A stretch of 64,000 nucleotides of DNA, taken from the sequence record MN850639.1. One strand, 5' to 3'. The position numbers and the translations under genes are program-made. Source of the stretch: Escherichia phage radambza. Of the stretch, positions 1-64,000 are shown piece after piece (positions within the stretch are counted from its first letter, which is position 1; the number at the start of each line of letters is the position of its first letter). Under the pieces are notes generated by a model that was given only the letters and a program-made list of their open reading frames with translations, had not been told where the DNA came from and made no database searches.

Positions 1-3359
<3,359 letters not shown>

Positions 3360-3360
<1 letters not shown>

Positions 3361-3599
3361 TACATTTTTCCTGCTCTTCTAAGTTCGTTGTAAGCAATTT
3401 CCTCTTTATACGACCTCTGAATCTCAAGAAATTGTCTCAATGATAATAAATCAGAGAATGTCATAGCAAAGAGTTGGTCAAGTGTTTCTTTACACCCTTC
3501 CATACCATAAATAGCAAGCACAAATTTCATCTCGTCTGCTTCTTCATAGGTTGCCTCTACAGCAGCATCAGTTAGTGGTGTCTGTAGAGTGTTACCCAT
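3360..3599 (-). CDS. tail assembly chaperone, frameshift extension ORF (T-like part of a G/GT pair)
   Basis: 79-aa ORF in the -1 frame relative to the upstream 132-aa ORF; the -1 frame from the slippery site runs into it without a stop. Confidence 0.6.
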
Positions 3600-3601
3600 G
3601 T

Positions 3602-4000
3602 TTACTGAGAAGTTAGGCTTTTGAAAATGCTTGCTTCGAAAAAACTTCCGAAGTTTGCCTCCAGCGCAAATGCTAAGTAATCAATAAACTCACCGTAGTT
3701 TGCTTGGAAGTACGTATCAATATTAAGTGGGAAGTCGTCAACAGTTGCCCCTTGAAATAATAAGGTAGCCATCTCTTCAAGGTTAATTTCTTCAATTCTG
3801 TCAAAACAAGCTTCAACAAGTTCTTTAAATGGAACCATTGGAGCTTCTTTCTTACCCTTGTCAGTCAGACTTGACAGCATCTGTGCAAAAGTTGGAACAA
3901 CAATTTTACCCAACTTCATAGACATCTTAATACCATCTCTTGCCCCAAGCAGAACGATATTTACTTTCTTACCATTAATTACTCTAGATTCTGTTTTCAT
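3602..4000 (-). CDS. tail assembly chaperone (G-like)
   Basis: 132-aa ORF just upstream of tape measure; slippery heptamer T TTT TTC about 35 nt before its stop. Confidence 0.65.
   Translation of the reverse strand: MKTESRVINGKKVNIVLLGARDGIKMSMKLGKIVVPTFAQMLSSLTDKGKKEAPMVPFKELVEACFDRIEEINLEEMATLLFQGATVDDFPLNIDTYFQANYGEFIDYLAFALEANFGSFFEASIFKSLTSQ
3638..3644 (-). other. programmed -1 ribosomal frameshift slippery heptamer (minus-strand T TTT TTC)
   Basis: Plus-strand GAAAAAA; zero-frame codons AGT TTT TTC; -1 frame reads RSKHFQKPNFSVN then MGNTLQ... of the next ORF. Confidence 0.6.
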
Positions 4001-4073
4001 TGTGATTCCTTAATACTTTTAAAAGAAACAAAAAAGGGGAAGACCTTTTAAAGTCTCCCCCTTATAGGATTTA

Positions 4074-4520
4074 TTAAACACTTGACGCTGGAATTGTAGA
4101 AGTGTAGTCTAGCTTCTCACAACCAAAAATCCAAGTTTTAGAGTTCTGGTCACGACCAAGTTCAATCTGCGGTAATTCCTGCAACCAAGCATTAATACCA
4201 GTTGCCAGAACAGAGCCTGATGGGTCGTAGATTACGAAGTTAGAAGAGATATCTTCTTCAAGTTCCATATTGTCTTGTTTAGCTTGAATTGCAGAAAGCA
4301 TCTGGTTAGAGAGAGAAGTCTGCATTAACTCAATCTCAATAGTACCTGTCTTGTCTGCATTTCTTGTCAGAGCAACTTGACCACCTGCACCAACAACTGG
4401 TGTCACAAGTGGTGATGTTCTCTGTAGACGCAAGAATGAATCTGGGGCAAAGCCTTCAATGGCAATACCATTCCAGCTACATACAACGTCTTTAGGGGAA
4501 TATTGCTGATACATAGCCAT
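4074..4520 (-). CDS. tail tube protein (putative)
   Basis: 148 aa, ATG start; position between sheath-sized gene and chaperones; size typical of myovirus tube proteins. Confidence 0.5.
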   Translation of the reverse strand: MAMYQQYSPKDVVCSWNGIAIEGFAPDSFLRLQRTSPLVTPVVGAGGQVALTRNADKTGTIEIELMQTSLSNQMLSAIQAKQDNMELEEDISSNFVIYDPSGSVLATGINAWLQELPQIELGRDQNSKTWIFGCEKLDYTSTIPASSV

Positions 4521-4535
4521 TCCAATTTACCTCTA

Positions 4536-5888
4536 TTATTCGTAAGCCACTGTACCTTTCAAGTCAACATCCAAGATAGCCCCTGCTAAGATACCTGCGA
4601 AGGTAACATCTTTCAGGATACGAGCTTTCTTGTCTGCCAAAGCAACTTGAGAGGCTTTAGGAACATTAACTGTGTAAGATGACAGGAAGTTTCTGTTGAC
4701 TGCTCTTTGCAGAGAGGTTTCAATGACTTGACGAATACGGGTAATACCAGTATCATCATAAGTAATCTTACCACCCTTCTGGTTAATTAGCAAGTCTCTC
4801 AGAGAAGTTTTCAGGTCTGATTCTAACCAGTCAACACCACGGATGATATCAATCCATTCCCCACCAGAAGTAATCCCTCTACGAACCACTGGAACACCAC
4901 CATCAAGGTCAATAAAGTTACAGTGACGTGCATCTAAAGCTGACTTCTGAATACTTGTCAGAGGTCTCTGATTAGAAGGTTGTAGAGAAGCTGCTACACC
5001 AGTTAGCTGAGCATTACCCCAAGCAATTGAACCTGCATCATATGGAGCACCATAAGCAATGTATGCCATCTCTGGGTAATCTTCTGCTGCTGCGTGATGC
5101 CACAAGCAAACTGTACGAGTGTACATATTCTTAGCAAGCTGTGCTGGAACATCATTTGCACTGGCTAATTCTGTCCCTTGCAGTGCTGCTACATCAGAGT
5201 TAGCTGTAAAGAAGATTTTCTTGCGAGCCTGAATCTCAGAAGCCATCGCTAAGACAAACTGTTGAGTTCTGTCTTCTGCTGCAATGAAATACCAGTCGGT
5301 AGAATAAGCTTCGATAGCTGCCAGAGCAGTTGATGCTGTATCGGCAGTTGTACTTGCAATATACACAGTCTGTGCTGTGGTTGTTACTTTCACAAAGTCA
5401 TTATCACCAGCTTTGGTAATAATCATTGTGGCAGAGCCATTGCTACCAGTTACATTCACAGAAACCTTATCTTTGATTGTTGGGTCAGCTTCAATCTGTG
5501 TTTTAAACTGTTGCAACACTACCTCAGCAGTGTCTGAATCTTGTGCTGTGTACTGGTATGGTTGAGAAATTCCACCGCCAGCAGCTACAGTAATTGAGTA
5601 GTCTGTACTTTCGGTAACGGCATCAGGAATTGATACAGTGTACTGCATAGCACGTCTACCAATATAAAGCTGAGTTACTTTAGGAGTCTGACTCCAAAGT
5701 TGTTTAGCAGCCTTATATGCAGCAGAGTTTTCATCGAAATCTTCAGCAACTTCAGTTAAGGAAGTGTAACCACGGACTCTTTCTTCAAAGTTATCTGTTG
5801 AAGCTAAGAATAGTGGCAAACCAAAACCTTCTCTTGTAGTTCCTGCGGTGTTCAATGTAATATCTACATTAACAATTGGATTCCACAT
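4536..5888 (-). CDS. tail sheath protein (putative)
   Basis: 450 aa, ATG start; immediately upstream of tube gene; C-terminal GGEWIDIIRGVDWL region is sheath-like. Confidence 0.6.
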   Translation of the reverse strand: MWNPIVNVDITLNTAGTTREGFGLPLFLASTDNFEERVRGYTSLTEVAEDFDENSAAYKAAKQLWSQTPKVTQLYIGRRAMQYTVSIPDAVTESTDYSITVAAGGGISQPYQYTAQDSDTAEVVLQQFKTQIEADPTIKDKVSVNVTGSNGSATMIITKAGDNDFVKVTTTAQTVYIASTTADTASTALAAIEAYSTDWYFIAAEDRTQQFVLAMASEIQARKKIFFTANSDVAALQGTELASANDVPAQLAKNMYTRTVCLWHHAAAEDYPEMAYIAYGAPYDAGSIAWGNAQLTGVAASLQPSNQRPLTSIQKSALDARHCNFIDLDGGVPVVRRGITSGGEWIDIIRGVDWLESDLKTSLRDLLINQKGGKITYDDTGITRIRQVIETSLQRAVNRNFLSSYTVNVPKASQVALADKKARILKDVTFAGILAGAILDVDLKGTVAYE

Positions 5889-6488
5889 TTATTTTACCCC
5901 TTTGGAGTCTACATCTAGATGGATAGTATATTCTGGTGGCTCTTGTCCTTCTTCATAAACCAACTCACCATCAACAATGACACGCTCAATAATACTTCCA
6001 CGTTCATCCTTCAGGACTGAGTTTTTTACAAGAGTTACAACAAGAGGTGCAGAATTTTCGAAATCTGTATTGAGATAAGTATAGTCATTCGGGATAGCTC
6101 CAGTGTCTAGTACTGTAGCTCCTGTTTCTTCAAGGATTAAATCTCTGACTGAACTCATCTCTAATCGTTGTTTAAGCTCAAGCATAATACTGTGAGCACC
6201 TTTACCATTCACCGTAATTAATACTGGAATCTGAAAAGCAATTCTGTAGCAAACTACATCATCCTCAACAAACTTATCAAGAACCCAACCATAAGGTGTT
6301 GCAGCATCTTGACAATATACGGTAATAAATGGCTGGTCAGGTTTTAAACCTTTGTCATTTGAGTTATCAGAAGGGTAAGCTCTAATTACATTTGGTCTAT
6401 TATTCTTATCACGAGCTAATCTGTGACCAATAACATCCACTAAGGTTCTAACTAGACCTTTTTCAAGTTCTGCTGTTTCTAACTGCAT
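5889..6488 (-). CDS. head-tail joining / tail completion protein (putative)
   Basis: 199-aa ORF between capsid and sheath genes. Confidence 0.4.
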   Translation of the reverse strand: MQLETAELEKGLVRTLVDVIGHRLARDKNNRPNVIRAYPSDNSNDKGLKPDQPFITVYCQDAATPYGWVLDKFVEDDVVCYRIAFQIPVLITVNGKGAHSIMLELKQRLEMSSVRDLILEETGATVLDTGAIPNDYTYLNTDFENSAPLVVTLVKNSVLKDERGSIIERVIVDGELVYEEGQEPPEYTIHLDVDSKGVK

Positions 6489-6864
6489 TCATTTTATCCC
6501 TTCTAATAATGATATATTCATAATGGGACGTATGAGCTAATTGCTGTGACCAATCCATAGTCATAAATACTTCATACTCATGACCATCAATCATAACAAT
6601 ATCAGACTCATTCCACTCTACATCATCTGAAGTTCTAAGTTTATATGTGGTATACAGGATTCTTGTATCGGTAAGCCTAATACCTTCCGGTAAAGCAATC
6701 TGTGTACCATTCTTTACAGAACCTTTGATATATGGCTGGATATTACCTTTGCAGTTAACCTCTACAATATCTTGTGAAGCTACCCAATCACCATCATCAT
6801 TATAATAACCATCTTCAGAGACTTTACGCTTTACTACAAAGCTGTGTCTGTTTAAGAGTCTCAT
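6463..6864 (-). CDS. neck / head-tail connector protein (putative)
   Basis: 133-aa ORF, overlapping neighbours, in morphogenesis module. Confidence 0.4.
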   Translation of the reverse strand: MRLLNRHSFVVKRKVSEDGYYNDDGDWVASQDIVEVNCKGNIQPYIKGSVKNGTQIALPEGIRLTDTRILYTTYKLRTSDDVEWNESDIVMIDGHEYEVFMTMDWSQQLAHTSHYEYIIIRRDKMNAVRNSRT

Positions 6865-7343
6865 TTCTTAATACCCTTCTTAGTAGAAATTTTATAAGCA
6901 AGGTTATCTCTTAAGTCACCTGTCTCAACAAGAGGTGCATTAAAGCCTTTTTTCTTGACTGTGGAAGGTGCGTTAGGAGGGAGGATAGCAGAATTACCAA
7001 ACCCCCTTTTAATTACCTTTTGAGTATTCTTTGCAAATGCTTCTAAGGTATTTGAAGGGTCTGTGTTGAGACTGCTAAGTTGCTTATATAGATTCTTCTT
7101 AGTCTGCTCTAACAAGGTCTGTTTGTTTAGCATCATAGTGATTTCAAACAACCTACGATATACTTTACCAGAAGCTGAAGGAACCCCAATAACTTCTTGT
7201 AAATACATTAAAGCAGGATAAGAAAAACCAGAGCTATGTTGACCTTGTTCTTGAAAATACCCAACTTGAGCATTAGCCGTTTGCAAGTTCTTCATAGCCC
7301 CGACTAATTTTGCTCTAGCGGGGTGAATAACCCTTTTAACCAT
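6861..7343 (-). CDS. neck / head completion protein (putative)
   Basis: 160-aa ORF in morphogenesis module. Confidence 0.4.
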   Translation of the reverse strand: MVKRVIHPARAKLVGAMKNLQTANAQVGYFQEQGQHSSGFSYPALMYLQEVIGVPSASGKVYRRLFEITMMLNKQTLLEQTKKNLYKQLSSLNTDPSNTLEAFAKNTQKVIKRGFGNSAILPPNAPSTVKKKGFNAPLVETGDLRDNLAYKISTKKGIKK

Positions 7344-7792
7344 TATTCATCTCGCTCGATAATAAATACGCCATTAACACGGTTGCAGTAATCTCTGCCT
7401 TCGTATCTGGCAGCATCACCATATTCTGTGTATTTCTTGACAGAGCAAGGATTCTGACGACGCATGTCAATATCACACTGATTAATACCACCTGCATAGG
7501 GTAGTCCTGAAACAGAGCTTTTAACAAGGTCGTCATAAACAGCTTTCAGAGATTTGAATCTGGAAGAGTTACGTAAATAAACACCACCAACCTTCTCATC
7601 TCCCATCTTGGCTACTTGAAAGAGTAAATATTTAAGAGCTTTGATGGCTGCTTTCTTTTCATCCTTTCCAGATTCTAGATAGAACCACTCTAGCACAGAC
7701 TGTTCAATAAGAATTTCATCATTATTGGTGTCTGTGCAGAGGATTCTTACTCTATCAAGAGGGTTATTGGCTGGGTCGCCTGTATAACACAT
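7343..7792 (-). CDS. head-tail adaptor (putative)
   Basis: 149-aa ORF directly downstream of major capsid gene. Confidence 0.4.
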   Translation of the reverse strand: MCYTGDPANNPLDRVRILCTDTNNDEILIEQSVLEWFYLESGKDEKKAAIKALKYLLFQVAKMGDEKVGGVYLRNSSRFKSLKAVYDDLVKSSVSGLPYAGGINQCDIDMRRQNPCSVKKYTEYGDAARYEGRDYCNRVNGVFIIERDE

Positions 7793-7813
7793 TCATAACC
7801 CTCCTTAAGAATA

Positions 7814-8920
7814 TTAGTCAGCTTTAGCGTCAGCGCGAACATCTACCAGCAACTGAGGACGAGTACAGTATGGCAGCATGTAAGAGTGAGCTTCGAAGTC
7901 AATACCTTCGTCACGGTCTTTTTCGTATTCGAATACGTACAGTTCCTGACCAAGTGTATTTGCGTAACCCATCTTAGGACATGGACCATATGCAACTTCG
8001 AAGATGTTGTTAGCTTCACCCAGCATAGCTACGTTAGGGAAAGCATGACCAACACCAACAGTGTCTGCTACGCTGTCAATGCTAACCAGAGTGTGAACCT
8101 TACCACGCTTGTCTTTGAACTTACCGTTGTACTGGACAAACTTAACACCACCGTAGTAGAAGGTGTTCATATGAGCCTGAACGCCGTCAGTACCACCAGT
8201 TCTCAGAGAACCAGTAATCTGTTGCCAAGCCAGTGGGGTCTGCTGTGCAAGATAAGCGTCACGAATCTTAGGATGCTTAACCAGTTTGCTGAAGAATACA
8301 CGGTCAACAACTACGTGAATTTCTTCACCGTTGATTACAGTGCCAGTCTTAGCTTCGTCTTCCATGTGCATACGCAGTTCTTCAATAGAAGCGTCAATGT
8401 CAGCATTAGGGTTGTCAAGGTCGAAGTAAACAGTCTTCTTCTCAACGTCGAACTGCTTGTACAGGTCAGCGTACAGAGTACCACGAGCATCAACAACTTT
8501 ACCCTTCAGAGCTTGCATAAACAGGAACTCACGAGTAATATCGAACTTGGTACGAATCTTCATCAGCTTCTTAGCACGTACTACAGCTTCAGTAGTCAGT
8601 TCGTTTGCAGTGCCTGGCTGACGTACACCCTGAATTTCATCAGGAGTGATGCTTTCAACTTCTTTGAAGTACATCATTGGGAAGCTGATTTGACGAACAC
8701 GCTCAGGTGCGCTAGTCTCTGCTTTACGGCTATCACGGTCTACCGCATCAAGCAAGCTAACATCCCAATCAGTCAAGTCCATAAGGAAAGTAGTTTGGGT
8801 GATTGGTGCTGAACGGAACAGACCTAAGTTGGAAATATACCCATAAGTATTTGGGATAGACTGGACTTCACCAGTCAGGTCAGCAAGGAAAAATCTGCTT
8901 TTTTCAGAATTAGTCAACAT
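7814..8920 (-). CDS. major capsid protein
   Basis: 368 aa, ATG with GGAG SD; codon usage looks highly expressed; lambda-E-like order (protease, decoration, capsid). Confidence 0.85.
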   Translation of the reverse strand: MLTNSEKSRFFLADLTGEVQSIPNTYGYISNLGLFRSAPITQTTFLMDLTDWDVSLLDAVDRDSRKAETSAPERVRQISFPMMYFKEVESITPDEIQGVRQPGTANELTTEAVVRAKKLMKIRTKFDITREFLFMQALKGKVVDARGTLYADLYKQFDVEKKTVYFDLDNPNADIDASIEELRMHMEDEAKTGTVINGEEIHVVVDRVFFSKLVKHPKIRDAYLAQQTPLAWQQITGSLRTGGTDGVQAHMNTFYYGGVKFVQYNGKFKDKRGKVHTLVSIDSVADTVGVGHAFPNVAMLGEANNIFEVAYGPCPKMGYANTLGQELYVFEYEKDRDEGIDFEAHSYMLPYCTRPQLLVDVRADAKAD

Positions 8921-8953
8921 TGTAAAATTCTCCAGAATGTCTTATTATTGTTA

Positions 8954-9331
8954 TTACAGGCCAGTTGGTACGAAATCAATACCTTTAGCAGCCAGAGCTT
9001 TCTTGACTTCAGTAGCATCAACGCTTGATTCAAGAGTTAGCAGGTCTTTCAGTTCTGCATCACGGTGGATACCTACTACTTTCAACTGACCATGATAAGA
9101 CAGTTGCAGGTCTGCGTAGAAATTAACGATACATACAGAGTCTGCTTGGGCTTCTTCTCCAGCTTGTACCTTAGTACCATCTGCTTTCAGAACTTCACCT
9201 ACACGATACTCTGTAGATGCCTGTGGAGTGTACTCTTTACGAGAGTGGCCTGTTGGGGTAATCTGTTCCCAAAGAATGATATCATTCAGAGGTTCTCTGT
9301 TACCTAACTTAGTAAAACCTTGATATGCCAT
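8954..9331 (-). CDS. head decoration protein (putative)
   Basis: 125-aa ORF between protease/scaffold and capsid genes, as for lambda gpD. Confidence 0.45.
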   Translation of the reverse strand: MAYQGFTKLGNREPLNDIILWEQITPTGHSRKEYTPQASTEYRVGEVLKADGTKVQAGEEAQADSVCIVNFYADLQLSYHGQLKVVGIHRDAELKDLLTLESSVDATEVKKALAAKGIDFVPTGL

Positions 9332-9342
9332 TATTGTGTTCC

Positions 9343-10689
9343 TTATTTGATAAGAGATTTTAGAGCATTCTGGAGAGCCAGTTTGCGTTGTTCAGCGGTG
9401 TCTTCGGAAGCATTCTTAGCTGGTTCTTTTTCTTCTTCAACCAAATCAGCTTCGCCGTCATTACCCATTTCTTCCATAGCATTAGAATGTTCAAGAACAG
9501 CACCAGCAGTTTCTTTCAGCTTGGTAATTTCTGATTCTTTTTCTTCCATTGCAGAAGCATGGGACGCGATAGTTTCATTAAGTTTCTGGTTAGCACCTTC
9601 CATAGCATTCATAAACAGAACACTCAGAGGGTTATCAAGACCAGCACCTAAAATAGTCGTTGCAGCTTCTTTTGCATCAAACCCAAAAGCTTCAGCAGAA
9701 GCAGAAATCTTATTAGTCAAATCTGACAAAGCAGCTTCCTGTTCTTTAGCTTTCATTTGAGCAACCTGAAGACGCAAAGCTTCTAGTTCTTGCTTTTCTT
9801 GTTCAGTCATTTCTTCACCTGAATTGTTAACGTTTAAACTTACAGGAGCCTCTTCAGAACCTTGTAAGTAATTTAAGAAATCATCTTGAGACATGATTGA
9901 GTTAATTAAACCAAGTTCAAGAGCTTCCTGAGCAGAATAAACATTCGCCTCAGTATTCTTTACAGCTTCTTCAGAGAGATTACGAGATTCGGCTACAAAA
10001 CCTGTAAAGGTTGCGTAGGTATCATTAATTCTCTTTTGAAGTCTTTCTTTGCTTTCTTCTGAAAGTGCTTGGAATGGTGAACCCATACCTTTAAATTCAC
10101 CAGCTTTAATGACGTTAATTGTTACGCCATTCTTTTCAAATGCCTTAGTTAATTCCTGATGAACCATGATTACACCGATAGAACCAACATCTGCATCTGG
10201 TGATGCAATAATTTCTTCAGCAGAAGATGCAAGAGCGTATGCAGCGGAACAAGCGAACTCATCTACATAAGCAATAATTTTCTTTTGGCCTCTTGAAGCC
10301 ATAATGTGACGTGCTAATTCAAAGCAACCTGAAGCTTCACCACCACCGGAATCAATATGCAGAACAATAGTCTTGATTGACTCATCTGCTAAAGCTTCGT
10401 CAAAGCCTCTACGCAAACCTTCATAAGAGCTTAATCCACCTGTACACATTGCATCAATGAATGTCATACGATGGGTTAAACCACCCATAATAGGGATAAT
10501 AGCAATGTCATCTTTTACTTTTAAAAGACTTCTTGCTTCACCTTTGGGTTTATCAAAGTTTACTGCTGCTTGGACATCACCCAGCAATCTGTTATTCACA
10601 TAAGTTGCTGCTGAGTGAGCTAATGATTCAGTGGCTAGTAAAGGTTGGTTGAATAATCTATCAGCAAGTCTGAAGATATTCGAACTCAT
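9343..10689 (-). CDS. prohead protease (S49/ClpP family) fused to scaffold-like C-terminal domain
   Basis: 448 aa; TIVLHIDSGGGEASG peptidase motif; C-terminal half coiled-coil, Glu/Lys/Ala-rich. Confidence 0.85.
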   Translation of the reverse strand: MSSNIFRLADRLFNQPLLATESLAHSAATYVNNRLLGDVQAAVNFDKPKGEARSLLKVKDDIAIIPIMGGLTHRMTFIDAMCTGGLSSYEGLRRGFDEALADESIKTIVLHIDSGGGEASGCFELARHIMASRGQKKIIAYVDEFACSAAYALASSAEEIIASPDADVGSIGVIMVHQELTKAFEKNGVTINVIKAGEFKGMGSPFQALSEESKERLQKRINDTYATFTGFVAESRNLSEEAVKNTEANVYSAQEALELGLINSIMSQDDFLNYLQGSEEAPVSLNVNNSGEEMTEQEKQELEALRLQVAQMKAKEQEAALSDLTNKISASAEAFGFDAKEAATTILGAGLDNPLSVLFMNAMEGANQKLNETIASHASAMEEKESEITKLKETAGAVLEHSNAMEEMGNDGEADLVEEEKEPAKNASEDTAEQRKLALQNALKSLIK

Positions 10690-10700
10690 TTTTACTCACC

Positions 10701-11033
10701 CTATTTGTTTAAATCTACAGAGACTGAAGAGATAACATAGATACCTTCTTCAGCAAAGAATTGAGGTTTGCTAAGAGCACCAGTTGCCACGCATTTATCG
10801 TTAGCATCCCACAAGCTATAGTGTGAGACCGTTGCAGAAGCTGGAACAGTAATGTTAACTGTGTCTTCTGAGGCAATTAAGCCATTATCCGGTTCAGAAA
10901 AATAAATAGCCACTGGCTGAGTAACCTTATTTGCTGTAGGGTCTGCCGTTGGGTCTACATTGTGTAAAATAATAGTCGTTGGGGTTAGCGTGGCGAGGAT
11001 TTTATTCTTACCATCAATAGTTAATGTTCCCAT
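10701..11033 (-). CDS. hypothetical head-module protein
   Basis: 110-aa ORF, ATG start, between portal and protease. Confidence 0.4.
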   Translation of the reverse strand: MGTLTIDGKNKILATLTPTTIILHNVDPTADPTANKVTQPVAIYFSEPDNGLIASEDTVNITVPASATVSHYSLWDANDKCVATGALSKPQFFAEEGIYVISSVSVDLNK

Positions 11034-11533
11034 TAATTAAACCTTACTTTTTGTTTAAGGACTGTTGAATGGTTACCAGATTCATCTACCACATTTACAA
11101 TCATATCATATACTTTGCCTTTGACAAGTACTTTGTAATCATTTTGTGAAAAAATGTATTCAAGTCTGTTTGTTTCTTTATTAACTGTCATTGGAGATTG
11201 AAATGCAGTGTCGAGGGTAATGAAAGCGGCTTCAATGCTATTAACATTGATACGTTTATTCTCGCAGTTATATAACTTTACACCCAAAAGGCATGAACTG
11301 TCAAATGGAATTTTAACAATTTCACTACAATTTCCTGAAATAAACGGTTTTCCACTCATTGGAGCATCAAGTAACCTGCAAATAGTGAAAACGTCAGAGG
11401 TTCCACCATCACTTACATAACCTGAAAGGCTGACCCTTGAGCCAGCCTCTACAGATAATTTGTCAGTGATAATAAGAACACCTCTATACGAATGCACCCG
11501 TGTAGCATTTGAAATAGAGATAACTTCAGCCAT
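11033..11533 (-). CDS. hypothetical head-module protein
   Basis: 166-aa ORF, ATG start overlapping portal stop. Confidence 0.4.
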   Translation of the reverse strand: MAEVISISNATRVHSYRGVLIITDKLSVEAGSRVSLSGYVSDGGTSDVFTICRLLDAPMSGKPFISGNCSEIVKIPFDSSCLLGVKLYNCENKRINVNSIEAAFITLDTAFQSPMTVNKETNRLEYIFSQNDYKVLVKGKVYDMIVNVVDESGNHSTVLKQKVRFN

Positions 11534-12999
11534 TATTTATTTGCCTTATTTGCTGTGCTTGGGTCTTTCGCTGAAGGTGTCTTTGCAGTACCTTCTCCAG
11601 CGGTCTTATAACCATCTCCTGAACGGCTTTGGCTATTTGGAGAAAGCTTTTCAGATACTGGCTGAGACTCATCAGCAGGAGGAAGACCAATATGCTCTCT
11701 AAGTTTGTTAGATAGCTCTTTGTCAACTTCCAAAGCACCTACTGCAACAGTCTTCTGAATATAAGAACCAATTGCTTCAAGGTCTGGAGTTTCGATATCA
11801 TCATATGTGATTTGTACATGCTCTTCATCATCCCACATATTAAGAGCATAAGTCTGTGCAACTAAATCACGGTTAATTACGTTCTTAATTTGCTTCAGCA
11901 GAATATCTACTGACATTGCTAATAAGCTTGTCTTAGAATCTGCAAGAGAGAATGAACCATATTTTGACTGACCCATAGCAAGAACATCTGACATAAATGC
12001 CATCATAATCTGCTTAGAATATCTGTCAATGATAGAACCTGTGTCATACGCTTTAGCACCCTGTCTAGAAACTAATGAGAACTCAAAGATATCCTCTTTA
12101 GTTTCTGGGTCGATATATCTAGGCCAGATTAAACCTGCTCTATCATTAGCAATCATATCATTAACAACAGTTTTGCAGTATTGTACGAAAGCTTTCTTTT
12201 CAGGTTCTGCATTTTCATCCAGATAATCTGGTGGTAAACCAATTTTTGGCATACCTACCAAGTCTCTTGAAACACCAACAGCTTCATACTCTTCAATCTG
12301 TACTTTATATTTCCACGGTACATAAGCATTAAGTAATGGTGAACGACCTTCTGGGTTTCCATATTCATCGTCATACTTAAACAGCATGAATTTAGCTCGT
12401 GGAAGTTTTCTTGTCAGTGGTCTTTCTCCGAGATTAATTGCTCCAGCAATATGTGAAACATTTCTCAGATTCTGTCTAACACCAGTAACTTTTCTAAAGT
12501 CTTCGTCAAAGTACCACTTATCAAGCGTTGACTGATTTCTGATTGGTAATTTAGCCCATCCAATTAGACCATCATCAAATTTTGACTGGTACTTTCCTTT
12601 CTTACCCTGACGTTTCTTATAAACCTTTTCATTAACACAGAACCCATAAGTGCAGAATGACATTACAGAGTTAATAAAATCTGCCCAATCATGCTCCATG
12701 TCATCCATTAAAGAATTAAAGAAGTCTGCTCTTTCAAGCATTTTAGGGTCTTGCTCTTTTCCCTTTGGAGGTACAAATCTCCAGTTGACTTTTCTGACAA
12801 ACATCTTAATAATATTTACAGATGCTGCTACAGCAGGGTCACGCATCATTAATTGGAAAGTTTTAATACTTTCAGGGAACCTTAGTGCCTGACGAGGTTC
12901 TTCATAGATTCTTCCATTCTTAACCTTCAGACCCAAAGAACCTACTTCACCCATTCTAAATGGTGGTAAGCTTTCTTGTGTTTCTGTAATATCTGCCAT
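11533..12999 (-). CDS. portal protein
   Basis: About 488 aa; ORF-track start is GTG at 13008, trimmed to ATG at 12997-12999 with GGTGAG SD; directly downstream of terminase. Confidence 0.75.
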   Translation of the reverse strand: MADITETQESLPPFRMGEVGSLGLKVKNGRIYEEPRQALRFPESIKTFQLMMRDPAVAASVNIIKMFVRKVNWRFVPPKGKEQDPKMLERADFFNSLMDDMEHDWADFINSVMSFCTYGFCVNEKVYKKRQGKKGKYQSKFDDGLIGWAKLPIRNQSTLDKWYFDEDFRKVTGVRQNLRNVSHIAGAINLGERPLTRKLPRAKFMLFKYDDEYGNPEGRSPLLNAYVPWKYKVQIEEYEAVGVSRDLVGMPKIGLPPDYLDENAEPEKKAFVQYCKTVVNDMIANDRAGLIWPRYIDPETKEDIFEFSLVSRQGAKAYDTGSIIDRYSKQIMMAFMSDVLAMGQSKYGSFSLADSKTSLLAMSVDILLKQIKNVINRDLVAQTYALNMWDDEEHVQITYDDIETPDLEAIGSYIQKTVAVGALEVDKELSNKLREHIGLPPADESQPVSEKLSPNSQSRSGDGYKTAGEGTAKTPSAKDPSTANKANK

Positions 13000-13015
13000 T
13001 CTTCTCACCTAGCTA

Positions 13016-14617
13016 TCAACGTCTAAGCCCCTCATATGGGTTTCCTCTCACTAAATCTGTGTGAGCACCCATTGATGGTGGCTTGAATAATTTAACTTCG
13101 TTAAGACTGTTGAAAGCATCACTGGTAGCATCCACTTGGTCATCTTTAGTTTTACCGTCACCACAAAAGCCTTCAAGTTCTTGAAAGTAAGCTTCATTCC
13201 AACTACCTCTCAAGACTTTTACAAGTCCAGCTTCAGAAGCAGCAGAAAATCCCGCAAAGCGGGTAACTTTATCTTTATTTGTTGGTTTGGCTCTTGCTCG
13301 ATAACCTTTCTCGGCAAGTTTCCTGATGAGGGATGTTGCGTAGGATTTACCAGCAGCGCCTGGGTCTTGAGGGATAAAAATACCAGTTCGCTTACCGTCA
13401 CTTTCAGCAGTCAAATTAATTTGTGTTTCGACTCCAGAGGGTCTATCTCTAAATCTTACTACATCAATGATATAATAGCAACCGTCTTTTTTAGATTTAC
13501 CCATCTTAACACCTGCTGTCCAGTCTGGATTAGGGTTAACCTCAGATGGTAAAGTTGCTGCTAAGTCCCATGCTCTAACATCAAATACATCTTCTGGGAG
13601 TGAATCAACAATCTCACACCATTGTCTTTGCCAATAGTTTGAACCTTCTGCACGAGCTTTCCAGTTACCGAAACGAAGCCTTGCAACGTTTACAGGGGTG
13701 TTGTTTTCCAACTTACCACGGTACTTAGGCTCTAAGAAGTCAAGGATTGGGTTATCATCAATCGTACCAGAGATGAAGGTGTATGTTTGAGGAATCTCAA
13801 GAGGGAACATTTCAAGAATCTTGTCTCTCTCCCAATCAGAAACCATCACACCATCATTCATTACATACCAACGAATACGACCACACTTTTCAGGGTCTGG
13901 ATAACCTTCTTCATCTAAGAATGGCTCTACCCAATCATAAATAAAATGGTCTCTGTCTGGGTTCATGGAAATTTTCATGTATGAATCACCTTCAGCACCA
14001 GAACGAAGACGTGTTTGTAGGTATGAAATCTGTGAAGCAGAGAAGTGTGTACCTTCGTCAAAGTAAATAGCTGAGTATTCAATACCCTGATGACCTTCAG
14101 CGTGCTTTTCAAGTTCTAGATAGGTAAACTTGATAGTCGCCCCAGAAGGGAATGTGATAGTCATCTTCTGCTCGTGAGGAACCCCACCAAACTTACCAAA
14201 TAGTTTCTTTGCAGCAGGCCATAAACCACCTTGTAACTGTGTTGTATTTCGACGGAAATATACAGCATTATAGTTAGGGTCTTCAATAAACCTTAAAGAG
14301 TCCATTAACAATGCAGCAGTTTTACCAGCACCAGCAGCACCACCATAGAGAACCAAGTCAGCATTAGTATTTAAAAAGACCTCTTGAGAACCCGGCTGAG
14401 GGGCTACATAATTCTTATCAGTCATCAATTTAAAGATAAGGCGAACTTGGTCTGGTGTGTATCTTAATAAAGTCAGAATTTGAGTTGGAAGGAATTTAGA
14501 GGGGTCTTTACCGAATGATTTAATAATTTCTTTTACTTCATCAGAAAGCCCCAACTCTCCAGCTAGGACTTTCCTAACATCTTCCACTCGCTTCTGCTTA
14601 ACAGCATTTAAGTCCAT
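13016..14617 (-). CDS. terminase large subunit
   Basis: Walker A LYGGAAGAGKT; nuclease-domain-like C-terminal half; ORF-track TTG start trimmed to ATG at 14615-14617 with GGAGG SD. Confidence 0.9.
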   Translation of the reverse strand: MDLNAVKQKRVEDVRKVLAGELGLSDEVKEIIKSFGKDPSKFLPTQILTLLRYTPDQVRLIFKLMTDKNYVAPQPGSQEVFLNTNADLVLYGGAAGAGKTAALLMDSLRFIEDPNYNAVYFRRNTTQLQGGLWPAAKKLFGKFGGVPHEQKMTITFPSGATIKFTYLELEKHAEGHQGIEYSAIYFDEGTHFSASQISYLQTRLRSGAEGDSYMKISMNPDRDHFIYDWVEPFLDEEGYPDPEKCGRIRWYVMNDGVMVSDWERDKILEMFPLEIPQTYTFISGTIDDNPILDFLEPKYRGKLENNTPVNVARLRFGNWKARAEGSNYWQRQWCEIVDSLPEDVFDVRAWDLAATLPSEVNPNPDWTAGVKMGKSKKDGCYYIIDVVRFRDRPSGVETQINLTAESDGKRTGIFIPQDPGAAGKSYATSLIRKLAEKGYRARAKPTNKDKVTRFAGFSAASEAGLVKVLRGSWNEAYFQELEGFCGDGKTKDDQVDATSDAFNSLNEVKLFKPPSMGAHTDLVRGNPYEGLRR

Positions 14618-14638
14618 TAAGCGCCTCCGCAAATAGAA

Positions 14639-14839
14639 TTATTCAGAGTCTGTAGCAGTCTCTTCTTTCTTAACTTCGAACTTTGCATCAACGGCATCAA
14701 GAAGTGCATCCATAGATGCTTCTTTAATATCAATACCTGTTGCTACAGACAGTCTGTCTGCAATTGCCATGATAGTATTCTGCATAAATTCTAGCTTTTT
14801 GTTAGCTTCATAAAGTTCTTTATAAACGGTCTCACTCAT
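14639..14839 (-). CDS. small hypothetical protein upstream of terminase
   Basis: 66-aa ORF with GGAG SD, follows a minus-strand terminator hairpin. Confidence 0.45.
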   Translation of the reverse strand: MSETVYKELYEANKKLEFMQNTIMAIADRLSVATGIDIKEASMDALLDAVDAKFEVKKEETATDSE

Positions 14840-14874
14840 TATGTTTTCTCCAAATAATTAACCATGTTTCTCCT

Positions 14875-14899
14875 TAAAAAAGACGGCACAGAGACCGTC
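14875..14899 (-). terminator. rho-independent terminator (minus strand)
   Basis: Plus AAAAAA then GACGG-cacagaga-CCGTC; on minus strand hairpin then TTTTTT. Confidence 0.5.
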
Positions 14900-14965
14900 A
14901 AGGAGAAACCACAATGTACGTCAGAGACATACTGTATAAGCCTTCTTATAAAGTATAACTCTGTA

Positions 14966-15024
14966 AAAAAGCCCTGTCTAAAAATACTCTTCGGTAGCGA
15001 AAGGAAGAATACTTATAGCAGGGC
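14966..15024 (-). terminator. long imperfect hairpin with T-run (minus strand), downstream of tRNA cluster
   Basis: GCCCTG ... CAGGGC with internal pairing; minus-strand TTTTTT after the stem. Confidence 0.4.
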
Positions 15025-15064
15025 ATTATTATTATTATTTTAATTGAGAGAGAGTAAAATAACT

Positions 15065-15140
15065 TGGAGAATCCGAAGGGACTCGAACCCTTATAAACCT
15101 GTTTTGCAGACAGGCACATAGCCATTTCTGTCACGGATTC
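15065..15140 (-). tRNA. tRNA-Cys (anticodon GCA)
   Basis: Manual cloverleaf: 7-bp acceptor GAATCCG/CGGATTC, T-arm with TTCGAGT loop, anticodon loop cTGCAaa, encoded CCA. Confidence 0.7.
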
Positions 15141-15144
15141 AAAT

Positions 15145-15237
15145 TGGAGGAAGATACCAGACTTGAACTGGTACACCGATTTCTCAGCTACTGGCAGTTT
15201 AGCAAACTGCTCCCTTACCTTTTAGGGTTAATCTTCC
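15145..15237 (-). tRNA. tRNA-Ser (anticodon GCT), type II
   Basis: Perfect acceptor GGAAGAT/ATCTTCC, anticodon stem GCAGT/ACTGC loop ttGCTaa, long variable arm, encoded CCA. Confidence 0.7.
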
Positions 15238-15238
15238 A

Positions 15239-15973
15239 TTATTTCTGTAATGCGCTCTTCATTTCTGGTGTTGCAATAGTGTCAATTACACCAGTTTTAC
15301 AGGCATCATCAAACCAGTCTGGTAAGATACCTGCTAAGAACCCATTGATATTCGTTTTAAGGTACTCTGCAATAAGGGCAGCTTCTTCTTCAATCATCTG
15401 CACAACTTCATCTGCATAAGCTGTAATCTTTGAGATACCTTCATTAATCTTACTAACAGCTTGGTTAGCTAAATCAGAAATAGTATCAAGACCTTTGTCA
15501 ATAGCGTCTTGTAAATCACTTAATACATCATTAACACCGTCTAGTGCACTGTTAATCGTATCAATAGCTTTTTGACCATACTCTGTAGCAACACCCATAA
15601 TACCACTAAATGGTGTACAGCCAACTTGTTCACCTGCTGCACTCATAACATTAGAATAACCTTTTGCTACCTGCATACGTGATGAAAACTCATCAATGGA
15701 CTTTTGACCGTAATCTGTCAGTGTTTTGGTGGTTGATGTAGTGCTTGTTAGACTCGTGGTAAAGCTGTTAAGCAGAACTGTTGTAAGTCCAGCAGCAACA
15801 AGCTTATCCTTTACTGTAGGGTCTGATACAGAGCTAATAGAGCTTACAAGTGATGTAGAGGCAGCTACGGTTCCACCGAGAACTGCTGCACCAGTAATAA
15901 GGGGGTTAGAAAACCCTTTACCAGTTTTTAAGAGATTAAAAATCTCCTTACCTTGTTCTGTCATCTCTTTCAT
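15239..15973 (-). CDS. hypothetical protein embedded in tRNA cluster
   Basis: ORF-track GTG start at 16036 overlaps tRNA-Phe; trimmed to ATG at 15971-15973 (MKEMTEQGKEIF...), about 244 aa. Confidence 0.5.
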   Translation of the reverse strand: MKEMTEQGKEIFNLLKTGKGFSNPLITGAAVLGGTVAASTSLVSSISSVSDPTVKDKLVAAGLTTVLLNSFTTSLTSTTSTTKTLTDYGQKSIDEFSSRMQVAKGYSNVMSAAGEQVGCTPFSGIMGVATEYGQKAIDTINSALDGVNDVLSDLQDAIDKGLDTISDLANQAVSKINEGISKITAYADEVVQMIEEEAALIAEYLKTNINGFLAGILPDWFDDACKTGVIDTIATPEMKSALQK

Positions 15974-15989
15974 TAAGCACCTTTGAAAT

Positions 15990-16066
15990 TGGTAGTCCAG
16001 TGGGATTTGAACCCTCTTCTCATGTTTTTCAGACACGCGCTTTAACCATATAAGCTACTTGGACTA
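15990..16066 (-). tRNA. tRNA-Phe (anticodon GAA)
   Basis: Acceptor TAGTCCA/TGGACTA, anticodon stem CGTGT/ACATG loop ctGAAaa, T-loop TTCAAAT; 3' end register ambiguous by one nt. Confidence 0.6.
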
Positions 16067-16071
16067 TAAAT

Positions 16072-16147
16072 TGGGGTGACCTACGGGATTTGAACCCGTA
16101 TAGACCATGTTCACAGCATGGGTCATTACCATTTATGATAAGGCCAC
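16072..16147 (-). tRNA. tRNA-His (anticodon GTG)
   Basis: Acceptor GTGGCCT/AGGTCAC, anticodon stem CCATG/CATGG loop ctGTGaa, perfect T-arm, encoded CCA. Confidence 0.7.
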
Positions 16148-16178
16148 ATTTAAGGACTCTCGTAAGAATCCTTAGAAG

Positions 16179-16254
16179 TGGCAGCGGCATAAGGATTTGA
16201 ACCTTAATAAGACAGCTTCAGAGACTGCTGCATTGCCAGTTATGCTATACCACT
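16179..16254 (-). tRNA. tRNA-Gln (anticodon CTG)
   Basis: 76 nt; acceptor with two G-U pairs; anticodon loop ctCTGaa; T-arm TAAGG/TTCAAAT/CCTTA; encoded CCA. Confidence 0.6.
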
Positions 16255-16259
16255 AAATT

Positions 16260-16338
16260 TGGTACTCCATATCGGATTCGAACCGATACATAACACAGAT
16301 TTTAAGTCTGGCCTCTCTGCCAATTGGAGTAATGGAGC
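16260..16338 (-). tRNA. tRNA with Leu-type anticodon TAA, short variable arm, 5' end ambiguous (16330 or 16338)
   Basis: Perfect T-arm ATCGG/TTCGAAT/CCGAT, discriminator A, encoded CCA; anticodon stem only 4 bp (CAGA/TCTG), loop cTTAAaa. Confidence 0.45.
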
Positions 16339-16340
16339 AT

Positions 16341-16416
16341 TGGCGGGGGATGTTGGAATTGAACCAACTTCTTCGATTTCAAAGACCGAGGTTTTAACCT
16401 TGTAAACTAATCCCCT
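16341..16416 (-). tRNA. tRNA-Gln (anticodon TTG), 1:72 mismatch
   Basis: T-arm GTTGG/TTCAATT/CCAAC, anticodon stem TCGGT/ATCGA loop ctTTGaa, encoded CCA; first acceptor pair A-C. Confidence 0.5.
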
Positions 16417-16424
16417 TTAAATCT

Positions 16425-16982
16425 TTACTTTCTCAGTGGATGAATAAAGAATGCCAACATAACTCTTTCCCTTGAGAATGCTCTTTCTTCTGGGACAACA
16501 CTTTTTAGTTTCCATCCAATATAAATTCTCCAGTAAAATTGTTTACCAAAGATTTTAATTGATGGGATAAAAGCGAATAATCCCCAAGCATTCCTGTTCC
16601 ACATTAGGAGATAACCAGTCTGATTATCTTCAGGGTTAGAACTTACGTTGATATTACCTTTCCACTTAGTAACATCTTTTACATCTCTTCCTAACACATG
16701 GTAAGAGAAGTTATAAGCTTTGTTTCTCCAGAGCCATCCAACTCTTTGCATGTAGACACCTAGTTTACCAATCCATCTAATATTAGCCCATCTTTTAACG
16801 TGACCTTCATCACCATCAATTGGGTTGTCATATGTCTCCATCCATCTGAATCCGAAAGGTAAGTGTCCTTTCTTCTCACTGTAGAATGGAACTACAAAAG
16901 GTGCTAAGATAACTGCTAAGATTGCTGCAAATGGCTCTAACAAAGCTAAGAAAATCCATGAAGCATACTTTAAGTATCTCAT
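16425..16982 (-). CDS. membrane protein (N-terminal transmembrane segment, Trp-rich), function unknown
   Basis: 185 aa, ATG start; hydrophobic N-terminus IFLALLEPFAAILAVILAPFVVPF; embedded between tRNA genes. Confidence 0.55.
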   Translation of the reverse strand: MRYLKYASWIFLALLEPFAAILAVILAPFVVPFYSEKKGHLPFGFRWMETYDNPIDGDEGHVKRWANIRWIGKLGVYMQRVGWLWRNKAYNFSYHVLGRDVKDVTKWKGNINVSSNPEDNQTGYLLMWNRNAWGLFAFIPSIKIFGKQFYWRIYIGWKLKSVVPEERAFSRERVMLAFFIHPLRK

Positions 16983-17001
16983 CTAAATAGCCTCTTAAAA
17001 T

Positions 17002-17079
17002 TGGTGTTCCAAGACGGATTCGAACCGTCACTAATACAAGGTTTGAGCTTGCATCCTCTGCCAATTGGGATACTGGAAC
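17002..17079 (-). tRNA. tRNA with Leu-type anticodon CAA, short variable arm
   Basis: Acceptor GTTCCAG/TTGGAAC, T-arm GACGG/TTCGAAT/CCGTC, anticodon stem GCAAG/CTTGT loop ctCAAac, discriminator A, encoded CCA. Confidence 0.5.
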
Positions 17080-17080
17080 A

Positions 17081-17155
17081 TGGTACTCACTAAAGGACTT
17101 GAACCTTTTTCTTCATCTTGTAAGGGTGATGTTTTACCATATAAACTAAGCGAGT
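17081..17155 (-). tRNA. tRNA-Val (anticodon TAC)
   Basis: Acceptor ACTCGCT/AGTGAGT, D-stem GTTT/AAAC, anticodon loop ctTACaa, encoded CCA. Confidence 0.6.
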
Positions 17156-17159
17156 GTGA

Positions 17160-17250
17160 AAGAGGTCTGAAGTTGTGCCGCTAACTCAACTCCGTGGAAT
17201 TTGTTACGGTCTTCAGTTGACTCAAAGCGGTCTTTCACTTGACCTCTGAA
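17160..17250 (-). ncRNA. structured non-tRNA element (candidate small RNA or processing structure), strand uncertain
   Basis: Terminal inverted repeat AGAGGTC ... GACCTCT enclosing nested stems (AGTTG/CAACT, CCGT/ACGG, GACCGC/GCGGC-like); no T-loop or anticodon arm. Confidence 0.3.
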
Positions 17251-17251
17251 T

Positions 17252-17327
17252 TGGTGCTCCCACAAGGATTCGAACCCTGATAAGTTGCTTACAAGGCAAC
17301 CGTAATAGCCAATTATACGATAGGAGC
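17252..17327 (-). tRNA. tRNA-Thr (anticodon TGT)
   Basis: Acceptor GCTCCTA/TGGGAGC, perfect anticodon stem GTTGC/GCAAC loop ctTGTaa, encoded CCA. Confidence 0.7.
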
Positions 17328-17334
17328 ATTAATT

Positions 17335-17409
17335 TGGAGCATCCAGAGGGAATCGAACCCTCAACCTCAGTTTGGAAGACTGTAATTTTCCCGTTTAAAC
17401 TATGGATGC
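17335..17409 (-). tRNA. tRNA-Gly (anticodon TCC)
   Basis: Perfect acceptor GCATCCA/TGGATGC, T-arm GAGGG/TTCGATT/CCCTC, anticodon loop ctTCCaa, encoded CCA. Confidence 0.65.
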
Positions 17410-17415
17410 ACTAAT

Positions 17416-17491
17416 TGGTGGAGAAGCAGGGAATTGAACCCTGTACTTAAGTTTGCAAAACTTATGTTTTAACCATGTAAACTACATCCCC
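17416..17491 (-). tRNA. tRNA-Ala (anticodon TGC)
   Basis: Perfect anticodon stem TAAGT/ACTTA loop ttTGCaa, T-arm CAGGG/TTCAATT/CCCTG, encoded CCA; one acceptor mismatch. Confidence 0.7.
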
Positions 17492-17497
17492 AATGTT

Positions 17498-17573
17498 TGG
17501 TACAGGTGGAGGGAATTGAACCCATCGTCTTACTGATTAAGAGTCAGCCGCATAACCATTTTGCTACACCTGC
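17498..17573 (-). tRNA. tRNA-Lys (anticodon CTT)
   Basis: Acceptor GCAGGTG/CACCTGT, anticodon stem GCTGA/TCAGT loop ctCTTaa, encoded CCA; paralogous to the tRNA at 18731-18806. Confidence 0.6.
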
Positions 17574-17580
17574 ATTAATT

Positions 17581-17657
17581 TGGTACACCTAGAGAGATTC
17601 GAACTCACACTGAGCAGATTCTAAGTCTGCTGCCTCTACCAGTTGGGCTATAGGTGC
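17581..17657 (-). tRNA. tRNA with Leu-type anticodon TAG, short variable arm
   Basis: Perfect anticodon stem GCAGA/TCTGC loop ctTAGaa, acceptor GCACCTA/TAGGTGT, discriminator A, encoded CCA; 77 nt. Confidence 0.55.
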
Positions 17658-17915
17658 ATTAAATCTTTTTAGAGAACTTCTAAGAACCTGAGCAACAAGG
17701 TTCCACAACAAGCGACTAATAACCTTAGAAGCCCTCTAAAAAGACCTAAATAGGTCTTTGCATAGTCTTGTTTAATCCGGTGACTAGAACCTTTGGAGAG
17801 CTTGATATTATCTCTTCTCCGTGACACCTACTAGGTGTTTTATCAGTGTGTACGACAATACACGAGGGATACCAAAGCAACATCCGAATGAAGCTTGGCT
17901 TTAAATCTTATTAGG

Positions 17916-18003
17916 CGGTAAGTAAAGGAGTCGAACCCTCACCGTATCTCTACAGTGGCAACTGTTTTCAAGACAGTTTGGCTACCATTAGCCGCTACCT
18001 ACC
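17916..18003 (-). tRNA. tRNA-Ser (anticodon TGA), type II, CCA not encoded
   Basis: Acceptor GGTAGGT/ACTTACC, perfect anticodon stem ACTGT/ACAGT loop ctTGAaa, long variable arm. Confidence 0.65.
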
Positions 18004-18016
18004 CCTAATAAGACTT

Positions 18017-18099
18017 TGGCATGGGACGGAGGAGTTGAACCCCTTTGAAACGGTTTTGGAGGCCGTTGCTCATGCCTTAGAGTCTTAACATCGTCCCAT
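18017..18099 (-). tRNA. tRNA-Trp-like (anticodon CCA) with enlarged D region
   Basis: Perfect acceptor ATGGGAC/GTCCCAT with encoded CCA, T-loop TTCAACT, anticodon loop ctCCAaa; 26 nt between acceptor and anticodon stem instead of about 19. Confidence 0.45.
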
Positions 18100-18242
18100 A
18101 CTATAATTCGAAGCTTACCGTATTATCTCAACACTGTAAAGCCCCTTCTCAGATTATTTACATGTTCTGGAAAACATGAGATACAGACCACCTCCTTACA
18201 CGGAGACCCGATAAGGTCGTCTAAGCAATCTGCTAACTAAAT

Positions 18243-18324
18243 TGGTCGAGGCGGCAGGACTCGAACCCGCATACTCCACTTACTCGGTTAACGGCGGTTT
18301 AGAAGACCGCTGAGATACGCCCCG
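18243..18324 (-). tRNA. tRNA-like element, atypical (anticodon-like loop TCT; no recognisable D arm; 23-nt variable region)
   Basis: Acceptor CGGGGCG/CGCCTCG, T-arm GCGGG/TTCGAGT/CCTGC, encoded CCA, perfect stem GCGGT/ACCGC with loop ctTCTaa, but only 7 nt between acceptor and that stem. Confidence 0.35.
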
Positions 18325-18572
18325 TAATTATCTTTAAAGACTCTCTTAGAAAGCCCTTAAAGATGCCCACTTTATTAATCATACCGTGGGCGAGTACGCC
18401 AAATTCTTTGATGAGGGATTGGAAGACCTCACTGGTGTTTAGCCTATCAAGCTACTGCCAGAAAAACATTGTCGTTTGCATTTATTTTAAATTTGCAAAA
18501 TAGACGCTACGCAACGAAAACTAAGGTTACTATAAAGTAGTCACATCTCAATGTCAACAACTTTATTGAAAG

Positions 18573-18647
18573 TGGTTGTAGGTGAGGGTATCGAACCCTC
18601 TTCTAACGGTTATCAGCCGTTTGCATTACCATTTATGCTAACCCACA
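18573..18647 (-). tRNA. tRNA-Ile (anticodon GAT)
   Basis: Perfect anticodon stem AACGG/CCGTT loop ctGATaa, T-arm GAGGG/TTCGATA/CCCTC, encoded CCA. Confidence 0.7.
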
Positions 18648-18649
18648 AT

Positions 18650-18726
18650 TGGAGGTTCAGGTGGGAATTGAACCCACATTCATAGGGCTTATGAAACCCT
18701 TGCATTACCTTATCTGCGACTGAACC
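18650..18726 (-). tRNA. tRNA-Met (anticodon CAT)
   Basis: Perfect acceptor GGTTCAG/CTGAACC, anticodon stem AGGGT/GCCCT (three G-C pairs) loop ttCATaa, T-arm GTGGG/TTCAATT/CCCAC, encoded CCA. Confidence 0.65.
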
Positions 18727-18730
18727 ATAT

Positions 18731-18806
18731 TGGTAGAAGTGGAGGGATTCGAACCCATCGCCTGTCAGATTAAAAGTCTGCCGCATCACCATTCTGCTAC
18801 ACTTCC
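18731..18806 (-). tRNA. tRNA-Lys (anticodon TTT)
   Basis: Acceptor GGAAGTG/CACTTCT, anticodon loop ctTTTaa, encoded CCA; paralog of 17498-17573. Confidence 0.6.
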
Positions 18807-18810
18807 ATTA

Positions 18811-18954
18811 AATTATCTTTGTAGATAAGCTACCCAGACTTGCTTAAGGTCTGTAGCGATGTGCCTTTTTGGGTTTAAATCTAGAATTTACCCTTTCACC
18901 CTTTGTGGTCGCATACTCACAGGTAAGCTTAATAACTTATCTACAAAGATAATT
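18811..18954. repeat. perfect 19-bp inverted repeat pair (18811-18829 and 18936-18954) flanking a 106-bp spacer
   Basis: AATTATCTTTGTAGATAAG and its exact reverse complement CTTATCTACAAAGATAATT; internal hairpin CAGAC-ttgcttaag-GTCTG. Confidence 0.6.
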
Positions 18955-19005
18955 ACCAGACCGTTGTTTATCATCTTAAGTGCTACCATTACACCAACTC
19001 GACAT

Positions 19006-19031
19006 CTGCCGAGTGAAGGAATCGAACCTTC
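19006..19031 (-). pseudogene. tRNA 3'-half-like fragment (T-arm plus acceptor 3' strand, no 5' partner)
   Basis: Perfect T-arm GAAGG/TTCGATT/CCTTC but no complementary acceptor 5' strand or anticodon arm within 100 nt. Confidence 0.3.
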
Positions 19032-19234
19032 GCCTTTTCTTTACCGAGAAATAGATTGTTTAAGTTTTGCTGTAAACGGTCTTCTGTAAATTTGTTGAGC
19101 CAGACCAAGTTTTAGATTTTCAAAATTAAATTGGCTTGAAATTTCATACGTTCTTGCTGTATTTGGTCTTCTGCTCCTTTAAAGAATACTCGTAAGAACT
19201 CTTTAAGGGAGGGGCTAAATAGCCCTCTCAAAAT

Positions 19235-19310
19235 TGGCGAGGTATGCGAGAATCGAACTCGCGGCTCAGGAGAGACAATCCCGTATTTTACCCATCTAAA
19301 CTAATACCCC
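19235..19310 (-). tRNA. tRNA-Asp (anticodon GTC)
   Basis: Acceptor GGGGTAT/ATACCTC, T-arm GCGAG/TTCGATT/CTCGC, anticodon loop ttGTCtc, discriminator G, encoded CCA. Confidence 0.7.
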
Positions 19311-19314
19311 AAAT

Positions 19315-19743
19315 TCATGTACCATTTCTTAGATACTTCTTCCTACGTCTTTCTGGACTATAGTTTCTTCTACTCTCAGCATTCTTAGCCAGCCTACACT
19401 CATCGCATCTACAGCCTTTAAAATAGCTATACGCAGTTCCGTGTTTAATTGTTTTATGTTTTCTTTCACTTATCTGTGCTGGTCTTGCTGCTTTCATGTT
19501 ACATTTAAGATGACTATAAGAAATATTATCTAGTGAAAAGAAAAGCTCTTTTGCATTCTCACTATGTCTCCACGGAATCTTATGCTCGATAGAGAAATCA
19601 TCCCTAGTCATTTCTTTTCCGCACTGAAAACATCTATTTTGATTTGTCTTACATATAAAATCGAATAGCAAATCTTTTACTAGTCTGTTTTGTGCAGTTC
19701 CCAAACTCATACCAAGTTGTGATTTGTATACTTCATCTCTCAT
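19315..19743 (-). CDS. HNH homing endonuclease
   Basis: CFQCGKEMTRDDFSIEHKIPWRHSEN...SHLKCN HNH motif; ORF-track start at 19836 overlaps tRNA-Tyr, trimmed to ATG at 19741-19743. Confidence 0.75.
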   Translation of the reverse strand: MRDEVYKSQLGMSLGTAQNRLVKDLLFDFICKTNQNRCFQCGKEMTRDDFSIEHKIPWRHSENAKELFFSLDNISYSHLKCNMKAARPAQISERKHKTIKHGTAYSYFKGCRCDECRLAKNAESRRNYSPERRRKKYLRNGT

Positions 19744-19765
19744 AACTAAGTATCTCGCTAAGTGT

Positions 19766-19853
19766 TGGTGTGCCGTGTAGGAGTCGAACCTACCGAGTCT
19801 CAATGACAAGGGATTTACAGTCCCCACCGCTACCATCTACGGGATAACGACAC
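19766..19853 (-). tRNA. tRNA-Tyr (anticodon GTA), type II
   Basis: Acceptor GTGTCGT/ACGGCAC, anticodon stem GGGGA/TCCCT loop ctGTAaa, long variable arm, T-arm GTAGG/TTCGACT/CCTAC, encoded CCA. Confidence 0.7.
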
Positions 19854-19864
19854 ATTTAATTTTG

Positions 19865-19938
19865 CGGTTAGTCAGGGATTCGAACCCTGTGCCATTCGCT
19901 TAACAGGCGACCGCACATACCTTATGTGCTTCCTAACC
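19865..19938 (-). tRNA. tRNA-Asn (anticodon GTT), CCA not encoded
   Basis: D-stem GCAC/GTGC, anticodon loop ctGTTaa, T-arm CAGGG/TTCGAAT/CCCTG. Confidence 0.6.
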
Positions 19939-20022
19939 ATATTTAGTATTACCAGACCGTATCTTTCAATTTTTTCCGCTAAAAATTTAATAAATGTTGC
20001 TGTAAACGGTCTTCTGTAAATT

Positions 20023-20099
20023 TGGAGGCGGGTGCAGGAGTCGAACCTGCCGATACCATGCTAATGAGACATGTGAGACGCCCTTTCTCTATACCCGCA
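20023..20099 (-). tRNA. tRNA with CAT anticodon (Met, initiator or Ile-lysidine type), unpaired 1:72
   Basis: Anticodon stem CATGT/GCATG loop ctCATta, T-arm GCAGG/TTCGACT/CCTGC, encoded CCA; first acceptor position U opposite C. Confidence 0.6.
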
Positions 20100-20190
20100 A
20101 TTCTTAATGACCAGACCAAATCTCTTCTTTGTCCGATTTACCTTCAGATGAATAAGATTAAGTTTGCTGTAATTGGTCTTCTGTCAAAAC

Positions 20191-20268
20191 TGGCGTTCCA
20201 GAAGGGATTTGAACCCTCAAATATCCACTTTGAAAGAGTGGTGACTATACCATTTTGTCTACTGGAAC
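20191..20268 (-). tRNA. tRNA-Glu (anticodon TTC)
   Basis: Perfect acceptor GTTCCAG/CTGGAAC, perfect anticodon stem CCACT/AGTGG loop ctTTCaa, encoded CCA. Confidence 0.7.
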
Positions 20269-20275
20269 ATTAATT

Positions 20276-20352
20276 TGGTCTCTGTTGGAGGACTTGAACC
20301 TCCGGCCTTACCGCCCCAAACGGAACGCTCTACCAAGCTGAGCTAAACAGAG
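20276..20352 (-). tRNA. tRNA-Pro (anticodon TGG)
   Basis: Perfect acceptor CTCTGTT/AACAGAG, D-stem GCTC/GAGC, anticodon loop ttTGGgg, T-arm GGAGG/TTCAAGT/CCTCC, encoded CCA. Confidence 0.65.
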
Positions 20353-20378
20353 ATAAACTTTTCAAACTCTATGTAACC

Positions 20379-20409
20379 ACTTTAACATTATTTTTTAGTG
20401 ATTGTCAAG
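20379..20409 (-). promoter_or_regulatory. candidate sigma70-type promoter for the tRNA cluster (minus strand)
   Basis: Minus-strand TTGACA, 17-19 nt spacer, then TAAAGT/TTAAAG, about 30 nt upstream of the first tRNA. Confidence 0.3.
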
Positions 20410-20517
20410 AACTTTTTTAAAATATTTTTCAGTATCTTAGAAAAGCTCTCGTTTCGTTTCTATGTAGAACATATTAAAGGGTATCAAACACATTGTCAAT
20501 ACCCTTTTTGAAACTTT

Positions 20518-21933
20518 TTACCAGATGTAACGGTCAATCATTACTGCTTTGAGCATTACGCTGATTGGGTCAAACTTCTCACCACCAAGCAGAGCTTTTA
20601 AAGTTGCTGGAGAGAAACCAGATACCATTGCTACACCGTTATCCTTAACAGACACTTCGCAAGTACCATTACGGTTTGCTAAGTACCAGAATACCAGTTG
20701 AGGCATTTCGTACCCAGCTTTTTTGTACTTACTCTGAATTGCTTCAAAGTTTGTACGACCGTTAGCTCCATCAACCTGATTGAACTCCATATCGGAGAAG
20801 ATGATAAGCTTACTTGGCATGTCTTTCTGAGTCAAGTTGTTTCTCTTACCTACCTCAAGAATGCGGTCAAAAGCTGCTTGTAAGTTAGTTGAGCCATATT
20901 CAACATGTCGCATCACCTGACGATGACGGTTTCGTAAATCACCACTCAGTTCGATGAAGTGAGGGTTTGTTGAATAAACCATTAACTCATCCTTGAAGCA
21001 ACCTGTATTGCGTTCTGCTACATACAAGGCAAGTGATACACCAATATCAAGGGCAGTGATTGAACCAAGATTCACCCAAGACATTGAGCTTGAAACATCA
21101 GTCATACACAGGATGTTTTCACCTTCTGCCATCCAGTTTGGTAGTGCTTTCCACTGCTCATTAGCAACATCTGCATTACCATACTTGATAGATTTAATCA
21201 CATCGTATGGGTAAACAGCACCAGCATTAATCTTAGCCTCACCTTTTGAGAGGGACTCGATGTAAGCTTTGTAACGCTCTCCATCTTTACGGTTAAACAG
21301 TTTTTGGTAACGTGCAGCAGCAAGTGAAGGAATCTTACTGTAGTCAATCTTACCAAACTCATTAGCAGAGATTTTTTGCTCAACTGTATCAGATAGTGCA
21401 GACAACAGTGTGCGGTACTCTTTCTCACTCAAGTTGGCAAACTTGCAGAAACGTTTTACAAACTGCTTATGACGTGGTTTGACTCGTGGTAACCACTTAG
21501 CCGCCAAGCCTGCTGTTGCAGGGTCTAGTAATGCTGCTTCTAAATGTTTGAAGGCATCTGTCTCGAAACGAGTACCTACAAAGATTTTGAAGTCATCAAA
21601 ACGACCAAGCTCTGCAATCTTATCCATAATGCGAAGAACCTGTGTAGGTTCTAAAACTTTATCTTCAATTGCTTGAAGTAAAACAGTTCGGAAAGCTTTA
21701 CGCTCACCCATACCTTCTCGTACATCTCGCATATGCAGTAAAATACGAACTGCAACATCAACATCCTCACGCAAAGCTTTGTAGAACAGGTCTGGTAAGA
21801 TTACTACATTGCTACGGCTCGAACCAGCAGCTTTGTAAAAGTCTACAAGAGCAGACATTGATGAAGTATGGTTTACAGCACCATTTTCAGTTCGACCTGC
21901 ATGAAGGTGCGCATGTTTAAATAATTCGCTCAT
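20518..21933 (-). CDS. von Willebrand factor A (vWA) domain protein with N-terminal helical domain
   Basis: 471 aa; MIDAS-like ILCMTDVSSSM at about residue 280 and later IIFSDMEF; N-terminal roughly 270 aa of unknown fold. Confidence 0.6.
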   Translation of the reverse strand: MSELFKHAHLHAGRTENGAVNHTSSMSALVDFYKAAGSSRSNVVILPDLFYKALREDVDVAVRILLHMRDVREGMGERKAFRTVLLQAIEDKVLEPTQVLRIMDKIAELGRFDDFKIFVGTRFETDAFKHLEAALLDPATAGLAAKWLPRVKPRHKQFVKRFCKFANLSEKEYRTLLSALSDTVEQKISANEFGKIDYSKIPSLAAARYQKLFNRKDGERYKAYIESLSKGEAKINAGAVYPYDVIKSIKYGNADVANEQWKALPNWMAEGENILCMTDVSSSMSWVNLGSITALDIGVSLALYVAERNTGCFKDELMVYSTNPHFIELSGDLRNRHRQVMRHVEYGSTNLQAAFDRILEVGKRNNLTQKDMPSKLIIFSDMEFNQVDGANGRTNFEAIQSKYKKAGYEMPQLVFWYLANRNGTCEVSVKDNGVAMVSGFSPATLKALLGGEKFDPISVMLKAVMIDRYIW

Positions 21934-21967
21934 ATTTTACTCTCTTCTCTCATTTTGTTTGTTGATG

Positions 21968-22002
21968 TGACAGACTTTAGAGCAACTTTGTAGAGTCTGT
22001 CA
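21968..22002 (-). promoter_or_regulatory. intergenic hairpin (9-bp stem, 17-nt loop) between two minus-strand genes
   Basis: TGACAGACT ... AGTCTGTCA perfect inverted repeat; no flanking U-run. Confidence 0.4.
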
Positions 22003-22015
22003 ACACCTTTTAAAA

Positions 22016-22387
22016 TTATTTTTTGAGAGTCGCTACAGCAGAGAACGTTGGTTTGTTATCTGTCTGAGACTGACCACCATTATCAGGGGTCTTCTTAGTG
22101 TCTGCTGCAATCGCTTTCATCTCACCTGCTGAGTGAGTCATGATGGTTTTACCAGCCTCCATCATCGACTTCAGGTTTACATCGTCAGTCGTCAAACCGA
22201 ACTCTGCAAGCTTAGCAGCATCCCTTGTAACAACCGCCTCAAACAACTTTGCAGCAAACTCAGCAGAATTATCAATGGTCAGTTGAGCTTTTACAAGTGA
22301 GCTTTTGTTACGAGAGCCTTTTGGTCTTCCAGATGGGTTTCCAGACTGGCCTTTTTTAAACTGGCCTTTGTTTGTTCTGTTTTTCAT
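22016..22387 (-). CDS. small basic protein with N-terminal KGQSGNPSGRPKG motif
   Basis: 123 aa, ATG start; first gene of the minus-strand block at the divergent regulatory region. Confidence 0.5.
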   Translation of the reverse strand: MKNRTNKGQFKKGQSGNPSGRPKGSRNKSSLVKAQLTIDNSAEFAAKLFEAVVTRDAAKLAEFGLTTDDVNLKSMMEAGKTIMTHSAGEMKAIAADTKKTPDNGGQSQTDNKPTFSAVATLKK

Positions 22388-22562
22388 TGGTATGCCTCTT
22401 ATAAGACCTCTTAAAAGGCTTTTAAGATAAAAGATAGATATCCAGAAAGATATCTGTTTAAATAGCCTTTTTAGAGGAACCTTTTAAGTTATCTTCTAAG
22501 TATTTATAAGCCTACACCTTGTCAAGTACTTTGTCAACAACTTTTTTAACTTGCAATAGTTC

Positions 22563-22591
22563 TTGACTTGTTGTATGGATTACTGTACCAT
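22563..22591 (+). promoter_or_regulatory. candidate sigma70-type promoter for plus-strand operon
   Basis: TTGACT, 17-nt spacer, TACCAT, about 45 nt upstream of first plus-strand ATG. Confidence 0.35.
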
Positions 22592-22636
22592 CTTACTTAA
22601 AGCTGTAGGTCTGCCTTGTTCTACAAAGGAGACTTA

Positions 22637-22798
22637 ATGAGAAAATCAAATAAACCGAAGAAAGGTAAGAATACCAATCACTGTAAGGAATCAAAAAGGG
22701 TAGAATTAATCTACTATTCATCCTCTGAAATTGGTCTGTACCTGTTCTTTCAAAATTACAGAAGACAAGAGGATTATCTATGTGTAGTTCCCAATTAG
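22637..22798 (+). CDS. small hypothetical protein
   Basis: ORF-track TTG start trimmed to ATG at 22637 preceded by AAAGGAG. Confidence 0.4.
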   Translation: MRKSNKPKKGKNTNHCKESKRVELIYYSSSEIGLYLFFQNYRRQEDYLCVVPN

Positions 22799-23013
22799 AA
22801 ATCGCAGATATTATAGATTTATATCAAACTGCAAAGAGTCATGGCTATATAACCTCAATTGGAAAGAATAGTCACTATGATGCTTTGACTGGAATGTATT
22901 TCAGGGCAATGGCTCAATCTAGTGAACAACACTTAGTGGTTTCTTCCAGTGAGTTTACTTCGTTTCTCTATTGCAGCAAAATTATAAATCGCAGGAGAAC
23001 TGAAAAATGTTAA
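22780..23013 (+). CDS. hypothetical protein
   Basis: 77 aa, ATG with AAGAGGA SD. Confidence 0.45.
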   Translation: MCSSQLEIADIIDLYQTAKSHGYITSIGKNSHYDALTGMYFRAMAQSSEQHLVVSSSEFTSFLYCSKIINRRRTEKC

Positions 23014-23597
23014 CAGTAAGTTTTAATTACAATAGTGATGGCTCTGTATCAATTAACTCACCATATGCAAATGACCTACTTAAAGAGCTAGTCAATCAGT
23101 GTGAGAGGGGTCTTCACTATGTTCAAAATTCTTTTAAACAGAAGACTATTGCTAATAACTTGATGCGTGTAACAGTGACGGCATCGAATCCAAATTATGA
23201 CTTTGATAGTGAAAGTCCGTACTCATTAGTTGCGCTTGGAGAGAGCAGCCAATTCAAACTTGTTTGCCACGACTCAGAAACATTCCTTAAGGTATTTTCC
23301 AACCTTATTCATAATAATAAGTACAGCTACGTTGATGGTAGTGTAAATTTCTATCCAGCAAACTATACATGTTTGTTGGTTGATAATATGAGAAAAAGTA
23401 AGCAAGAGCCTACAGAGATTTCATTTGATGTGAACTCTAGTCCAGACGCAGAAATAAGTAAGAACTTTGATATGAGTTACGCATTGTCACTCAGTAAGAA
23501 ATCCGAGTTCATTGATTATGTCAATGGATTTGGTTTTAAGTTTGATGAGAGTATGAATCTTAAAAAACTTAAGAACCTACTTAAGACCAAAGCTTAA
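23007..23597 (+). CDS. hypothetical protein
   Basis: 196 aa, ATG with AGGAG SD. Confidence 0.55.
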   Translation: MLTVSFNYNSDGSVSINSPYANDLLKELVNQCERGLHYVQNSFKQKTIANNLMRVTVTASNPNYDFDSESPYSLVALGESSQFKLVCHDSETFLKVFSNLIHNNKYSYVDGSVNFYPANYTCLLVDNMRKSKQEPTEISFDVNSSPDAEISKNFDMSYALSLSKKSEFIDYVNGFGFKFDESMNLKKLKNLLKTKA

Positions 23598-23644
23598 GTG
23601 TGAATAGGGGCTGATGCCCCTTTAACTATTTATAAGGATACTTA

Positions 23645-24016
23645 ATGAAAGCTAAGAGTGCAAAAGACTTTTATTGCTTCCTACAATCCTATATCAATTC
23701 CGTGCAAAATGGTGAAAGGTACAACCTTAATGATGTTATCCCAACACCTTTGACATGGAGACTCAGCAAATGGCCTGAAGAAGATATTACACCAACAATC
23801 GAACAGCGTACCTACAAACCTGAAATAAATATTCCAGATTCTGAGAACCTATTATATCCAATGTTCCATATTGTTGGACTTGGAAGATTCCTTATGGATA
23901 TCCAGTATGTAATTGGTAAAGGCTATAAGGTTAAAGGTATTGTTGTTGGTGATGTATCTCCGCATCACAAAGGTTATTTTAGACTAAACGCACATTTAGA
24001 GGCTAAAAAGAAATGA
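23645..24016 (+). CDS. hypothetical protein, paralog of the N-terminal domain of the next gene
   Basis: 123 aa; shares Y..F...Y...GERY/GKRY ... WPE.DI ... YKP ... LLY ... MD[IL]QY with 24013-24894. Confidence 0.55.
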   Translation: MKAKSAKDFYCFLQSYINSVQNGERYNLNDVIPTPLTWRLSKWPEEDITPTIEQRTYKPEINIPDSENLLYPMFHIVGLGRFLMDIQYVIGKGYKVKGIVVGDVSPHHKGYFRLNAHLEAKKK

Positions 24017-24894
24017 TTAAAGCAAAGACTTACCCAGACTTCAAAGAGTTTGTGAAGGGCTTCGTTGCGAACGTAAAGGCTGGTAAGAGATATGATTTTA
24101 GAACATATCAAGAGGCTATTTTACCACTTACCTATAGTTCGTATTGGCCTGAAGCTGATATTGCAGAAGTTAAGAAGTTTGACTACAAACCAGACTACAA
24201 AGTTCCATTTAGTGATGAGTTGCTTTACAGCGTTGGTGCTCAAATGAGAACGTCTGACTTCTTCATGGACTTACAATATGCAATTATCAATGGTAAAGAC
24301 GTTGATACAGTTTATTGTGAATGGCTGGCAAGAGTTAAACCGTTCTCAATGTTGAATGCTAAGTTGAAGGATGCTATCAAGCCACCATCAATCACTCAGC
24401 AACCAACCAATCAAACAGTAAATGAAGGGGGTACACTTACCCTAAGCGTTATTGCAACTAATGCCACTGGATATCAATGGAAAAAGGATGGTGAGGACAT
24501 CCCTAGTGCCAATTCTGCAACTTACACAAAACAGTCAGTAGCACCTTCTGACGCTGGTTCATACACTTGCGTTGTAACAGGTGCAGGTGGTTCTGTTACT
24601 TCTAGCCCTGCAACAGTTACTGTGAATGCACTTCCGGTAATCACTCAGCAACCAACCAATCAAGAAATCACTGAAGGTGAGACCTTAACACTGAATGTTG
24701 TGGCAACAGGTGCGACAGGTTATCAGTGGAAGAAAGGTGAGGAAGTCATCCCAGACGCAACTGCTGCAACTTACACCAAAGAAGGTGCAACCGCTGCTGA
24801 TGCAGGAAGCTACACCTGTGTAGTGACTGGCGCAGGTGGCTCTGTAACATCTAATGCGGCAACAGTTACAGTTAACCCAGCAGGGGAGGCATAA
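24013..24894 (+). CDS. protein with duplicated N-domain plus two tandem Ig-like repeats
   Basis: 293 aa; two roughly 90-aa repeats ITQQPTNQ...TGATGYQWKK...AGSYTCVVTGAGGSVTS; ATGA overlap with upstream gene. Confidence 0.65.
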   Translation: MIKAKTYPDFKEFVKGFVANVKAGKRYDFRTYQEAILPLTYSSYWPEADIAEVKKFDYKPDYKVPFSDELLYSVGAQMRTSDFFMDLQYAIINGKDVDTVYCEWLARVKPFSMLNAKLKDAIKPPSITQQPTNQTVNEGGTLTLSVIATNATGYQWKKDGEDIPSANSATYTKQSVAPSDAGSYTCVVTGAGGSVTSSPATVTVNALPVITQQPTNQEITEGETLTLNVVATGATGYQWKKGEEVIPDATAATYTKEGATAADAGSYTCVVTGAGGSVTSNAATVTVNPAGEA

Positions 24895-25358
24895 TGCAAC
24901 TCTCAAGAAAAGGTTTAGAAGCTATTAAGTTCTTTGAAGGTCTGAAGTTAGAGGCTTACGAAGACTCTGCCGGAATCCCTACAATCGGGTATGGTACAAT
25001 CCGTATTGACGGAAAACCTGTTAAGATGGGTATGATAATTACTGCTGAACAAGCTGAACATTATCTTCTCGCAGATGTTGAAAAGTTTGTTACAGCAGTG
25101 AACAAAGCTATCAAGGTTCCAACTTCTCAGAACGAGTTTGATGCACTTGTAAGTGAAACATACAACATCGGCATCACAGCTATGCAGGATTCTACATTTA
25201 TCAAGCGCCACAATGCTGGTAATAAGGTAGGTTGCGCAGAAGCTATGCAGTGGTGGAACAAGGTTACAGTCAAAGGTAAGAAGGTCACCTCAAACGGTCT
25301 GAAAAACAGACGTAGAATGGAAGCTGACATTTATCTTGACAGTGTATATCCAAAGTAA
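24894..25358 (+). CDS. lysozyme / endolysin (glycoside hydrolase family 24-like)
   Basis: 154 aa; N-terminal EGLKLEAYEDSAGIPTIGYGT catalytic motif; TAATG overlap with upstream gene. Confidence 0.85.
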   Translation: MQLSRKGLEAIKFFEGLKLEAYEDSAGIPTIGYGTIRIDGKPVKMGMIITAEQAEHYLLADVEKFVTAVNKAIKVPTSQNEFDALVSETYNIGITAMQDSTFIKRHNAGNKVGCAEAMQWWNKVTVKGKKVTSNGLKNRRRMEADIYLDSVYPK

Positions 25359-25367
25359 TATCTTCAT

Positions 25368-25394
25368 AGGCTCCTTCGGGAGCCTTTTTTATTT
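25368..25394 (+). terminator. rho-independent terminator / attenuator after lysozyme gene
   Basis: AGGCTCC-ttcg-GGAGCCT hairpin with UUCG loop followed by TTTTTTATTTT. Confidence 0.6.
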
Positions 25395-25409
25395 TCTAAG
25401 GAGAAAACT

Positions 25410-25808
25410 ATGAAGCTTTGGGCTAGTGACTTTGGGACTTTTAAGTACACTCGCAATGGTTCGCTTGTACGCATTGTCGGAAACAATGTGGTTTCAAGAG
25501 GCGACAAGGTGTATACACGGTTTACTGTAGAGCTTGTTGAACTGTCACCTATTGAGTCTGTGAACAATGGCCTGTTCAAGTTTGAGACTTACAATGTCAA
25601 TGAGCATGGACAATTCAACCCTCTTGGCGAAAGTGGACTCGATATTATTTCAGAACACCCGTTGACAAAAGAGCAACTTGCAGGTTATTATAAAACTGTT
25701 CTTGAAAGGCAGTTAGCAACACATGAACAAGAAGCTAACTACCATTTACAACATTGCGAAATTTTAAGAGCAAAAATCGAACAAGCAGAGAGAGGTTTTT
25801 ATGAATAA
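25410..25808 (+). CDS. hypothetical protein
   Basis: 132 aa, ATG with AAGGAG SD. Confidence 0.55.
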   Translation: MKLWASDFGTFKYTRNGSLVRIVGNNVVSRGDKVYTRFTVELVELSPIESVNNGLFKFETYNVNEHGQFNPLGESGLDIISEHPLTKEQLAGYYKTVLERQLATHEQEANYHLQHCEILRAKIEQAERGFYE

Positions 25809-26196
25809 TAACAGTCATATCCATGTTAAGGTTGATGTCAGCCGTTACAGCGAAAATGAGGAACTAGACCTGCAAGATGCTCTTCTATTTGAGAAGAATG
25901 GTAATCTCCATTTGCATTTTGAAGGTACAAACACATATCTCCACAGATGTCGAGATGATGCAGATGGTTGCCCTGTTTTTGCTTGGTATAATTTAGAGTT
26001 TCCACTTTACGCAATCCACTACCCAGATGGTGGAGAAGACTGGACAACTCAATCAATCTTTGATGAGCTTAACGGTATTCCGGTTGAGCAGGAAGAACAA
26101 GAGCCTGTTGAACTTACCTTCACCTTCGTCAAAGAAGAAACGGTTGGTGATTTGTCAGTAACTGAAGCTATTCAGGTAACACAGGTCATTTGCTAA
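25801..26196 (+). CDS. hypothetical protein
   Basis: 131 aa, ATG overlapping upstream stop. Confidence 0.55.
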   Translation: MNNNSHIHVKVDVSRYSENEELDLQDALLFEKNGNLHLHFEGTNTYLHRCRDDADGCPVFAWYNLEFPLYAIHYPDGGEDWTTQSIFDELNGIPVEQEEQEPVELTFTFVKEETVGDLSVTEAIQVTQVIC

Positions 26197-26489
26197 TGAG
26201 TAAAGTACAGGTTATTTTCCCTATTTGTGACTTCTCACTAGAGCGTGAACTTGACCTGTACGAAGAAATTACTGACGAAATCATCTGGTCTGTTGTAGAA
26301 GAGTCTATCAAGAAGCTGTATGGTGGCCTCTTAAACCCATCAAGTAAGAAGTTAAGCACTAAGCAAGTAGCTGACCCATATGTTTCATATGATGCCTACA
26401 ACAAACCTTTTGAGAATACCTGCTTTGACCTTATGGTAGGTAATAACAAAGTCAACTATTTCTTCGTCAGAGAGTTTAACGATGAGTAA
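26196..26489 (+). CDS. hypothetical protein
   Basis: ORF-track TTG start trimmed to ATG at 26196 (TAATG overlap). Confidence 0.5.
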   Translation: MSKVQVIFPICDFSLERELDLYEEITDEIIWSVVEESIKKLYGGLLNPSSKKLSTKQVADPYVSYDAYNKPFENTCFDLMVGNNKVNYFFVREFNDE

Positions 26490-26826
26490 GCTCCATGTCA
26501 CAGTGTACAAAAACTTCTCAGATATTAAAGAGTCTTTAACAAACAAGCTTGATATGCAACGTAAAAGGCTCTTTTTAATGTATGACATAGACAACTACAA
26601 CCATCCTAAAGAGTTTAACTATAAAGATGGTACAAAGATTGTCGAATTTGAAGATTCTGTAACGGTGTATGTCAAACATGACTTACCAGCAAAGTACATA
26701 GGGATGTTAGAGTATTATATATTCAGGCATACAGGTATGCGTGGTGAATCTGTCAAGATATCTTCTATAGAAGTTTTTGAGAAACCTAACACACAACTTA
26801 AAAAGTATTTAATGAGGAAACTGTAA
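26482..26826 (+). CDS. hypothetical protein
   Basis: 114 aa, ATG start, overlaps neighbours. Confidence 0.55.
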   Translation: MSKLHVTVYKNFSDIKESLTNKLDMQRKRLFLMYDIDNYNHPKEFNYKDGTKIVEFEDSVTVYVKHDLPAKYIGMLEYYIFRHTGMRGESVKISSIEVFEKPNTQLKKYLMRKL

Positions 26827-27416
26827 TGTCTGAAGAGCAACAGGATATTATCCCACAAGTAACATTAGTTCAACATTTTGGAAACATTGAAGGATGTGTT
26901 GCACTTTTTCAACCAAGTGTCAATTCTCCTGCAAAAGTTTGCAAGCTGACTATGAATGTTAATAACATTAGTGTCTGCCTTGTTGATGAAGTCCAGTACT
27001 TCAAGTTCAATGACAGAGAAGTTGATGCTGCACTATTGAAGTATCGAGCAAGCCTCGAAAAAGACATTGACCATAAAGAGCTTGTCACATTGTTTGGTGA
27101 CCTTCACAAGCTTCTTGAAAAGGTTATGAAGCGTACATACTACATGAACAATGGTTCAATTATCACCACCATGATTTCACCATGTATCTCTGAGCCAATT
27201 TTAACTGATGATGGCGGGTACTATGTTGTAGCATCAGCAGATTCTGATTGGTGGATGAAAAATACAGCACTTAAGACGGTTATTGACGCTATTCGTGAGC
27301 ATATCCCTTCATTCAGCCCGTGGAAAGGTAAAGGTGATGACTTTATCGCGTTGTTGAGTGAAGAAAGCAGCAAACGTAGTGCATTAATGCCTAAGAAATA
27401 CTCTTGCAGAGTATAA
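26826..27416 (+). CDS. hypothetical protein
   Basis: 196 aa, ATG start. Confidence 0.55.
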   Translation: MSEEQQDIIPQVTLVQHFGNIEGCVALFQPSVNSPAKVCKLTMNVNNISVCLVDEVQYFKFNDREVDAALLKYRASLEKDIDHKELVTLFGDLHKLLEKVMKRTYYMNNGSIITTMISPCISEPILTDDGGYYVVASADSDWWMKNTALKTVIDAIREHIPSFSPWKGKGDDFIALLSEESSKRSALMPKKYSCRV

Positions 27417-27478
27417 AATATTAGCTATAATGGGAGCTATCGAGAGGTAGTTCCCTTTTTAGTTTCTGGAGAATAGAA

Positions 27479-28024
27479 ATGCCTAAAGTAAAAGAACACG
27501 ATAAAATTATTTTGTATGTTAAACAGAACCCTTCTAAGAGTGTTGAGGCTGTTGTGACATATGTCTCACACAATGGCACAGTCTATTTTCGACCACTGAA
27601 GAACTTAGACTTTGACATAACACAAAGCTACACATTTAGTACCTCTGCTAGACTGTGTGCAGGGACTGTATACTCAACTTCTGAGATTGAGTCCTTATCT
27701 TTCACAGGTGCTTACAAGAACTTTATCGGGATTGCTTTAAAGGACTCTGAAGAATCTTTTAAATTTTTCATGGAGACTAATAAAGGTTGCTACGCACATG
27801 TTATGCCAGTCTATAAGAAAGTTGATACAGAACTTACCAGTAAGTGCGAAGAGATTAGTAGTGACCTGAAGGAGCGCAAAACAGCTATTCAGAATGCCAT
27901 TTACATCATTGAGAGGAACCATTTAGAAGTTCTTTTCAGAGATATGCTAAAAGCAGGGTTTACTCCAAACGAAATTACAAGAGAAACACAACGACAGTTC
28001 AGAAACGCTATGGTGAAAGAATGA
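27479..28024 (+). CDS. hypothetical protein
   Basis: 181 aa, ATG with GGAG SD. Confidence 0.55.
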   Translation: MPKVKEHDKIILYVKQNPSKSVEAVVTYVSHNGTVYFRPLKNLDFDITQSYTFSTSARLCAGTVYSTSEIESLSFTGAYKNFIGIALKDSEESFKFFMETNKGCYAHVMPVYKKVDTELTSKCEEISSDLKERKTAIQNAIYIIERNHLEVLFRDMLKAGFTPNEITRETQRQFRNAMVKE

Positions 28025-28239
28025 AAAAGTTAACTACAGTTGAAGATTACTACAAACTATCCCTGTTAGAGCAGTATCGCAGAAGCCAGAGTATCAGAAA
28101 ATGCTATGGTAAACACGCTGAAGGTGACTTTTACCGTTGTTACGATGCAGATTTAAAAGGTGTAACACCTAGAGGGAAAGTCCTGCAAAGACTTGTTGAC
28201 CTTGAGTGGAACAAACGATTGAGAGGGGTTGGAAAATGA
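28021..28239 (+). CDS. hypothetical protein
   Basis: 72 aa, ATGA overlap with upstream gene. Confidence 0.5.
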   Translation: MKKLTTVEDYYKLSLLEQYRRSQSIRKCYGKHAEGDFYRCYDADLKGVTPRGKVLQRLVDLEWNKRLRGVGK

Positions 28240-28739
28240 TTTACGAAGAAAGATACAAGATAGACTATCAGAAGACTGGTCATCATACTTCACTAAGAGT
28301 AACCAAACCAAATGGGGATACTGGTATCATAGCACATTTTGGTGGTGATTATTGGTACGGTACAGGTTGCTTTGAAGGCTACACTCAAGAATACTTGAAA
28401 GCTTTCTACAGAGACTTTACAAATGACTACAACAGGGTTGTTGAAGAGAAGAATAGGTGCATTAAGCATGAATACCATGCCAGAGGTTGTCTGAATATTG
28501 TTATGATACTAGTGTTCTTCTTAGCAACATTGATAGCCGTATCGTCAATCAGCTACATAGCTCAAGACTTGACCATTACACAGATTACTGCAAAGGTACA
28601 TGATGTTTGGTACTTGTATGCTGTTCCTTTAGCTGGTATCATCATCTCACTAATGAGGTTCAGAGTTCATAAGAAACGACTTAAGGACTCTGAAGTTAAA
28701 CTTGAAGAGGTAAGTAAAGAATGCAACCTACAATTATAG
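28236..28739 (+). CDS. membrane protein (two predicted TM segments)
   Basis: ORF-track GTG start trimmed to ATG at 28236 (ATGA overlap); hydrophobic LNIVMILVFFLATLIAVSSISYIA and YLYAVPLAGIIISLM. Confidence 0.5.
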   Translation: MIYEERYKIDYQKTGHHTSLRVTKPNGDTGIIAHFGGDYWYGTGCFEGYTQEYLKAFYRDFTNDYNRVVEEKNRCIKHEYHARGCLNIVMILVFFLATLIAVSSISYIAQDLTITQITAKVHDVWYLYAVPLAGIIISLMRFRVHKKRLKDSEVKLEEVSKECNLQL

Positions 28740-28814
28740 CTGTATGTGTTCGTTTTGCAATCGCTGAAATGATTAACAAGGCAATCTTAAAAGATGCCTA
28801 TGGAGAGACTAAGA

Positions 28815-29039
28815 ATGATTAAGACACCTGTACCAATTTTTGGATTTCCTTCTATAGAAGAGTTCAAAGTTTATCTTGACAAAAACTTCTACAACGAGCA
28901 GCCTGTTACTTTGCTGAAGAGTGACTTATCAGAGCTTCTTGATATGGTTATCAAGGCAACTCCTGAGAAGGAACCTGAGCAGAAAGCTGAGAAGAAGACT
29001 AGTAAGAAATCTGATAAGAAGACTGAAAAGTCTGAGTAG
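28815..29039 (+). CDS. hypothetical protein with lysine-rich C-terminus
   Basis: Start chosen at ATG 28815 with GGAGAG SD; upstream ATG at 28794 lacks SD. Confidence 0.45.
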   Translation: MIKTPVPIFGFPSIEEFKVYLDKNFYNEQPVTLLKSDLSELLDMVIKATPEKEPEQKAEKKTSKKSDKKTEKSE

Positions 29040-29092
29040 TAACTTGAGGGGTTACTTGATAGCCCCTTTGTAGAAACTTAGAAGGTAGCGAA

Positions 29093-29515
29093 ATGAAAGA
29101 GCTTATTGGTAAAAGATTGACAGTTTACTGCTCTAAAACAAAGAAACCACTCACTTCTGTGAAGGTATTTGATGTTGACGACACTGGTGTAGAGTATCCA
29201 ATCCAATGCACAATAATTACTCCATTCAATGCAGATGATATGGATTTTAAAGAGTGTGAAGTGATATCTTTTAATGCTGATGGGTATTGGAGAGGTAAGT
29301 TAAACAAACAATCGAAAGATTTTGATATGCAAATCCTCATCAATGAAGGATATATCGGTGTAAAAGATATCCTTGTAGAAGCCTATGAAGAAGGTATAAT
29401 AGATGTTGTGCATGATGTTGAAGAAGCTTTAAAGCTCATTATGCCACATTTAGAATCTGGAAAGCTGACTTTAGAGATGCTTAATAGGGTTATTCGGAGA
29501 GCTTATGAAAATTAA
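29093..29515 (+). CDS. hypothetical protein
   Basis: 140 aa, ATG with GAAGG SD. Confidence 0.55.
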   Translation: MKELIGKRLTVYCSKTKKPLTSVKVFDVDDTGVEYPIQCTIITPFNADDMDFKECEVISFNADGYWRGKLNKQSKDFDMQILINEGYIGVKDILVEAYEEGIIDVVHDVEEALKLIMPHLESGKLTLEMLNRVIRRAYEN

Positions 29516-29969
29516 AGAAGTCGTTCAAAAAGCCATGCTTAACAATTCAACTAAACATGAAATGTACATAGAGATTTGTGATAAGCTGAATTGTTCAAGA
29601 CATGCTGCTAAGGTTCTTGTAAGTTGCTTTATCTGGGAATGCTCAGAAGCTTATATGCAATATGTAGCGTTTGAAAGTTCTCACTTACTAGGTGATGTAG
29701 AAGCTGGTGAGAAGCTAAAAGAACCTGAAGTGAAAACAGTCCCTAAAGTTGGTAATGTATACCGTCTTAAAGACTTCAAGACTGGAAAGATTGTTGCAAA
29801 AGGTGTAGTAGAATCTGTCTATCATGATGGTAAATACCTACTTAAAATATTTGAGTATGACAGCCACTATACGCACTTATGTGGGATTACATTCTTAGTA
29901 ACAGAAGAAGACCTTATTAAGAACAACAGCAACAAGTTTGCAGTACCAGCCTACCAAGTTTTACGATAA
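29505..29969 (+). CDS. hypothetical protein
   Basis: 154 aa, ATG start. Confidence 0.55.
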   Translation: MKIKEVVQKAMLNNSTKHEMYIEICDKLNCSRHAAKVLVSCFIWECSEAYMQYVAFESSHLLGDVEAGEKLKEPEVKTVPKVGNVYRLKDFKTGKIVAKGVVESVYHDGKYLLKIFEYDSHYTHLCGITFLVTEEDLIKNNSNKFAVPAYQVLR

Positions 29970-29982
29970 TGGTGTGATAGCT

Positions 29983-30531
29983 ATGGAAAAAGATAACTTA
30001 AAAGAAGTTGAAGGTAACTACTTAGTACTTGACTGGAAGGATGTTCGGGAAGCACTCTCCGAAGAAAATCTTGACTGGTTCGAACAAATTATCTTTGCAG
30101 TACGGCATAACCGAGAAGTTGAAAATGGTAAAGAGCCACTTGAAGGAATCTTTGTAGAAAGGTCTTATCCATTCTATGAAGACACTTTGCAGAAAGTTAA
30201 GATGTACTTTAAACAGAAGAACCGTAAAGTGGTCACTATGGTATCTCTTGGTGGACAGAGTATGTCTGTGATGGAAGATATCAACCCTAAGAGACCAAGT
30301 AAGGGTGTCTGTATAAAAATCACAGGTCATGAAGAGTACATCTCAGCAAGTGATTTTAGTGTGTTCTGTAATGGTTCTGCTGTCTTTAATGGGTTTCACT
30401 ATGATATCCGAGTGTACCCAATCAAGGGAGATGATATCATGATGCAGATATTCGATAACAATAATGGGTTCACTCATTTTTACCAGACAACTAAGTCATC
30501 CTTGAAGACAGTTTTAGAAAGCCTGATTTAA
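29983..30531 (+). CDS. hypothetical protein
   Basis: ORF-track TTG start at 29938 trimmed to first ATG (MEKDNLKEVEG...). Confidence 0.5.
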   Translation: MEKDNLKEVEGNYLVLDWKDVREALSEENLDWFEQIIFAVRHNREVENGKEPLEGIFVERSYPFYEDTLQKVKMYFKQKNRKVVTMVSLGGQSMSVMEDINPKRPSKGVCIKITGHEEYISASDFSVFCNGSAVFNGFHYDIRVYPIKGDDIMMQIFDNNNGFTHFYQTTKSSLKTVLESLI

Positions 30532-30542
30532 AATATCTTAAG

Positions 30543-30572
30543 AGCCTCCTTAATTGGGGGCTTTTTAATTTT
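30543..30572 (+). terminator. rho-independent terminator ending the plus-strand operon
   Basis: AGCCTCC-ttaatt-GGGGGCT hairpin followed by TTTTTAATTTTTAT. Confidence 0.6.
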
Positions 30573-30629
30573 TATAAAATTTTATCGGTTGTTCCAACCT
30601 CTGGGTCACCATCACATGTGAATAAAATA

Positions 30630-31850
30630 TCTACCCTTCTTAACAACCTTCTTAAGCTTACTCTCTATATATAGTTATATAGTACTATATAGTATCTTAG
30701 TATCTATCTAGTGGTCTTAATAGCCCCTCTGTATAAACCTTCTAAACACTCTTCTAACAAGCCTTCTTAACAACCTATACAATCACCTTAACCATCCCTC
30801 TACACCCTCTTAGAAGCTCCTATACACCTCTTAATCTCTATGTCAGCTATGTTACCCTCTATAGGTGTTCACTAGGTATTACTAAACCTCTATATAGACT
30901 GTTTTAACAAACTTAACAGGAATATCTTTACAGACCTTATCTCACAAGGTCTAACACGGTACTAACAAGGTATCTTATAAGCCTGTTATTACCTGTATTT
31001 TTAAAAGGCTGTATAGGTAATTATTCAGAATCTTAAAATTTTTATAAAATAGGACTATCAAGTCATTTTTTAGGGTCTTTGAAGGAACTGAAAAATATCT
31101 GTAGAGGATGTATATCTGCTTGGTAGCCCTTAACAGCTCCCTTACAAGTACTTTGCAAAATTTTAAAATATCCTTAACAATCTCTTAACAGTTCTCACAT
31201 CTTCTTAACAACTCTTCAAAGGTCTTAACAGTTTCTTAACAGAACTAACAAGGGCTTAACAGTTTTCTAGGGATTGGTAACAATACCAATTAACAAGTGC
31301 TGAATAGTCTTTACAGAGGCTTAACAGATGACTAACAAGAGCTAACAAGTTAATTTTAAAGAGTTATTTTGTTAAGATAATTAACAAGTTCCTAACAAGT
31401 GTTTAATCTTTTTAACAAGCTGTTAACATGGTCACTACTCTTTTCTTATCGTTCCCTTTCCTTTCTTAGTGATTCTTTAAACATACCTCTTAAAAGCTCT
31501 GTATAGCTCTGCATAACCCCTTTTAAGTCTCTTCCTAGTATCTACAGCCCAACTATACAGACACCTCTTTATAAGGCTTTACAGAAGCTTTAAAGGCTAT
31601 GTCAAAGACTCTTACAAGGCTTTTACGTGGTCTTAACAGAGATTTAACAAGGGGCTAACAAGTTGCTAACAAGTGCCTTAAAAGCATAACTATGTAGGAT
31701 TTGTTAAGAAATTGTTAAGAAAATGTTAAGGGGGCTAGCATTTACGTAACTTTTAAGCTACTTCAAAGTAACTTTTAAGCCCCTATAACATACTTTAAGA
31801 CACTAACAAGCCCTTTTTAGTTATTCACAAGATAGCTAACGAGATGATAA
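30630..31850. repeat. iteron-like array: about 30 copies of YTAACAR, densest at 31175-31430 and 31633-31720
   Basis: Motif starts at 31175, 31186, 31206, 31226, 31237, 31246, 31257, 31278, 31291, 31322, 31333, 31343, 31382, 31393, 31413, 31424; spacings mostly 10-11 bp or multiples; inverted copies TTGTTAAG at 31691-31720. Confidence 0.6.
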
Positions 31851-31956
31851 AGCTTACACCCTTATAAGATTCTTTTAAGGCTCTGGGAAGCTCTAGGAAG
31901 GGCTTTTTAGAGTGGGTTAATATGATTGCTTAAGTTAGGTTGATAAGGCTGTTATA

Positions 31957-31986
31957 GAGCGTTTTAGAGCGTTTTAGAGCGTTTTA
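31957..31986. repeat. perfect tandem repeat, 3 x 10 bp (AGAGCGTTTT)
   Basis: agagcgtttt agagcgtttt agagcgtttt read directly. Confidence 0.8.
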
Positions 31987-32153
31987 GTGGTTGCCCTTCC
32001 CTTTCGGGTTATGGGCTTACATTTAAGGGAAAGATTAAGTTGATTTGATAAAAGGCTATAGAGTAGACTATAGAGTTATTGCTTTTTAAGGTCTGGTAAA
32101 GTTCTGACTTGTTAGGTGGGTTTTAAGATTCTGGAAAGGAATTTGATAGACGT

Positions 32154-32176
32154 AAAAAAAGCCCCATTTAAGGGGC
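32154..32176 (-). terminator. rho-independent terminator at end of the minus-strand small-gene array
   Basis: Plus AAAAAAA then GCCCC-atttaa-GGGGC; hairpin then U-run on minus strand; second hairpin GGGGCT-attt-AGCCCC at 32190-32205. Confidence 0.55.
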
Positions 32177-32215
32177 TGTAAAGGTATCTGGGGCTATTTA
32201 GCCCCGTTGCGGCGT

Positions 32216-32464
32216 TTAGTTAGTGCCTTCTTTGTCGTAGTACAGGGAGACAATTTTTTCACCCCAGTAGTGGTATGTATAACCCTCTTTGAGAGCTTCC
32301 TGTTTTGTTTCTTTCCAGAATTCATCAGAGGGGTTGTAGTCACTGATGGTCTGGCTGATAAGGCCTTTCACCATTTCAAAGGCGTTATCAGTACCTACAA
32401 GGTCAAATTTAACGTCCAGAGAGTAGAAGCCAAATTCGTTAACAGTTGCGCGGATAGTAGCCAT
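32216..32464 (-). CDS. small hypothetical protein (cassette gene 1)
   Basis: 82 aa; ATG preceded by the conserved leader. Confidence 0.55.
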   Translation of the reverse strand: MATIRATVNEFGFYSLDVKFDLVGTDNAFEMVKGLISQTISDYNPSDEFWKETKQEALKEGYTYHYWGEKIVSLYYDKEGTN

Positions 32465-32569
32465 TTTTGAATCTCCAGTTTAGGAAGTTGATTAAGGGTT
32501 TTATTTAGTGGGGAAGGTCATTCCCTCCCCGTTGATTGACAATTTACAAACTTTTGATTGTCTCGTCAA
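32465..32569 (-). promoter_or_regulatory. conserved promoter/leader cassette, type A
   Basis: Minus strand TTGACG-17nt-TAAATT, leader hairpin GGGGAGGG-aatga-CCTTCCCC (G-U pair), then GGAGATTCAAAAATG. Confidence 0.5.
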
Positions 32570-33119
32570 TATCTTTTTCAATATCTTTTAAAGTTTTTTC
32601 TAAGTTCTTGATATTGAAAGATAAGCCTTCCCCCAGTGTCTTAGAGTAACCGCTAGGACGTGAGTCATAGAGTTCGATTTCTTCCACTTCGAAGAGGCTA
32701 ACCAACTCACCGCTTACACTGTAAGCCATTGAAACAGTATTTACAGGGGCTTTATAGAACTTGTTTAAAGACTTGATAGAACGCTCGTAAGCCATTTTAT
32801 AGCCATTTAAAAGGTCTTTAACGTGGTTACGAACGTTTTTACACTCATCTAAGTAAATCTCTAAGAATAACGGTAATAATTCTGCTACAGCTTGCATAAA
32901 GTGAGAGACTACAACGGTTGCAACATTACGACGATGGATATAATAAGCCCCGTTTTCTGATTTGGTGATGGTTGCAAAGTGTACACCGTTGCAGCGGAAT
33001 TCATAGGTATCTTTAACAGGCTTAGACATTACAGCATTTGAGCGAATGTAGTTGATAGCTCGAAATTTGTTCATTTTTGAATCTCCTAGTTTAAGGACTT
33101 TGTTTAGTGGGGAGGTCAT
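32544..33119 (-). CDS. hypothetical protein (cassette gene 2)
   Basis: 191 aa; ATG preceded by conserved leader. Confidence 0.55.
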   Translation of the reverse strand: MTSPLNKVLKLGDSKMNKFRAINYIRSNAVMSKPVKDTYEFRCNGVHFATITKSENGAYYIHRRNVATVVVSHFMQAVAELLPLFLEIYLDECKNVRNHVKDLLNGYKMAYERSIKSLNKFYKAPVNTVSMAYSVSGELVSLFEVEEIELYDSRPSGYSKTLGEGLSFNIKNLEKTLKDIEKDIDETIKSL

Positions 33120-33166
33120 TACCTCCCGTTGATTAGTAATTTACTTGTTTTGATATCTGATTGCAA
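33120..33166 (-). promoter_or_regulatory. conserved promoter/leader cassette, type A variant
   Basis: TTGCAA-17nt-TAAATT, hairpin GGGGAGGT-cattac-CTCCC with stem changes that keep pairing. Confidence 0.5.
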
Positions 33167-33295
33167 GCAATTTTTTAAGTTTATCTATAAAGAATCTTTT
33201 AAGTTAATCCCTTTTAGATAAACCCCCTCGAACAAATCTACCAATGTCAAGGGGCGTTGTCAATACTTTTTTGAAAGTTTTTTGTAAGTTATTGA

Positions 33296-33637
33296 TTAAC
33301 TGATGAATATTTTTTCAGGTTTTACATAGCTGATACGCTGACTTTTTAGCAGGTCATCCCAGATTAACGCGGCGATATGGGCATAACCGGATTCACGTAA
33401 TAACTTCATCGTTTTACATCTCGTTTCAAATCGGGTTGCGTAGAACTCGCTGTTTAAAGTCGTTTTCTTCCCTTCATTGTCTACATGGATAATCTGCATC
33501 ACTTGAAAGGGGCTTGTGTCCTCGCCTTTGTTCCACTGTTCAAAGTATTTTAGGCACTGCATAGGCGACATCTTATCACTAACCTGAGTTGACCAAGATG
33601 AACCCTCTTTATCAGTAATTACGGTTACATAAGCCAT
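33296..33637 (-). CDS. hypothetical protein (cassette gene 3)
   Basis: ORF-track start at 33682 trimmed to ATG at 33635-33637 (MAYVTVITDK...) set by the conserved leader. Confidence 0.55.
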   Translation of the reverse strand: MAYVTVITDKEGSSWSTQVSDKMSPMQCLKYFEQWNKGEDTSPFQVMQIIHVDNEGKKTTLNSEFYATRFETRCKTMKLLRESGYAHIAALIWDDLLKSQRISYVKPEKIFIS

Positions 33638-33730
33638 TTTTTGAATCTCCAGTTTAGGATTTTGTTTAGTGGGGAAGGTCATTCCCTCCCCGTTGATGTG
33701 TAATTTACAGATTTTTATCAGGCTTGTCTA
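33638..33730 (-). promoter_or_regulatory. conserved promoter/leader cassette, type A
   Basis: TAGACA-17nt-TAAATT, hairpin, conserved SD context. Confidence 0.5.
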
Positions 33731-33961
33731 GTCTTTTTCTATAATTATTTCATATTGACCGTCTACACTATCGAAATAGATACCATCTTCATCTTCTGTC
33801 TTAAAGTAACATTGTATGTCATCACTGGCGGGATAGTCTTGTCTTGCTATCTGGCAAACTTGAATAGCATTTTCTTTACTTCCTGTAAACTCCTCAAGCC
33901 CTTTAAAATCACATGAATGGCCATTACAAATTGAGAGGATGAGATAAACGGTTGTTAGCAT
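33728..33961 (-). CDS. small protein with hydrophobic N-terminus (possible signal peptide)
   Basis: 77 aa, MLTTVYLILSICNGHSC...; no conserved leader; preceded by hairpin GCCCC-tacaa-GGGGC at 33980-33994. Confidence 0.45.
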   Translation of the reverse strand: MLTTVYLILSICNGHSCDFKGLEEFTGSKENAIQVCQIARQDYPASDDIQCYFKTEDEDGIYFDSVDGQYEIIIEKD

Positions 33962-34027
33962 GATTTAAGCCCTCTAAAAGCCCCTACAAGGGGCTAATCA
34001 GTGTTTATAAGGTGATTGTGTAGGTTT

Positions 34028-34570
34028 TTAGAAAAAGCTCTTTAAATCCTCTTCTGCGATGTTTCCCGTTAGTGTGTCCATGATGTCACAAAAAACCTGA
34101 ATACTGTCCGACTGTTGGACACTTTTAGCAAGAAGCTCCAGAGACTCATCAAGATAATTTAAATTTGGGTTATCCAATGAAGGAAGACAAAAAGGCGAAT
34201 ACATAGCGTTAAACTCTGTTACGTAAACCTTTTTAATCCAATTTAAATCGAAGTATTCTGTAAAACTTGCTACGCCAGACATATTATCACAAGAATAATC
34301 GTCATTTAGGTCATCCTCTGGGATATCAAGTTCTAAGATAACAATATTTTGGGTTTTCATCTGGAAAGCGGCCGTAATAGTGGCATTACCTAACGCTTGC
34401 TGGATACCTTCAGAGATTATCTCTTCCTCATCGTCGCCATAGATTTTATTTTCTGGGTACACGTAAAAATTGCCGTCCATATCCGAACAATTCCATGCAC
34501 CTGATGGCTTGTCACCGTTATTAATCAGGTTGAGGAAATTTTCTTGGGTAGTTCCGTGATAGCATTTCAT
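34028..34570 (-). CDS. acidic hypothetical protein (cassette gene 4)
   Basis: 180 aa; ATG preceded by conserved leader. Confidence 0.55.
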   Translation of the reverse strand: MKCYHGTTQENFLNLINNGDKPSGAWNCSDMDGNFYVYPENKIYGDDEEEIISEGIQQALGNATITAAFQMKTQNIVILELDIPEDDLNDDYSCDNMSGVASFTEYFDLNWIKKVYVTEFNAMYSPFCLPSLDNPNLNYLDESLELLAKSVQQSDSIQVFCDIMDTLTGNIAEEDLKSFF

Positions 34571-34652
34571 TTTTGAATCTCCTAGTTTAAGGATTGAGTG
34601 ATTAAGCTCTTTATCTGGGGCTTAAGATATCAACTTCCAAGCCCCCTGTAAA
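34571..34652 (-). promoter_or_regulatory. conserved promoter/leader cassette, type B
   Basis: TTTACA-17nt-TATCTT with hairpin GGGGCTT...AAGCCCC overlapping the spacer. Confidence 0.45.
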
Positions 34653-34657
34653 GTACT

Positions 34658-34861
34658 TTATTTGTTATTTTTGACAACTTTTAAAACTGCAAGATAACCT
34701 AAGCAATAAGAATCACCGAAGAGAGTCCTACCCATGAAAGAGTCCTCTTTGATATCCTTTGCAGTGACAGTTTTCTCTACGCCGTGGGAAAGGACTACAT
34801 CACCAACTTTAATATCTTTGATGTGAGTTGTTTCAATGTGTAAGCCGTTAATAATAGCCAT
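34658..34861 (-). CDS. small hypothetical protein (cassette gene 5)
   Basis: 67 aa; conserved leader. Confidence 0.5.
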   Translation of the reverse strand: MAIINGLHIETTHIKDIKVGDVVLSHGVEKTVTAKDIKEDSFMGRTLFGDSYCLGYLAVLKVVKNNK

Positions 34862-34952
34862 TTTAGAATCTCCAGTTTAGGATTTTATTTAGTGGGAAGG
34901 TCATCCCCTTCCCGTTGATGTGTAATTTAATCTATCTAAAAACCAGTGTCAA
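34862..34952 (-). promoter_or_regulatory. conserved promoter/leader cassette, type A
   Basis: TTGACA-17nt-TAAATT, hairpin GGGAAGGGG-atga-CCTTCCC. Confidence 0.5.
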
Positions 34953-34961
34953 CAAAATTTT

Positions 34962-35366
34962 TTAGAGTTCTGCATAAATTGCATCACAGACATCGCGAAA
35001 ATCATGATTTGTCAAATTACGTTGTAACCAAGTGGCAAAGAAATCAGCGATTGCAAAATTAGCGTCATACTCGACAGATAACCATACTTTCACGGCAAAT
35101 CGAAACATTTTTAAATCAAGCTCTTTATTCATTACCTTCGATTTGCCTAACATGTCAGCCATTTCATATTGCGCACCGTCTAGCGTGATACCTGCTGCAA
35201 CGTCAGCCAATGAACTTTTTACGTTTTCAACGTCTAAGATAACGCTTTGAATCTTTCCGATAATGTTGTGCAATGTTTCATCAGGCGCTGATGACGTCAT
35301 GATATTGATTCGATTAACGGTCAAGCGTGCTTTTAAGATTGATAATTCACGGTTATTAATAGCCAT
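34962..35366 (-). CDS. hypothetical protein (cassette gene 6)
   Basis: 134 aa; conserved leader. Confidence 0.55.
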   Translation of the reverse strand: MAINNRELSILKARLTVNRINIMTSSAPDETLHNIIGKIQSVILDVENVKSSLADVAAGITLDGAQYEMADMLGKSKVMNKELDLKMFRFAVKVWLSVEYDANFAIADFFATWLQRNLTNHDFRDVCDAIYAEL

Positions 35367-35446
35367 TTTAGAATCTCCAATTTAGGATTGAGTGGTAAAG
35401 TTCTTTATCTGGGGCTTACTTTATCGAACTATAAGCCCCCTGTAAA
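35367..35446 (-). promoter_or_regulatory. conserved promoter/leader cassette, type B
   Basis: TTTACA-17nt-TAAAGT embedded in hairpin GGGGCTTA...TAAGCCCC. Confidence 0.45.
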
Positions 35447-35451
35447 GTACT

Positions 35452-35724
35452 TTACACTAAATGCAGTTTTTTACCTTTTACTATAATGTAACTCGATGCA
35501 CTATTGCTTTGCACATCCTGATAAATTCTGCGCAAACGGCCTTCATAGTGTACTTTCCAACTGGTTGGAATCTTTTTACCGTATCCGGTAGCAGTTTTTT
35601 GGAGTCCTGCGACTTGCCAATCTAAGATATGTTGTTCAGCTTGTAAGTCTTCAAAGTGCATGACACCATCTACATAGTGACGTAGTGTGACATTTAAAGT
35701 GCGACCGTTGTTAGTAGTATACAT
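35452..35724 (-). CDS. small hypothetical protein (cassette gene 7)
   Basis: 90 aa; conserved leader. Confidence 0.5.
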   Translation of the reverse strand: MYTTNNGRTLNVTLRHYVDGVMHFEDLQAEQHILDWQVAGLQKTATGYGKKIPTSWKVHYEGRLRRIYQDVQSNSASSYIIVKGKKLHLV

Positions 35725-35816
35725 TTTAGAATCTCCAGTTTAGGACTTTATTTAGTGGGGAAGGTCATCCCCTTCCCGTTGATGTGTAATTTAATCTATC
35801 TAAAAATCAGTGTCAA
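35725..35816 (-). promoter_or_regulatory. conserved promoter/leader cassette, type A
   Basis: TTGACA-17nt-TAAATT, hairpin, SD. Confidence 0.5.
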
Positions 35817-36145
35817 GAATTTTGTTTTCGTTTGCTCAACTCTTGAACAATTACAGCATGATAGTCTTTCAAGTCACTGATGTTTAAAGCATTTATCAGA
35901 GAATTATAATCATCAACTAACTGAAAATCATCTTTGAAGATGTCACTTATCTGATAGGTTTTGGCTTTATATCTGAAGCTCATCTCTAGCCGCTTTATTT
36001 GCTCATCACTGAGACGTCCTAGAAAGCTTTCTACAAGGTTATTGCTAACCTGCTGTGTGATTGCCTTATTTGCTAGATTATAGGCTTTATATGCCTTATA
36101 TAGCGCGAAAATGGCAATGATTGCAGTGATACCAGTCATTAACAT
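35813..36145 (-). CDS. small membrane protein (N-terminal TM)
   Basis: 110 aa, MLMTGITAIIAIFALYKAY...; start overlaps upstream stop. Confidence 0.5.
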   Translation of the reverse strand: MLMTGITAIIAIFALYKAYKAYNLANKAITQQVSNNLVESFLGRLSDEQIKRLEMSFRYKAKTYQISDIFKDDFQLVDDYNSLINALNISDLKDYHAVIVQELSKRKQNS

Positions 36146-36435
36146 GGTGTTTCCTCTTTACGTGATACTTTGCCACTTACAGTTATCTCATAAGATTCTA
36201 ATAAATCGCTTTTAGACTTTACAGGGCTTTTAAAAGTATCATCGTAAATATTGACTTGCAATACAGGTTTTTTATACTCCCTGCAACTACTCCATAAGCA
36301 AATCACTACACGACGGCCTTTGATTTTTCCGTGTAACCATTCCATAACATCATGACTATTCCTTGATGTTTCAATGAAATCAATTTTATTAAGTAACTTG
36401 CTTAGATTTTCACGGACTTTATTTGATAGTTTCAT
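36139..36435 (-). CDS. small hypothetical protein (cassette gene 8)
   Basis: 98 aa; conserved leader. Confidence 0.5.
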   Translation of the reverse strand: MKLSNKVRENLSKLLNKIDFIETSRNSHDVMEWLHGKIKGRRVVICLWSSCREYKKPVLQVNIYDDTFKSPVKSKSDLLESYEITVSGKVSRKEETPC

Positions 36436-36515
36436 TTTTGAATCTCCAGTTTAGGATTTAGTGGTAAAGCTCTTTATCTGGGGCTTACTTTATCGAACTA
36501 TAAGCCCCTTGTAAA
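36436..36515 (-). promoter_or_regulatory. conserved promoter/leader cassette, type B
   Basis: TTTACA-17nt-TAAAGT embedded in hairpin; near-identical to the 35367-35446 element. Confidence 0.45.
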
Positions 36516-36523
36516 GTACTTTA

Positions 36524-36904
36524 TCAGTTAATTTTGAAGATTGTTACATAACCATCGCTCCCGATGATTTGTGATACTCCAGCTTTTTCTACTTGATAGC
36601 CCATATTTTCAAGATGATAAATAGCGTCATCGTAACCATATGCGCCACCCTGATAACGTCTCTTATCGCATCTTATCAGGTTTTTTCCACGCCCAGCAAG
36701 TGCATGTAGAATTGTTTTTTCACTTGAAAGAGTGCCATCTAACATGGTTGCCGTGTAATGGTTGATTTTATTCCCGTTGATATCATACTTAAAATTGAAC
36801 GAGTGAACAACAATCACATTACCTTTGAAATTTTCATCAAGTGACTTCTCCAGTACGCTACGAAAGTTGTCTTTGTTGATGAATTTAGGCGCACGATATT
36901 TCAT
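36524..36904 (-). CDS. hypothetical protein (cassette gene 9)
   Basis: 126 aa; conserved leader. Confidence 0.55.
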   Translation of the reverse strand: MKYRAPKFINKDNFRSVLEKSLDENFKGNVIVVHSFNFKYDINGNKINHYTATMLDGTLSSEKTILHALAGRGKNLIRCDKRRYQGGAYGYDDAIYHLENMGYQVEKAGVSQIIGSDGYVTIFKIN

Positions 36905-36997
36905 TTTTGAATCTCCAGTTTAGGACTTTATTTAGTGGGGAAGGTCATTCCCTCCCCGTTGATGCAAATACTAGATAACCCCGTTCAAAGAGTCAAG
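36905..36997 (-). promoter_or_regulatory. conserved promoter/leader cassette, type A
   Basis: TTGACT-18nt-TAGTAT, hairpin GGGGAGGG-aatga-CCTTCCCC, SD. Confidence 0.5.
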
Positions 36998-37123
36998 AAA
37001 AATTTTAAAAATATCTTTGGCAAAACTGTAATGAAACGGGCGCACACGACTACCACAAAACAGAACACAAATCAAGAATTATTTTTCAATCCGCTACAAA
37101 TTTTTCTCTTGACTTTTGGGGAG

Positions 37124-37352
37124 AGGGGGAGTAAGAGGGGGAGAGGGGTTGGTCTGGCTCTCTATAAAAACCTACCTGCACGATTCTAAAATGATTTTTC
37201 TTGCCCGACCTGAGCGGGGTCTGCACGTTTTGAAAATGAAAAAGCCCTTTGGAGATTACCTGCACAGTTTGAAAATGAATTTTCTCTTTGGAGTTCAAAA
37301 TTTTCTCTACAGATTTCTATACAGAACTCTACCTGCACAATCCTGAAATGAA
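37124..37352. repeat. intergenic repeat cluster: purine tract GGGGAGAGGGGGAG... and four copies of CTGCAC-N5-6-GAAAATGA
   Basis: Copies begin at 37176, 37221, 37260, 37333; two are followed by AAAAAGCCC. Confidence 0.6.
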
Positions 37353-37424
37353 AAAGCCCTCCTTACCTGAAAAATTTACCAGATAAGAAAGGCTTAGTCT
37401 ATTATGAATATTCTACAGAGTTTC

Positions 37425-38210
37425 TTAGTTCTTTGCGTCTAAGAAGGTAACTTCTGGTGAAGAGAAGATTGCCTCGATATCCTCATCAGTTCTTGCATAG
37501 ATATAAGCTTCTGCATCACTACCAAATGTTACAGCAATTCTGTGATTGCTCTTCGACAGGTGGGTAACTAGAGCGTTGCTTAGAGACATCTTTTCAACCG
37601 GAGGGTTACTTTGATGTATCTTACCTTTTCTTCGTCTGAAGAGGGTAACTGCATTATCCGTGAACACTGCTACACCTGCAAAGTATCCTGGCTCACAGTA
37701 GTTTTTCCAACCTGAGAGTAACTTGTGGTACATATCACCTTCATAGACATACAGATAGACATCTACACTCTTCATCACCTGATTGATGATAACTGTGACA
37801 GCTTGAGGGTCAAGTCCACCGATACCTGCACCAATCATAGGTAGACCGACTTTCTTCAACTGATTCACTTCACAGTATCTGTTAAGTTGCTTCAAAGATG
37901 ACTCTAAAGCACTGTATCGGGCATCTTTACCAGTCTTAAGCTGAGTGTAAAGGTTAGCTATACGACCTTGTTTTAAGCGTGCTACAGAGAAATTACCTAG
38001 TAAATTCTCACAAGGTTTGTGACCTATACCACCTGCATAGAGATAAACTTCTGTATCGGTCTCATATGCTTTTGGGTAAAGTTTAGAAATCTTGTCAGCG
38101 ATACCTGCACCCATTAGGTTCATGCAGTTACAACCATGACCAATGATGTCAAACTTACCTTTATCAAATGCAGCAAAGATATCACCATTGATGATTTTTA
38201 CAATACCCAT
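37425..38210 (-). CDS. macro domain protein (ADP-ribose binding/processing) with C-terminal extension
   Basis: 261 aa; N-terminal GDIF...DIIGHGCNCMNLMGAGIA and VGLPMIGAGIGGL are macro-domain glycine-rich motifs. Confidence 0.7.
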   Translation of the reverse strand: MGIVKIINGDIFAAFDKGKFDIIGHGCNCMNLMGAGIADKISKLYPKAYETDTEVYLYAGGIGHKPCENLLGNFSVARLKQGRIANLYTQLKTGKDARYSALESSLKQLNRYCEVNQLKKVGLPMIGAGIGGLDPQAVTVIINQVMKSVDVYLYVYEGDMYHKLLSGWKNYCEPGYFAGVAVFTDNAVTLFRRRKGKIHQSNPPVEKMSLSNALVTHLSKSNHRIAVTFGSDAEAYIYARTDEDIEAIFSSPEVTFLDAKN

Positions 38211-38411
38211 TTAACATCTCTCCCAAGATTCTTTATCCTCTGAAGGCTTTACACGTTGCCCTTCGTGGTCTACCCAGATGCACCCACAACCTTCACAGAT
38301 TACTGGCATTGCATAACCAGCTTTAAAGTCATCTTCAGTGATAAGACCTTTTAAGTCACCTGTATCACGTCCAAACATTTCTATAGAACAGTCTTTGCAG
38401 AAGTCAGCCAT
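38211..38411 (-). CDS. small Cys-rich (zinc-ribbon-like) protein
   Basis: 66 aa, CKDC ... CEGCGC. Confidence 0.45.
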   Translation of the reverse strand: MADFCKDCSIEMFGRDTGDLKGLITEDDFKAGYAMPVICEGCGCIWVDHEGQRVKPSEDKESWERC

Positions 38412-38423
38412 ATCATATACACC

Positions 38424-38651
38424 TTATAGTTCAGTTTCTCGTAATTCTTTGCCTTCATCATAGAAGCATTTATAGAATGTATCTATAGAAATTCTGGCAA
38501 AGGTAAGGTCTTCAAAGTATTCTTCTGGAGTTATCCCTGTAAAACTAAAGCTATCGAGATTGTAAAATGGTATCACTGTGTCGTTACTAACGAAAACACA
38601 TGCTGATGTCACTTCTCCAGTATCTTTATCAATTACCTCTAGAGCCTTCAT
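38424..38651 (-). CDS. small hypothetical protein
   Basis: 75-aa ORF. Confidence 0.4.
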   Translation of the reverse strand: MKALEVIDKDTGEVTSACVFVSNDTVIPFYNLDSFSFTGITPEEYFEDLTFARISIDTFYKCFYDEGKELRETEL

Positions 38652-38952
38652 AGTTTACCTTCTCAGTTAGCTCATATAAATCAACATGCTCAATACTGTC
38701 AATGTGGATATCAATCTTTTTGAAACGCTCCATCACTTCGTTATCAGTCATCCATATCAGACACCAATGATTATGGATGGATTCTTCAAGAAGTTCAACA
38801 CAATCTTTAAAAGTTTTTGTATCACTTCTCGTTCCAACTACTGCGATTGTTCCATATAGCCACCCACCATTGCCATAAGATACTTGCGCTACGCCAACTT
38901 CTTTACCTTTCTCGTAGTAAACGGCTACAAAGTCTCTTCCATTAATCTGCAT
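38629..38952 (-). CDS. hypothetical protein
   Basis: 107-aa ORF. Confidence 0.45.
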   Translation of the reverse strand: MQINGRDFVAVYYEKGKEVGVAQVSYGNGGWLYGTIAVVGTRSDTKTFKDCVELLEESIHNHWCLIWMTDNEVMERFKKIDIHIDSIEHVDLYELTEKVNYEGSRGN

Positions 38953-38954
38953 AG

Positions 38955-39224
38955 TTACTTCCTCGTTTTAAGAACTGCTAAGATTTCTTTAGAATCTGGT
39001 AAGAACCATGTGTAGTGATTCTCTTTGATTTCTGGATGAGTGTCAACCTTTATTTTGCACTCTTTACCAACATGCTTAAGCTGTGCTGTGACACCTTGCA
39101 TAAAGATATGACACATCACATTATCCATAATGGTTGGCAAGAAGTCAATTCGCATATAAGTTTCTTTTGGTCGTGGTAACAGTAAGTAACCTTCTACATA
39201 GAAAGTGTCTTGATTCTCTGTCAT
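38955..39224 (-). CDS. hypothetical protein
   Basis: 89-aa ORF. Confidence 0.45.
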   Translation of the reverse strand: MTENQDTFYVEGYLLLPRPKETYMRIDFLPTIMDNVMCHIFMQGVTAQLKHVGKECKIKVDTHPEIKENHYTWFLPDSKEILAVLKTRK

Positions 39225-39490
39225 TGCTGCTTATTCCCTAATAAAATCATGTCAATAAGGTTATTAGCTTTAATTGTACACTGGTAAAAGCCGTCACGGT
39301 AGAACTCAAGTGCTGCTGCTACATCACTGCCTGTGTTGCCTTTGATGATATACCGTGATTCTTCTTGAGTGTACTTATCACTCTCACTTACTTGGGAGTT
39401 TTTGAATGTACTGCTCACTTTGTTCGTTGAACACCCTGACATAATTATCAGTAACACAAACATTATAAAACTCTGGCTTAGTTTTTTCAT
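39221..39490 (-). CDS. outer-membrane spanin (Rz1-like lipoprotein), overlapped with i-spanin gene
   Basis: 89 aa; signal peptide MKKLSQSFIMFVLLIIMSGC with lipobox Cys; starts inside the upstream gene in another frame. Confidence 0.5.
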   Translation of the reverse strand: MKKLSQSFIMFVLLIIMSGCSTNKVSSTFKNSQVSESDKYTQEESRYIIKGNTGSDVAAALEFYRDGFYQCTIKANNLIDMILLGNKQQ

Positions 39491-39731
39491 ATGTTAGTAC
39501 CTCTTTTGTGTGCTTATTCTTAGCAAGCACATCTTTCAAATCATTTTTGTAATTGGTGCTCAGTGTAACTAATCCTTCCTGATAAGCATCTTTAGCAACA
39601 CTTATTAGCTTCTCATTGCTTAACTCAGCTTCAGCAACTTGGTAGTCTCTGTAAGAGTATCCTCCCCAGACACCCGCCCCAGCTAAGAAAACAATTATGA
39701 AAGTGGCTTGACAGAACTCTTTAAATGTCAT
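39384..39731 (-). CDS. inner-membrane spanin (Rz-like)
   Basis: 115 aa; N-terminal TM then periplasmic helical domain; overlapped by the lipoprotein ORF. Confidence 0.55.
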   Translation of the reverse strand: MTFKEFCQATFIIVFLAGAGVWGGYSYRDYQVAEAELSNEKLISVAKDAYQEGLVTLSTNYKNDLKDVLAKNKHTKEVLTYEKTKPEFYNVCVTDNYVRVFNEQSEQYIQKLPSK

Positions 39732-39750
39732 TTAGCAATCTCCTGAAATG

Positions 39751-39771
39751 AAAAAGGCTCCCGAAGGAGCC
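39751..39771 (-). terminator. rho-independent terminator (minus strand)
   Basis: Plus AAAAA then GGCTCC-cgaa-GGAGCC; hairpin then U-run on minus strand. Confidence 0.55.
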
Positions 39772-39783
39772 TGTATCTTAACC

Positions 39784-40248
39784 TTAACCGAGGACTTTAG
39801 CAAGGATATTCGCAGCCATCGAAGAAGCTTTTGCAGCAGCAACTACGCCAGCTTTGACAGTGCTATCCTTAATAGCAGATACCGTTGCAGCATCAGTAAA
39901 GAGATAAGTGATTGTTTTAGAACCACTTGTAAAGGAAAGCATAAGAGTAGTTTCCAGATTGAAAGAGCGATACGGAGCACCTTCTTTAACGATACCTTCA
40001 GCACCTAACTCTGAAGCCTTACCCATATCATAGATAGTCATCAGGTTTTCTTTGTGTGCAGTCGTTGAACCAGCACCTTTTACGTGTTTTTTAACATTCA
40101 ATAATGCACGATATTCACGAATGCTGCCATCAGCTTTTACATTAACAGCACGGAAAATTTTACCTTCAAAGTTACCTTGAATCATTTTACGAACTATTGC
40201 AGATTTGTTTACCGTATCGTCCAGTGCTACCGTAATGATATTGTTCAT
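39784..40248 (-). CDS. hypothetical protein
   Basis: 154-aa ORF, ATG start. Confidence 0.5.
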   Translation of the reverse strand: MNNIITVALDDTVNKSAIVRKMIQGNFEGKIFRAVNVKADGSIREYRALLNVKKHVKGAGSTTAHKENLMTIYDMGKASELGAEGIVKEGAPYRSFNLETTLMLSFTSGSKTITYLFTDAATVSAIKDSTVKAGVVAAAKASSMAANILAKVLG

Positions 40249-40258
40249 AAGTTTTCTC

Positions 40259-40954
40259 TCAATGTTTAACTAACATGGTTTTAATGTGTGGAAGGATTCT
40301 GTTCACCTTCTGCACATTCTTCTCTGTGTCTTCTATAAAACATACTATATTAAAGTAAGGCAGGATGCAAGACTGAATCATCCTCACTTTCAAACTTTCT
40401 GCACTTATAGAGTTAGTTCCAAAACCACGCATAAAAAGCATGTAGTCATGCTCTATGTTATGCCTTAAAAACATCTCAGTAGGTATTCTCTGAGATTCAC
40501 CTCTCGCTGTCAAGAGTCCAATGGCAGCATGATTAGCAATTGCATCAATAATACTAAAAACATACGTTGGTTTTGCTCTTACAGAATCAAGAAGATTAGT
40601 GTACTGTGAGAATGACCCATCAGTCAATTCCGTTGAACAATCTTCGTGATTAAAATTTGTAAGAACACCATCAATATCTGCTAAGATGAGATTCCCTTTT
40701 TCTACAAGGTCTTTATTGACTATGACTAAGCTATCACGACTTACTCCTATAGATTGTCCAGTCTCTTTGTCCACAACGTTCACAATTGGTTCTGATGTGT
40801 GGAACTCTTCAAGTGAACATACAACTTCTCTTGCAGTGTCTTCAAAATCCCTACACTGTTCTGGAGACCATACACAGGAATCAAGACCTAACTCATGAGG
40901 ATGTAAGTCATAAGCATGACACAGTACTTCATCAGACTTTCTTAATTTTTTCAT
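40259..40954 (-). CDS. HAD-superfamily hydrolase (putative phosphatase / nucleotidase)
   Basis: 231 aa; ILADIDGVLTNF matches the HAD motif I. Confidence 0.5.
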   Translation of the reverse strand: MKKLRKSDEVLCHAYDLHPHELGLDSCVWSPEQCRDFEDTAREVVCSLEEFHTSEPIVNVVDKETGQSIGVSRDSLVIVNKDLVEKGNLILADIDGVLTNFNHEDCSTELTDGSFSQYTNLLDSVRAKPTYVFSIIDAIANHAAIGLLTARGESQRIPTEMFLRHNIEHDYMLFMRGFGTNSISAESLKVRMIQSCILPYFNIVCFIEDTEKNVQKVNRILPHIKTMLVKH

Positions 40955-41480
40955 GATTTACCTTAGAAATGTTTGTTGCAAATTCACATTGAGCAATTAC
41001 TTTCATGTTGTTATAGACATCTTGAGAATACTTCTTAGCTTTAGGGATTCTGTACGAATACCCAGCATTATATGATGCTAAAACTTTTTGTAAAGTCTTC
41101 TTTGACTTTGGCTGACCATGCACCTTTGTCCAAAACTCAAGCTCTTTGTGAGTTTCCTTCGCAGCATAATCAAAGTCTCTTAAGAGTTTCTTTTTAGCCA
41201 CATTAGGACTAATTTTGTTACGCTTTACAACAGTCTTCAAGTGATTCTGGAAAATACCATAATCATGTGTCTTTTTATTTTCTACCTTCAGACCTAACTC
41301 TGACTCTTGTAAGGCTATAGCTGCTAGAGTGATACCCCAACCTTTACCCATGTTATTCTCGCCATACTGGTAAGCTTTTAACATGTTCACTTTTTGGCTA
41401 ATTGATAGCTCTGGGCAGTCAACTGCATAAGATAAGTGTGCTGTAAACATTAAGCACAAACCTAGAATCAATTTCTTCAT
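40932..41480 (-). CDS. secreted lytic transglycosylase-like protein
   Basis: 182 aa; signal peptide MKKLILGLCLMFTAHLSYA; ALQESELGL...YGIFQ resembles the SLT catalytic motif. Confidence 0.55.
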   Translation of the reverse strand: MKKLILGLCLMFTAHLSYAVDCPELSISQKVNMLKAYQYGENNMGKGWGITLAAIALQESELGLKVENKKTHDYGIFQNHLKTVVKRNKISPNVAKKKLLRDFDYAAKETHKELEFWTKVHGQPKSKKTLQKVLASYNAGYSYRIPKAKKYSQDVYNNMKVIAQCEFATNISKVNHEKIKKV

Positions 41481-41540
41481 TGGTTCTCCTGTTTAGTTTA
41501 TCGTGACAACAATTATACAGCACTCTGCACAAAATACAAA

Positions 41541-41564
41541 TAAAAAAGGCCGCCGAAGCAGCCT
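41541..41564 (-). terminator. rho-independent terminator after rIIB (minus strand)
   Basis: Minus-strand AGGCTGC-uucg-GCGGCCT (UUCG loop, one G-U pair) then UUUUUA; the plus-strand version has a C-A mismatch. Confidence 0.6.
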
Positions 41565-41581
41565 TTTAAGAGAATTACTTA

Positions 41582-42691
41582 TTAGATTTCACGTTTACGC
41601 TGAGAAATAAGTTCGCCAGCAGTACCAACGATAACATGTAGAGCTTCAGTCTTGCCATCCCATGCTTTCAGAACATTACGCTGGCTATCAACGATAGCTG
41701 CAACTTCATAACGTGATGAACGCATTTTCATATCATTGTAATCAGTTGGAACAGATACAACATCTCGTGGGTGGACACGAACTTTCAGGATTGTATCACC
41801 TGAGAAGCTACGAACATAATCCCAAGCACCAACATGAAGACCTTGAGAGCAAGTCACGTTACGGTTATTATCAACCATCCAACGTGGCATCTCTACAATG
41901 TTACCCAAATCGTTAGGAACTTTGTAGGTGTGGGAGTCAACCAGCTTACCTTCACGAGTAGATACTTTCTTCCAACCAATGATGTAGCCTTCTTCATCAA
42001 TTTCAACATCAAGGTGAGATACAAAGCCCCAAAGTTGTTCTACAGAGTCTTTAGATGGGTTTTCCATCAGTTTTTCGAAGAACATCACAAGGCGTTCAAA
42101 GCCTTTATCTCCAGTCTTCATCATGTGAAGAATACGGTCAACCAGAGTAGAACGCATCTCAACAGCACCGTAGAATAGCTTGTCACCTTTGATTGTGATA
42201 GCACCCTGAGTGAAGTTTTCGATAGACTTACGAATATTCATCAGTTCAAAGGCTTTCTTGAACTCACCTTTCACAACATGAACTACAATCTCTTGATAGT
42301 TCGGATGAGTAGACTCAACAATTTCAGATTCTGAACCATAAGTCATAATTACAGAGTCGCCAGTAATCATGTACTCAATTTTGTCATCTTTCTGCATAGC
42401 TTCATGCAGTTTATTTACTGGAGCTTTCTGTACAGCATCTTTAACGACCTTTTCAACTGGTTTGTCAGCTTTCTTTTTAAATGTCTTAGCAACTTGCTTC
42501 AAAGTCTTCGTAGCTGGTGTAGAAGTTGCCTTCTTATCCCCTTTTAAAGTTGCTTCATGACGCTCTACAGCACGACCAACTGAACGGGTTGAAGTATTAA
42601 ATTTCTGTGCAATAGCTGTTTTAGTCAGCTTACCTTCTTTAACCAGTTTGTAAATTTCTGCGTCAATCTGTGCTTTAGTTTTAGTAGTCAT
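41582..42691 (-). CDS. rIIB: rIIB protein
   Basis: 369 aa; C-terminal KVRVHPRDVVSVPTDYNDMKMR and STLVDRILH / ENPSKDSVEQLW match rIIB blocks as I recall them; directly downstream of rIIA. Confidence 0.8.
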   Translation of the reverse strand: MTTKTKAQIDAEIYKLVKEGKLTKTAIAQKFNTSTRSVGRAVERHEATLKGDKKATSTPATKTLKQVAKTFKKKADKPVEKVVKDAVQKAPVNKLHEAMQKDDKIEYMITGDSVIMTYGSESEIVESTHPNYQEIVVHVVKGEFKKAFELMNIRKSIENFTQGAITIKGDKLFYGAVEMRSTLVDRILHMMKTGDKGFERLVMFFEKLMENPSKDSVEQLWGFVSHLDVEIDEEGYIIGWKKVSTREGKLVDSHTYKVPNDLGNIVEMPRWMVDNNRNVTCSQGLHVGAWDYVRSFSGDTILKVRVHPRDVVSVPTDYNDMKMRSSRYEVAAIVDSQRNVLKAWDGKTEALHVIVGTAGELISQRKREI

Positions 42692-42770
42692 CTTATTACT
42701 CTCTCTTGTTAGTTAATAAATCATTTTGTGATGCTATTCTAAGGGGCTTCAAAGCCCCTTGTCAAACACT

Positions 42771-45137
42771 TTAATCGTAAATTGTAGTCCCTTCTGGAAC
42801 ACACTTCACATCAAAGCCTAAGAACTTACTCACTTCGATAGGCGACACTTTATTCCAATCTAAATGAGAAAGCAAGAAGTTTTCTTGTTTTCTTTTTGAA
42901 AGGTAGTTTGTCACCTTAATGACCATGCGGTCACCAGCTTTCTTAATTTTCTTGTAAAGCTTTGTATCATTGTCAAGACAGTCTTTCAAAGTTTTCAATA
43001 CACTAACAGTATAAGTGTATGCAAATGGTGCAGCAACGTATTGGATTTTACCGAACATTGCCTCTACAGCATCTTCATTGCCTTCTAGGAAGATAGTTTT
43101 GTTAGTATCTCGTGAATAGCAATAACCACGAGAAATCTTCCTGTTATTGAATGTAAAGTTTCTGGCGATAATCCAACTGCTTGTAAGGTCAAGAACACCA
43201 TTCATATAGATACGTGTCATATACCTGTTATGATTAATCCAGTGAACATCAGTTAAGCTGTCGTTCAAGAGCTTCTCATCTACTTCAATCCAGTCTTCTG
43301 GTATCTTTTTCCAATTTGCTTTTCGGAAAACATAGACTGTCTTCCCTAGAACATTAGCGACTGACTTAGCTACATCTTCTGGAGATGAGCAAAAACATTC
43401 GCCATCAACTGTGTCACCAACTGCCTTAATGTAAAGCTGAGGTTCTTCAATTGTATCAAAGTCCTCTGAAACCTCTTTATAGGAAGCTACACCTTCTGCT
43501 GGAACAGCTTTCCAGAGTTTTACAACACCCCTTACAGCTTCTTTGCGCTGGTAATGGTGCTCCTTATCAGACATTTTCACAATCTTTAACAAGCTTTTAT
43601 CAAGTTTGTGTAGGTTGATTAAGTCATCTAGCTCTTTTTCAGTCGAGAATACAAACACAATACCATTGTATCTGTGAAACAGACTTGACTCGTTGGCGTA
43701 GTCTCGACATGCACCACGCAAGATTTGATTGCGTCCTACAGTCTTCTCAGTTCCGTTTTTATTGCGACGGTCATTAATCACGAACAAAAACTGTTCAATT
43801 TGGCTTTTACGCATTGCACCAAAGATATTGAACATACTTGCCTCTTGAGTGTAGGAAAGTGCTGTTGCACGAATCTTACTCTCTAAAGAGTTGAACTTGA
43901 CATAAGCAACTGGATTGTATAGGTAGTCCACTTTAGGAATGTTGTTTCCTTTACTGTCAACCTTAATATTACCTTTACCGTCACGTTCATAAATGACTGA
44001 GCCGTCTTCTGCGTAGATAATCCCACGACGAATGTTTAGCAATTCTTCTTCCAGAGAATCAAGCTTAACGCCTCCCCACTCTAGCTTTGGACACACAGCA
44101 TTAAACATCTCTCGTGAGTTCAAACGTAACTCAGCATAAGCCTGTGCAGCATCCATGAGTGTAGGTTGGCTATTAACTTTCTTGATAACATCCTTTGTAA
44201 TGGCTTCAGTTATCTTTTTAGTAGCCTCAATGATAACATTTTTTGTCGTGTCATTCATCTGCAATGCTTCACGAGAAGCTGCAATAGCAACTGAACCAAT
44301 AGGCATGTAGATGTTTACAAGGTCTACGCTCCTACGGAAAAATTCTGGCAATACTTTGAAGAAGTCATCACCAAGTAATGCTTCCATGTTAACAGGGTAG
44401 GAAATGTTACCCATCACCACATTAAACTCTGTCCTGTTACCACTAGAACGCCAACTTTGCTTATGAATCATGGCATCATAAACACCCTCTTCACGGGCAA
44501 TGACGTTCATATCTGCTAATACATCGTCGTACACAATATTACTTTCTGGTTTTACAGCAAAGTATGAGTATACATTACCAGCTTCTTCAAAGAACTTTGA
44601 GATACGGTGGTCAGCAACTGCCACACGTACAGCTAAACCATTAGGTTCTTTTGTTGGGTTAGTTGTCAGCTTAGTTACTTGAGGGATACCATTCTCAAGG
44701 TAAACAGAGTACTTATTAACAACACCATCAACATAGCTAGATACTGTGAATGACTGAGCAATTGCAAATGGTGACTTTGAGCCGATACCCATTGCACCAA
44801 TGTAGTCATTGGAGTCATTCTTTGTAGAAGCCCCATAGTTCAGATACAAACTCATTACTTTGTCATGGGTTAAACCAGTTCCAAAGTCACGGACTTCAAA
44901 GTAAGGCTCAAATCGAGTAGGTAAATGCACATGGAATGGGATGTTCTCTTTTCCAGCTTCTTTTTGAGCATCTACTGCGTTACATGACAGTTCACGAATC
45001 ACTGCCCTTTCTTTGAATGTGTATACACCTGAACTCAAAAGGCTGAACATTTCAGGTGTCATTGTAATCTGTGCTTGAGATGTCTCCAAAGAAGTTGAAC
45101 TCTTAATCACTTCTGCGTGGTCGTTTACCATGCGCAT
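42771..45137 (-). CDS. rIIA: rIIA protein (N-terminal GHKL/HATPase-like domain)
   Basis: 788 aa; ELSCNAVDA ... VRDFGTGL ... GAMGIGSKSPF Bergerat-fold motifs; rIIA-rIIB gene order. Confidence 0.85.
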   Translation of the reverse strand: MRMVNDHAEVIKSSTSLETSQAQITMTPEMFSLLSSGVYTFKERAVIRELSCNAVDAQKEAGKENIPFHVHLPTRFEPYFEVRDFGTGLTHDKVMSLYLNYGASTKNDSNDYIGAMGIGSKSPFAIAQSFTVSSYVDGVVNKYSVYLENGIPQVTKLTTNPTKEPNGLAVRVAVADHRISKFFEEAGNVYSYFAVKPESNIVYDDVLADMNVIAREEGVYDAMIHKQSWRSSGNRTEFNVVMGNISYPVNMEALLGDDFFKVLPEFFRRSVDLVNIYMPIGSVAIAASREALQMNDTTKNVIIEATKKITEAITKDVIKKVNSQPTLMDAAQAYAELRLNSREMFNAVCPKLEWGGVKLDSLEEELLNIRRGIIYAEDGSVIYERDGKGNIKVDSKGNNIPKVDYLYNPVAYVKFNSLESKIRATALSYTQEASMFNIFGAMRKSQIEQFLFVINDRRNKNGTEKTVGRNQILRGACRDYANESSLFHRYNGIVFVFSTEKELDDLINLHKLDKSLLKIVKMSDKEHHYQRKEAVRGVVKLWKAVPAEGVASYKEVSEDFDTIEEPQLYIKAVGDTVDGECFCSSPEDVAKSVANVLGKTVYVFRKANWKKIPEDWIEVDEKLLNDSLTDVHWINHNRYMTRIYMNGVLDLTSSWIIARNFTFNNRKISRGYCYSRDTNKTIFLEGNEDAVEAMFGKIQYVAAPFAYTYTVSVLKTLKDCLDNDTKLYKKIKKAGDRMVIKVTNYLSKRKQENFLLSHLDWNKVSPIEVSKFLGFDVKCVPEGTTIYD

Positions 45138-45165
45138 AATACTTTCCTCTTAGTTTACTGTTAAA

Positions 45166-45342
45166 TTACTTATTAAACATTTTACCAGAACCACCACAAA
45201 TAGGGCAACAACCTGCTCTTGTGTACCCTTCCCCGTTGCAGTAATCACACTTCTTGTGCTCTGCATAGTACTTGCAAAGAAGGTAAACAAATACTGCTAC
45301 ACTACCAAGTGACAGTAAAATTTCTATCCAATATGCTTGCAT
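45166..45342 (-). CDS. small membrane-anchored zinc-ribbon protein (not in ORF track, 58 aa)
   Basis: ATG at 45340-45342 with GAGAGGTGAG SD; MQAYWIEILLSLGSVAVFVYLLC then CDYC...CPIC; stop at 45166. Confidence 0.35.
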   Translation of the reverse strand: MQAYWIEILLSLGSVAVFVYLLCKYYAEHKKCDYCNGEGYTRAGCCPICGGSGKMFNK

Positions 45343-45659
45343 GACTCACCTCTCATATTCTTGTAAAGGATAAAGCTTCTGTCATGGACGATACTTGTAG
45401 ACACTGCAAAGTTACTTTCAAGCATCTGTTTGTTTGGATTGTAGAAGCTTTCTTTAAACTCGTCAAGTGCAAATTGGTGATGTTGTGGAAGACCTTTTAC
45501 ACAGATTTTTATTGTGATTGCTGCTGCAATCTTGCCAGTCAGTTCTTCTTTAGCTGCTACTAAAATTTTGTTAAGGAACTTTTTACCATCTTCAGGTTTC
45601 TTAATGTTCTCCCAACGTTCTTCTAGGACAACGTTAATGTTCATTTCTTTGATTTTCAT
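45324..45659 (-). CDS. hypothetical protein
   Basis: 111-aa ORF, ATG start. Confidence 0.45.
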   Translation of the reverse strand: MKIKEMNINVVLEERWENIKKPEDGKKFLNKILVAAKEELTGKIAAAITIKICVKGLPQHHQFALDEFKESFYNPNKQMLESNFAVSTSIVHDRSFILYKNMRGESCKHIG

Positions 45660-45675
45660 AATCTTCTCCAGAAAT

Positions 45676-45698
45676 TAAAAAGGCTCCCGTAGGAGCCT
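45676..45698 (-). terminator. rho-independent terminator after Nampt-like gene (minus strand)
   Basis: Plus AAAA then AGGCTCC-cgta-GGAGCCT; hairpin then U-run on minus strand. Confidence 0.55.
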
Positions 45699-45712
45699 CT
45701 TATCATATACTT

Positions 45713-47509
45713 TTAAAGCTGCTTGTCAATATTATTTCGAATATCACCAAGAGTTGTGTAACCGAACTGCTCAGAGTCGCTAAAGACTAGACGCAAAGCA
45801 CAAGCTGGGTGTTCAAGTGCATCTGCAAAGCTCTGGAACCCATAGCCATCTACAGCTTTCAGATTTTCACCATCCCACATAGGTGCTACACCACCAAAGG
45901 CAGATTTCTTAACACCACTATCTGTTTTAGGGTCTTTTGCAAGCATAATCTCTTTACCACCAATGCTTGCAAGAGTTGCTTTGACAGCAAATGCAAAGGT
46001 GTCACGAGTCATGTACTGGTAAGTGTAAGAGCCTACACCAAACACTACGTTAGAGCTTGCAAAACCCATTTCATACAGACGCTTCAGGATTTCGTTTGCA
46101 CGTTCCAGCGTGATAGAGTCACCATAGATAAGGCCGATGTGCTCATCCAGTACCTTAAACCCTTTAGAGTTAATAGTCCCTCCGAAGATGTTGTACAGGG
46201 TCTTAATAGCCCCATCAATCTCAGCTACAGGACGTGTTACAACGTTTGCAGAACCAACCATATAAGCATTCTTCAACATCACCGTATCAGCAACTTCAAA
46301 GTCTTCTCTGTCAACAACCATTTCGTAGCCTTCTGACAGTAGCCATCCAGCAATACCATAGTTGATGTTTTCAAGCTTCATGTTCAGAACAGCATTCAAC
46401 ATTGTGTCACTAGCTTCCAGCTTGCTTAGGTGCTCATAATAAGCCTTCTTAGCACACTCTAAGTGGATTGCTTTATAGCCTGTGACAATATGTACAGGGT
46501 CTCCAGAGTCAGGGCGAATTACCAGCTTACCATCACGTTCCATAATTTCTTTACGAAGTGCTGGTAAGATTTCTGACACAGTTCTCCAGAAGTTATAAGT
46601 ATCTGAAACAATACTTGCAATACCAGTTGGGTAAGTTTCTGTTAAGAAACGACGGAAGGTTTGCAACTCACCTTTAAAGCGTCTTTCCTCTTCAATCAAT
46701 TCATTACCACCTTCCCAAGCAATGTTTGCACACATTACAGAGTGTTCAGTGGCTGGTACAGAACTACCAATATCAGAAATTGGGTAAGACTGTCCATAGA
46801 TGCGTTTAGCCGTGTATACAGCAGGGAAGCTATCAGTTCCTTTAAAGCTGGTTAAGTGACCTACAGCATTAAATGCGTCATCGGTAAAGCCGGACATACC
46901 ACGCATAGCAAAGTCATGGCACTGATAAGGTAAATGTAAGTCATTGTCGCAAGTAAGGTCAGTCCACTTCTTACAGATACGTTTGTAGTGCAATGCAATA
47001 GTTGCAATGGTGCAAGCCTTCCAAATCTCAGCAGAGAAAGCATCTTCCAGATAACCTGCTACCCAATGGAAACCTGAAACAGTGTTCTGGAAGACAATCA
47101 TTGGAACACGCATAGGAACAACTGTACCTTCTTCTACAGCGTATACTTCAACTGGTAGATAGCCTAAATCGTGAAGTGCTTCCCAATGCTCTCGACCTAT
47201 AGCATCTTTACCCAGAACACCATTCATGACTTCTAAGATTTCGTCAATTGCTTCTTTTTTATCACGTTCAAAGAAAGTGGCATTCCAGTGGTCTATCAAG
47301 TAATCTTTAACAAAACGTTGAATACCAAAAGCTACTACACCGTCAATTGCTAAGGGGCTGTTAAACCAGAGGCTGTTAAACCATTTGTCACTACGTGGTG
47401 TCAGGTTCAACATAAGATATTGCGTAGCATCTGGATACTGATATATATGTGATGCCTTGTAAGCATCTGCATTAAGACCTGCTGGTACTGCGTAAAGTGA
47501 CTTACTCAT
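45713..47509 (-). CDS. nicotinamide phosphoribosyltransferase family protein (Nampt/NadV-like; possibly a Namat-type NAD+ reconstitution enzyme)
   Basis: 598 aa; VIRPDSGDP and GLIYGDSIT motifs typical of the Nampt family. Confidence 0.85.
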   Translation of the reverse strand: MSKSLYAVPAGLNADAYKASHIYQYPDATQYLMLNLTPRSDKWFNSLWFNSPLAIDGVVAFGIQRFVKDYLIDHWNATFFERDKKEAIDEILEVMNGVLGKDAIGREHWEALHDLGYLPVEVYAVEEGTVVPMRVPMIVFQNTVSGFHWVAGYLEDAFSAEIWKACTIATIALHYKRICKKWTDLTCDNDLHLPYQCHDFAMRGMSGFTDDAFNAVGHLTSFKGTDSFPAVYTAKRIYGQSYPISDIGSSVPATEHSVMCANIAWEGGNELIEEERRFKGELQTFRRFLTETYPTGIASIVSDTYNFWRTVSEILPALRKEIMERDGKLVIRPDSGDPVHIVTGYKAIHLECAKKAYYEHLSKLEASDTMLNAVLNMKLENINYGIAGWLLSEGYEMVVDREDFEVADTVMLKNAYMVGSANVVTRPVAEIDGAIKTLYNIFGGTINSKGFKVLDEHIGLIYGDSITLERANEILKRLYEMGFASSNVVFGVGSYTYQYMTRDTFAFAVKATLASIGGKEIMLAKDPKTDSGVKKSAFGGVAPMWDGENLKAVDGYGFQSFADALEHPACALRLVFSDSEQFGYTTLGDIRNNIDKQL

Positions 47510-47531
47510 ATTTTATCTCTCTCTCTCTATC

Positions 47532-48023
47532 TTAGTTATGTCTTGCAAACTCACCATGAAGTTCTATTCGCTTTTTAATTACAGCTTCTTTTGCTTCTTC
47601 TACCGTTTTAAATCTTCCACAAAAGTATTCTTTATGGTAAAGCATGACTCTTGCTTTGTAAAGACCTGTTTGTTTACAAAAACTTACACCCTTCACACCA
47701 GTTTTATTATTCTTGTATATACCCCTATTCCTCTGATTTTGTGACTTTGTGCTAAGTCTTAAATTCTCCAACTTATTATTAGATTTATCAAGGTCTATGT
47801 GGTCTATCTCATATCCACTTGGCATCTCACCTCCAGACATAATCCATGCAATATTATGTGCATAGTACCTCTTCTTATTTATCTGGACTTGGATATAACC
47901 CTTCTTAGACCTTGTGCCAGCAACATTACCAGCAATAGCGGTATTGCAAAGGGTTACTTTCCAAATTAGTAAACCTGTCTCCGGTTCGTATATTAGGTAT
48001 TTTTCGAAGTAACCCTTATCCAT
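47532..48023 (-). CDS. HNH homing endonuclease with AP2-type DNA-binding domain
   Basis: 163 aa; YEPETGLLIWK N-terminus, IDHIDLDKSNNKLENLRL HNH motif, GVKGVSF...YKARV AP2-like domain; sits between the Nampt-like and Prs-like genes. Confidence 0.8.
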   Translation of the reverse strand: MDKGYFEKYLIYEPETGLLIWKVTLCNTAIAGNVAGTRSKKGYIQVQINKKRYYAHNIAWIMSGGEMPSGYEIDHIDLDKSNNKLENLRLSTKSQNQRNRGIYKNNKTGVKGVSFCKQTGLYKARVMLYHKEYFCGRFKTVEEAKEAVIKKRIELHGEFARHN

Positions 48024-48031
48024 TTTAATAC

Positions 48032-48913
48032 CTAATCCAAATTTGCTACAGTAACTTGACTGTAATGTGTTAAGCCACGTTCTTTAGCTTCGCCTAAAGA
48101 GTTTGTAGTGTAAATATGGTCGATACCATTGTCAAGAAGGTTTTCAACATCTTTAGAGAAGATACCATGTGTTACATAAAGCTCTACACGTTTTGCACCT
48201 GCTTCACGTAGGTGTTTAGCTGCCTCTACGAAGGTTCGACCACCATCACAGATATCATCAAGAATCATGACGGTTTTATCGGTCAAATCAACATCGTCAA
48301 GGATTTGCATACCAGTGATTTCTCCAGTCTTAAGATTTCGCACCTTAGACATTGTGATATATGGTTTATCAACCTCTTTAGCAGTCTCTGCAATCTTCTT
48401 AGAAGCACCTGCATCTGGGGCTACTAAGTAATCAATCAGAGGGTCATTTGCGTAATGGACTGCAATCTCCTTTTGAGGAATACTCTGGAAGCAATTGAAA
48501 AGGTTATCTGGAACGTAACTATGAGGGTCAACTGCACAGACTGCATCAAAACCCATTGCATTAACCTGTTGTGCAAACACTTTCAAAGCTGCTGCATCAC
48601 CTTTAAACATGTGACGGTCGTAACGTGCATTTGGCAAATAGTAAAAGATAGCAGTCTTCATAGCAAACTTATGAGGTACTAAATCATCAATTGCTTCTTT
48701 AGCCAGTGCCACAGCAAACAGTGTGTCTTTGTCATAACCCTTTACAATCATAACCACATTGTTAATAGATGATGCTGCATAAGCAGTAAAATCAACAAGC
48801 TCTTGTGAAAAGTGGCCACCAATCTCACCAGAAGGGAATTGGATGATGTTAAACTCTTCTTCATGAGTTCCTTTAGTCGGTGAATGAATTGTGACACGGA
48901 TAGATGTTTTCAT
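48032..48913 (-). CDS. ribose-phosphate pyrophosphokinase family protein (Prs-like; possibly an ADP-ribose pyrophosphokinase)
   Basis: VDPHS and ILDDICDGGRT PRPP-synthetase motifs; ORF-track TTG start trimmed to ATG at 48911-48913. Confidence 0.85.
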   Translation of the reverse strand: MKTSIRVTIHSPTKGTHEEEFNIIQFPSGEIGGHFSQELVDFTAYAASSINNVVMIVKGYDKDTLFAVALAKEAIDDLVPHKFAMKTAIFYYLPNARYDRHMFKGDAAALKVFAQQVNAMGFDAVCAVDPHSYVPDNLFNCFQSIPQKEIAVHYANDPLIDYLVAPDAGASKKIAETAKEVDKPYITMSKVRNLKTGEITGMQILDDVDLTDKTVMILDDICDGGRTFVEAAKHLREAGAKRVELYVTHGIFSKDVENLLDNGIDHIYTTNSLGEAKERGLTHYSQVTVANLD

Positions 48914-48924
48914 AGTTTTCTCTC

Positions 48925-49203
48925 TCAATCAAAAGTTACGTTTGTTACTGCCATTGCAGATTTGCATTTTACAGGGTCTACAACGTGGTAAAGTACACTA
49001 CAGTTACCTGTGCTGTCTGGTACAGGTTTTACCCATTGATGCTTTATAGTTGGCTCTCCTAAGTCTTTGTAAGAACCATCTGTAAAGTTGTTTACCATCT
49101 CAAGTGCAATTGGTTCTGGAACATGACCACGTATCATGTACATTTCACAACCATTACCACCTTCACTGACTAATGGTAAAATTTCCCACTTCTCTTTAGC
49201 CAT
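48925..49203 (-). CDS. hypothetical protein
   Basis: 92-aa ORF. Confidence 0.4.
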   Translation of the reverse strand: MAKEKWEILPLVSEGGNGCEMYMIRGHVPEPIALEMVNNFTDGSYKDLGEPTIKHQWVKPVPDSTGNCSVLYHVVDPVKCKSAMAVTNVTFD

Positions 49204-49711
49204 TGTAAGTTGCCCTATAAACTGTCTCGAACTTCAACAGGAGATATATTGCCAAATCTGTATAGTTGTTGTCAAGCACATCTGGCATATTATTTTTGAT
49301 ATATTTCTCTTGCTCTTCATAGGTCATCTTAGGTGTGCTTAGAAGGTTATCTCCCTGCTTCTGGTTATCAAGTTTAGTCTGGATAAACCAGTTTGCACAG
49401 TGATGCTCACCACCCTTTGTAACAGGTTTGTGGTGGCCTAATGTGAAGGATTGACTACCTGTGTATCTACAAAGCTTATTGAGCACTGCAATGGTGTTCT
49501 TCACAACAAAACATTCATACAGGTTATCTATAGTGTAGTGTGGGTAATAACGGAATAGTACTCTTTCACGAGTACTTTCACGATTCCAGAGAATCATGTG
49601 ATTGGAGTTTGAGGGGTCGTATTGGTGGGAGTCAATGAACTCTTGACGTTCCTCAAAGCTAAGTCTTAACACTGACATTGCAGCAGAACGTTTTAGGTTT
49701 GACAGATACAT
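49196..49711 (-). CDS. HNH-motif nuclease-like protein
   Basis: 171 aa; GHHKPVTKGGEHHCANW...N resembles an HNH core. Confidence 0.45.
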   Translation of the reverse strand: MYLSNLKRSAAMSVLRLSFEERQEFIDSHQYDPSNSNHMILWNRESTRERVLFRYYPHYTIDNLYECFVVKNTIAVLNKLCRYTGSQSFTLGHHKPVTKGGEHHCANWFIQTKLDNQKQGDNLLSTPKMTYEEQEKYIKNNMPDVLDNNYTDLAIYLLLKFETVYRATYNG

Positions 49712-49762
49712 ATCATCTCCAAAATAAAAAGGGAACTGTAAAGGTTCCCTTATAGTATCTGT

Positions 49763-50083
49763 TTACTGAGCTACTTTCAAGATGCTTGTGAATGAAATCT
49801 CACTCTCATCCATAAACTCTTTTGCTTCTCCAGTAACTTTTACAAAGTTATCTAGGCAGATAATCTTCTTATCTTTCTTGCTATAGGTTAGCTTGACCTT
49901 TTCAATATCTTTCTTAGAGTTTTTCTCTTCATTAAAGAGCTTCACAGCTTCTTTAAATGGTAGGTATGAACCATCATCATCGCTAATAAAACCTGTGCCG
50001 CAATAGTAGAAGTTATATTCTTTAGCCATAAACTGGCACAGTACGAAAATCTGTAATTTGCGAGTGTTATATACTTTGCTCAT
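49763..50083 (-). CDS. hypothetical protein
   Basis: 106-aa ORF. Confidence 0.45.
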   Translation of the reverse strand: MSKVYNTRKLQIFVLCQFMAKEYNFYYCGTGFISDDDGSYLPFKEAVKLFNEEKNSKKDIEKVKLTYSKKDKKIICLDNFVKVTGEAKEFMDESEISFTSILKVAQ

Positions 50084-50085
50084 AA

Positions 50086-50352
50086 TTATTTAACCTTCTT
50101 ATTACGTTTACGGTTACGAGCTTTCTTAGCTGCTCGTTTAATAGCTGCTGCACCAGACTGGTGGTGAGCTTGTTTCTTACCACCTTTACCACGTCCTACG
50201 TAGATGTAAGGCTGCTGTTCAATTTGGCTTGTAAGAACCTGTGCAACCGCTGAAGCATCTACACCGACCTGCTTTCCAGTCATAGAAATGATTGCTGCTG
50301 CTTTTGCCAGTGCCTTCAAGAAGCCAGCCTTCATATTACCTAAAATTCCCAT
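50086..50352 (-). CDS. small basic protein (Lys/Arg-rich C-terminus)
   Basis: 88 aa ending AAKKARNRKRNKKVK. Confidence 0.45.
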   Translation of the reverse strand: MGILGNMKAGFLKALAKAAAIISMTGKQVGVDASAVAQVLTSQIEQQPYIYVGRGKGGKKQAHHQSGAAAIKRAAKKARNRKRNKKVK

Positions 50353-50367
50353 TTTTAGTCTCTCTCA

Positions 50368-50724
50368 TTAAAGTTTAATACAGAACTTATGGAGTTCTTC
50401 TTCAGTGATACCGATTGGAGTTACACCTTCTCTGATGTTTTGAATCCTGTAGAAGTCTCCAAATTTATCTGACTCGTGTATGGCAAAGGTGACATTCTTT
50501 ACAATCGTTGCAAGAGCACATAATGAATGTGCACCAAATTTTTCTCTTGTATAAATAATCCAGGCATCTAACTTGTTGATGTCATAAGTCCACTTGCCAG
50601 AATAATCATTCTGCTCGCCATTGACAATCGCCTTGCCATCCATACTCTTTTCTCCAGAGGTTTTGGTTATCAGAACCACGATATGGTTTAACTGTTGGTT
50701 TAGACGAATCATACTTACCATCAA
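50368..50724 (-). CDS. hypothetical protein (start uncertain, overlaps nrdG 3' end)
   Basis: 118-aa ORF. Confidence 0.4.
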   Translation of the reverse strand: MMVSMIRLNQQLNHIVVLITKTSGEKSMDGKAIVNGEQNDYSGKWTYDINKLDAWIIYTREKFGAHSLCALATIVKNVTFAIHESDKFGDFYRIQNIREGVTPIGITEEELHKFCIKL

Positions 50725-51091
50725 TCACCACGTCAACATATTTCATCACATCTAAGTGGATTTTTTCGTGCAGTTGAAAACCTGTCCAAAGCCAGATAGA
50801 CTTCTCTGGGTAAACAGTTTTAATACGTTTGCATATGTTGGTAACCTCTTGAATATTTCTATCATCCAGAGGTTCTCCACCAAGTATTGACAACCCACTG
50901 ATGGCCTCATCATCCATTAACTTAATGATGCCGTAGAGGTTTGCATAAGTAAATACTTTACCAGCATTAAACTTCCAAGACTCCCTATTAAAGCAGCCTT
51001 CACAGTGATGCTTACAACCAGCTACGAAGAGGCTTACACGAACCCCTTCACCATTAGCTGTGTCAAATGGTCTAATCTCCATGTAATTCAT
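50606..51091 (-). CDS. nrdG: anaerobic ribonucleotide reductase activating protein
   Basis: 161 aa; radical-SAM CKHHCEGC (CxxxCxxC); downstream context of nrdD. Confidence 0.8.
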   Translation of the reverse strand: MNYMEIRPFDTANGEGVRVSLFVAGCKHHCEGCFNRESWKFNAGKVFTYANLYGIIKLMDDEAISGLSILGGEPLDDRNIQEVTNICKRIKTVYPEKSIWLWTGFQLHEKIHLDVMKYVDVVIDGKYDSSKPTVKPYRGSDNQNLWRKEYGWQGDCQWRAE

Positions 51092-51151
51092 CTAGTTACC
51101 TCACCAATAAATATAAATGTTCTTTAAACCTTTTTCTTCGAATTGTTTTAC

Positions 51152-51547
51152 TCATTCAAACACCACCTCACAAGGAACCTGTTTAGTAATAAACTCTTCA
51201 CAGTGTTCTTTAATAAAGTCTTGTAATGGAACACAGTCTTGCGCGCAAGTCATTAGCATAATGTACTCTGGATTCATGATGTTTTCAAGGGTGTAGAAGA
51301 CAACATCATCAGATAATTCATGACCATCTTCTTCAGACCAAGTTCCAGTGACTACAGCTAATTTATCAAGTAACTCATTAGGCAACGCTACACCGTCTTC
51401 TACGGAGTCGCTTAGAACGTTGTCGCCAACATACAATGTGAATACCGTGTGGAATGTTGAGTACCTTACGTGATTCTTTTCACAAGAGCCACACTCTGAG
51501 GCATAATCTTTAATCCACTCTAACTGTTTCTGGTTGAGCTTAATCAT
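51152..51547 (-). CDS. hypothetical Cys-rich acidic protein
   Basis: 131-aa ORF. Confidence 0.45.
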   Translation of the reverse strand: MIKLNQKQLEWIKDYASECGSCEKNHVRYSTFHTVFTLYVGDNVLSDSVEDGVALPNELLDKLAVVTGTWSEEDGHELSDDVVFYTLENIMNPEYIMLMTCAQDCVPLQDFIKEHCEEFITKQVPCEVVFE

Positions 51548-51735
51548 AATTTCACCTTAGTTGGTAATGCACTGAATGCTATAGCTAACCCTAAAAATGG
51601 TTTGAAGCATGACCATAAATCCATCTGACCATGATATGAGAAACTCCATTGTGGGTCTGAAAAACCCCATACCATAACACTAACCCCAAAGAAGAAGACC
51701 AGTATGTGTAGTATGGGTATCAACGTTTTAAACAT
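51544..51735 (-). CDS. small membrane protein
   Basis: 63 aa, two hydrophobic segments. Confidence 0.4.
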   Translation of the reverse strand: MFKTLIPILHILVFFFGVSVMVWGFSDPQWSFSYHGQMDLWSCFKPFLGLAIAFSALPTKVKL

Positions 51736-51899
51736 TTTAACTTGCCTCTTAATTCACAATAAGAGAGTCCTAAAAAGAACCCTAGTAAGACAGAACCTAT
51801 GAATAACCCAATAATACTCTCTGCCATATCTAACATCCAATAAAAAAGGTGATGTAAGCCTATCAAGACTCACACCACCTTGTCAAGTTTTACATAAGG

Positions 51900-52457
51900 T
51901 TATTTTTTCTTACAATTGTCAAAATGATATCGAGTCATGTTACCAGCACCACCAGTCATGCCACAATGAGGACAGGTTTTCTTTTCCTTTGGCTTTTTTC
52001 CGGCTTCTGACATCTTCTTCCTTGTTTCTATAGACCTTTTACAACCTTTTGATTTTGTATTTCCTATTTGGGATTCCCCTAGTCGTCTTCGATGTTCTTC
52101 AGTGAAAACCCTGCCTTTATTCACAATGGATAAAGCTTTCGCGTTCAAAGCCCTTACCTTTTCATAGTCTCTGGATGATATTTTCCTATCTAGGCCATCA
52201 TGAGCTAACCTGTGCCATGCGAACCATAACTTATGATTGTTTGGATACATCTTAACCAGTAATTTATGAGCTATATAATGCTCTCTAGGTGTAAGTAAAG
52301 CAATATTATCTCCACTAATTTTATCGCCACCTAGACATACTGGTATGATATGGTGTCTTTCATAACCCTTACCTTGACATTTGTAGTATGTCAGAGGCAC
52401 ACCCCTTTCAGAATGTGCCTTCTTAATAATTGCATTATATATTAGTTCGTAATTCAT
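51900..52457 (-). CDS. HNH homing endonuclease
   Basis: 185 aa; ERHHIIPVCLGGDKISGDNIALLTPREHYIAH HNH motif; basic C-terminal tail with Cys/His cluster. Confidence 0.75.
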   Translation of the reverse strand: MNYELIYNAIIKKAHSERGVPLTYYKCQGKGYERHHIIPVCLGGDKISGDNIALLTPREHYIAHKLLVKMYPNNHKLWFAWHRLAHDGLDRKISSRDYEKVRALNAKALSIVNKGRVFTEEHRRRLGESQIGNTKSKGCKRSIETRKKMSEAGKKPKEKKTCPHCGMTGGAGNMTRYHFDNCKKK

Positions 52458-52464
52458 TTATATG

Positions 52465-54609
52465 CTACATAGAAACCCTATCCTTAATTTCTGCCATCTT
52501 AGCGTCATTCATTCGAGACTGACCTTTAATTTTTGTGAATGACAAGTACCCGCACACCCTGTTAATCACAGAGATATCATGTGAATGGCAAACCTCACAT
52601 TCTTCAACATCAGCCTTTGGTCTGTTACCACAATGTTCACAGATTGCTAAGTCAAAGTTAAGCCCCTGATAAAAACCTTTCAACATACCTCTTGTAATAC
52701 AACCTTTAAGTGCTGTTAAGTTTTCTGGATTAGCTACCCTTACATACTGGATTCTGCCACCTCTACAGATATGGAAGAAGGGTTCTTCTAAGTCCTGCTT
52801 CTCAAATGGTGTAATGTCTGCTGCAACATTCATATGGAAACTGTTTGTAAAGTATTCCTTATCAGAAACACCCTTGATAACTCCAAACATATCTCTGAAC
52901 TGTTTTAGCTGAGTTCCACAAAGTGATTCTGCTGGAGTGCCATAGACTGCATATAAGAAGCCATCTTCATTTTTAAACTCTTCAGTCTTCATGTTGATAT
53001 ATTCCAGCACATCGTATGCAAAACTACAGCTTCCAACTTCATGAAGTCGTTTACCTTCAGCAAGAACAGACAGCTCATCAAGCGCAGTAACCCCAAAAGA
53101 AGCTGTGAAAGACTTCACAATATCCCAACCAACCCTGTCAGTAGGCTTCTTAGTTCCTTTATACAGACCACCTTGTGTAAATGCAAGAGGGTTAGAACTT
53201 GCTGGCATATTAGCAATCATTTCGTAACGTTTCTTGTGGAAGCTGCGAATCATCTCTAGGTACTTATCAAGCTCTTTCCAGAAATCTAAGCCATTCTCTT
53301 TAGAATACTGGTAAATCATTGGTAAGTTCAAAGATACAGCACCAATGTTAGCACGACCAACATAGAACTCTTCCCCATTATCGTTAAGATATGGTGATAA
53401 GAACGCTCGGCAACCCATCGGTGAAATTACCTTGCCAGAACGCTCAAAAGCCTCTGCTACAGCACCATGACCAGATACACTTAAGAAATCTGGATACATT
53501 GCTTTAGAGCAACACTCAATAGCTTTACTGTACAGGTGGCCTTGACAGATATTCTCATCGTGTCTCTTCTGGTCATAAATATAAACCAGTTTAGGGAATA
53601 CAACAGGCTTCTTGCTCTTACCTTGTCCATTCATACGAACATCTAGGAGAGTACTTGCAATCATGTATTGCAGTCGGTTATCTTCATTGGACATATCTGA
53701 GTCAAGTAACCCGAATGTCAAAGTTGTGAATGCAAAATCCCCACGGCTGCAAGGTACAGTATTGAGCTTCATTTCAAGAGACTGAAAACCTTGAGTTAAT
53801 TCAATCTGTAGCTGCTCCATGACATAATTGTGGTAATGTTCTTTAGGAATACCGTAAGACGCTGCTTTTTCAGCATGGTAATGTAGAGACTTCTTAGCAT
53901 ACGGTACAAGTACCTTATCAATCTCTGCTAAAGTAAAGCCACCAAATTGCTGTGCAGTTGCTGAAAGAACTACATCACCAATAACCTGTAAGGCTGATAG
54001 CACAGACTTTGGTTCACAATATTCAATGCCAGACATTTCAAAGCCACCTTTCAGTACTTTACCAATGTCAAACAGGCAACAGTTGATACCACCAAAAATT
54101 AGGTCTCTTAAATCATGGATATAGATAAACCCTTTTTCAATGGCTTCAAGTTCCTCTGGTGTTAAATGGTACTGTTTAAAGATTTCTTTAGTCAGATAAC
54201 CACGAATAATTGAACCTTTTGTAGAAATTAAACTACTGTCAAAGTTAGCATTCTCTCTATCACCTAAGAAGAGTGTATCTTTGGTCTTCTGGTAAAGTTC
54301 ATCCCAATTTTGAGCAACCTCTTTACGGTAATTTCTATATGTTGAGTAAGACTCATAAATCTCGTGATTGACTTCTGCCAAAGCACCCTCAACAATACTG
54401 TGAATATCATTTACAGAAATTAGCAAATTATTCTGCTTAGTGGATTTTACCAGAATCCTCATAAATGCTGACTCAAGAGCTTGGGTAACATCTGGTGGGA
54501 GTTCTTTATACCCAACCCTATTAGCTGACTTTGTGACTGCTGCTAAAACTTTTTTGATATCAGGTTCTTCGAGTGAGCCATTCTTTTTAATAATCTGTAC
54601 TTTGTTCAT
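52465..54609 (-). CDS. nrdD: anaerobic ribonucleoside-triphosphate reductase (class III)
   Basis: 714 aa; C-terminal CEHCG...CEVCHSH zinc site and RVCGYL glycyl-radical motif. Confidence 0.9.
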   Translation of the reverse strand: MNKVQIIKKNGSLEEPDIKKVLAAVTKSANRVGYKELPPDVTQALESAFMRILVKSTKQNNLLISVNDIHSIVEGALAEVNHEIYESYSTYRNYRKEVAQNWDELYQKTKDTLFLGDRENANFDSSLISTKGSIIRGYLTKEIFKQYHLTPEELEAIEKGFIYIHDLRDLIFGGINCCLFDIGKVLKGGFEMSGIEYCEPKSVLSALQVIGDVVLSATAQQFGGFTLAEIDKVLVPYAKKSLHYHAEKAASYGIPKEHYHNYVMEQLQIELTQGFQSLEMKLNTVPCSRGDFAFTTLTFGLLDSDMSNEDNRLQYMIASTLLDVRMNGQGKSKKPVVFPKLVYIYDQKRHDENICQGHLYSKAIECCSKAMYPDFLSVSGHGAVAEAFERSGKVISPMGCRAFLSPYLNDNGEEFYVGRANIGAVSLNLPMIYQYSKENGLDFWKELDKYLEMIRSFHKKRYEMIANMPASSNPLAFTQGGLYKGTKKPTDRVGWDIVKSFTASFGVTALDELSVLAEGKRLHEVGSCSFAYDVLEYINMKTEEFKNEDGFLYAVYGTPAESLCGTQLKQFRDMFGVIKGVSDKEYFTNSFHMNVAADITPFEKQDLEEPFFHICRGGRIQYVRVANPENLTALKGCITRGMLKGFYQGLNFDLAICEHCGNRPKADVEECEVCHSHDISVINRVCGYLSFTKIKGQSRMNDAKMAEIKDRVSM

Positions 54610-54628
54610 TATTGCCCCTTTACATGCT

Positions 54629-54649
54629 AAAAAGGTCTCCGAAGAGACC
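54629..54649 (-). terminator. rho-independent terminator (minus strand)
   Basis: Plus AAAA then GGTCTC-cgaa-GAGACC; hairpin then U-run on minus strand. Confidence 0.55.
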
Positions 54650-54657
54650 CTTTCATT

Positions 54658-54864
54658 TTAAATCTTTTTAGAAAACTTCGCAAAGAGTTCTCTTAGTTTT
54701 TCAGTGATACCTAACTGTATCTCTAATATTTCGAAGATAACCCATAGTAACATGGCTCCAAACAATGAACCTTGTTCAAAGTCAGTAAATAGGTTAACAA
54801 TAAGCATACCAATCACAATAGCTGGTGCATCAACAACCAAACCTTCCCAAATGCGTTTAAGCAT
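54658..54864 (-). CDS. small membrane protein
   Basis: 68 aa with two hydrophobic segments. Confidence 0.4.
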   Translation of the reverse strand: MLKRIWEGLVVDAPAIVIGMLIVNLFTDFEQGSLFGAMLLWVIFEILEIQLGITEKLRELFAKFSKKI

Positions 54865-55099
54865 TATTCACCTCTGCCATAAAATTCTGTAGCGTCCCAA
54901 CAGGTTTTAGGTTTTGTCCATCAGTTTTCATGATGAATGGCATCTGACGAACTGGCATCTGTGCAATACCCATCAGGTCTGATAGTTCATAGTCCTGCCC
55001 TAACATTCTCACAACATGGTCAATACCACGAGCTTTTGCAAAATTCTTTGCAGTCTCACACTGAGGGCATCCAGTTTTGGAGTAAATTACATAAGTCAT
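54857..55099 (-). CDS. glutaredoxin-like protein (NrdH/NrdC-like redoxin)
   Basis: 80 aa; CPQC active-site motif near N-terminus; adjacent to nrdB. Confidence 0.7.
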   Translation of the reverse strand: MTYVIYSKTGCPQCETAKNFAKARGIDHVVRMLGQDYELSDLMGIAQMPVRQMPFIMKTDGQNLKPVGTLQNFMAEVNNA

Positions 55100-56172
55100 T
55101 AAGGAACCTCTAAAAATCCACTATTCAAATCATCTACAACAGTATTCAATAGGTACGCACCATTCTGTTGCTCCTGATTAGCATTCTGCTCTTTATCAAT
55201 TTCCATCTTCTTAATCATGTACTTCAAAGGTGGTTCTTTAGGAGCTACAAAATCTCTTTGAATGCCAAACATGTCATACAGTGGGGCAGCATTATAGTAA
55301 ACCCACTCATGAAGAAGCTTTGTATTTAAGCCAACTACAGCACGTCCTTCGGAGAAGATATAATACGACCATTTCTCTTCACTTTCAACTACTTCATCTA
55401 AGATTACTTTAATCTCTGGAAGAATTTGTTGAAAAGCTTTCTGCCACTCATCATCTCTTAAAGTTTCTTTTAAAACTTCAATATCAATTTTAGTGTGAAG
55501 GATTTCGTCAAGCATAATTTTCTGTACCGCTTGAGCAATACCCTGAAATTTATCTTGAGCATCAAGTGCAAAAGTACATGCAAAGGATGCCATAAAAGAT
55601 ATACCTTCCAGTGCAGTCACTGCAAATAGACCTTTCAGAATCACTTTATGGAAGTGTAAAGGGTCTTTGTCCAGAAGTGAATCACGGACATAACTCAGTC
55701 GGTAGTTTATCCCTTCATCCAGTAATTCTTCAAGAATACGATTCACAGTTTTTAATCGGTCTTGCACAGCAACATTCTGGTTAATCTCATCTAAGATTGT
55801 TTCAGGGTTTTTAATACATTGTCTTACAATCTCTGAGTAAGTAAGAGCATGTAGGTTTTCAATCTCAGATTGCTTCATAATTGCAGTTGCATAGATGTCA
55901 TCAGAGATAAAGGGTGCAAAGGCAAATGCCAAGCTCTTAGCAACTTGAGTGTCTGCTTCCCATTGCCACTTAAGAATCTCAAGCATTACACCTGACATTG
56001 ATGCTGGGACACTCTCAAAATCAAGACGTGATTGTTCAAAAGGGAACTCATCTTCTGACCAATCTTGTGCTTTTTGTTGTTTATAAAGCTCAAAGATTTT
56101 TGGGTAGTGCTTATTAAGTGAGTCAAAAGTTTTTCTCTCACCACCTAAAAAGATTGGGTGCTGGTTAATCAT
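55099..56172 (-). CDS. nrdB: ribonucleotide reductase small subunit (class Ia)
   Basis: ORF-track TTG start at 56232 trimmed to ATG at 56170-56172 with AAGGAG SD; paired with nrdA. Confidence 0.85.
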   Translation of the reverse strand: MINQHPIFLGGERKTFDSLNKHYPKIFELYKQQKAQDWSEDEFPFEQSRLDFESVPASMSGVMLEILKWQWEADTQVAKSLAFAFAPFISDDIYATAIMKQSEIENLHALTYSEIVRQCIKNPETILDEINQNVAVQDRLKTVNRILEELLDEGINYRLSYVRDSLLDKDPLHFHKVILKGLFAVTALEGISFMASFACTFALDAQDKFQGIAQAVQKIMLDEILHTKIDIEVLKETLRDDEWQKAFQQILPEIKVILDEVVESEEKWSYYIFSEGRAVVGLNTKLLHEWVYYNAAPLYDMFGIQRDFVAPKEPPLKYMIKKMEIDKEQNANQEQQNGAYLLNTVVDDLNSGFLEVP

Positions 56173-56426
56173 AGCGTGATTTCTCCTTTCTTTATCATTT
56201 CTAAGGCTTGTTTTCTGTCTAAAACTTCCCAATTTTCTTTGTTAAACATCTCATAAGGTCTTGCATAGATTTTACCATCTGCTGTAGAGATGTAAGAGGC
56301 TCCAGTGACCCATAAGTCATTATTCTGCTTTATCATGATACCTGTGCTGCTCACATAGTACAATGCTTTGCGGGGTTTGTAGAGCAAGTATATTGGTCGC
56401 TCATGTTTTTCTATTAAATCTTTCAT
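56169..56426 (-). CDS. hypothetical protein between nrdA and nrdB (start uncertain)
   Basis: ORF-track 113-aa ORF overlaps nrdA 3' end; trimmed to ATG MKDLIEKH... with GGAGAG SD. Confidence 0.4.
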   Translation of the reverse strand: MKDLIEKHERPIYLLYKPRKALYYVSSTGIMIKQNNDLWVTGASYISTADGKIYARPYEMFNKENWEVLDRKQALEMIKKGEITL

Positions 56427-56481
56427 GGTCTCTCCAAAGTTATTTTTAGAGGGTCTTTTACGACCCTCATAGTTGTTAAAA

Positions 56482-58716
56482 CTAAACACCACATCCCTCG
56501 CAATAAGCATCTTGCAGTGCAGATTTACCTACACCAATGCGACTGTTAAGGTAGTACATGGTTTTCATACCTACAGAGTTGGCATAAATCATGTACTTCA
56601 AAGCTTGAGCCAATGATACCTTCTTAGACTTTGCATAGTCAACATAGAAGTCTGAAGAGATAGCTTGACCAGTGAACTTTTGAACAATTGCATAACAATC
56701 AATCAGGTCAAAGGTGTCAATACCCCAAGCAATTTCATATACATACTTCAACTCTTCATAATCTGGAACAATAAACAGTACGTTACCAGTTGCAGACTTT
56801 TTAGTTAAAATAAAGTCACGAATTGGGTACAAGCCATTTGTCGTATTAGTTGCTAGTGAAGAACTCTCATTAGGCATGTAAGCTTCTAATACAGAGTTTC
56901 GGATTCCACCATTTTCTTTGATACGTTGTGCTAAGTCATCCCAATCATATCGTAGTTTTGCATCATGCTTTTCATCAATCTTCTTGTTAGCTGTCTTTGG
57001 AGGAACCCAGCCTTCAGGATACTTAGTGAACTTCATGTACTCTGGAACGCCACGCTCTTTAGCAAGTCTCAGAGAGGCTTCATGCAGATAGTAAGAGTGC
57101 ATCTCTGCAAGTTCATGAAGTTTCGTTTTACCTGCTCGTGAAGAGTAGTTCACGTAGTTCTTCGCAAGGTAATGAGCCACATTTGTAAGGCCAATCCCAA
57201 CAGAACGACGCTTCTGAACATGGTTACGCATCGACGGATACGGATAATCCATAAGGTCAATAACGGAGTCAACCATTGCAAGAGCATAATAAGCAACGTC
57301 AGCGTATTCATCTTCTGAAATTCTCCCTGCAACCAAACTAGCTAGGAAGCAAAGAGCCACCTCACCATCCTCTTTCACAGCATCGTCTCTGTAAAGGTCT
57401 GTCTCTTTCTCAAAACCATACACTGGCAATACAATTTCCATACAAAGATTTGACATCTTCAATGGTTCTTTAAATGGTGTATGTGTGTTTGCATTGTTAG
57501 TGAAGAATGGATACACACGACCTGTAGCATAACGCTGTTGAATAAACAGCTTAGCAATTTCACGAGCCTTTACTCGTCTGTGCTTAACTCCTGAATGTAC
57601 TGCGTGACCAACTGCCATAGCAAACTCATCAGCAGATGCTGTGTAGAACATGTCATAGAGTTTTGGTGCATCTTTGTAAGAGAATAGCAACCAATCTGTA
57701 TCATACTGAACACACTGCCAGAAGTAATCGTTTGTGCCGAATGAGTAGTCCATCTCGTTAATACGTTTAGAAGGAACCGTTGTAGGGTGCTTCAAACGCA
57801 GTAAATCTTCAATCTGCGGGTCTAGAGCAGTGTAGAAGTTATTAGCTGAACCACCACGACTCTTCTGTTTGTTTGCCTCTACAGATGAACGTACAAGTTT
57901 GTAATAAGGTAGTTTACCCATGTGCTCAATCGTATTTTGACGGATACCATCACCAATAGTGCGAGTCTCCATCAGCATACCAATACCAGCTTGCTTTGTA
58001 GTCATATCATAAGCAACCTTTGCAGCAATACCAAGTGATTCAGCAGTATCGTTTGCCTTAATCAAGCAGCATGACGCATAACCTGATTTAGTTGCTCTTA
58101 AACCGTTTAAATAAGGCGTAGGAGCGTTAATCTTCAGGTCAGATAGGTAAGTGTACAGCTTGATAACATCTTGCAGTCTACGGTGCTTTGGTTGCTTCTC
58201 AAAAGCTTTCATAGCCATACCCATAAACATAAATTGTGGTGACTCAAAAAGTCTTCCCGTTTTAATATCACGGATACCATACTTGTCTCTGAACTGTTTC
58301 AAGACTGCATAACCGTAAGAGATATCTTTTGAGTGTACGATGTAACCTTGCAGGTATTCAAGCTCTTCCTGTGAATAATCCATCTTCTCCCAAAGTCCTG
58401 CTCTCTCCATATTTTTAACGAAGGTAACCAGCGTAGGAACCTTAGTAAAGCCTCCAAAGGCTTCTTTGTAGATAATACCCAAAAGCAGTCGTCCAGCCAT
58501 ATCTGAGTACTCTTGAGTTTGTTTATCAACACAAACATCAATCATGGCTTGGTGCATCTCTTTTGTAGTGCAACCCTCATAGACACGTTTCATGGCTTCC
58601 ATAGTGACTTCTGACCAGATAATCCCACGTTTATCTGCCCATGATGCCCACTTATTCAGTCTTTCTGGGTCAAAGCTTACTACTGTACCGTTTGATTTTT
58701 TAATTGTCTTAATCAT
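56482..58716 (-). CDS. nrdA: ribonucleotide reductase large subunit (class Ia)
   Basis: 744 aa; ATP-cone-like N-terminus, catalytic NLCMEI region, C-terminal redox Cys pair (CEGCGV). Confidence 0.9.
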   Translation of the reverse strand: MIKTIKKSNGTVVSFDPERLNKWASWADKRGIIWSEVTMEAMKRVYEGCTTKEMHQAMIDVCVDKQTQEYSDMAGRLLLGIIYKEAFGGFTKVPTLVTFVKNMERAGLWEKMDYSQEELEYLQGYIVHSKDISYGYAVLKQFRDKYGIRDIKTGRLFESPQFMFMGMAMKAFEKQPKHRRLQDVIKLYTYLSDLKINAPTPYLNGLRATKSGYASCCLIKANDTAESLGIAAKVAYDMTTKQAGIGMLMETRTIGDGIRQNTIEHMGKLPYYKLVRSSVEANKQKSRGGSANNFYTALDPQIEDLLRLKHPTTVPSKRINEMDYSFGTNDYFWQCVQYDTDWLLFSYKDAPKLYDMFYTASADEFAMAVGHAVHSGVKHRRVKAREIAKLFIQQRYATGRVYPFFTNNANTHTPFKEPLKMSNLCMEIVLPVYGFEKETDLYRDDAVKEDGEVALCFLASLVAGRISEDEYADVAYYALAMVDSVIDLMDYPYPSMRNHVQKRRSVGIGLTNVAHYLAKNYVNYSSRAGKTKLHELAEMHSYYLHEASLRLAKERGVPEYMKFTKYPEGWVPPKTANKKIDEKHDAKLRYDWDDLAQRIKENGGIRNSVLEAYMPNESSSLATNTTNGLYPIRDFILTKKSATGNVLFIVPDYEELKYVYEIAWGIDTFDLIDCYAIVQKFTGQAISSDFYVDYAKSKKVSLAQALKYMIYANSVGMKTMYYLNSRIGVGKSALQDAYCEGCGV

Positions 58717-58744
58717 TTTTGAATCCTACAGATGAAAATAGCCT

Positions 58745-58765
58745 CCGAAGAGGCTCCATAGTTTA
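58745..58765 (-). terminator. rho-independent terminator (minus strand)
   Basis: AGCCTC-cgaa-GAGGCT hairpin with flanking A/T runs. Confidence 0.5.
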
Positions 58766-59098
58766 AATCTTGAAAATTTGCTCATTCTGCCACATATCGT
58801 AAAACTTATCACTTACTTTTGTGACTGACGAGGTGTGCATACAATTTAGGAACCATGATGGTGCGCTAGCATCCATAATTGTTTCAAGTTTTTGTGTAAC
58901 GTTCACATCCATGTCTGCAACAACGTAATTACCTCTCATCTTGCAAACAATTCTTCCAAACAAGATTGCACTTCTACCTCTTCGGTCATCACAGTACATG
59001 ACTGTGTCTCCGTGCTTAACATCTTGTCCGATACTATCAACACCTAACTTAGCACCTGAGATAATGTCATCATAAGATAGCTTTTTTGCTTTAGACAC
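58763..59098 (-). CDS. hypothetical protein
   Basis: 111-aa ORF. Confidence 0.45.
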   Translation of the reverse strand: MSKAKKLSYDDIISGAKLGVDSIGQDVKHGDTVMYCDDRRGRSAILFGRIVCKMRGNYVVADMDVNVTQKLETIMDASAPSWFLNCMHTSSVTKVSDKFYDMWQNEQIFKI

Positions 59099-59423
59099 GG
59101 TATTTCTCCAAGTTTCTTTTCAGATACAGCCAACCATAGTCAGTCCTTTCTACACCCATAAAGAGCGGAGCCATCACAACTTTACCAAAAGTATTCCTGT
59201 GTTGGCAGATTTCAAAAGAATACTCTTTCTCAATGTCAATCCCGTATTTGTACAGGACTGCTTTTAAAACTTGTTCATTATCCAGAAGTGTATCTGGAGT
59301 CTCACCATACTTTTCAAGTAACGGGTCATTCATAAACACCGTCATAGAAATATTGTAGTTTGAGAAGTGGCTCTTCTGAGCCACACCCTCTTTATTAATG
59401 TTCTGTGAATCCATTATAACCAA
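59091..59423 (-). CDS. hypothetical protein
   Basis: 110-aa ORF. Confidence 0.45.
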   Translation of the reverse strand: MVIMDSQNINKEGVAQKSHFSNYNISMTVFMNDPLLEKYGETPDTLLDNEQVLKAVLYKYGIDIEKEYSFEICQHRNTFGKVVMAPLFMGVERTDYGWLYLKRNLEKYRV

Positions 59424-60150
59424 CCCCTTTTAACCAGCACTTCAGGTTATTAGCATCATAATTCAGTTTCGGGTATGAGGTTACATGGAACTGCTCACCA
59501 TCATAGTAGACAATATCTGCAATCCATAGTCCGTTCTCTTTACAGAAGTCTTTATCTGCTTTAGAGGTAATTGGATTAACTTCTACAAAACCATCTACAC
59601 CCAAATCCTTTAAGCTACCTACAATACCTTTGCAGATAACGCATGTCTCAGATACTACCACAAAAAGTTCTTGGCTTTCAAGCTCTACAATGTATTCACC
59701 AAGCTGTACTTTAGGGAGATTTGATTGCTTCATAATCTTCCCATCGGCTGCACGGACAATCGCATACCACTCTTTACCATCAACCACTGACATTCTGATG
59801 ATACACTCTTGACCAGTACGCTTCTCAACATCTGCAAGACGTTTTAAAGCTTCTTCATAGTCATCTGTGTACTTCAGGTCATTATTATGGCAAACAGCTT
59901 TCATAGCACCATTGTGGTCATGTTGTGACAGGTAAATCAAACCGTCAAGAACATATTGCAAATCTGCCTGAGCATCCAGTGTCTCAATGGGGTCTTTCTC
60001 TTCAATTGCTTTTACAAGCTCTTTTGCTTCTTCAAGCATACACAGAGATTGAGATTTTAAAGATTCCCAATACTCATTACTGTAAGGTTGCTTTTGAGTG
60101 TTTCCACAACGAAGGTTCCAGTTTTTTACTGATTCTCTTGAGTTAAACAT
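59395..60150 (-). CDS. protein with MazG-like nucleotide pyrophosphohydrolase N-domain (tentative)
   Basis: 251 aa; EEAKELVKAIEEKDPIETLDAQADLQYVLDGLIY resembles the MazG EExxE...D motif. Confidence 0.4.
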   Translation of the reverse strand: MFNSRESVKNWNLRCGNTQKQPYSNEYWESLKSQSLCMLEEAKELVKAIEEKDPIETLDAQADLQYVLDGLIYLSQHDHNGAMKAVCHNNDLKYTDDYEEALKRLADVEKRTGQECIIRMSVVDGKEWYAIVRAADGKIMKQSNLPKVQLGEYIVELESQELFVVVSETCVICKGIVGSLKDLGVDGFVEVNPITSKADKDFCKENGLWIADIVYYDGEQFHVTSYPKLNYDANNLKCWLKGVGYNGFTEH

Positions 60151-60389
60151 TCGGACTCCTTAAAATATCTGTTAACTTTTAGCTCTCGTGTTTCAATATA
60201 TTCTAGATGCTCACGTAGCTCTTGGCGTTTAAGCATTAGGTGCTGCATTTGTGATTCAACAGCTTCAACTTCTTTAATTATTGATTCTCTAGCATTTGCA
60301 AGAATGCGCTCAAGTTCTTCAATCTTACTGTCAACTTTTGCTACATGACTCACAGCTTTGCTTTTGTTAAACATTTTATTCTCTCTCAA
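60126..60389 (-). CDS. small coiled-coil protein
   Basis: 87-aa ORF, heptad-like charged pattern. Confidence 0.4.
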   Translation of the reverse strand: MRENKMFNKSKAVSHVAKVDSKIEELERILANARESIIKEVEAVESQMQHLMLKRQELREHLEYIETRELKVNRYFKESECLTQENQ

Positions 60390-60395
60390 TAGTTA

Positions 60396-60896
60396 TCAAG
60401 CACAATTTGCTTTCATTACCTTATGGATTCTTTTTTCAGCATCTTCATAAGTTTCTTTAGTAATAAACTTAATTGCTGCAATATTGGCATTGTAGAAGAG
60501 TCTGAGCTTCGAGTCAATCCTTTTTGTCATTACATCGAATTTATGTTGAAGGTTTGCTTCACCATAGACTAGGCCACCTTTTGTGTAGTAGGTCTGAATA
60601 ATGTAAAAGTCAAAAAATTCTTTTCCAAAGCTCTCAATATCTTTTTTAATATACTCAGAAGAAGTCTCATAAGTCATCCAATCACTCTCCTTAGTGACTA
60701 CCTTCTTCCGAGTCTTCCCAGCAACTTTTCTTTTGGTCACACTGTTAAGCTGTTTCTTACCCAAATAGTACTGTCCAGTCTTTTTACAGTACACTAGGTA
60801 GACAAAACCAAAGTGCTTTGCTGGGTCAACTTCACCACATAGTGAAATCCAGTGACCATAAGTGGGGCAACTCCCAAAACCTTTAACTTTAATCAT
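60396..60896 (-). CDS. GIY-YIG nuclease domain protein (homing endonuclease-like)
   Basis: 166 aa; FGFVYLVYCKKTGQYYLGKK matches GIY...YIG spacing; ATGA overlap with upstream HNH gene. Confidence 0.6.
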   Translation of the reverse strand: MIKVKGFGSCPTYGHWISLCGEVDPAKHFGFVYLVYCKKTGQYYLGKKQLNSVTKRKVAGKTRKKVVTKESDWMTYETSSEYIKKDIESFGKEFFDFYIIQTYYTKGGLVYGEANLQHKFDVMTKRIDSKLRLFYNANIAAIKFITKETYEDAEKRIHKVMKANCA

Positions 60897-61393
60897 TCAT
60901 AAGCTTCTCCGTGATTTGTAAACTCTCTATGGAGTTCTTCTCTTTTCTTTTTGACAACTGCTTCAGCCTCAGCAACAGAGTCAAATAGACCTAGATGGTA
61001 GCAAACTTTATTATGCTTAACTTGTGCAGCCCATCTACCTCTTTGCTTGTGGTAATATACACCCTTCACGCCAGACTTATTATCTCTTCTTTTGACTGCA
61101 TTACAGTTGTTGTCTGACCTACTACACTCTCTCAAATTGTCGAACCAGTTGTCGCATCTGATACAATTCTTATGGTCAACAAATTTTGGGAGGTATCCTT
61201 TCATATACAAGAATGCCAGCCTGTGTGCTGCATATCTTTTTCCGAAGAGTTTTATATAGATATAGCCGCTATGGTGTTTCAAACCTGCTACTGAGCCAGC
61301 TTTGGCCTTACCTTTTCTATCAACTAACCAAGTAAAGACCCCTGTTTCGGGGTCATAGTGCAGGTACTCTTTAAGAGTTTGTTGAGTTAACAT
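60893..61393 (-). CDS. HNH homing endonuclease with AP2-type domain
   Basis: YDPETGVFTW, VDHKN...N HNH motif, SGVKGVYYHKQRGRWAAQV AP2-like; ORF-track TTG start trimmed to ATG at 61391-61393 with GGTGGA SD. Confidence 0.75.
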   Translation of the reverse strand: MLTQQTLKEYLHYDPETGVFTWLVDRKGKAKAGSVAGLKHHSGYIYIKLFGKRYAAHRLAFLYMKGYLPKFVDHKNCIRCDNWFDNLRECSRSDNNCNAVKRRDNKSGVKGVYYHKQRGRWAAQVKHNKVCYHLGLFDSVAEAEAVVKKKREELHREFTNHGEAYE

Positions 61394-62417
61394 TTGGTGT
61401 CCACCCATACTTATCAAAAGTAAAATCGTCTTTTTTATTTCTTTCCTGATAAGCTAAGAAAAAGTGTTGCTGCATTAATTCTAAAGGTGTTCTGGTAATT
61501 GTTTGACCATCCCATGATACATAAGTGTAGGAGTCTTTCTTAGCATATAGCTCGTAAATTGCATCAAGACACTCTTTGTAAGTTGTTTTCCCTTCAAGAG
61601 CCTTCATCACAGCAGCTTTGCCAACACCCTTTAAACCAAAGTAATTATCCGCATTATCACCAGCCACAGCTTGATAGCAAAGAAATTTAAAACCTACACC
61701 AACTGTCTTCTTAGCTTTTGGTGTCGATTTTATTGGACAATCCCAAATTTCACCAACGTTGTTATCAGCAATGAAAATTAAAGGTGATTTTTCATAGGTC
61801 ATATCAATGCAGTAAGTACCTTCAGCTTGGCGAAGGTCTTTATCAATACTCATTAAGGCGGCCTTTTTTCCCATCTTTTCAGCTTTAGCGATAACGATAG
61901 AGTCAGCTTCAAATCCATCAAGAATCAATTTGAACTCTGGTCTTGACAGAAGATACTCACGACAAGCAACCAAGTGTGTTGGTGTGACAGCATCTTTACG
62001 GTTACCTTGATATTGGTGCTCAAGACCTTTAATGTCTTTATGTTTATGCACACCTTTCTCTGTTAAATAACCTACCCAAGTTCTCTCTTTACCAACAATC
62101 TTAAGCCATTCCTGAAGCACCTGTTGAGTAGCCATGATAGCTTCTTTTTCACTCTTAGCTTCTTTCCAAGTCTGTCTTTCCCATTCATCTTCATCAAATG
62201 TCAGGCCAAGTTCTTCCACAAGGATTCTCTGGTCTGCTAACCATCTTGCAGCATCTTTCGCATTATCAAATGGTTCAGATTCTTCTGCTGTGAGTTTATT
62301 GACATATTTATATTTTGCTTTCTCAACTACACAAGCACCTTTATAGGCAATACTGTCAGAGTCAATAAAGACATGTGTAACTGAATCGGGAAGCTTTGTT
62401 AATGTGTACTTCTCCAT
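61371..62417 (-). CDS. 5'-3' exonuclease / flap endonuclease (RNase H-like)
   Basis: 348 aa; VFIDSDSIAYKG N-terminal motif and AVAGDNADNYFGLKGVGKAAVMKAL helix-hairpin-helix block. Confidence 0.8.
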   Translation of the reverse strand: MEKYTLTKLPDSVTHVFIDSDSIAYKGACVVEKAKYKYVNKLTAEESEPFDNAKDAARWLADQRILVEELGLTFDEDEWERQTWKEAKSEKEAIMATQQVLQEWLKIVGKERTWVGYLTEKGVHKHKDIKGLEHQYQGNRKDAVTPTHLVACREYLLSRPEFKLILDGFEADSIVIAKAEKMGKKAALMSIDKDLRQAEGTYCIDMTYEKSPLIFIADNNVGEIWDCPIKSTPKAKKTVGVGFKFLCYQAVAGDNADNYFGLKGVGKAAVMKALEGKTTYKECLDAIYELYAKKDSYTYVSWDGQTITRTPLELMQQHFFLAYQERNKKDDFTFDKYGWTPNVNSTNS

Positions 62418-62479
62418 TATGGCTCTCCATATGAAAAAGCCCCATACTAAGTACAGGGCTTTAAAGTAACTTTTAGAGA

Positions 62480-63328
62480 TTAGTCTTCTGTATCGAAGTC
62501 TTCATCATCTGGGTCTGGCAAATCTTCATCATCACCATCATCAGACTCATTCGAAGATTTATGGTCTGTTGCGTCTTCTTCAGTGATTTCACCGTTATCT
62601 TCGACACCATCAAGACCAAGCATAGCCAGTTCGTCTTCATCCAGTTCAGGTTCACCGTTAGCACCGTTACCACCAGTGTAAGGTACAAGAGTATCAATGA
62701 TAAACTGTTCCTGAATAGGTTTTGTCAGAACATTGTTCTCAAAAGTGTAGAAGTGAGTAGAAAGAATCACACTACCAAAAGAACCGTTGCCAACTGCAAT
62801 ATCTGGATGAATTACATCATAGTTCTTATCATCTTCATGTTTATCAGATGCTTGAGCTTTGATTTTCTTCATCGGCTGCTTAACAGCTACACGCTTACCA
62901 TTTACTTCTTCAATAAGCATAACAGGGAATGACTGTTTAGCTGTCCATACAGCACCATCTTTATAAGCTGCTGCACGACTTACTTTCAAGATGTAGTAAG
63001 TGTCTGCTTCAAAAGGTGGTTTACAACCAAACTTCTCTTCGAAGTCGTCTGCATCAACTGCTTCAGTCGTGACTTTATCCCAGCCTTCTGGATTTTTCTT
63101 AGACTTAGTAAACTCTTTAAACAGTTTGTTACCGTCTTCTGCCAGAATTGATACACTGTAGTTACAGTCTTTGCCTGGGAATTTCTTATCAATAGACTTA
63201 CCTTTTCCCGGACGTGGTGAAGTGTTCAGGTAATAAAACCAGACATCTTTCAGCAGGTAACGCAGAGTTTGGCGTTCAGTACCGTTGTACTTCTCTACCG
63301 GAGCTTTCATTTTAACAACTTTAGACAT
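62480..63328 (-). CDS. putative single-stranded DNA-binding protein
   Basis: 282 aa with strongly acidic C-terminal tail (DDEDLPDPDDEDFDTED); position among replication genes. Confidence 0.4.
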   Translation of the reverse strand: MSKVVKMKAPVEKYNGTERQTLRYLLKDVWFYYLNTSPRPGKGKSIDKKFPGKDCNYSVSILAEDGNKLFKEFTKSKKNPEGWDKVTTEAVDADDFEEKFGCKPPFEADTYYILKVSRAAAYKDGAVWTAKQSFPVMLIEEVNGKRVAVKQPMKKIKAQASDKHEDDKNYDVIHPDIAVGNGSFGSVILSTHFYTFENNVLTKPIQEQFIIDTLVPYTGGNGANGEPELDEDELAMLGLDGVEDNGEITEEDATDHKSSNESDDGDDEDLPDPDDEDFDTED

Positions 63329-63400
63329 TATTTAAACCTCTATCTCAATTTATGAAGAGTACCAATTCTAGTTTGTTGATACTCTATTGTCAAATACTAA

Positions 63401-63550
63401 TTACTGGAAGTTGTGCTTATCTTTAGAAGCTGCTTTACGTGCAGTTTTTCCAGTTCTTACACGTTTTTCTTCATAGTATTTTGCTGGTTTTCCAGCAGTG
63501 GCTTTTAAGGAATCCCCAAAAACTTTTTCAAATGCTTTAGAGTGTTTCAT
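63401..63550 (-). CDS. small basic protein (49 aa, not in ORF track)
   Basis: ATG with GGAGAA SD; ATGA overlap with stop of upstream ORF; MKHSKAFEKVFGDSLKATAGKPAKYYEEKRVRTGKTARKAASKDKHNFQ. Confidence 0.3.
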   Translation of the reverse strand: MKHSKAFEKVFGDSLKATAGKPAKYYEEKRVRTGKTARKAASKDKHNFQ

Positions 63551-63828
63551 GATATTCTCCGATATACTTGATATTCAAACACATTTTCTTTCATTATAAA
63601 CAGCCAACCAATATTATGCTGAGGTATAGTAATAGTGACTGTAATAATACTGTGATGGAAGTTTTCTTCTACCTCAACGCCTCCATCACATTTCATGCAG
63701 AGCATTCTATAGAACCTATCAATCTTTGTCAAACACTCTTCCTGAAATTTATTTAAACTTTTTTCTTCAAAGAAGGGTGTGAACCCCTCTCTTTTATAAC
63801 TATCACTCAGTTTCGAACGGGCAGTCAT
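63547..63828 (-). CDS. hypothetical protein (start uncertain)
   Basis: ORF-track 97-aa ORF; several possible ATG starts; start at 63826-63828 assumed. Confidence 0.35.
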   Translation of the reverse strand: MTARSKLSDSYKREGFTPFFEEKSLNKFQEECLTKIDRFYRMLCMKCDGGVEVEENFHHSIITVTITIPQHNIGWLFIMKENVFEYQVYRRIS

Positions 63829-64000
63829 CTGCATCCTCACTTAATACAGGTGGAATCGTTGAGCTTTGACGCTGCTCTTCAGTATAGACTTCACCAGTCT
63901 CACGGTCAAACACTTCATCCTCATAATGTGGCAAAGAGTCATCGTAATGGTCTTCAGCTTCACCAATACCAAACTGCTGGCGAATGTTTTCTGCTGCACC
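63803..64000 (-). CDS. acidic protein, C-terminal part only (gene starts beyond window end)
   Basis: Minus-strand frame open from window edge to TGA at 63803-63805 (...EDADDCPFETE). Confidence 0.4.
   Translation of the reverse strand, partial: GAAENIRQQFGIGEAEDHYDDSLPHYEDEVFDRETGEVYTEEQRQSSTIPPVLSEDADDCPFETE

Follow-up and report, generated by a model that had tools for sequence, protein, structure and literature searches.

Putative early-expression cassettes resembling the PeSLs of T4-type phages in a small-gene island of a Felix O1-type phage

The closest described counterparts of the elements reported here are the promoter-early stem-loop elements (PeSLs) of the T4-type phages RB49/phi1, PST/T4 and nt-1/KVP40 (Arbiol et al. 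2010, PMC2839356; Comeau et al. 2014, PMC4122927). For PeSLs, promoter and terminator activity (in reporter assays) and minicircles have been shown (PMC2839356, PMC4122927), whereas for the present cassettes promoter activity is a prediction from sequence. The authors of the PeSL work also drew a likeness to integron gene cassettes (PMC2839356), and it applies here insofar as single promoter-proximal accessory genes are exchanged as units via a repeated structured site. In contrast to integrons, an integrase and an attC-type site are absent, and the exchange fits general homologous recombination.

Other phages offer partial parallels. Lambdoid morons are accessory genes that come singly, each equipped with a promoter and a transcription stop signal, as additions to a conserved backbone; they have no conserved flanks, and their acquisition is generally attributed to illegitimate recombination, whereas in the present island the conserved flanks are themselves the crossover sites. 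Morons are also discussed by the authors of the PeSL work (PMC2839356). The host-takeover module of SPO1, located in the terminal redundancy, and the pre-early region of T5 comprise many small early genes of unknown function near a genome end and have strong ribosome sites and several strong promoters of the host type. The present island lies outside the terminal repeat, in contrast to the SPO1 module, and we know of no comparable repeated hairpin cassette in SPO1 or T5. In the T7 early genes, RNase III sites are imperfect hairpins of about two helical turns between short cistrons, without embedded promoters; the type B hairpin described below is likewise imperfect, of similar length and located between short cistrons, with cleavage being putative. 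Start-associated sequences of Cluster K mycobacteriophages are conserved 13-bp motifs directly upstream of many start codons that lack an attached promoter or G/C hairpin and have, to our knowledge, no link to gene shuffling.

In every feature testable by sequence, the cassettes match the PeSLs in architecture and behavior. Both are composites of about 100 bp that include an AT-rich region, a sigma-70-like promoter, a G-tract/C-tract stem-loop, and a Shine-Dalgarno (SD) site with ATG. In both, the register of the stem-loop varies (it may follow the -10, overlap the hexamers or lie between them), the element fills the space between the stop codon of one gene and the start codon of the next, and the copies are clustered in a plastic region before ORFans, with indels between close relatives and crossovers within elements. 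However, the present cassettes occur in Ounavirinae rather than a T4-type phage, have a long leader and SD common to both hairpin types, include a hairpin of about 20 bp extended around the whole promoter (type B), and form a single island adjoining the terminal repeat. They have no detectable sequence similarity to PeSLs: sensitive blastn searches with both cassette types against 50,697 phage records gave Ounavirinae-type matches only, with no T4-type phage. Given the lack of homology and the Ounavirinae lineage, the resemblance is one of kind and not of descent. Earlier work went no further than listing the elements as direct repeats or as pairs of a predicted promoter and terminator.

Layout of the island and its cassettes

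The window, i.e. the whole stretch of 64,000 nt analyzed here, derives from Escherichia phage radambza, a Felixounavirus of the Ounavirinae (Felix O1-type phage). All nine elements reported on its minus strand by the first-pass annotation were located at their claimed places, and were classified into six type A and three type B cassettes at positions 32462-36996 (Table 1). An nhmmer search of the 64-kb window recovered the same six type A and three type B cores, every one in the island. The 3' motif CCTAAACTGGAGATTCWAAAATG has seven matches at up to three mismatches versus none expected from 100 shuffles, and the two remaining copies (ATG at 34570 and 33074) carry its indel variant CCTTAAACTAGGAGATTCAAAAATG. 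The unit of about 95 bases consists of a promoter, a hairpin and a ribosome site. All copies are in direct orientation and have identical stretches of 16-30 nt in common. A leader of 35-45 nt ending in GGAG is common to both hairpin types, and all nine cassettes end with GGAG, about 8 nt and ATG.

These nine cassettes serve eleven ORFs and not nine as initially claimed, the extra ones being the 110-aa ORF, which lacks a cassette, and the 77-aa ORF, which has its own SD. The ORFs were described as having no recognisable function; consistently, none of the ten tested (the 77-aa ORF was left out) has a Pfam domain and all ten belong to PHROGs of unknown function. Their role in host takeover or anti-defence is a conjecture. 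The terminator scan found one canonical terminator at either end of the island and none on the sense strand inside it. Even at E <= 1, no Rfam family matched within 32000-37500, and matches at the gathering score across the whole window were tRNAs only. Since 31122-31735 matches the terminal repeat of phage Pr103Blw, the island, which adjoins this repeat but is outside it, lies 0.5-5.9 kb from a physical genome end.

Table 1. Features of the cassette island and its surroundings (all on the minus strand; window positions)
Feature	Position	Promoter (-35, spacer, -10)	Hairpin, start codon and remarks
Upstream boundary	37354..37395		Canonical terminator-like hairpin 3' of the macro-domain gene (terminator scan)
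Eleven small ORFs	32216..36904		126, 98, 110, 90, 134, 67, 180, 77, 113, 176 and 82 aa
110-aa ORF	35813-36145		Overlaps its predecessor (ATGTTAA)
77-aa ORF	33728-33961		Preceded by a weak terminator-like hairpin
Cassette 1, type A	36902..36996	TTGACT (36996-36991); TAGTAT (36973-36968)	Hairpin GGGGAGGGAATGACCTTCCCC 36957-36937; SD GGAG 36916-36913; ATG 36904-36902
Cassette 2, type B	36433..36523	TAAAGTACTTTACA including TTTACA (36515-36510); TAAAGT (36492-36487) in hairpin loop	Stem GGGGCTTA/TAAGCCCC, then CAGATAAAGAGCTTTAC and SD; ATG 36435
Cassette 3, type A	35722..35817	TTGACA-17-TAAATT	Hairpin GGGAAGGGGATGACCTTCCCC; ATG 35724
Cassette 4, type B	35364..35454	TTTACA-17-TAAAGT	ATG 35366
Cassette 5, type A	34859..34953	TTGACA-17-TAAATT	Hairpin GGGAAGGGGATGACCTTCCC; ATG 34861
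Cassette 6, type B	34568..34660	TTTACA-17-TATCTT	Stem GGGGCTTGG/(C)TTAAGCCCC including G.U pairs; ATG 34570
Cassette 7, type A	33635..33730	TAGACA-17-TAAATT	ATG 33637; stop TAG of upstream gene within -35
Type C element	33222..33263	TTGACA-17-TAGATT	Stem CCCCTTGA/TCGAGGGG around -10; third promoter and hairpin kind
Cassette 8, type A	33072..33167	TTGCAA-17-TAAATT	Hairpin GGGAGGTAATGACCTCCCC; ATG 33074
Cassette 9, type A	32462..32570	TTGACG-17-TAAATT	Leader 13 nt longer; ATG 32464
Downstream boundary	32160..32215		Degenerate cassette remnant CAACGGGGCTAAATAGCCCCAGATACCTTTAC, then canonical terminator AGCCCCTTAAATGGGGCTTTTTTT (32177-32160 in the terminator scan)
Terminal repeat counterpart	31122..31735		Matches short direct terminal repeat annotated in phage Pr103Blw (87% identity, 617 columns)

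Promoter signals and hairpins

The family-wide set includes 146 cassette copies from 16 loci, and promoter information profiles were calculated for the distinct copies, 64 of type A and 60 of type B. Both profiles are sigma-70-like, with TTGaca-17-TAAAtT for type A and TTTACA-17-TAnnnT for type B; information peaks at the TTG of the -35 and at the T, A and last T of the -10, and is low in the 17-nt spacer. In type B, the middle bases of the -10 are free and the surrounding loop is otherwise variable, while TTTACA is invariant at 17-nt spacing in all 60 distinct copies. The spacer is also 17 nt in all nine window cassettes. For type A, the first-pass annotation gave TTGACA-17-TAAATT; its spacing is correct for six of six copies, but exact TTGACA occurs in only two (the others are TTGACT, TAGACA, TTGCAA and TTGACG) and one -10 is TAGTAT. 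The hexamers reported for the three type B copies (TTTACA-17-TAAAGT or TATCTT) are as stated. The A+T content is 68-85% in the 25 nt preceding each -35 and 61% in the window. In seven of the eight cassettes with an upstream ORF, the stop codon of that ORF falls at -26 to +9 nt relative to the -35; in the eighth it is 129 nt away. In Felix O1, RT-PCR placed ORFs 16, 20, 21 and 22 of the island among the genes maximal at 5 min, and these end-point data revealed no link between cassette type and timing (PMC3185647).

Hairpins occur in three registers: downstream of the -10 (type A), around the spacer and -10 (type B), and around the -10 with reversed polarity (type C). The type A hairpin lies about 10 nt after the -10 and is thus 3-6 nt from the 5' end of its own predicted mRNA; it is also contained in any transcript coming from upstream. 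The leader of cassette 1, for instance, folds at -17.9 kcal/mol (z -2.6). Type A stems were claimed to vary while keeping their pairing, and these stems, of 5-8 bp, do pair in every copy; however, covariation of the arms is not significant (117 of 2000 arm-swap permutations were as good), because nearly any G-tract arm can pair with any C/T-tract arm. The claimed sense-strand preference is observed for all six window hairpins, owing to one G.U in the consensus GGGGAGGG/CCTTCCCC, and holds as a bias over 30 distinct variants (22 sense, 7 antisense), much of it due to this one inherited G.U and thus to few independent events. None of the nine cassettes has a U-tract after its hairpin and the terminator scan listed none of them on the sense strand, so these hairpins are not canonical intrinsic terminators.

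The type B promoter was described as embedded in a hairpin. Compensatory changes agree with this, although the length of the hairpin was underestimated: its three segments total about 20 bp, surround the whole promoter and reach from the upstream gene's stop codon to about +15. It therefore cannot be present in RNA started at that promoter. In the upper stem, 94.6% of cells are paired versus 89.4% in shuffles (0 of 500 as good), with both sides changed in three of nine pairs. The corresponding values for the extended 20-pair structure are 96.1% and 93.1% (0 of 500), and slid registers reach at most 56%. One lower-stem pair changes from G-C to U-A in five sequences, although these are related and the same pair is broken in two others. 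As the middle stem overlaps the -35, its invariance is uninformative. The sense strand is more stable in 45 of 60 type B copies, and the full read-through fold of cassette 2 (-24.7 kcal/mol, z -4.36) was equalled by none of 200 shuffles. The hairpin is conserved in Erwinia Kolesnikvirus, and CAGATAAAGAGCTTTAC is near-invariant, Erwinia phages included.

Exchange of gene modules among relatives

The first-pass annotation proposed modular cassettes flanking swappable genes, analogous to PeSLs, and suggested comparing related phages for cassette gain and loss. The 16 loci agree with this proposal in their whole-module indels and chimeric junctions, as does the sigma-70 profile. The island is collinear among relatives, with whole modules present or absent; upstream of the macro gene lies a cassette-free block that is syntenic. 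Cassette type follows the neighboring gene families, especially the upstream one: the entropy of type is 0.992 bit, falling to 0.035 given the upstream family and 0.142 given the downstream family. Comparison of the loci shows that the promoter/hairpin half remains attached to the gene preceding it, and the leader/SD half to the gene that follows. All six junctions dissected, including the F17>F5 junction of the window itself, are clean chimeras with switch points in conserved cassette segments. The same comparison shows the cassettes as apparent sites of homologous recombination by which whole gene modules are deleted, inserted or re-joined. Most differences in gene content are readable as deletions, and insertion via cassettes is putative: F25 is the one family found displaced, and its members at different positions share only 40% identity.

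Proposed function and alternatives

In the reading that we consider likely, each of the nine elements is a self-contained cassette for early expression, of the same kind as the PeSLs. Each would provide a promoter for host sigma-70 RNA polymerase with an AT-rich region upstream; a stem-loop with G-tract and C/T-tract arms, best folded in sense-strand RNA; and the common leader of 35-45 nt with GGAG, about 8 nt and ATG. The type B hairpin would form only in RNA arriving from upstream. The hairpins may act as boundaries at which the upstream message is attenuated, ended or protected, and the promoter would restart transcription past this boundary, so that each gene would be insulated as a unit and would carry the same translation signals as the others.

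A tentative alternative, rather less probable and compatible with early-expression cassettes, is that the island is transcribed mainly into one or few long early RNAs, with the hairpins, above all that of type B, serving as RNase III-type processing and 3'-end-stabilising sites between cistrons, as in the early region of T7, and the promoter-like hexamers being secondary or weak. From the upstream stop codon onward, the extended type B hairpin spans about two helical turns interrupted by internal loops, G.U pairs favor structure at the RNA level, U-tracts are missing, and the island has one strong predicted first promoter with canonical terminators only at its two ends. However, type A stems are too short for RNase III, and processing alone does not explain the invariant T/A...T pattern of the -10 in an otherwise free loop, or its 17-nt spacing to an invariant TTTACA.

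Another model, which we regard as distinctly unlikely, takes the type B palindromes TAAAGnnCTTTA as sites at which a dimeric regulator, of phage or host origin, would bind and turn the promoters off or on, one palindrome over the -35 and the other at about +4 to +16. Each type B cassette indeed has two self-complementary 12-mers about 45 bp apart, five of the six TAAAGnnCTTTA sites in the window fall in type B cassettes, and the near-invariance of CAGATAAAGAGCTTTAC extends to Erwinia phages. On the other hand, in variant copies the two sites (TAGATTTCTTTA and TAAAGAGATTTA) both lose their self-symmetry but remain mutually complementary (G-C to U-A), so one long hairpin fits better than two operators; moreover, the motif is absent from type A cassettes and no candidate regulator was identified. 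It is highly improbable that the copies are small mobile or gene-converting repeats spreading through intergenic DNA without expression benefit, their promoter and hairpin features being incidental. High copy number in one region only would fit such repeats, as would the hairpin variant GGGAAGGGGATGACC, which is unique to the window and occurs in two different cassettes of one genome, suggesting intragenomic conversion. However, all copies have a single orientation, end at a start codon with fixed SD spacing, and mostly abut the upstream stop (7 of 8 with an upstream ORF). Their position-by-position conservation follows the sigma-70 pattern, target duplications and a transposase are absent, and gene order remains collinear.

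The reading as early-expression cassettes can be extended to a joint one that we consider unlikely. Type B may be a dual-use module of 62 nt, conserved across at least three Ounavirinae genera, in which the same bases are a sigma-70 promoter in DNA and a processing or termination hairpin of about 20 bp in read-through RNA; if so, an incoming upstream transcript would be cut or stopped and the promoter spared occlusion. The island as a whole, in turn, may be an integrase-free, integron-like platform at the genome end on which genes for host takeover or anti-defence are exchanged. A tie to stepwise DNA entry may also exist: as the genes point toward the genome end, each would need its own promoter.

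A third promoter-plus-hairpin element was missed in the first-pass annotation. This type C element (33222-33263) shares an intergenic region with cassette 8, upstream of it, and accompanies the F12>F3 junction in each of the 12 loci with that junction.

Cassette inventory and promoter anatomy

When region 32000-37500, which holds the minus-strand island of small ORFs, was searched with megablast, 256 phage records matched, nearly all of them Felix O1-like myoviruses of Escherichia, Salmonella, Shigella and Citrobacter, with Felixounavirus NRG857CP1 as the top match (90% identity). The tRNA cluster characteristic of Felix O1-like phages is present, with 23 Rfam tRNA matches. All nine upstream elements reported by the first-pass annotation were recovered on the minus strand. 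Type-specific core HMMs found six type A cassettes (promoter followed by a hairpin) and three type B cassettes (promoter inside a hairpin), all within the island, and only weak partial matches elsewhere in the 64 kb. The 3' motif CCTAAACTGGAGATTCWAAAATG had seven matches at up to three mismatches versus none in 100 shuffles, and the two remaining cassette 3' ends carry the indel variant CCTTAAACTAGGAG. The spacer between hexamers is 17 nt in all nine cassettes. The ORFs they serve had also been put at nine; the island holds eleven, including a 110-aa ORF that overlaps the preceding one and a 77-aa ORF preceded by a weak terminator-like hairpin.

Sensitive blastn with one type A copy as query found 1098 places in 252 records, all of Ounavirinae type; one type B copy found 1341 places in 287 records, 29 Erwinia phages among them. 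Iterated nhmmer with the type-specific cores over the window and 15 related loci gathered 146 cassettes (80 type A and 66 type B), whose column information content matches the sigma-70 pattern. In type A, the TTG of the -35 and the T, A and last T of the -10 are near-invariant, the spacer is low in information, and the ATCAAC ahead of the hairpin is invariant. In type B, TTTACA is invariant, the -10 reads as T, A, three free bases and T within an otherwise variable loop, and CAGATAAAGAGCTTTAC past the hairpin is near-invariant, including in Erwinia Kolesnikvirus, whose copies have a different ribosome-site module. Sequence conservation strongly suggests that the cassettes function as promoters. 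Primary 5' ends would be predicted 6-8 nt past each -10, which for type A is about 3-6 nt ahead of the hairpin and for type B is the A of CCCCAGATAAAG. A likeness of AAAGTGCTTTACA to the T4 MotA box was rejected, since it lies 19 nt from the -10 and the TTTACA-17-TAnnnT geometry suits sigma-70; in the MotA consensus the spacing to the -10 is about 13 nt.

A third promoter-plus-hairpin element, type C, shares an intergenic region with cassette 8 and lies upstream of it. By blastn-short it was found in all 12 loci having the F12>F3 junction (ORF family F12 upstream, F3 downstream) and is missing where F12 is missing. Another promoter, with a hairpin in its spacer, stands upstream of a different gene and has a ribosome site unrelated to that of the cassettes; hairpins embedded in promoters may thus be widespread in this phage.

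Coordinates of the island, its cassettes and associated features in the window
Feature	Position	Strand	Details
tRNA matches	15068-20352		Rfam
Palindrome	14811-14822		TAAAGnnCTTTA
Adjoining direct repeats	24390-24875		two 237-nt copies, 70% identity (family D3)
Terminal-repeat equivalent	31122-31735		581 bp in Pr103Blw
Degenerate cassette remnant	32160-32215	-	type A and type B parts mixed (CAACGGGGCTAAATAGCCCCAGATACCTTTAC)
Island	32462-36996	-	nine cassettes, which serve eleven ORFs
Start codons, cassettes 1-9	36904, 36435, 35724, 35366, 34861, 34570, 33637, 33074, 32464	-	
Type C element	33222-33263	-	TTGACA-17-TAGATT; hairpin around the -10, its 5' arm a C-tract and its 3' arm a G-tract
180-aa ORF	34028-34570	-	
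Cassettes sharing a type A hairpin variant	35722-35817; 34859-34953	-	GGGAAGGGGATGACC
Lead-in to island	36997-37425		non-coding; a ~22-nt motif present four times (minus strand TCATTTTCAnAAnnGTGCAGGTA)
C-rich tract of lead-in	about 37106-37140	+	plus strand reads GGGGAGAGGGGGAGTAAGAGGGGGAGAGGGG
Terminator-scan sites	37395-37354; 32177-32160		bracketing the island
Macro-domain gene	37425-38210	-	
Promoter with spacer hairpin	42729-42790	-	TTGACA-18-TAGAAT; GGGGCTT/AAGCCCC; TTAAAGTGTT ahead

A 581-bp direct terminal repeat is annotated in Pr103Blw just downstream of the island. Its equivalent in the window places the island 0.5-5.9 kb from a physical genome end, transcribed toward that end, and implies that the assembly behind the window spans the physical ends, being either circularly joined or of concatemer type. 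In VpaE1, about 1.7 kb around the terminal-repeat region is non-coding. The last island ORF is directly followed by a degenerate cassette remnant and then by a canonical terminator. A G-quadruplex might form at the C-rich tract of the lead-in; this tract and the ~22-nt motif are each kept in most related loci. In Felixounavirus LF110P2 (L011, 3780-3852), the tract is fused directly to CAGATAAAGAGCTTTACC, and the first cassette has lost promoter and hairpin, so that what is left of it is the 3' half of a type B element.

Hairpins of the two cassette types

The proposal that pairing is kept while stem sequences change is true of type A. All 30 distinct variants fold (5-8 bp, -5.6 to -15.1 kcal/mol), but the pairing did not hold up as covariation. 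Because indels put the arms out of register in the MAFFT alignment, an arm-swap permutation test was chosen, and its outcome was not significant: swapping barely alters stability (-11.31 native versus -10.96 swapped, with 117 of 2000 permutations as good), and kept pairing is therefore no evidence of covariation. The sense strand is the more stable in 22 of the 30 variants and the antisense strand in seven. Two different cassettes of the window share one hairpin variant that is found at none of the 15 other loci, a distribution that hints at exchange (conversion) between cassettes of a single genome. Also discarded was a candidate six-codon mini-ORF (ATGACCTTCCCCACTAAATAA) read from the type A loop: many variants, with GATAA loops, have no ATG, and the SD-like GGAGG lies too near it.

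For type B, compensatory change was borne out in both the upper and the extended stem. The 9-bp upper stem has 94.6% of cells paired versus 89.4% in shuffles (none of 500 reached the observed value); three of its pairs are changed on both sides, including G-C to U-A in Erwinia phages, and slid registers collapse. When the whole cassette is folded as read-through RNA, its two TAAAG/CTTTA motifs pair with each other in a structure of about 20 bp in three segments (-24.7 kcal/mol, z -4.36). The same motifs could be read as two independent operator palindromes. Across 51 distinct sequences, however, the extended structure is 96.1% paired versus 93.1% in shuffles (0 of 500), with one lower-stem pair changed from G-C to U-A in five sequences and broken in two; the middle segment is uninformative because it overlaps the -35 and never varies. 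This pattern disfavours separate palindromes and favours, though not decisively, one long hairpin. Of 60 type B copies, 45 fold more stably as the sense strand. As the -10 sits in the loop, a transcript starting about 7 nt downstream would begin past the stem, so that the long hairpin could act only on RNA derived from upstream, or at the DNA level. The sole TAAAGnnCTTTA palindrome of the window outside type B cassettes lies just beyond the tRNA cluster.

Inspection of the nine window cassettes found no U-tract after any hairpin, a terminator scan returned no cassette hairpin and only the two sites bracketing the island, and Rfam gave no match for the cassettes even at E <= 1. We infer that the hairpins could serve in insulation or attenuation, or in 3'-end protection; 5' capping could be the role of type A and RNase III processing that of type B.

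Module exchange and likeness to PeSLs

The ORFs of all 16 loci were clustered into families for gene-order comparison. Upstream, the block that ends with the macro-domain gene keeps strict synteny and has no cassettes. Gene order in the island is collinear (F25, F20, F17, F19, F18, F5-F6, F9, F15, F24/F32, F10-F11, F12, F3, F23, F4) and loci differ by whole modules, as the idea of swappable small genes had anticipated; the island holds nine genes in Felix O1, about 20 in Mordin and 11 in the window. The sole displaced family is F25, found at another island position in Mordin. Its identity there is just 40%, so it was set aside as evidence for recent transposition or for gene insertion at new sites.

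Cassette-type entropy is 0.992 bit, or 0.035 bit given the upstream family and 0.142 given the downstream family; F17 (5 A, 5 B), F12 (9 A, 2 B) and F32 (2 A, 1 B) stand behind either type. The rule that emerges is that the promoter/hairpin half moves together with the gene ahead of it, and the leader half with the gene that it precedes. Six junctions aligned to their putative parents are clean chimeras. In the F17>F5 junction of the window, the sequence through the loop is that of the Pr103Blw F17>F19 cassette and the remainder that of the F19>F5 cassette, with the switch within shared TAAGCCCCAGATAAAGAGCTTTACCACT; other switch points lie in CCCCACTAAATAAAGTCCT or TAAATTACACATCAAC. It is such comparison of sequences that shows a role of the cassettes in recombination.

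Promoter-early stem-loops (PeSLs) of T4-type phages were defined as combining an AT-rich tract and a sigma-70 promoter with an SD/ATG and a G/C stem-loop that can take five registers; they stand ahead of ORFans in hyperplastic regions, where elements cross over with one another, act as terminators and promoters in reporters, and give rise to minicircles (PMC2839356, PMC4122927). The proposed analogy is upheld, as the cassettes have all PeSL features readable from sequence; they differ in sequence homology and in residing outside T4-type phages. Such features without homology point to the same kind of system arisen in a different lineage, and we file the array as one that would behave as PeSL arrays do without being homologous to them. 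PeSL-type modular shuffling would then reach beyond T4-type phages into the unrelated Felix O1 group, which is in wide use for Salmonella typing and biocontrol, and convergent evolution of one solution would be suggested, with accessory genes both exchangeable and independently expressed. The ~15 gene families gained or lost as units would be natural candidates for host-range, takeover or anti-defence functions, and engineering of these phages would gain from the cassettes both small natural parts (promoter, insulator, RBS) and recombination sites that can be predicted.

Earlier records, expression timing and gene content

The Felix O1 paper lists, uninterpreted, 57-bp and 39-bp direct repeats between genes 15/16, 19/20, 18/19 and 20/21, and states that transcription through the region and its temporal control are not understood; the array bears on how transcription crosses the island. 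The wV8 GenBank record marks DR_1 to DR_9, and the ASO1A record annotates a promoter and predicted terminator at type A sites. Neither the wV8 paper nor the comparative Felixounavirus paper discusses the repeats, and the Bas63 knockout preprint makes no statement specific to island genes or cassettes; the literature searched contained no paper naming both 'PeSLs' and 'Felix' and none joining Felixounavirus with RNA-seq and early genes. By RT-PCR in Felix O1, island ORFs 16, 20, 21 and 22 peak at 5 min and ORFs 17, 19 and 23 at 25 min (PMC3185647), a timing without relation to cassette type. SUSP1 gp010 and gp024, validated as essential unknowns in CRISPRi-ART (PMC11879866), were excluded as island genes because they lie in the structural module.

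The description of the ORFs as having no recognisable function agrees with searches of ten of them, none with a Pfam domain and all in PHROGs of unknown function. For the 180-aa ORF, whose homologues occur only in Ounavirinae-type contigs, a moderate AlphaFold model (pLDDT 67, pTM 0.63) gave weak Foldseek PDB matches, none at E <= 0.001. About the best 28 matches are almost all of ADP-ribosyltransferase fold, including CC0527, Tpt1/KptA, Rhs ART toxins, pertussis toxin S1, tankyrase and DarT, and near-invariant H5-G6-T7 and Y36/Y38 and invariant E80 lie on successive strands. The macro-domain gene directly upstream of the island belongs to an ADP-ribose-binding or -hydrolysing class.

Elsewhere in the window, two adjoining direct repeat copies form family D3. 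GU169904.1 (Staphylococcus phage SA1) and one Campylobacter record share ~90% identity with the island; since the hosts are unrelated, these look like mislabelled or contaminating Felix O1-like sequence.

Follow-up and report, generated by a model that had tools for sequence, protein, structure and literature searches.

A Conserved Array of Four Direct Repeats Downstream of the Macro-Domain Gene in Felix O1-Type Phages: Probable Protein-Binding Sites in a Putative Control or Origin Region

Introduction

An array of four direct repeats lies in a non-coding gap of Escherichia phage radambza (MN850639.1), of which a stretch of 64,000 nt (the window) was analyzed here. Its closest described counterparts include the iteron origins, such as ori of phage lambda with its four O-protein sites and AT-rich region, oriE of phage T4, and the plasmid iterons. 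Like these, the array comprises 3–5 direct repeats that all point the same way and are confined to a single locus in each genome; it is non-coding, lies beside a conserved AT-rich stretch and combines conserved cores with free spacers. However, the distances in the array are irregular and long (37–77 bp), whereas iterons are tightly phased at 20–22 bp. Furthermore, no initiator gene was found in the phage, its replisome is T7 gp4-like, and the locus is far from the replication genes.

The operators of phage early-to-late switches, such as the p4 sites of phi29 and OL/OR of lambda, are also clustered copies of one site in a unique control region, beside strong host-type promoters and at a module boundary. 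In contrast to these operators, the array sites are asymmetric direct repeats instead of palindromes, and they are located 100–350 bp upstream of promoters without overlapping them.

The injection-stop region of phage T5 (Repeat Region 3) contains non-coding repeats that are more conserved than the neighboring ORFs, with the stop signal at 7.9% (bioRxiv 10.1101/866236). The array shares these properties of conserved non-coding repeats, and it also lies ~7–8% from a terminally repeated end and borders early genes. However, the T5 region has palindromes, inverted repeats, and consensus DnaA boxes in a 10-kb terminal repeat, whereas the array has direct repeats only, no significant DnaA match in the Felix-type copies, and a terminal repeat of 0.6 kb.

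The type III antitoxin repeats, ToxI and phage pseudo-ToxI, resemble the array units of 37–45 nt. Both are tandem direct repeats of ~36–45 nt, found in phage non-coding DNA in the transcribed orientation, and both contain the 11-mer GTGCAG(C/G)TAGA. However, the overall similarity to ToxI does not exceed chance level, the array units fall short of near-identity and come after a terminator, and neither a toxin partner nor a host counterpart was found.

PeSLs are promoter-stem-loop cassettes in plastic regions of T4-type phages. These cassettes and the 57-bp/39-bp repeats of Felix O1 are similar to the present locus, which borders a block of small genes that have a promoter, a hairpin, and a ribosome site of their own. 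The four-repeat motif does not belong to these cassette repeats; the array occurs once, upstream of the whole block, and is without promoter consensus or hairpin. At this locus, the Felix O1 genome paper (PMC3185647) gives only repeats of at least 24 bp and the terminator t13. In the literature, no paper was found that describes the array, or an origin, transcript starts or a regulator of Felixounavirus. On the comparisons reported below, it is a well-supported interpretation that the array is a new case of binding sites clustered as direct repeats in a control region or origin of a phage.

Results

Locus and Flanking Genes

The 3 kb around the array matched ~245 phage records at 90–96% identity, nearly all of which belonged to Felixounavirus, the group with Felix O1, wV8, and their relatives. 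The window itself comes from a Felixounavirus genome, and its minus strand carries the genes across 32–64 kb. On the minus strand at 15065–20352, 24 tRNA genes were observed in clusters with short gaps between the clusters, which is typical of Felix O1-type phages.

The array was located in a non-coding gap of 520 bp (36905–37424) between the macro-domain gene and the first cassette gene. The first-pass annotation had underestimated the size of this gap at 430 bp. Its placement of the array downstream of the macro-domain gene was borne out, as the flanking genes are on the minus strand. The macro-domain ("phosphatase") gene (37425–38210, minus strand) encodes 261 aa and belongs to PHROG 335; residues 25–141 matched Pfam Macro (E = 1e-7), and no Pfam match was obtained for the C-terminal ~120 aa (window 37425–37800). 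The first cassette gene (36524–36904, minus strand; 126 aa) matched PHROG 4495.

In the sense of transcription, the order was macro-domain gene, t13, four repeats, mirror purine tract, AT-rich block, two sigma-70-type promoters and first cassette gene. The three ORFs called within the gap, 36935–37189 and 37116–37346 on the plus strand and 37086–37298 on the minus strand, are artefacts, as the annotation had supposed: searches of Pfam and PHROG matched them to no family, and they showed 2- and 4-nt indels compared with relatives.

The Repeat Motif

The four motif copies were found on the plus strand exactly at the reported positions, 37176, 37221, 37260, and 37333. The pattern proposed for them, CTGCAC-N5-6-GAAAATGA, was exact in two of the four only. 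The form fitting all four copies was CTGCAC-N6-RAAATGA, which reads TCATTT-N7-GTGCAG on the minus (transcribed) strand. It matched four times, all within 180 bp, compared with 0.26 matches expected from shuffles, and no shuffle contained four. The full unit on the transcribed strand was (A/T)4-TCATTT-N7-GTGCA(G)(GTA), the core of which is an 18-base two-part motif.

The array spans 37173–37355, with start-to-start distances of 73, 39, and 45 bp from R1 to R4, all on the minus strand. The core of R1 (TTTTTCATTTCAGGATTGTGCAGGTA, 37330–37355) was invariant in an alignment of the gap across three genera (A1, see below). R2 (AAATTCATTTTCAAACTGTGCAGGTA, 37257–37282) was missing from the phiWec177-type genomes, which have three copies. 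R3 (TTTTTCATTTTCAAAACGTGCAGACC, 37218–37243) was identified by motif search and in A1, and the spacer GGTCGGGCAAGAAAAA upstream of R4 (AAAATCATTTTAGAATCGTGCAGGTA, 37173–37198) was kept in the Erwinia phages too. The R3–R4 junction was orthologous with the Erwinia units u2–u3. A degenerate fifth half-site, GTTTCATTACAG (37026–37037, minus strand; repeat family D5), was found between the promoters P1 and P2, and CGTTTCATT there was nearly invariant in A1.

Allowing at most one mismatch, TCATTT-N7-GTGCA occurred in the 64-kb window as the four array copies plus one near-match at 41526–41543. No copy was found in the 24 kb of the close relative JK55 outside the range of the window, and the complete genome of Erwinia phage Ea_Tu10 contained exactly four copies at a single locus. 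Since it was found only at the array locus, this is not a genome-wide promoter or terminator motif. The enrichment that had been considered for it, genome-wide or in relatives, was absent across the genome, and conservation in relatives was strong.

The region around 41490–41590 (minus strand) contained terminator t2 (GGCTGCTTCGGCGGCC plus a T-tract), directly followed by TTATTTGTATTTTGTGCAG and a TATAAT box. The sequence TTATTTGTATTTTGTGCAG was a one-mismatch look-alike of the repeat motif within a probable promoter, and it was kept in the Moogle-like contig L049. A second motif cluster in this contig was resolved as the t2 terminator-promoter region and a near-match in coding sequence.

Terminator, Purine Tract, and Promoters

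The terminator scan identified t13 at 37345–37395 (minus strand), an intrinsic terminator with a 17-pair hairpin and a T-tract, given as −21.8 kcal/mol in the Felix O1 paper (PMC3185647). The T-tract, TTTTTCATTT, doubles as the first half-site of R1. In Mooglevirus the stem was kept via one-sided changes (e.g., U-G to C-G), and no pair was changed on both sides.

The purine tract described by the annotation exists; it starts at 37118 instead of 37124 and contains one T. At 37118–37148 it forms a perfect purine (plus)/pyrimidine (minus) mirror repeat, GGGGAGAGGGGGAG-TAA-GAGGGGGAGAGGGG, in which arms of 14 nt flank the spacer TAA; its transcribed strand is rich in C. This is the homopurine mirror repeat with short spacer that characterizes H-DNA, and such a structure could form here. 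In 28 of the 52 distinct relatives, the array was followed by an unbroken stretch of 12 or more pyrimidines, which was absent in the other 24; genomes of the AYO145A/Mushroom type had unrelated sequence at this position. The tract is dispensable or optional, because about half of the relatives are without it, and the idea that it is part of a conserved unit was not supported.

The AT-rich block AAAAGTCAAGAGAAAAATTTGTAGCGGATTGAAAAATAATTCTTGAT (37071–37117, minus strand; 47 nt) was nearly invariant in A1, among three genera whose macro genes are ~70% identical at the DNA level. AT-rich DNA of the kind expected of an unwinding region was seen in this block and in the TTAACA stretch of contig L033 (below), promoter regions being AT-rich anyway.

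The candidate promoter P1 (37047–37075, minus strand), TTGATT-17-TAGTCG, has a weak −10 element; TTGAYT and TA were conserved at 17-nt spacing in A1, and the counterpart in Moogle was TTGACT-17-TAGTTG. Promoter P2 (36968–37020, minus strand), found by the promoter scan and conserved in A1, is an AT-rich UP-like element followed by TTGACT-17-TAGTAT; among the promoters of the cassette block it comes first. On the plus strand, TTGACT-17-TAAGAG (37109–37137) was noticed by eye in A1, under the scan threshold, overlapping the purine tract. The −35 hexamer of this element was invariant, as was the TA of its −10; the −7 T was lacking in radambza, and AYO145A-type genomes had TTGACT-17-TAGCCT; as a candidate antisense promoter it is a lead only.

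The leader hairpin of the first cassette, GGGGAGGGAATGACCTTCCCC (36937–36957, minus strand), was followed by a ribosome site. Identical hairpins were observed at 33671–33691 and 32510–32530, so that three cassette genes are preceded by it as part of promoter-hairpin-ribosome-site units; repeats like it were described in the Felix O1 genome paper (PMC3185647). In the RT-PCR of the same study, ORF13 (macro) and the cassette ORFs 16 and 20–22 were detected at 5 min, and ORF14, directly downstream of the array, and ORFs 17, 19, and 23 at 25 min (PMC3185647). These times describe an early region with some local timing differences and are consistent with local timing control.

Conservation of the Array in Relatives

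An array of 3–5 copies was kept in Felixounavirus, Mooglevirus, Suspvirus, Kolesnikvirus, and the unclassified contig L033, always directly after the macro-domain gene. The whole gap could be aligned across Felixounavirus, Mooglevirus, and Suspvirus (A1), and the half-sites were invariant in 11 diverse genomes. The A1 spacers between the copies differed in sequence and length, but the cores did not. Among 52 distinct arrays with 191 copies, the half-site gap was always 7; each array had 3 or 4 strict copies, and the distances between copies were 37–45 or 73–77 bp, with no helical phasing of the sites.

In Kolesnikvirus (Erwinia phages), the BLAST match was limited to the repeat block. The macro gene, terminator, four repeats, C-rich stretch, and early-type promoter followed in the same order, and in Ea_Tu10 a homologous macro gene was directly upstream of the array. 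The Erwinia repeats had the form TTTTTCATTTT-N4-TYGTGCATAG and were 37–39 bp apart. Between the window and the Erwinia phage, the macro proteins were 35% identical and the macro DNA ~57%, and TCATTT and GTGCA were identical in all copies.

The unclassified contig L033 (88 kb; IMG/VR contig 3300045988_063805) carried a stand-alone macro gene of 148 aa (37% identity to that of the window, E = 9e-33), whose product is the macro domain alone. Five motif copies in two groups (~600–1010) came after this gene, and the last repeat was followed by a very AT-rich stretch of ~170 bp in which TTAACA recurs roughly ten times. Between lineages, the genes that lie downstream of the array showed no homology, and the 126-aa first cassette gene was not kept as a neighbor in other genera.

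Pattern scans of viral, bacterial, and metagenome sequences detected the array in Ounavirinae-sized contigs only, the remaining matches being unrelated tandem repeats, and nothing similar was present in 5,426 E. coli genomes or 72,556 plasmids (PLSDB). A two-copy repeat in the podovirus-like contig L025 was rejected as an array; no macro gene is nearby, and it is probably a chance pattern match. This 10.2-kb contig (L025/L104) contained, at ~6250–6330, two exact 50-bp tandem repeats with AATCATTTTAACATAGTGCAG, upstream of a promoter and packaging/portal genes; its portal protein matched Pfam Head-tail_con.

By these comparisons, the four sites were shown to be real, unique to the array locus and under strong purifying selection. 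It is almost certain that a protein docks at the array, which is most likely part of a control region or else of a replication origin. No other non-coding sequence found around the early region is as strongly conserved, and the conservation of the array goes deeper than that of the adjoining genes.

Candidate Binding Proteins and the Level of Action

In the sigma-70 scan of 37170–37360, no promoter was found within the repeats; by hand the best was R1 (8/12), and R2 and R3 lacked both the −11 A and the −7 T. A cluster of DnaA boxes (TTWTNCACA, at most one mismatch per repeat) was rejected, the Felix-type copies matching at 6/9 only. The Erwinia copies, (C/T)TATGCAC(A/G), fit the DnaA box at 8/9, which is at chance level (13 hits vs. 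11 expected), and the Felix-type GTGCAGGTAG in place of the Erwinia GTGCATAG abolishes the match. No repeat was within three mismatches of the MarA/SoxS/Rob marbox AYNGCACNNWNNRYYAAAY, or within two of the RfaH ops element GGCGGTAGNNTG on the non-template strand. Consensus sequences for IHF, Fis, CRP, sigma-54, sigma-E, the MotA box, and Chi were compared by eye, and none fit all copies or lineages.

The possibility of a ToxI mimic was also rejected. Despite the common 11-mer, the similarity was at chance level (same strand; 0.05–0.97 of the shuffles scored at least as high), the units shared only ~20/40 nt, no toxin gene was adjacent, and Rfam gave no match. The ToxI query unit was confirmed (100% to pECA1039), and 75 small plasmids, from E. 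coli, Salmonella, and others, were found to carry it. The 36-nt ToxI repeat of Pectobacterium pECA1039 had 95–100% identity on 64 of the 75 matching PLSDB plasmids, which were mostly small and mobilizable, and their carriers (E. coli, Salmonella, Klebsiella, and others) are natural hosts of Felix O1-type phages.

Among the phage proteins are at least one small HTH_3 protein, of 99 aa, and a primase-helicase of the T7 gp4-like type (Toprim plus DnaB_C); neither could be linked to the motif computationally. No Rep-type initiator was found among the domains of the primase-helicase or in the annotation of the JK55 replication region, which lists polymerase and ligase.

A structured non-coding RNA was rejected, with no compensatory changes and no Rfam match. 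In RNAalifold, none of the 37 predicted pairs had double changes, and the covariation term was −0.97 kcal/mol; queries of Rfam with the window, the Erwinia locus, and L033 gave no match even at E ≤ 10. The minus-strand fold had z = −2.5 with the large terminator helix included, the terminator being the only stable helix, and the plus strand folded worse than shuffled sequence. The fixed, A/T-rich half-site gap with varying spacers is the signature that protein recognition sites would leave, in principle on unstructured RNA as well as on DNA. Action on DNA is the simpler assumption, because most lineages have a strong terminator ahead of the array and no sign of RNA structure was seen.

Position in the Genome

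The direct terminal repeats of Felix O1-type phages are short: those of UAB_Phi87 were determined at 608 bp by Bal31 digestion and run-off sequencing, and the 581-bp direct terminal repeat of Pr103Blw (PhageTerm annotation) maps to window 31150–31735. By this mapping, ~6 kb (~7% of the genome) separate the array from one physical end, and the cassette block that runs to this end has the array at its inner edge. A genome terminus or packaging site was ruled out, since the terminal repeat is 5.4 kb from the array. The GC skew had no inflection at 37 kb, and the polymerase and primase genes were ~25 kb away.

The counterpart of the terminal repeat lies within 1.7 kb of non-coding DNA (30532–32215; 35% G+C) where the plus and minus gene blocks converge. 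This region has ~26 copies of YTGTTAR on the minus strand, by far the densest in the window, and the TTAACA of L033 is the reverse of the TGTTAA motif that fills it. Three tandem copies of TAAAACGCTC, all of them exact, were observed at 31957–31986 (minus strand), a short way outside the counterpart of the terminal repeat; the CGCTCT in them resembles the start of a boxA-type element.

Discussion

We propose, with a probability of roughly 0.35, that the array comprises DNA binding sites for one conserved protein controlling, or insulating, the adjacent early/middle promoters P1 and P2. The repeats read as sites because four copies occur against 0.26 expected, at a single locus, with invariant cores, a fixed gap and varying spacers. 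One sequence-specific protein would bind the four repeats, and its specificity would have stayed unchanged across Ounavirinae; that a protein binds, which protein it would be, and the regulatory outcome are inferred. The site, an A/T-flanked TCATTT and GTGCA exactly 7 bp apart, might suit two DNA-reading heads or a head-to-tail dimer. It would act between the terminator ending a long conserved transcription unit, of which the macro-domain gene is the last gene, and P1/P2, which would start the block of small, promoter-equipped early cassette genes. The bound protein may set the timing or strength of P1/P2, by activation or shut-off, or else may insulate them from read-through transcription. 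The conserved promoter-like elements 100–180 bp downstream of the array, the detection of ORF14 at 25 min, and the small HTH_3 protein are in keeping with this reading. The first-pass annotation had suggested a regulator-binding array at a module boundary, and this is still the best-supported reading, given the invariant cores, varying spacers, fixed half-site gap, and border between a conserved gene and plastic cassettes.

Several observations speak against control of P1/P2. The distance from the array to the nearest good promoter varies between genera, being about 100–180 bp in the Felix types and ~225 bp or more in the Erwinia phages and L033. On the downstream side, promoters and genes change from genus to genus, whereas the macro gene upstream remains linked to the array, which fits poorly with an element that acts on the downstream promoters. 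Proteins with a Cro/C1-type HTH usually bind palindromes, not direct repeats. Moreover, the invariance across genera is easier to explain by a factor of the core machinery or the host than by a regulator of accessory genes.

A replication origin, which the annotation had not considered, was judged nearly as likely as a regulator array, though it is tentative too. Here the repeats would be iterons, or loading or priming sites, beside a meltable AT-rich block, and transcripts from the nearby promoters would activate or prime replication. The single locus per genome, the 3–5 direct repeats in one orientation, and the long non-coding gap all suggest this, as do the nearly invariant AT-rich block after the array in the window and the ~170-bp TTAACA stretch in L033. 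Tandem promoters adjoin the array, and the primary origin of T7 has adjacent tandem promoters. A conserved core replication protein fits the invariance across genera, and GTGCA contains GCA, the trinucleotide recognized by SP6 gp4-type primase, while the primase-helicase of this phage is gp4-like. However, no initiator gene of the Rep, O or alpha type was found, and T7, whose replisome is of the gp4 type (Toprim plus DnaB_C) seen here, has promoter-based instead of iteron-based origins. The distance of ~25 kb to the polymerase and primase genes, the absent GC-skew inflection, and the irregular spacing are further points against an origin, and the 46–66 kb segment of Bas63 with the array was reported as uniformly non-essential (gene-level data). 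Neither the control nor the origin reading explains well why the array stays attached to the macro 3′ end, and this sustains the readings at the RNA level and as a signal of the end segment. At the RNA level, an unstructured 3′UTR array in macro read-through transcripts could be the target of a nuclease or RNA-binding protein, for instance by acting as decoy or sponge for a host defence (e.g., a type III toxin) or by controlling macro mRNA stability. Every copy is oriented with transcription, the array is tied to the macro 3′ end in every lineage whatever lies downstream, the units of 37–45 nt recall the type III antitoxin repeats, and ToxI-bearing plasmids are common in E. coli and Salmonella. 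We regard this as unlikely, given the strong terminator before the array in most lineages, units that are not near-identical over their full length, chance-level similarity to ToxI, and the lack of an Rfam family, of covariation, and of anything similar in the E. coli genomes and plasmids searched.

The annotation had offered tandem promoters as its other suggestion, i.e., four promoters, activator-dependent or for a modified RNA polymerase, feeding the cassette block. Phage early regions often have tandem promoters, the repeats have the orientation of the downstream genes, and the A/T-rich 7-nt gap is sometimes −10-like, as in TAGAAT (R4) and TAAAAT (R1 of mistaenkt and Erwinia u2). This suggestion did not hold up and is now quite unlikely: no repeat reached a sigma-70 −35/−10 match by scan or by hand, no −35 is at the right distance, and a phage-specific motif should recur before other genes, whereas this one is confined to the array. 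A boundary signal was considered by analogy with T5, in which a conserved host or virion-associated protein on the four sites would pause DNA entry, or stop replication or transcription derived from the end, for the terminal ~7% of the genome; we hold this to be very unlikely. If true, it would be the Felix O1 counterpart of the T5 first-step-transfer stop, with a different motif. The broader idea that the array marks the inner border of a terminal segment, for a pause or stop of DNA entry or another end function, is a long shot. Its position ~6 kb from the physical end, at the inner edge of a promoter-equipped early gene block, and the 8/9 DnaA fit of the Erwinia copies agree with such a role, but the T5 type of palindromes, inverted repeats, and consensus DnaA boxes is not seen here, where the DnaA match is at chance level. 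The terminal repeat is too far for a packaging site, and we know of no two-step DNA entry in Felix O1. There is hardly any probability left for neutral leftovers, function-less tandem duplications of the terminator tail, to which the left half-site TTTTTCATTT, the usual T-tract of radambza terminators, and the G-rich stubs upstream of each copy, similar to the 3′ arm of t13, might point. The cores are identical across genera in which the flanking protein is 35% identical, while the spacers decay; this idea is effectively refuted, because neutral drift would leave the opposite pattern.

Felix O1 and its relatives are classic phages for typing and biocontrol. The array provides a small concrete target, four 18-bp cores, for mutagenesis, pull-downs, and origin mapping. 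Once found, its binding partner would be the first regulator, or would reveal the first origin, for the subfamily, or the array may serve as a safe landmark for insertion or insulation in engineering.

Follow-up and report, generated by a model that had tools for sequence, protein, structure and literature searches.

A two-domain macrodomain protein of Escherichia phage radambza as a candidate counter-defence hydrolase encoded apart from NARP1

A gene on the minus strand of the Escherichia phage radambza genome (37425..38210, ATG to TAA) encodes a 261-residue protein in which a macrodomain (residues 1-156; 37743..38210, minus strand) is followed by an orphan C-terminal domain (residues 157-261; 37428..37742, minus strand). 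All coordinates refer to the window, that is, the whole stretch of 64,000 nucleotides from sequence record MN850639.1 that was analyzed. The macrodomain belongs to a phage family that carries glutamine at the position of the catalytic lysine of DarG, and we tentatively propose, as a reading that stands somewhat below an even chance, that the protein is a counter-defence hydrolase of the Tk.4 (AdfM)/Adpp branch of the Poa1p/DarG/TARG1-like macrodomains, with the ADP-ribosyl-thymidine that DarT2 places on DNA as its main substrate. The C-terminal domain evolves fast and, together with an allele replacement at this gene, likely marks an undescribed protein-protein interface in phage-host conflict. 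The macro part itself comes from a known family, with annotated members in more than 200 genomes and functions published in 2025-2026. The literature searched contains no mention of the second domain, of its evolutionary behaviour, or of the combination of an unlinked macro gene with NARP1 in Felixounavirus.

Two preprints of 2025-2026 give different anti-defence roles to this one family of Gln-type phage macrodomains, namely, an anti-DarTG2 role for Tk.4/AdfM and a role as a NARP1-feeding phosphatase for Adpp. The gene tk.4, renamed adfM, is the single T4 gene required on a DarTG2 host (HIDEN-SEQ preprint, 10.1101/2025.11.20.689424), a role for which the evidence is genetic and comes from that one preprint. 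The AdfM of phage PhiKZ (gp104) has been shown biochemically to strip the DarT2-derived ADP-ribose from DNA, and mutation of its conserved Asn lowers the activity (Morgan et al.). NARP1, whose founding example is in phage Bas63, consists of two enzymes: Adps pyrophosphorylates ADP-ribose (ADPR), and Namat joins the product to nicotinamide to give NAD+. The RES-domain defence aRES converts NAD+ to nicotinamide and ADPR-1''-phosphate, which is unusable by NARP1; Adpp, tested for the protein of Vibrio phage Gary, dephosphorylates this compound (ADPR-1P) to ADPR and thereby restores NARP1 counter-defence against aRES (Osterman et al., 10.64898/2026.01.28.702374). In the same preprint, 15% of NARP1 phages were found to have a Macro-domain gene within two genes of the operon, and the table of NARP1-linked Macro genes includes no Escherichia or Salmonella phage. 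Felixounavirus would have been missed by this screen because only genes within two of NARP1 were screened.

The radambza region is 91-95% identical at the nucleotide level to Felix-O1-like phages (wV8, EC6, and SP22). The macro protein is 99% identical to that of the Felixounavirus LF82P3 and 96% identical to its ortholog gp95 in Bas63 (JohannRWettstein; bas63_0095), which is annotated as a "putative phosphatase". GenBank labels for the orthologs are "macro domain protein", "phosphatase", or "hypothetical protein", and PHROG 335 ("phosphatase") covers the entire protein with an E value of 7.5e-112. The ATG is preceded at 7 nt by a GGGAGAG run.

The original prediction had placed a macrodomain in the N-terminal ~145 residues. 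This identity is secure: Pfam Macro (PF01661) matches residues 25-141 with 32.4 bits against a gathering cut-off of 22; sequence matches in the PDB are to TARG1/OARD1 (1e-5), coronavirus Mac1 (2e-4), DarG (8e-4), and Poa1p (0.01); and PHROG and AlphaFold2 agree, with the domain reaching slightly further than had been proposed, to residue 156. The full-length AlphaFold2 model, computed with 31 homologues, has a mean pLDDT of 89.7 and a pTM of 0.89 and bears out a macro-like fold, in which residues 1-156 form the three-layer alpha/beta/alpha arrangement of macrodomains and are followed by a helix, six short strands, and a second helix. The motifs of the family are present as H25-G-C-N28-C, a first glycine-rich loop (M33-G-A-G36-I-A), N86-L-Y-T89-Q90, and a second glycine-rich loop (P124-x-I-G127-A-G-I-G-G-L-D134). 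Across the 31 homologues, N28, G34-A-G36, and G127-A-G-I-G-G132 are invariant or nearly so. Comparison of the active site with that of DarG thus recovered the Asn and the glycine loops but not the catalytic lysine: the "TK" motif, whose lysine is defined as catalytic in DarG and is needed for DarG activity (PMC8120803), corresponds to K80 in DarG and K84 in TARG1 but to T89-Q90 in radambza, and this Gln is invariant in the family. The best structural neighbours of the radambza macrodomain are the DarG macrodomains, and its score against the NCBIfam DarG equivalog is 47 bits against a cut-off of 250, with a match to profile positions 4-149 of 338. Judged from these sequence features, the domain would bind or hydrolyze an ADP-ribose derivative.

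To place the radambza macrodomain, we aligned it with T2 Tk.4, Brizo gp167 (an Adpp ortholog encoded between Adps and Namat), Gary Adpp, ten NARP1-associated macrodomains (Table S1 of the Osterman preprint), FADO gp033, PhiKZ gp104, TARG1, and database homologues. The phage macrodomains aligned all display H-x-C/A-N-C, a G-x-G loop, (N)-x-Y-(T/G)-Q, and a G-(A/C)-G-x-x-G-x-(D/N) loop; Gln occupies the DarG-Lys position in the radambza protein, T4 Tk.4, and every Adpp-like protein, and the Lys is retained by PhiKZ gp104 only. When scored against group HMMs, the radambza macrodomain reached 108 bits with the Tk.4 clade, 111 bits with all NARP1-associated macrodomains, and 54 bits with the tested Thalassavirus Adpp clade. 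T2 Tk.4, itself a member of the first group, scored 104 and 70 bits against the other two, and Gary Adpp, a member of both of these, scored 96 bits against the Tk.4 clade; the corresponding values for PhiKZ gp104 were 13, 43, and 4 bits. These cross-scores indicate that Tk.4, Adpp, and the Felix-type macrodomain form one family, of which PhiKZ AdfM and DarG are a more distant branch. By these profile scores, the radambza macrodomain is as close to the Tk.4 clade as to the NARP1-associated macrodomains. In a neighbour-joining tree, the two-domain proteins formed a clade (bootstrap 99) nested within a clade that also holds unannotated short macrodomains (bootstrap 100), and this larger clade was separate from the Tk.4 clade and the NARP1-associated clades, the deep nodes having bootstrap values of 8-33.

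The loop after the invariant Gln separates these proteins further. It is short in radambza (NLYTQLKTG-KDARY), and the short form (NLYTQxxxG) is common to Tk.4, the sister clade, and the radambza family; by contrast, it is aromatic and 3-7 residues longer (GQYNYG.. or GQYHW..) in every NARP1-associated macrodomain sampled and in the unlinked copy of FADO. The extended aromatic loop as a signature of NARP1-associated macrodomains is an observation of this analysis and not a published criterion. Against the DarG HMM, the radambza macrodomain scored 47 bits, compared with 30-36 bits for Tk.4 and 29-37 bits for Adpp. The short loop, the higher DarG HMM score, and the DarG structural neighbours lean toward the Tk.4/AdfM side, none of them decisively. 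Macrodomains of this type occur in 2,791 records of the phage collection, 993 of them from Escherichia phages and mostly T4-like, and Namat/Nampt-like genes occur in 2,028 phage records (191 Escherichia), many in Staphylococcus, Mycobacterium, and Listeria phages; the two are found across phages largely independently of each other. The nearest single-domain relatives have rIIB, helicase, and replication genes as neighbours, and no NARP1 gene lies within 10 kb of them. The unrelated phage contig L009 (94 kb) has, at 8716-10492, a single-domain macro gene of the sister clade (P0025) immediately behind an rIIB-like gene and ahead of a helicase gene, an arrangement that echoes the rII-to-macro neighbourhood of Ounavirinae.

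A Nampt-like/Prs-like pair had been predicted in the same genome, and Pfam confirmed both genes on the minus strand: Namat at 45713..47509 (ortholog of Bas63 gene 80), the second NARP1 enzyme, and Adps (Prs-like), the first, at 48032..48928 (ortholog of Bas63 gene 79). An HNH homing endonuclease gene (47532..48023, minus strand) is inserted between them; this insertion is present in phage dune and absent from the near-identical contig L005 and from Bas63, where genes 79 and 80 are adjacent. All genes from 49711 to 37425 are on the minus strand and are split into units by strong terminator-like hairpins with T-runs, located on that strand directly after Namat (45701-45678), after rIIB (41567-41544), and before the macro-containing unit (39755..39772). 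These three hairpins are near-perfect and GC-rich and have UACG/UUCG-type tetraloops followed by T-runs; the units that they mark off are NARP1, then rIIA-rIIB, and then the lysin gene, a PNK-like gene, and orf154. The macro unit runs from 39731 to 37425 and comprises two spanin genes, four small ORFs, and the macro gene as the seventh and last. An intrinsic terminator-like hairpin (37354..37395, minus strand), with a 17-bp stem and a T-run and starting 30 nt past the macro stop codon, closes this transcription unit. The macro gene therefore lies downstream of and outside the NARP1 unit, at a distance of ~14 genes, 7.5 kb, and three terminators from Namat.

Immediately upstream of the macro gene is a 66-residue Cys-rich ORF (CxxC...CxxC; 38211..38411, minus strand), to which macro translation is likely coupled because its TAA abuts the macro ATG. 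This ORF is kept in Felixounavirus but not in distant two-domain relatives; it was considered as a family-wide partner and rejected: the L005 copy is identical, L004 shows weak similarity, and the sequences in L003 and L008 are unrelated. The order Namat, rIIA, rIIB, ..., PNK-like gene, ..., macro is maintained even where the macro protein is only 33-42% identical, and every Ounavirinae relative examined has both NARP1 and a macro gene in conserved synteny. This synteny is not independent evidence of a functional link because all of the examples come from one lineage of Ounavirinae-like phages. In the NARP1-encoding Bacillus phage FADO, the macro gene is far from NARP1 and two genes from a COG3236 (NADAR-type) gene; this region (L007, 5195-6471), with gp033 encoding a long-loop Adpp-like macrodomain and gp035 the COG3236/NADAR-type protein, may be a small island of ADP-ribose-reversal genes. 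The annotations of dune 1-60 kb and Bas63 40-87 kb include no phage ADP-ribosyltransferase, NADAR, or Nudix gene.

The C-terminal part had been left unassigned in the original prediction, correctly so as judged by Pfam, profile search, and fold comparison. Pfam gave no match to residues 157-261, and an exhaustive profile search of 1.84 billion representatives returned for them only members of the two-domain family and repeat artefacts. The apparent matches to giant proteins (2,200-2,850 residues) and to a 376-residue repeat protein are artefacts because these sequences match dozens of unrelated Pfam families without a single significant stretch; they were rejected as relatives. In BFVD, the sole match to the domain was the Suspvirus ortholog, and a word-indexed homologue search with the C-terminal 105 residues alone gave no matches at all, the known family included. 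Modelled alone, the domain had a pLDDT of 78.6 (moderate confidence), and within the full-length model it was predicted with high confidence. The two-domain architecture is common to the Felixounavirus, Mooglevirus, Suspvirus, and Kolesnikvirus relatives, in which the only conserved C-terminal residues are P174, G179, and Y236. The net charge of the domain ranges from -6 to +4 across homologues and is not consistently basic; a role in binding DNA or other nucleic acids is therefore unsupported.

The two domains evolve at very different rates. In the same homologues, 36-50% identity is kept in the macro part and 12-18% in the C-terminal part; between radambza and Bas63 gp95, 9 of the 10 differences fall in the C-terminal part; and across genera with 58-88% identity in the flanking genes, identity is 76-81% in the macro part and 46-57% in the C-terminal part. 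The metagenomic Felixounavirus contig L005 provides the sharpest case. Its nine upstream proteins are 94-100% identical to those of radambza and its downstream DNA is 98.8% identical, but its macro protein is 42% identical (53% in the N-terminal part and 28% in the C-terminal part), and resemblance at the DNA level disappears between window positions 38068 and 37239. L005 thus carries an allele replacement confined to the macro gene, a gene-sized exchange of L005 10001-10780 for window 37239-38210, and the incoming allele belongs to a cluster (P0009) of 96 member sequences. A second hypervariable slot is found two genes upstream of the macro gene: the 75-residue ORF at 38424-38651 (minus strand) shares 97% identity with its L005 counterpart, 32% (over half the length) with that of dune, a phage otherwise ~95% identical, and 35% with that of L014, and is undetectable in L013.

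From this pattern we infer that the C-terminal domain is a non-catalytic interaction or targeting module. More specifically, it could grip a host defence protein, such as a DarT-like toxin or a RES NADase, or hide the enzyme from a host sensor, so that neutralization would be two-way, enzymatic and stoichiometric; we consider this specific form unlikely. If the binding-module reading is true, the allele swaps between nearly identical Felixounaviruses would record an ongoing arms race at the interface.

The non-coding stretch after the macro gene (36905-37424) is unusually long (520 nt), and an Rfam scan of it returned nothing meaningful. At 37221-37366, it contains three direct copies of a 34-nt element, CTGCAC..TTTGAAAATGAA..CTTTGGAG, which overlap the macro terminator, and positions 36985-37239 are 98.8% conserved in L005 despite the replaced neighbouring macro gene. 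In the small-gene cluster downstream of the macro gene (32454-36973), the intergenic regions hold 5-7 copies of a repeated cassette, in which, read on the plus strand, a conserved "TTTTTGAATCTCCAGTTTAGGA" element is followed by a GGGGAAGGTCATTCCCTCCCC hairpin; the "TTTTTGAATCTCCAGTTTAGGA" element is the reverse complement of the RBS/5'UTR of minus-strand genes. A second repeat family, of 91 nt, is found at 34570, 35364, and 36433. The cassette and the 91-nt repeats are probably repeated terminator, promoter, and leader modules.

The reading as an AdfM-like hydrolase is based on the loop signature, the DarG-like scores and structure, and the independent gene organization. In this mechanism, the two glycine-rich loops of the macro part would bind ADP-ribose, and the linkage at C1'' of the distal ribose would be cleaved without the DarG/TARG1 lysine, in an arrangement of Asn28 and Thr89-Gln90 as in Tk.4 and Adpp. 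The main substrate, following the proposal made for T4 Tk.4/AdfM, would be the ADP-ribosyl-thymidine that DarT2-type toxins create on single-stranded phage DNA; the free ADPR released could then be recycled by the NARP1 enzymes of the same phage, and the C-terminal domain would serve interaction or targeting. The earlier suggestion that the protein reverses host ADP-ribosylation has experimental precedent in the homologues Tk.4/AdfM and PhiKZ AdfM. The main objection to a DarG-like mechanism is that Gln90 replaces the catalytic lysine of DarG/TARG1; T4 Tk.4, with its anti-DarTG2 genetics, likewise has no Lys there. The AdfM-like assignment is further weakened by the distance to the one AdfM proven biochemically, PhiKZ gp104, which is of the Lys type and scores only 13-43 bits against the Tk.4-clade and all-NARP1 HMMs, by the position of the radambza protein outside the Tk.4 clade and equidistant from the NARP1-associated macrodomains, and by a C-terminal charge that lends no support to DNA binding. 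In PhageMaP, Bas63 knockouts were assayed on 33 defence systems, without DarTG or aRES, and g95 was not reported as a hit; this outcome is consistent with a gene that is important only against particular defences outside those 33.

A possible but somewhat doubtful alternative is that the protein acts like Adpp as an ADPR-1''-phosphate phosphatase, converting the aRES product to free ADPR for Adps and Namat and thus constituting an unlinked NARP1-AP. NARP1 is encoded in the genome and was discovered in the near-identical phage Bas63, Gary Adpp carries out exactly this reaction, aRES is present in E. coli, Klebsiella, and Enterobacter, and the synteny of NARP1 and macro gene holds throughout the Ounavirinae examined; the proteins are also homologous (27% identity to Brizo gp167, E 4e-14; 111 bits against the NARP1-associated HMM) and both have Gln, not Lys, at the DarG catalytic position. 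On the other side are the location of the macro gene outside the NARP1 operon, the missing long aromatic post-Gln loop, the score of just 54 bits against the tested Adpp clade, the origin of the synteny in a single lineage, and the occurrence of this macro type mostly in phages without Namat (e.g., 993 versus 191 Escherichia phage records). The idea that the macrodomain supplies ADP-ribose to the Nampt-like/Prs-like pair thus gains a homologue precedent from Adpp, and the specific link loses ground through organization, distribution, and loop; feeding is chemically plausible, as free ADPR released by any enzyme in a NARP1-encoding phage would enter the pathway. The AdfM-like and Adpp-like readings are not mutually exclusive, since in both reactions a leaving group would depart from C1'' of the distal ribose and the cross-scores between Tk.4 and Adpp are ~100 bits.

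It is rather improbable that the enzyme has another substrate and removes ADP-ribose from protein or RNA modified by other ADP-ribosyltransferase defences, or degrades 1''-linked ADPR signals such as His-ADPR of type II Thoeris. Many 1''-linked substrates are known for macrodomains of this class (PMC8120803 among the sources), Iyer et al. have argued that soluble ADPR derivatives are the main targets of phage macrodomains, His-ADPR is a signal bound by macrodomains, and RyR-domain enzymes, which degrade ADPR-based signals and so feed NARP1, provide a precedent; however, the two characterized Gln-type relatives point to DarT2-modified DNA and ADPR-1''-phosphate, and such an activity has been demonstrated for no Gln-type homologue of the family. 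The lack of the DarG/TARG1 lysine and the variability of the C-terminal domain would also suit a non-catalytic ADPR binder, in which the macrodomain sequesters an ADPR-derived molecule or docks on an ADP-ribosylated target and the C-terminal domain does the work. We regard this as very unlikely: Adpp, likewise of the Gln type, is catalytically active, and N28 and both glycine loops are family-invariant, as expected of an enzyme. Finally, the resemblance to Poa1p would agree with a housekeeping clean-up of ADPR-1''-phosphate from RNA repair of the Tpt1/KptA type in a phage that is tRNA-rich and has a PNK-like gene. Tpt1/KptA is an RNA 2'-phosphotransferase with the ADP-ribosyltransferase fold. 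In PhageMaP, Bas63 gp107 was conditionally important on E. coli S17-1 and was described as having "slight structural homology" to the NAD-binding domain of Tpt1/KptA, but its radambza ortholog (34028..34570, minus strand) has no sequence similarity to Tpt1/KptA in Pfam or the PDB and was rejected as such a protein. The PNK-like ORF has no Pfam match and no ligase that generates a 2'-phosphate was identified, which makes the RNA-repair explanation highly improbable.

Felixounaviruses combine a Gln-type macrodomain with an unlinked NARP1 and can be manipulated genetically through Bas63, where deletion methods and knockout libraries are available. If an unlinked NARP1-AP exists, the published 15% of NARP1 phages with Adpp is an underestimate; if neither the anti-defence nor the C-terminal interface readings hold, the gene is one more phage macrodomain.

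Among known systems, Poa1p and TARG1 (OARD1) are eukaryotic single-domain housekeeping enzymes, and K84 and D125 of TARG1 are Q90 and G131 in radambza. The radambza protein also differs from DarG and PhiKZ AdfM in having T89-Q90 in place of the "TK" catalytic lysine. The two-domain design of DarG would be functionally analogous to the double-action protein considered above, but the radambza C-terminal domain is unrelated to the DarT-binding domain of DarG, with no fold match. Gary Adpp is alike in belonging to the Gln-type phage macro family (27-28% identity) and in coming from a phage that encodes NARP1; however, Adpp is a single domain encoded between or beside Adps and Namat and has the longer aromatic loop (GQYHW/GQYNYG), whereas the radambza gene is 7.5 kb and three terminators from NARP1 and its product has the short loop and a second domain. 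T4 Tk.4 is a single domain of 155 residues, compared with which the radambza protein has the extra 105-residue C-terminal domain, a place in a separate clade, GGLD-P where Tk.4 has GKGNW, and an insertion at residues 55-66. The two nevertheless have in common that they are early-region phage macrodomains, 34-35% identical (E 1e-15), with identical HGCNC, NLYTQ plus short loop, and IGAGIG motifs and with Gln at the DarG Lys position.

Follow-up and report, generated by a model that had tools for sequence, protein, structure and literature searches.

The window, by which we mean the whole 64-kb stretch of DNA analysed out of a genome of ~88 kb, belongs to a Felixounavirus and showed 96% DNA identity to phage dune, its closest relative. 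An open reading frame (ORF) check localised three neighbouring genes on the minus strand, encoding a Nampt-like, an HNH and a Prs-like protein, and together with the family matches given below it bore out the original prediction of a Nampt-like and Prs-like pair split by an HNH gene. The features of the region, from the highest coordinate downwards, are the following:

49729-49751, minus strand: terminator-like hairpin (consensus scan) before the two ORFs upstream of adps
48925..49751, minus strand: two tightly packed ORFs upstream of adps, of 171 aa (phrog_3500, with an HNH-like motif) and 92 aa (phrog_4726)
48032..48913, minus strand: adps, putative ADP-ribose pyrophosphokinase (Prs-like), 293 aa from the ATG
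48404..48913, minus strand: N-terminal domain segment of Adps (codons 1-170), with two allele classes in the genus
48230..48259, minus strand: PP loop of Adps, DDICDGGRTF, putative donor site for the ATP beta-gamma pyrophosphate
47532..48023, minus strand: putative free-standing homing endonuclease gene, HNH_3 (plus AP2-like), between adps and namat, 163 aa
47510..47531, minus strand: spacer between the HNH gene and namat, with a (GA)n ribosome-binding region
45713..47509, minus strand: namat, putative nicotinamide ADP-ribose transferase (Nampt-like), 598 aa
47405..47477, minus strand: dimorphic patch of ~70 nt near the 5' end of namat, haplotype X in the window
47354..47383, minus strand: 15-nt tandem duplication, TGGTTTAACAGCC[T/C]C present twice, encoding WFNSL-WFNSP in the clamp loop (SCL) of Namat
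46214..46477, minus strand: alpha/beta insertion domain of ~88 aa, Namat residues 345-432, after the RPDSGDP strand
46001..46033, minus strand: selectivity-clamp helix (SCH), GSYTYQYMTRD, Namat residues 493-503
45678..45701, minus strand: terminator-like hairpin and T-run (consensus scan only), 12 nt past the namat stop

The adps gene is localised 522 nt upstream of namat, with the HNH gene alone between them. An alternative TTG start at 48928 (48032-48928) would add 5 aa to Adps; the ATG at 48913 is the start used by Bas63 and by most relatives. The spacer between the HNH gene and namat exceeded that of most listed relatives bearing the HNH gene by 8 nt. The hairpin at 45678..45701 is likely to mark the operon end, and the two ORFs upstream of adps are possibly co-transcribed with adps, the HNH gene and namat, as judged from their spacing and overlaps. 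When the five ORFs of this putative transcription unit, between the terminator-like hairpins, were scanned with Pfam, only HNH_3/AP2, NAPRTase, Pribosyltran and a weak DUF7167 were obtained, and neither a Macro nor a RyR domain was found in them. A six-frame search of the 64-kb window found no Nudix box and no (H/T)xGH motif in a plausible context for an NMN adenylyltransferase, as the original prediction had noted for the latter enzyme.

The Nampt-like protein matched PF04095 NAPRTase (E=7e-35) and NF006629 (468 bits), and the Prs-like protein matched TIGR01251 ribP_PPkin (126.6 bits) and phrog_619 (E=5e-98), all far above chance. The original prediction had left a choice between an NAD+ reconstitution pathway (Adps plus Namat, known as NAD+ reconstitution pathway 1 or NARP1) and a conventional Nampt/Prs salvage pair, and had proposed a comparison with the canonical and the phage enzymes; in this comparison both proteins presented the Namat and Adps versions of the signatures. 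The Nampt-like protein was 96% identical to Bas63_0080 and 45% identical to the FADO and ICP1 Namats, versus ~27-33% to KVP40-type Nampt. The best Foldseek matches of its AF2 model (pLDDT 91.2) were Namat crystal structures (TM 0.95), and its catalytic residues D15, Y17, F200, R203, D226, H256, R332 and D334 were conserved (D13, Y15, F189, R192, D215, H245, R306 and D308 in SPbetaL1 Namat). In sequence comparisons, the SPbetaL1 Namat structures 9w5w/9w5x scored 425 bits, H. ducreyi NadV 348 bits and other Nampts 140-175 bits. As H. ducreyi NadV is a true Nampt, the bit-score gap alone was weakened as proof of a Namat, and we took the clamp motif as the discriminator instead.

The SCH consensus was that of PMC12774641. 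True Nampts carry GAQTYQRNTRD (HdNadV), GGALLQKVDRD (Xcc) or GGGLLQQSDRD (KVP40-type) at this place, and a canonical Nampt is recognised by an SCH devoid of the adenine-stacking aromatics; the window protein showed Tyr at both positions. In the SCL the third residue is Arg, Lys or Tyr, and the fourth one does the stacking where the third is Lys or Tyr (PMC12774641). The window protein follows this rule with S40-D41-K42-W43, as in Bas63. By analogy with SPbetaL1 Namat and, in vivo, the Namat of Bas63, for which this has been demonstrated, it is predicted to prefer ADPR-PP over PRPP by means of an adenine-binding clamp made up of the GSYTYQYMTRD helix and the K42-W43 loop.

The Prs-like protein was 78% identical to Bas63_0079. 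Its PP loop shared the first six residues with ICP1 Adps (DDICDG), where E. coli Prs has DDMIDT (DDMIDTGGTL); the role of this loop in Adps has been described for ICP1 residues C215-S220 (PMC13586617). The catalytic beta-hairpin Lys was kept (ICP1 K185, window K190 in MSKVRNLKTGE), and so were the residues of the acceptor groove (ICP1 R87, H121, D161, D212 and D213; window R97, H131, D167, D219 and D220), the latter being common to Prs too and thus necessary for the assignment but not discriminating. The window protein has 293 aa and E. coli Prs 315 aa, the 22 missing residues being C-terminal; the alignment stopped ~20 residues before the Prs end, and the C-terminal alpha11-alpha12 module of Prs was absent. 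The ATP-lid F221 of ICP1 Adps was kept as F228. The ICP1 aromatics F18' and F92 (ADPR adenine) and F223 (ATP lid) aligned with H17, M102 and E230 in the window, in an alignment of 32% identity that is unreliable at the N-terminus. These three substitutions count against the NARP1 reading; the functional Adps of Bas63 has the same ones. The use of ADP-ribose and not ribose-5-phosphate as acceptor has been demonstrated for the SPbetaL1 and ICP1 Adps.

Two deeply diverged allele classes of the N-terminal domain of Adps were found in the genus, with ~68% amino acid identity over the 170 aa, a mean pairwise dS of 1.09 and a dN/dS of 0.12. Class A is present in the window and class B in Bas63, and each class is found in genomes that have the HNH gene and in genomes that lack it. 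That the window bears a class other than the one tested experimentally in Bas63 counts against the NARP1 reading. Diversifying selection on this domain was ruled out by the dN/dS of 0.12 with saturated dS, values which suggest old alleles under purifying selection. The high diversity reached into the two ORFs upstream of adps, pointing to regional mosaicism and not to an Adps-specific signal.

The product of the middle gene matched PF13392 HNH_3 (E=1e-18, 67.2 bits versus a cut-off of 24.8) and phrog_99 (E=5e-69), far above chance, which agrees with the HNH-AP2 endonuclease that had been predicted between the pair, although the AP2 match (20.8 bits) fell under the Pfam cut-off of 33.3. The protein probably carries a DNA-binding module, and it had no match among PDB sequences. 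A paralogue at 60911-61375 gave an AP2 match of 30.3 bits. The gene was present in 60 of the ~216 phage records holding the adps-namat junction, and absent from Bas63, where a 45-nt spacer containing a hairpin occupies the place of the 492-nt gene. A pN/pS of 0.17 among 7 copies suggested that it is under purifying selection. All 61 HNH-plus records checked had haplotype X of the dimorphic patch in namat, and ~80 HNH-minus records had haplotype Y, these being counts over database records that are not phylogenetically independent. The association was one-sided, since Y never occurred with the HNH gene while X occurred both with and without it; in a sample of 14 genomes alone it was not significant (Fisher p=0.07), the database-wide counts being clearer, and in these 14 no position of the coding flanks separated all HNH-plus from all HNH-minus genomes. 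The linkage to one flanking haplotype is consistent with co-conversion. The Pfam scan ruled out that the middle gene is a metabolic accessory of the Adpp or RyDEP kind; it is a putative selfish free-standing homing endonuclease outside the pathway, with predicted cleavage and homing activities.

Taken together, these data make it highly probable that a Felix O1-like phage carries a NARP1 operon at this locus. The evidence from the window and its relatives consists of orthology, signatures, gene order and population pattern, and the chemistry and anti-defence phenotype come from congeners and homologues. A Namat is counted in NARP1 when an Adps gene lies within 10 genes of it, as it does here. 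On this reading, a NAD+-depleting defence (e.g. SIR2-HerA, Thoeris, DSR1/2 or SEFIR) would split NAD+ into ADP-ribose and nicotinamide; Adps would take the beta-gamma pyrophosphate from ATP and attach it to ADP-ribose, at the 1'' hydroxyl of its terminal ribose, giving ADPR-pyrophosphate (ADPR-PP), and Namat, by Nampt-type chemistry, would couple nicotinamide to it to yield NAD+ directly. This route would need neither an NMN intermediate nor an NMN adenylyltransferase. The HNH homing endonuclease would have replaced the 45-nt hairpin spacer and would spread in the genus with the adjacent ~100 nt of namat.

The locus is thus the known pathway in the lineage where it was discovered, a correct but ordinary assignment. 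NARP1 was found through the deletion of genes 79-80 in the Felixounavirus Bas63 (JohannRWettstein), which became ~20-fold more sensitive to SIR2-HerA; rescue of Bas63 required neither pncC nor nadR of the host, and ADPR-PP was seen only where genes 79-80 were present during infection (bioRxiv 10.1101/2024.02.11.579819). The published NARP1 tables contain Felix O1 and dune, both bearing the HNH gene, the latter with the same insert as the window and with its Namat listed as 'Adps-associated' (bioRxiv 10.1101/2024.02.11.579819). Orthology to Bas63, the Namat and Adps signatures and the presence of dune in those tables all favoured the reconstitution option of the original prediction, and we infer that the window's own combination of alleles is fully active.

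The original prediction put the Nampt-like protein of the window at about 100 aa above the typical length, which was correct: compared with SPbetaL1 Namat (491 aa), it carries three insertions, one of 9 aa in the loop between beta1 and beta2, one of 15 aa around residues 264-278 and one of ~85 aa spanning residues 345-432. The last of these, the autonomous insertion domain of ~88 aa, directly follows the strand bearing the ribose-binding R332 and D334, and no fold or sequence relative of it was detected. The tandem duplication in the SCL doubles the adenine-stacking Trp, and its extra 5 aa are private to the window genome. It was missing from all 117 phage records matching the stretch, was not found in IMG/VR, and, in a search of 5.8 billion proteins, was present in none of the 24 close homologues listed (at least 87% identity, full coverage), every one of which has 593 aa. 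Residues 44-47 of the AF2 model had a pLDDT below 50, and this private duplication with its low-confidence model counts against the NARP1 reading.

The duplication bears on an alternative we consider unlikely, namely that the locus is NARP1 by descent in an altered copy, in which the duplication weakens or shifts donor selectivity or the HNH gene uncouples the expression of the two genes. The duplication falls exactly at the site of the adenine-stacking residue, and its uniqueness among the matching records and the listed close homologues could mean that it is recent or mildly deleterious; double mutants of the clamp lose ADPR-PP activity and retain PRPP activity (PMC12774641). The HNH gene removed the intergenic hairpin of Bas63, so that the relative expression of adps and namat may differ. 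However, the SCL varies naturally in length and sequence (PMC12774641), both registers of the repeat keep the K/S-W-F-N-S context, so that a stacking Trp is still available, and the duplication preserves the reading frame and has since picked up a point change, which suggests toleration. As for the HNH gene, namat was intact and highly conserved in the 60 HNH-plus genomes, Felix O1 included.

Conventional salvage, in which the Prs-like enzyme would make PRPP from ribose-5-phosphate, the Nampt-like enzyme would make NMN, and host NadR or PncC/NadD would finish the synthesis, agrees with the Prs and Nampt names of the Pfam, NCBIfam and PHROG families and with the ability of Namats to turn PRPP and nicotinamide into NMN in vitro, roughly half as fast as human Nampt does (PMC12774641), by analogy with which the window enzyme may have some classical salvage activity beside NARP1. 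As an account of the locus it is very unlikely: the Bas63 rescue had no need of pncC or nadR and ADPR-PP was the intermediate observed, SPbetaL1 Namat given both donors yielded NAD+ only (bioRxiv 10.1101/2024.02.11.579819), and in both the clamp motif and the PP loop the window proteins show the Namat and Adps versions, not those of Nampt and Prs. The evidence therefore decided against this second option of the original prediction and for NARP1-type reconstitution. A NARP2-type pathway (Nampt plus Nmnat, as in Vibrio phage KVP40) with its adenylyltransferase encoded elsewhere would fit a window covering 64 kb of the genome, but it can be practically dismissed, given that neither an NMNAT nor a Nudix motif was found in the window, no adenylyltransferase is annotated in the ~40 kb examined of the Bas63 record, identity to KVP40-type Nampt is lower than to the FADO and ICP1 Namats, the Adps neighbour marks NARP1, and published surveys report no phage with both pathways.

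For NARP1 as the preferred reading, the pathway, its chemistry, the structures and the anti-defence role are all published, so the locus has little discovery value. It is useful for correcting annotation, since the records of relatives seen here all say Prs and Nampt/NAPRTase where the genes are named, and as a worked example of how Namat and Nampt, and Adps and Prs, are told apart by sequence. The minor new details are the private 5-aa duplication, the insertion domain of Namat and the two diverged N-terminal classes of Adps; the last two, together with a homing endonuclease inside an anti-defence operon, could offer leads on NARP1 evolution. The additions to Namat could confer an extra property, e.g. 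docking to the Adps hexamer to channel labile ADPR-PP, regulation or a shifted donor range, and the two Adps classes could result from balancing selection by host factors targeting NARP1. The joint reading, in which the additions give such a property and the ancient allele classes reflect balancing selection, seems rather unlikely.

Among known systems, KVP40 NadV plus NatV (NARP2) and H. ducreyi NadV (PDB 9KE8) share the Nampt fold and the nicotinamide-ribosyl coupling chemistry with the window enzyme, but they use PRPP, require an Nmnat, have no Adps partner and lack the aromatics in their SCH equivalents. A third gene between adps and namat, as in the window, is found in NARP1-AP of Vibrio phage Gary, where it encodes the Macro-domain ADPR-1''-P phosphatase Adpp, and in phage DyoEdafos, where it encodes the RyR-domain glycosidase RyDEP. 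As the middle gene of the window has neither domain, no widened substrate range is expected. Free-standing HNH homing endonucleases are known from lytic phages, T4-like ones among them (e.g. the Mob and Seg families, and enzymes of the I-HmuI type). The gene in the window resembles them in being an intergenic ORF that close relatives may have or lack, that shows purifying selection and that goes with a single flanking haplotype.

ICP1 Adps of a Vibrio phage (PMC13586617) was ~32% identical to the window protein and has in common with it DDICDG, the catalytic Lys and the missing C-terminal module of Prs, differing in the three aromatic adenine/ATP-cap residues that the window protein does not keep. 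SPbetaL1 Namat (PDB 9W5W/9W5X), 37-38% identical by Foldseek structural alignment, shares the catalytic residues and the SCH motif with the window Namat, which adds the three insertions and has Trp after Lys where the stacking residue of the SPbetaL1 clamp loop is Arg. The closest system is NARP1 of Bas63 (bas63_0079-0080; Osterman et al. 2024), of the same genus, with the same order of adps and then namat and at the equivalent place in the genome, between the small ORFs on the nrdG side (upstream) and rIIA (downstream). The insertion domain of Namat is included in the similarity between the two phages, and the C-terminal domain of Adps is ~91% identical. The window differs from Bas63 in having the HNH gene in place of the hairpin spacer, the other N-terminal class of Adps and the clamp-loop duplication, and in having no homologue of bas63_0081 downstream of namat.

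Three adjacent ORFs on the minus strand, together with their profile matches, confirmed the original prediction of a Nampt-like and a Prs-like gene split by an HNH gene. The pair is named here after the enzymes of the phage NAD+ reconstitution pathway NARP1, Adps (ADP-ribose pyrophosphokinase, Prs-like) and Namat (nicotinamide ADP-ribose transferase, Nampt-like):

49751-49729 and 45701-45678, minus strand: terminator-like hairpins flanking five tightly packed ORFs
48925-49711, minus strand: two ORFs upstream of adps, of 171 aa (phrog_3500) and 92 aa (phrog_4726), packed directly against adps
48032-48913, minus strand: adps (Prs-like), 293 aa when started at the ATG, 5 residues more with a TTG at 48928
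47532-48023, minus strand: HNH endonuclease gene, 163 aa
45713-47509, minus strand: namat (Nampt-like), 598 aa

In profile searches the adps product matched TIGR01251 (ribose-phosphate pyrophosphokinase-like) with 126.6 bits and phrog_619 with E=5e-98, the middle ORF matched PF13392 (HNH endonuclease) with E=1e-18, and the 598-aa product, which is nicotinamide/nicotinate phosphoribosyltransferase-like, matched PF04095 (E=7e-35), NF006629 (468 bits) and phrog_448 (E=4e-201). The AP2 match of the HNH protein (20.8 bits) was under the Pfam cut-off of 33.3 bits. Judging from their arrangement, the five ORFs, in the minus-strand order phrog_3500, phrog_4726, adps, HNH and namat, may be co-transcribed; rIIA is located directly downstream of namat. 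The 171-aa phrog_3500 protein had an HNH-like motif (GHHKP..N..N) and a weak DUF7167 match. Adpp (NARP1-AP) and RyDEP are known accessory genes inside NARP1 operons; metabolic accessory genes were ruled out in this unit, as none of the five ORFs between the hairpins contained a Macro domain (Adpp) or a RyR domain (RyDEP).

By megablast, the region matched 259 phage records, nearly all of them Felixounavirus (Felix O1-like) of Escherichia or Salmonella, the best match being phage dune (96.1% over 4.8 kb). Direct comparison with the record MZ501086 (Ounavirinae; Felixounavirus) of phage Bas63 (JohannRWettstein), whose NARP1 genes 79-80 have been tested, gave 96% identity (577/598) between Namat and Bas63_0080 and 78% between Adps and Bas63_0079. 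In the supplementary tables of Osterman et al., the Namat proteins of dune and Felix O1, both of which carry the HNH insert, are listed as 'Adps-associated' and their Prs-like proteins appear in the Adps table (bioRxiv 10.1101/2024.02.11.579819). Since NARP1 has been tested in a congener and dune and Felix O1 are already catalogued, the NARP1 option of the original prediction was right, and the sequence comparisons support the assignment of this locus to a system already known from this very lineage. GU169904 (Staphylococcus phage SA1) and two 'Campylobacter' records contained ~95% identical Felixounavirus NARP1 sequence and were probably mislabelled or contaminated.

Namat is distinguished by a 'selectivity clamp' made up of a helix motif, GS-X-phi-X-phi-X-phi-TRD, in which the aromatics at positions 3 and 7 stack against adenine in ADPR-pyrophosphate (hereafter ADPR-PP), together with the selectivity-clamp loop (SCL), a variable beta1-beta2 loop giving one further stacking residue (PMC12774641). 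Both were found in the window protein, the helix motif as GSYTYQYMTRD (residues 493-503) and the SCL as S40-D41-K42-W43, the same as in Bas63, and the nicotinamide, ribose and phosphate contacts and the catalytic His were conserved (D15, Y17, F200, R203, D226, H256, R332, D334). Bit scores alone were less decisive than at first sight, because H. ducreyi NadV, a true Nampt, reached 348 bits against 425 bits for the SPbetaL1 Namat structures. The clamp motif does discriminate Namat from Nampt at the sequence level: the equivalent motifs of Nampts were GAQTYQRNTRD in HdNadV, GGALLQKVDRD in Xanthomonas and GGGLLQQSDRD in a KVP40-type phage, and the window protein had the Namat version. Its AF2 model (pLDDT 91.2, pTM 0.90) superposed best on Namat crystal structures, with a target-normalised TM of 0.95. 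Homologues of 496 aa with the Namat-type motif GSYTYQYNTRD were present on enterobacterial chromosomes (Klebsiella, Cronobacter, Kosakonia, Phytobacter and others), consistent with the bacterial NARP1 homologues already reported. In the Vibrio phage ICP1_2017_F_Mathbaria (sequence L021, 2459-2638) the annotated namat start was ~46 codons downstream of the onset of tblastn similarity and the in-frame upstream extension contained a stop codon; the start may be wrongly annotated, or the record may have a frameshift or sequencing error.

In the Adps of phage ICP1 the ATP pyrophosphate is bound by a remodelled PP loop, Lys185 of a beta-hairpin is catalytic, R87, H121, D161, D212 and D213 are acceptor residues, and the alpha11-alpha12 C-terminal module of Prs has been lost (PMC13586617). 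In an alignment of the window, ICP1, FADO and Bas63 proteins with E. coli Prs, the PP loop was DDICDGGRTF in the window, DDICDGAASF in ICP1 and DDMIDTGGTL in Prs; the window protein kept K190, R97, H131, D167 and D219/D220 at the ICP1 catalytic and acceptor positions and stopped ~20 residues short of the Prs C-terminus, so that it corresponded to Adps and not to canonical Prs. The ICP1 aromatics F18, F92 and F223 (adenine contact/ATP cap) were not conserved in the window Adps, whose N-terminal part could be aligned only with uncertainty (32% identity), and likewise not in the functional Adps of Bas63.

The rival reading, NARP2 (Nampt plus Nmnat) or classical salvage, shares the Nampt-like protein but would call for an NMN adenylyltransferase. 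As originally predicted, none was visible: the six frames of the 64 kb gave no Nudix box and, in a plausible context, no nucleotidyltransferase motif of the form (H/T)xGH, and within the ~40 kb covered of the Bas63 record no product was annotated as an adenylyltransferase. Published surveys found NARP1 and NARP2 together in no phage and, as far as the 64 kb and that part of the Bas63 record show, this reading is very unlikely.

Two features of the window genome, and a domain of its Namat, were as follows:

47354-47383, minus strand: 15-nt in-frame tandem duplication in the SCL of namat, two copies of TGGTTTAACAGCC[T/C]C
47510-47531, minus strand: (GA)n ribosome-binding spacer from HNH to namat, 8 nt longer than in most listed HNH-plus relatives
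46214-46477, minus strand: Namat insertion domain of ~88 aa, predicted to be alpha/beta and confidently folded in the model

The duplication changes SDKWFNSPL to SDKWFNSLWFNSPL and doubles the Trp which in the Bas63 model is the adenine-stacking residue. It was absent from all 117 phage records matching the stretch and was not found in IMG/VR, and the listed close homologues in a search of 5.8 billion proteins (24 with ≥87% identity and full coverage) were all 593 aa long. A single base sets its two copies apart, which makes an assembly artefact unlikely. The duplicated SCL was modelled by AF2 at low confidence; we would expect it to be tolerated, because this loop is naturally variable. Together with the spacer expansion, it suggests slippage-type events in this genome. 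The window Namat owes its length to three insertions relative to SPbetaL1 Namat: 9 aa in the SCL, where Bas63 has 4, then 15 aa around residues ~264-278, and ~85 aa at 345-432. In Felix O1-type Namat the insertion domain occupies a hotspot at which insertions occur across Namat lineages; the PDB, BFVD and Pfam yielded no relative of it by fold or by sequence, and it goes undiscussed in the paper on the Namat structure (PMC12774641).

Analysis of the HNH gene and of allelic variation in the operon involved three further features:

60911-61375, minus strand: HNH_3+AP2 paralogue, 40% identical to the HNH protein of the NARP1 operon
47405-47477, minus strand: dimorphic ~70-nt patch near the 5' end of namat (nt ~33-105), with haplotypes X and Y differing at ~20 positions
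48404-48913, minus strand: adps N-terminal-domain segment (about the first 170 codons), with two allele classes of ~68% aa identity

The HNH gene was found in 60 phage records (90-99.8% identity), Felix O1 itself among them, and the junction was present in about 216, so the gene is a presence/absence polymorphism carried by about 28%. Its ORF was intact in the seven copies examined, with a pN/pS of 0.17. An ORF at 51900-52457 was HNH-like by eye, and the genome appears to contain several homing-endonuclease genes. Among 14 genomes, haplotype X (window type) was present in all seven HNH-plus genomes and haplotype Y (Bas63 type) only in HNH-minus ones (4/7), giving a Fisher p=0.07 in this sample alone. 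All ~55-60 HNH-plus Felixounavirus records matched the window across the HNH-namat junction, an 8-nt indel being the sole difference in most of them, and about 80 HNH-minus records had haplotype Y, these records not being phylogenetically independent. The linkage looks like co-conversion or hitch-hiking beside a predicted homing endonuclease and, because only haplotype X was found linked to HNH, the patch is a candidate for the homing target or for a co-conversion tract.

Adps class A comprised the window, dune, Mushroom, VpaE1, wV8, BPS17L1 and EC106, and class B Bas63, Andreotti, tootiki, LinBro, Felix O1 and BPS15Q2, independently of HNH state. Mean dS in the N-terminal part was 1.09 (dN/dS 0.12); the C-terminal part gave a dS of ~0.28 and namat one of 0.23. 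Diversifying selection on the N-domain was rejected, because the unusually high diversity reached the two ORFs upstream of adps (to ~49700), a pattern that points to regional mosaicism of old alleles. LR699048 (VpaE1_ev035, a VpaE1 derivative by its name) differed from VpaE1 (NC_027337) across the whole segment: it had no HNH gene, Adps class B and haplotype Y, and VpaE1 had class A and haplotype X, suggesting that the adps-HNH-namat block may be exchanged by recombination between co-cultured felixounaviruses.

NARP1 was discovered in Felixounavirus, the genus of the window phage. Without genes 79-80, the BASEL phage Bas63 plated ~20-fold lower on SIR2-HerA cells and NAD+ collapsed; rescue by the wild type was independent of host pncC and nadR, and ADPR-PP was seen only when both genes and the defence system were present (bioRxiv 10.1101/2024.02.11.579819). 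The window differs from Bas63 in having the 492-nt HNH gene and short flanks in place of a 45-nt adps-namat spacer that includes a GC hairpin with Ts after it (GGGGCTTGAAAGCCCC-ATTTT), and in lacking the 114-aa gene bas63_0081 (phrog_20372), which in Bas63 separates namat from the phrog_4262 gene (stretch 25456-25858 of the Bas63 sequence L008). The product of bas63_0081 had no Pfam match, and the matching stretch of the window (45660-45712) is only 53 nt, with a hairpin resembling a terminator and a promoter-like site. The window Adps is of class A, whereas the tested Bas63 Adps is of class B; the class A phage dune is included in the NARP1 catalogue (bioRxiv 10.1101/2024.02.11.579819). NARP1 at this locus is thus already known and experimentally characterised in the congener Bas63, and the novelty of the window phage is confined to small details at the variant and population level.
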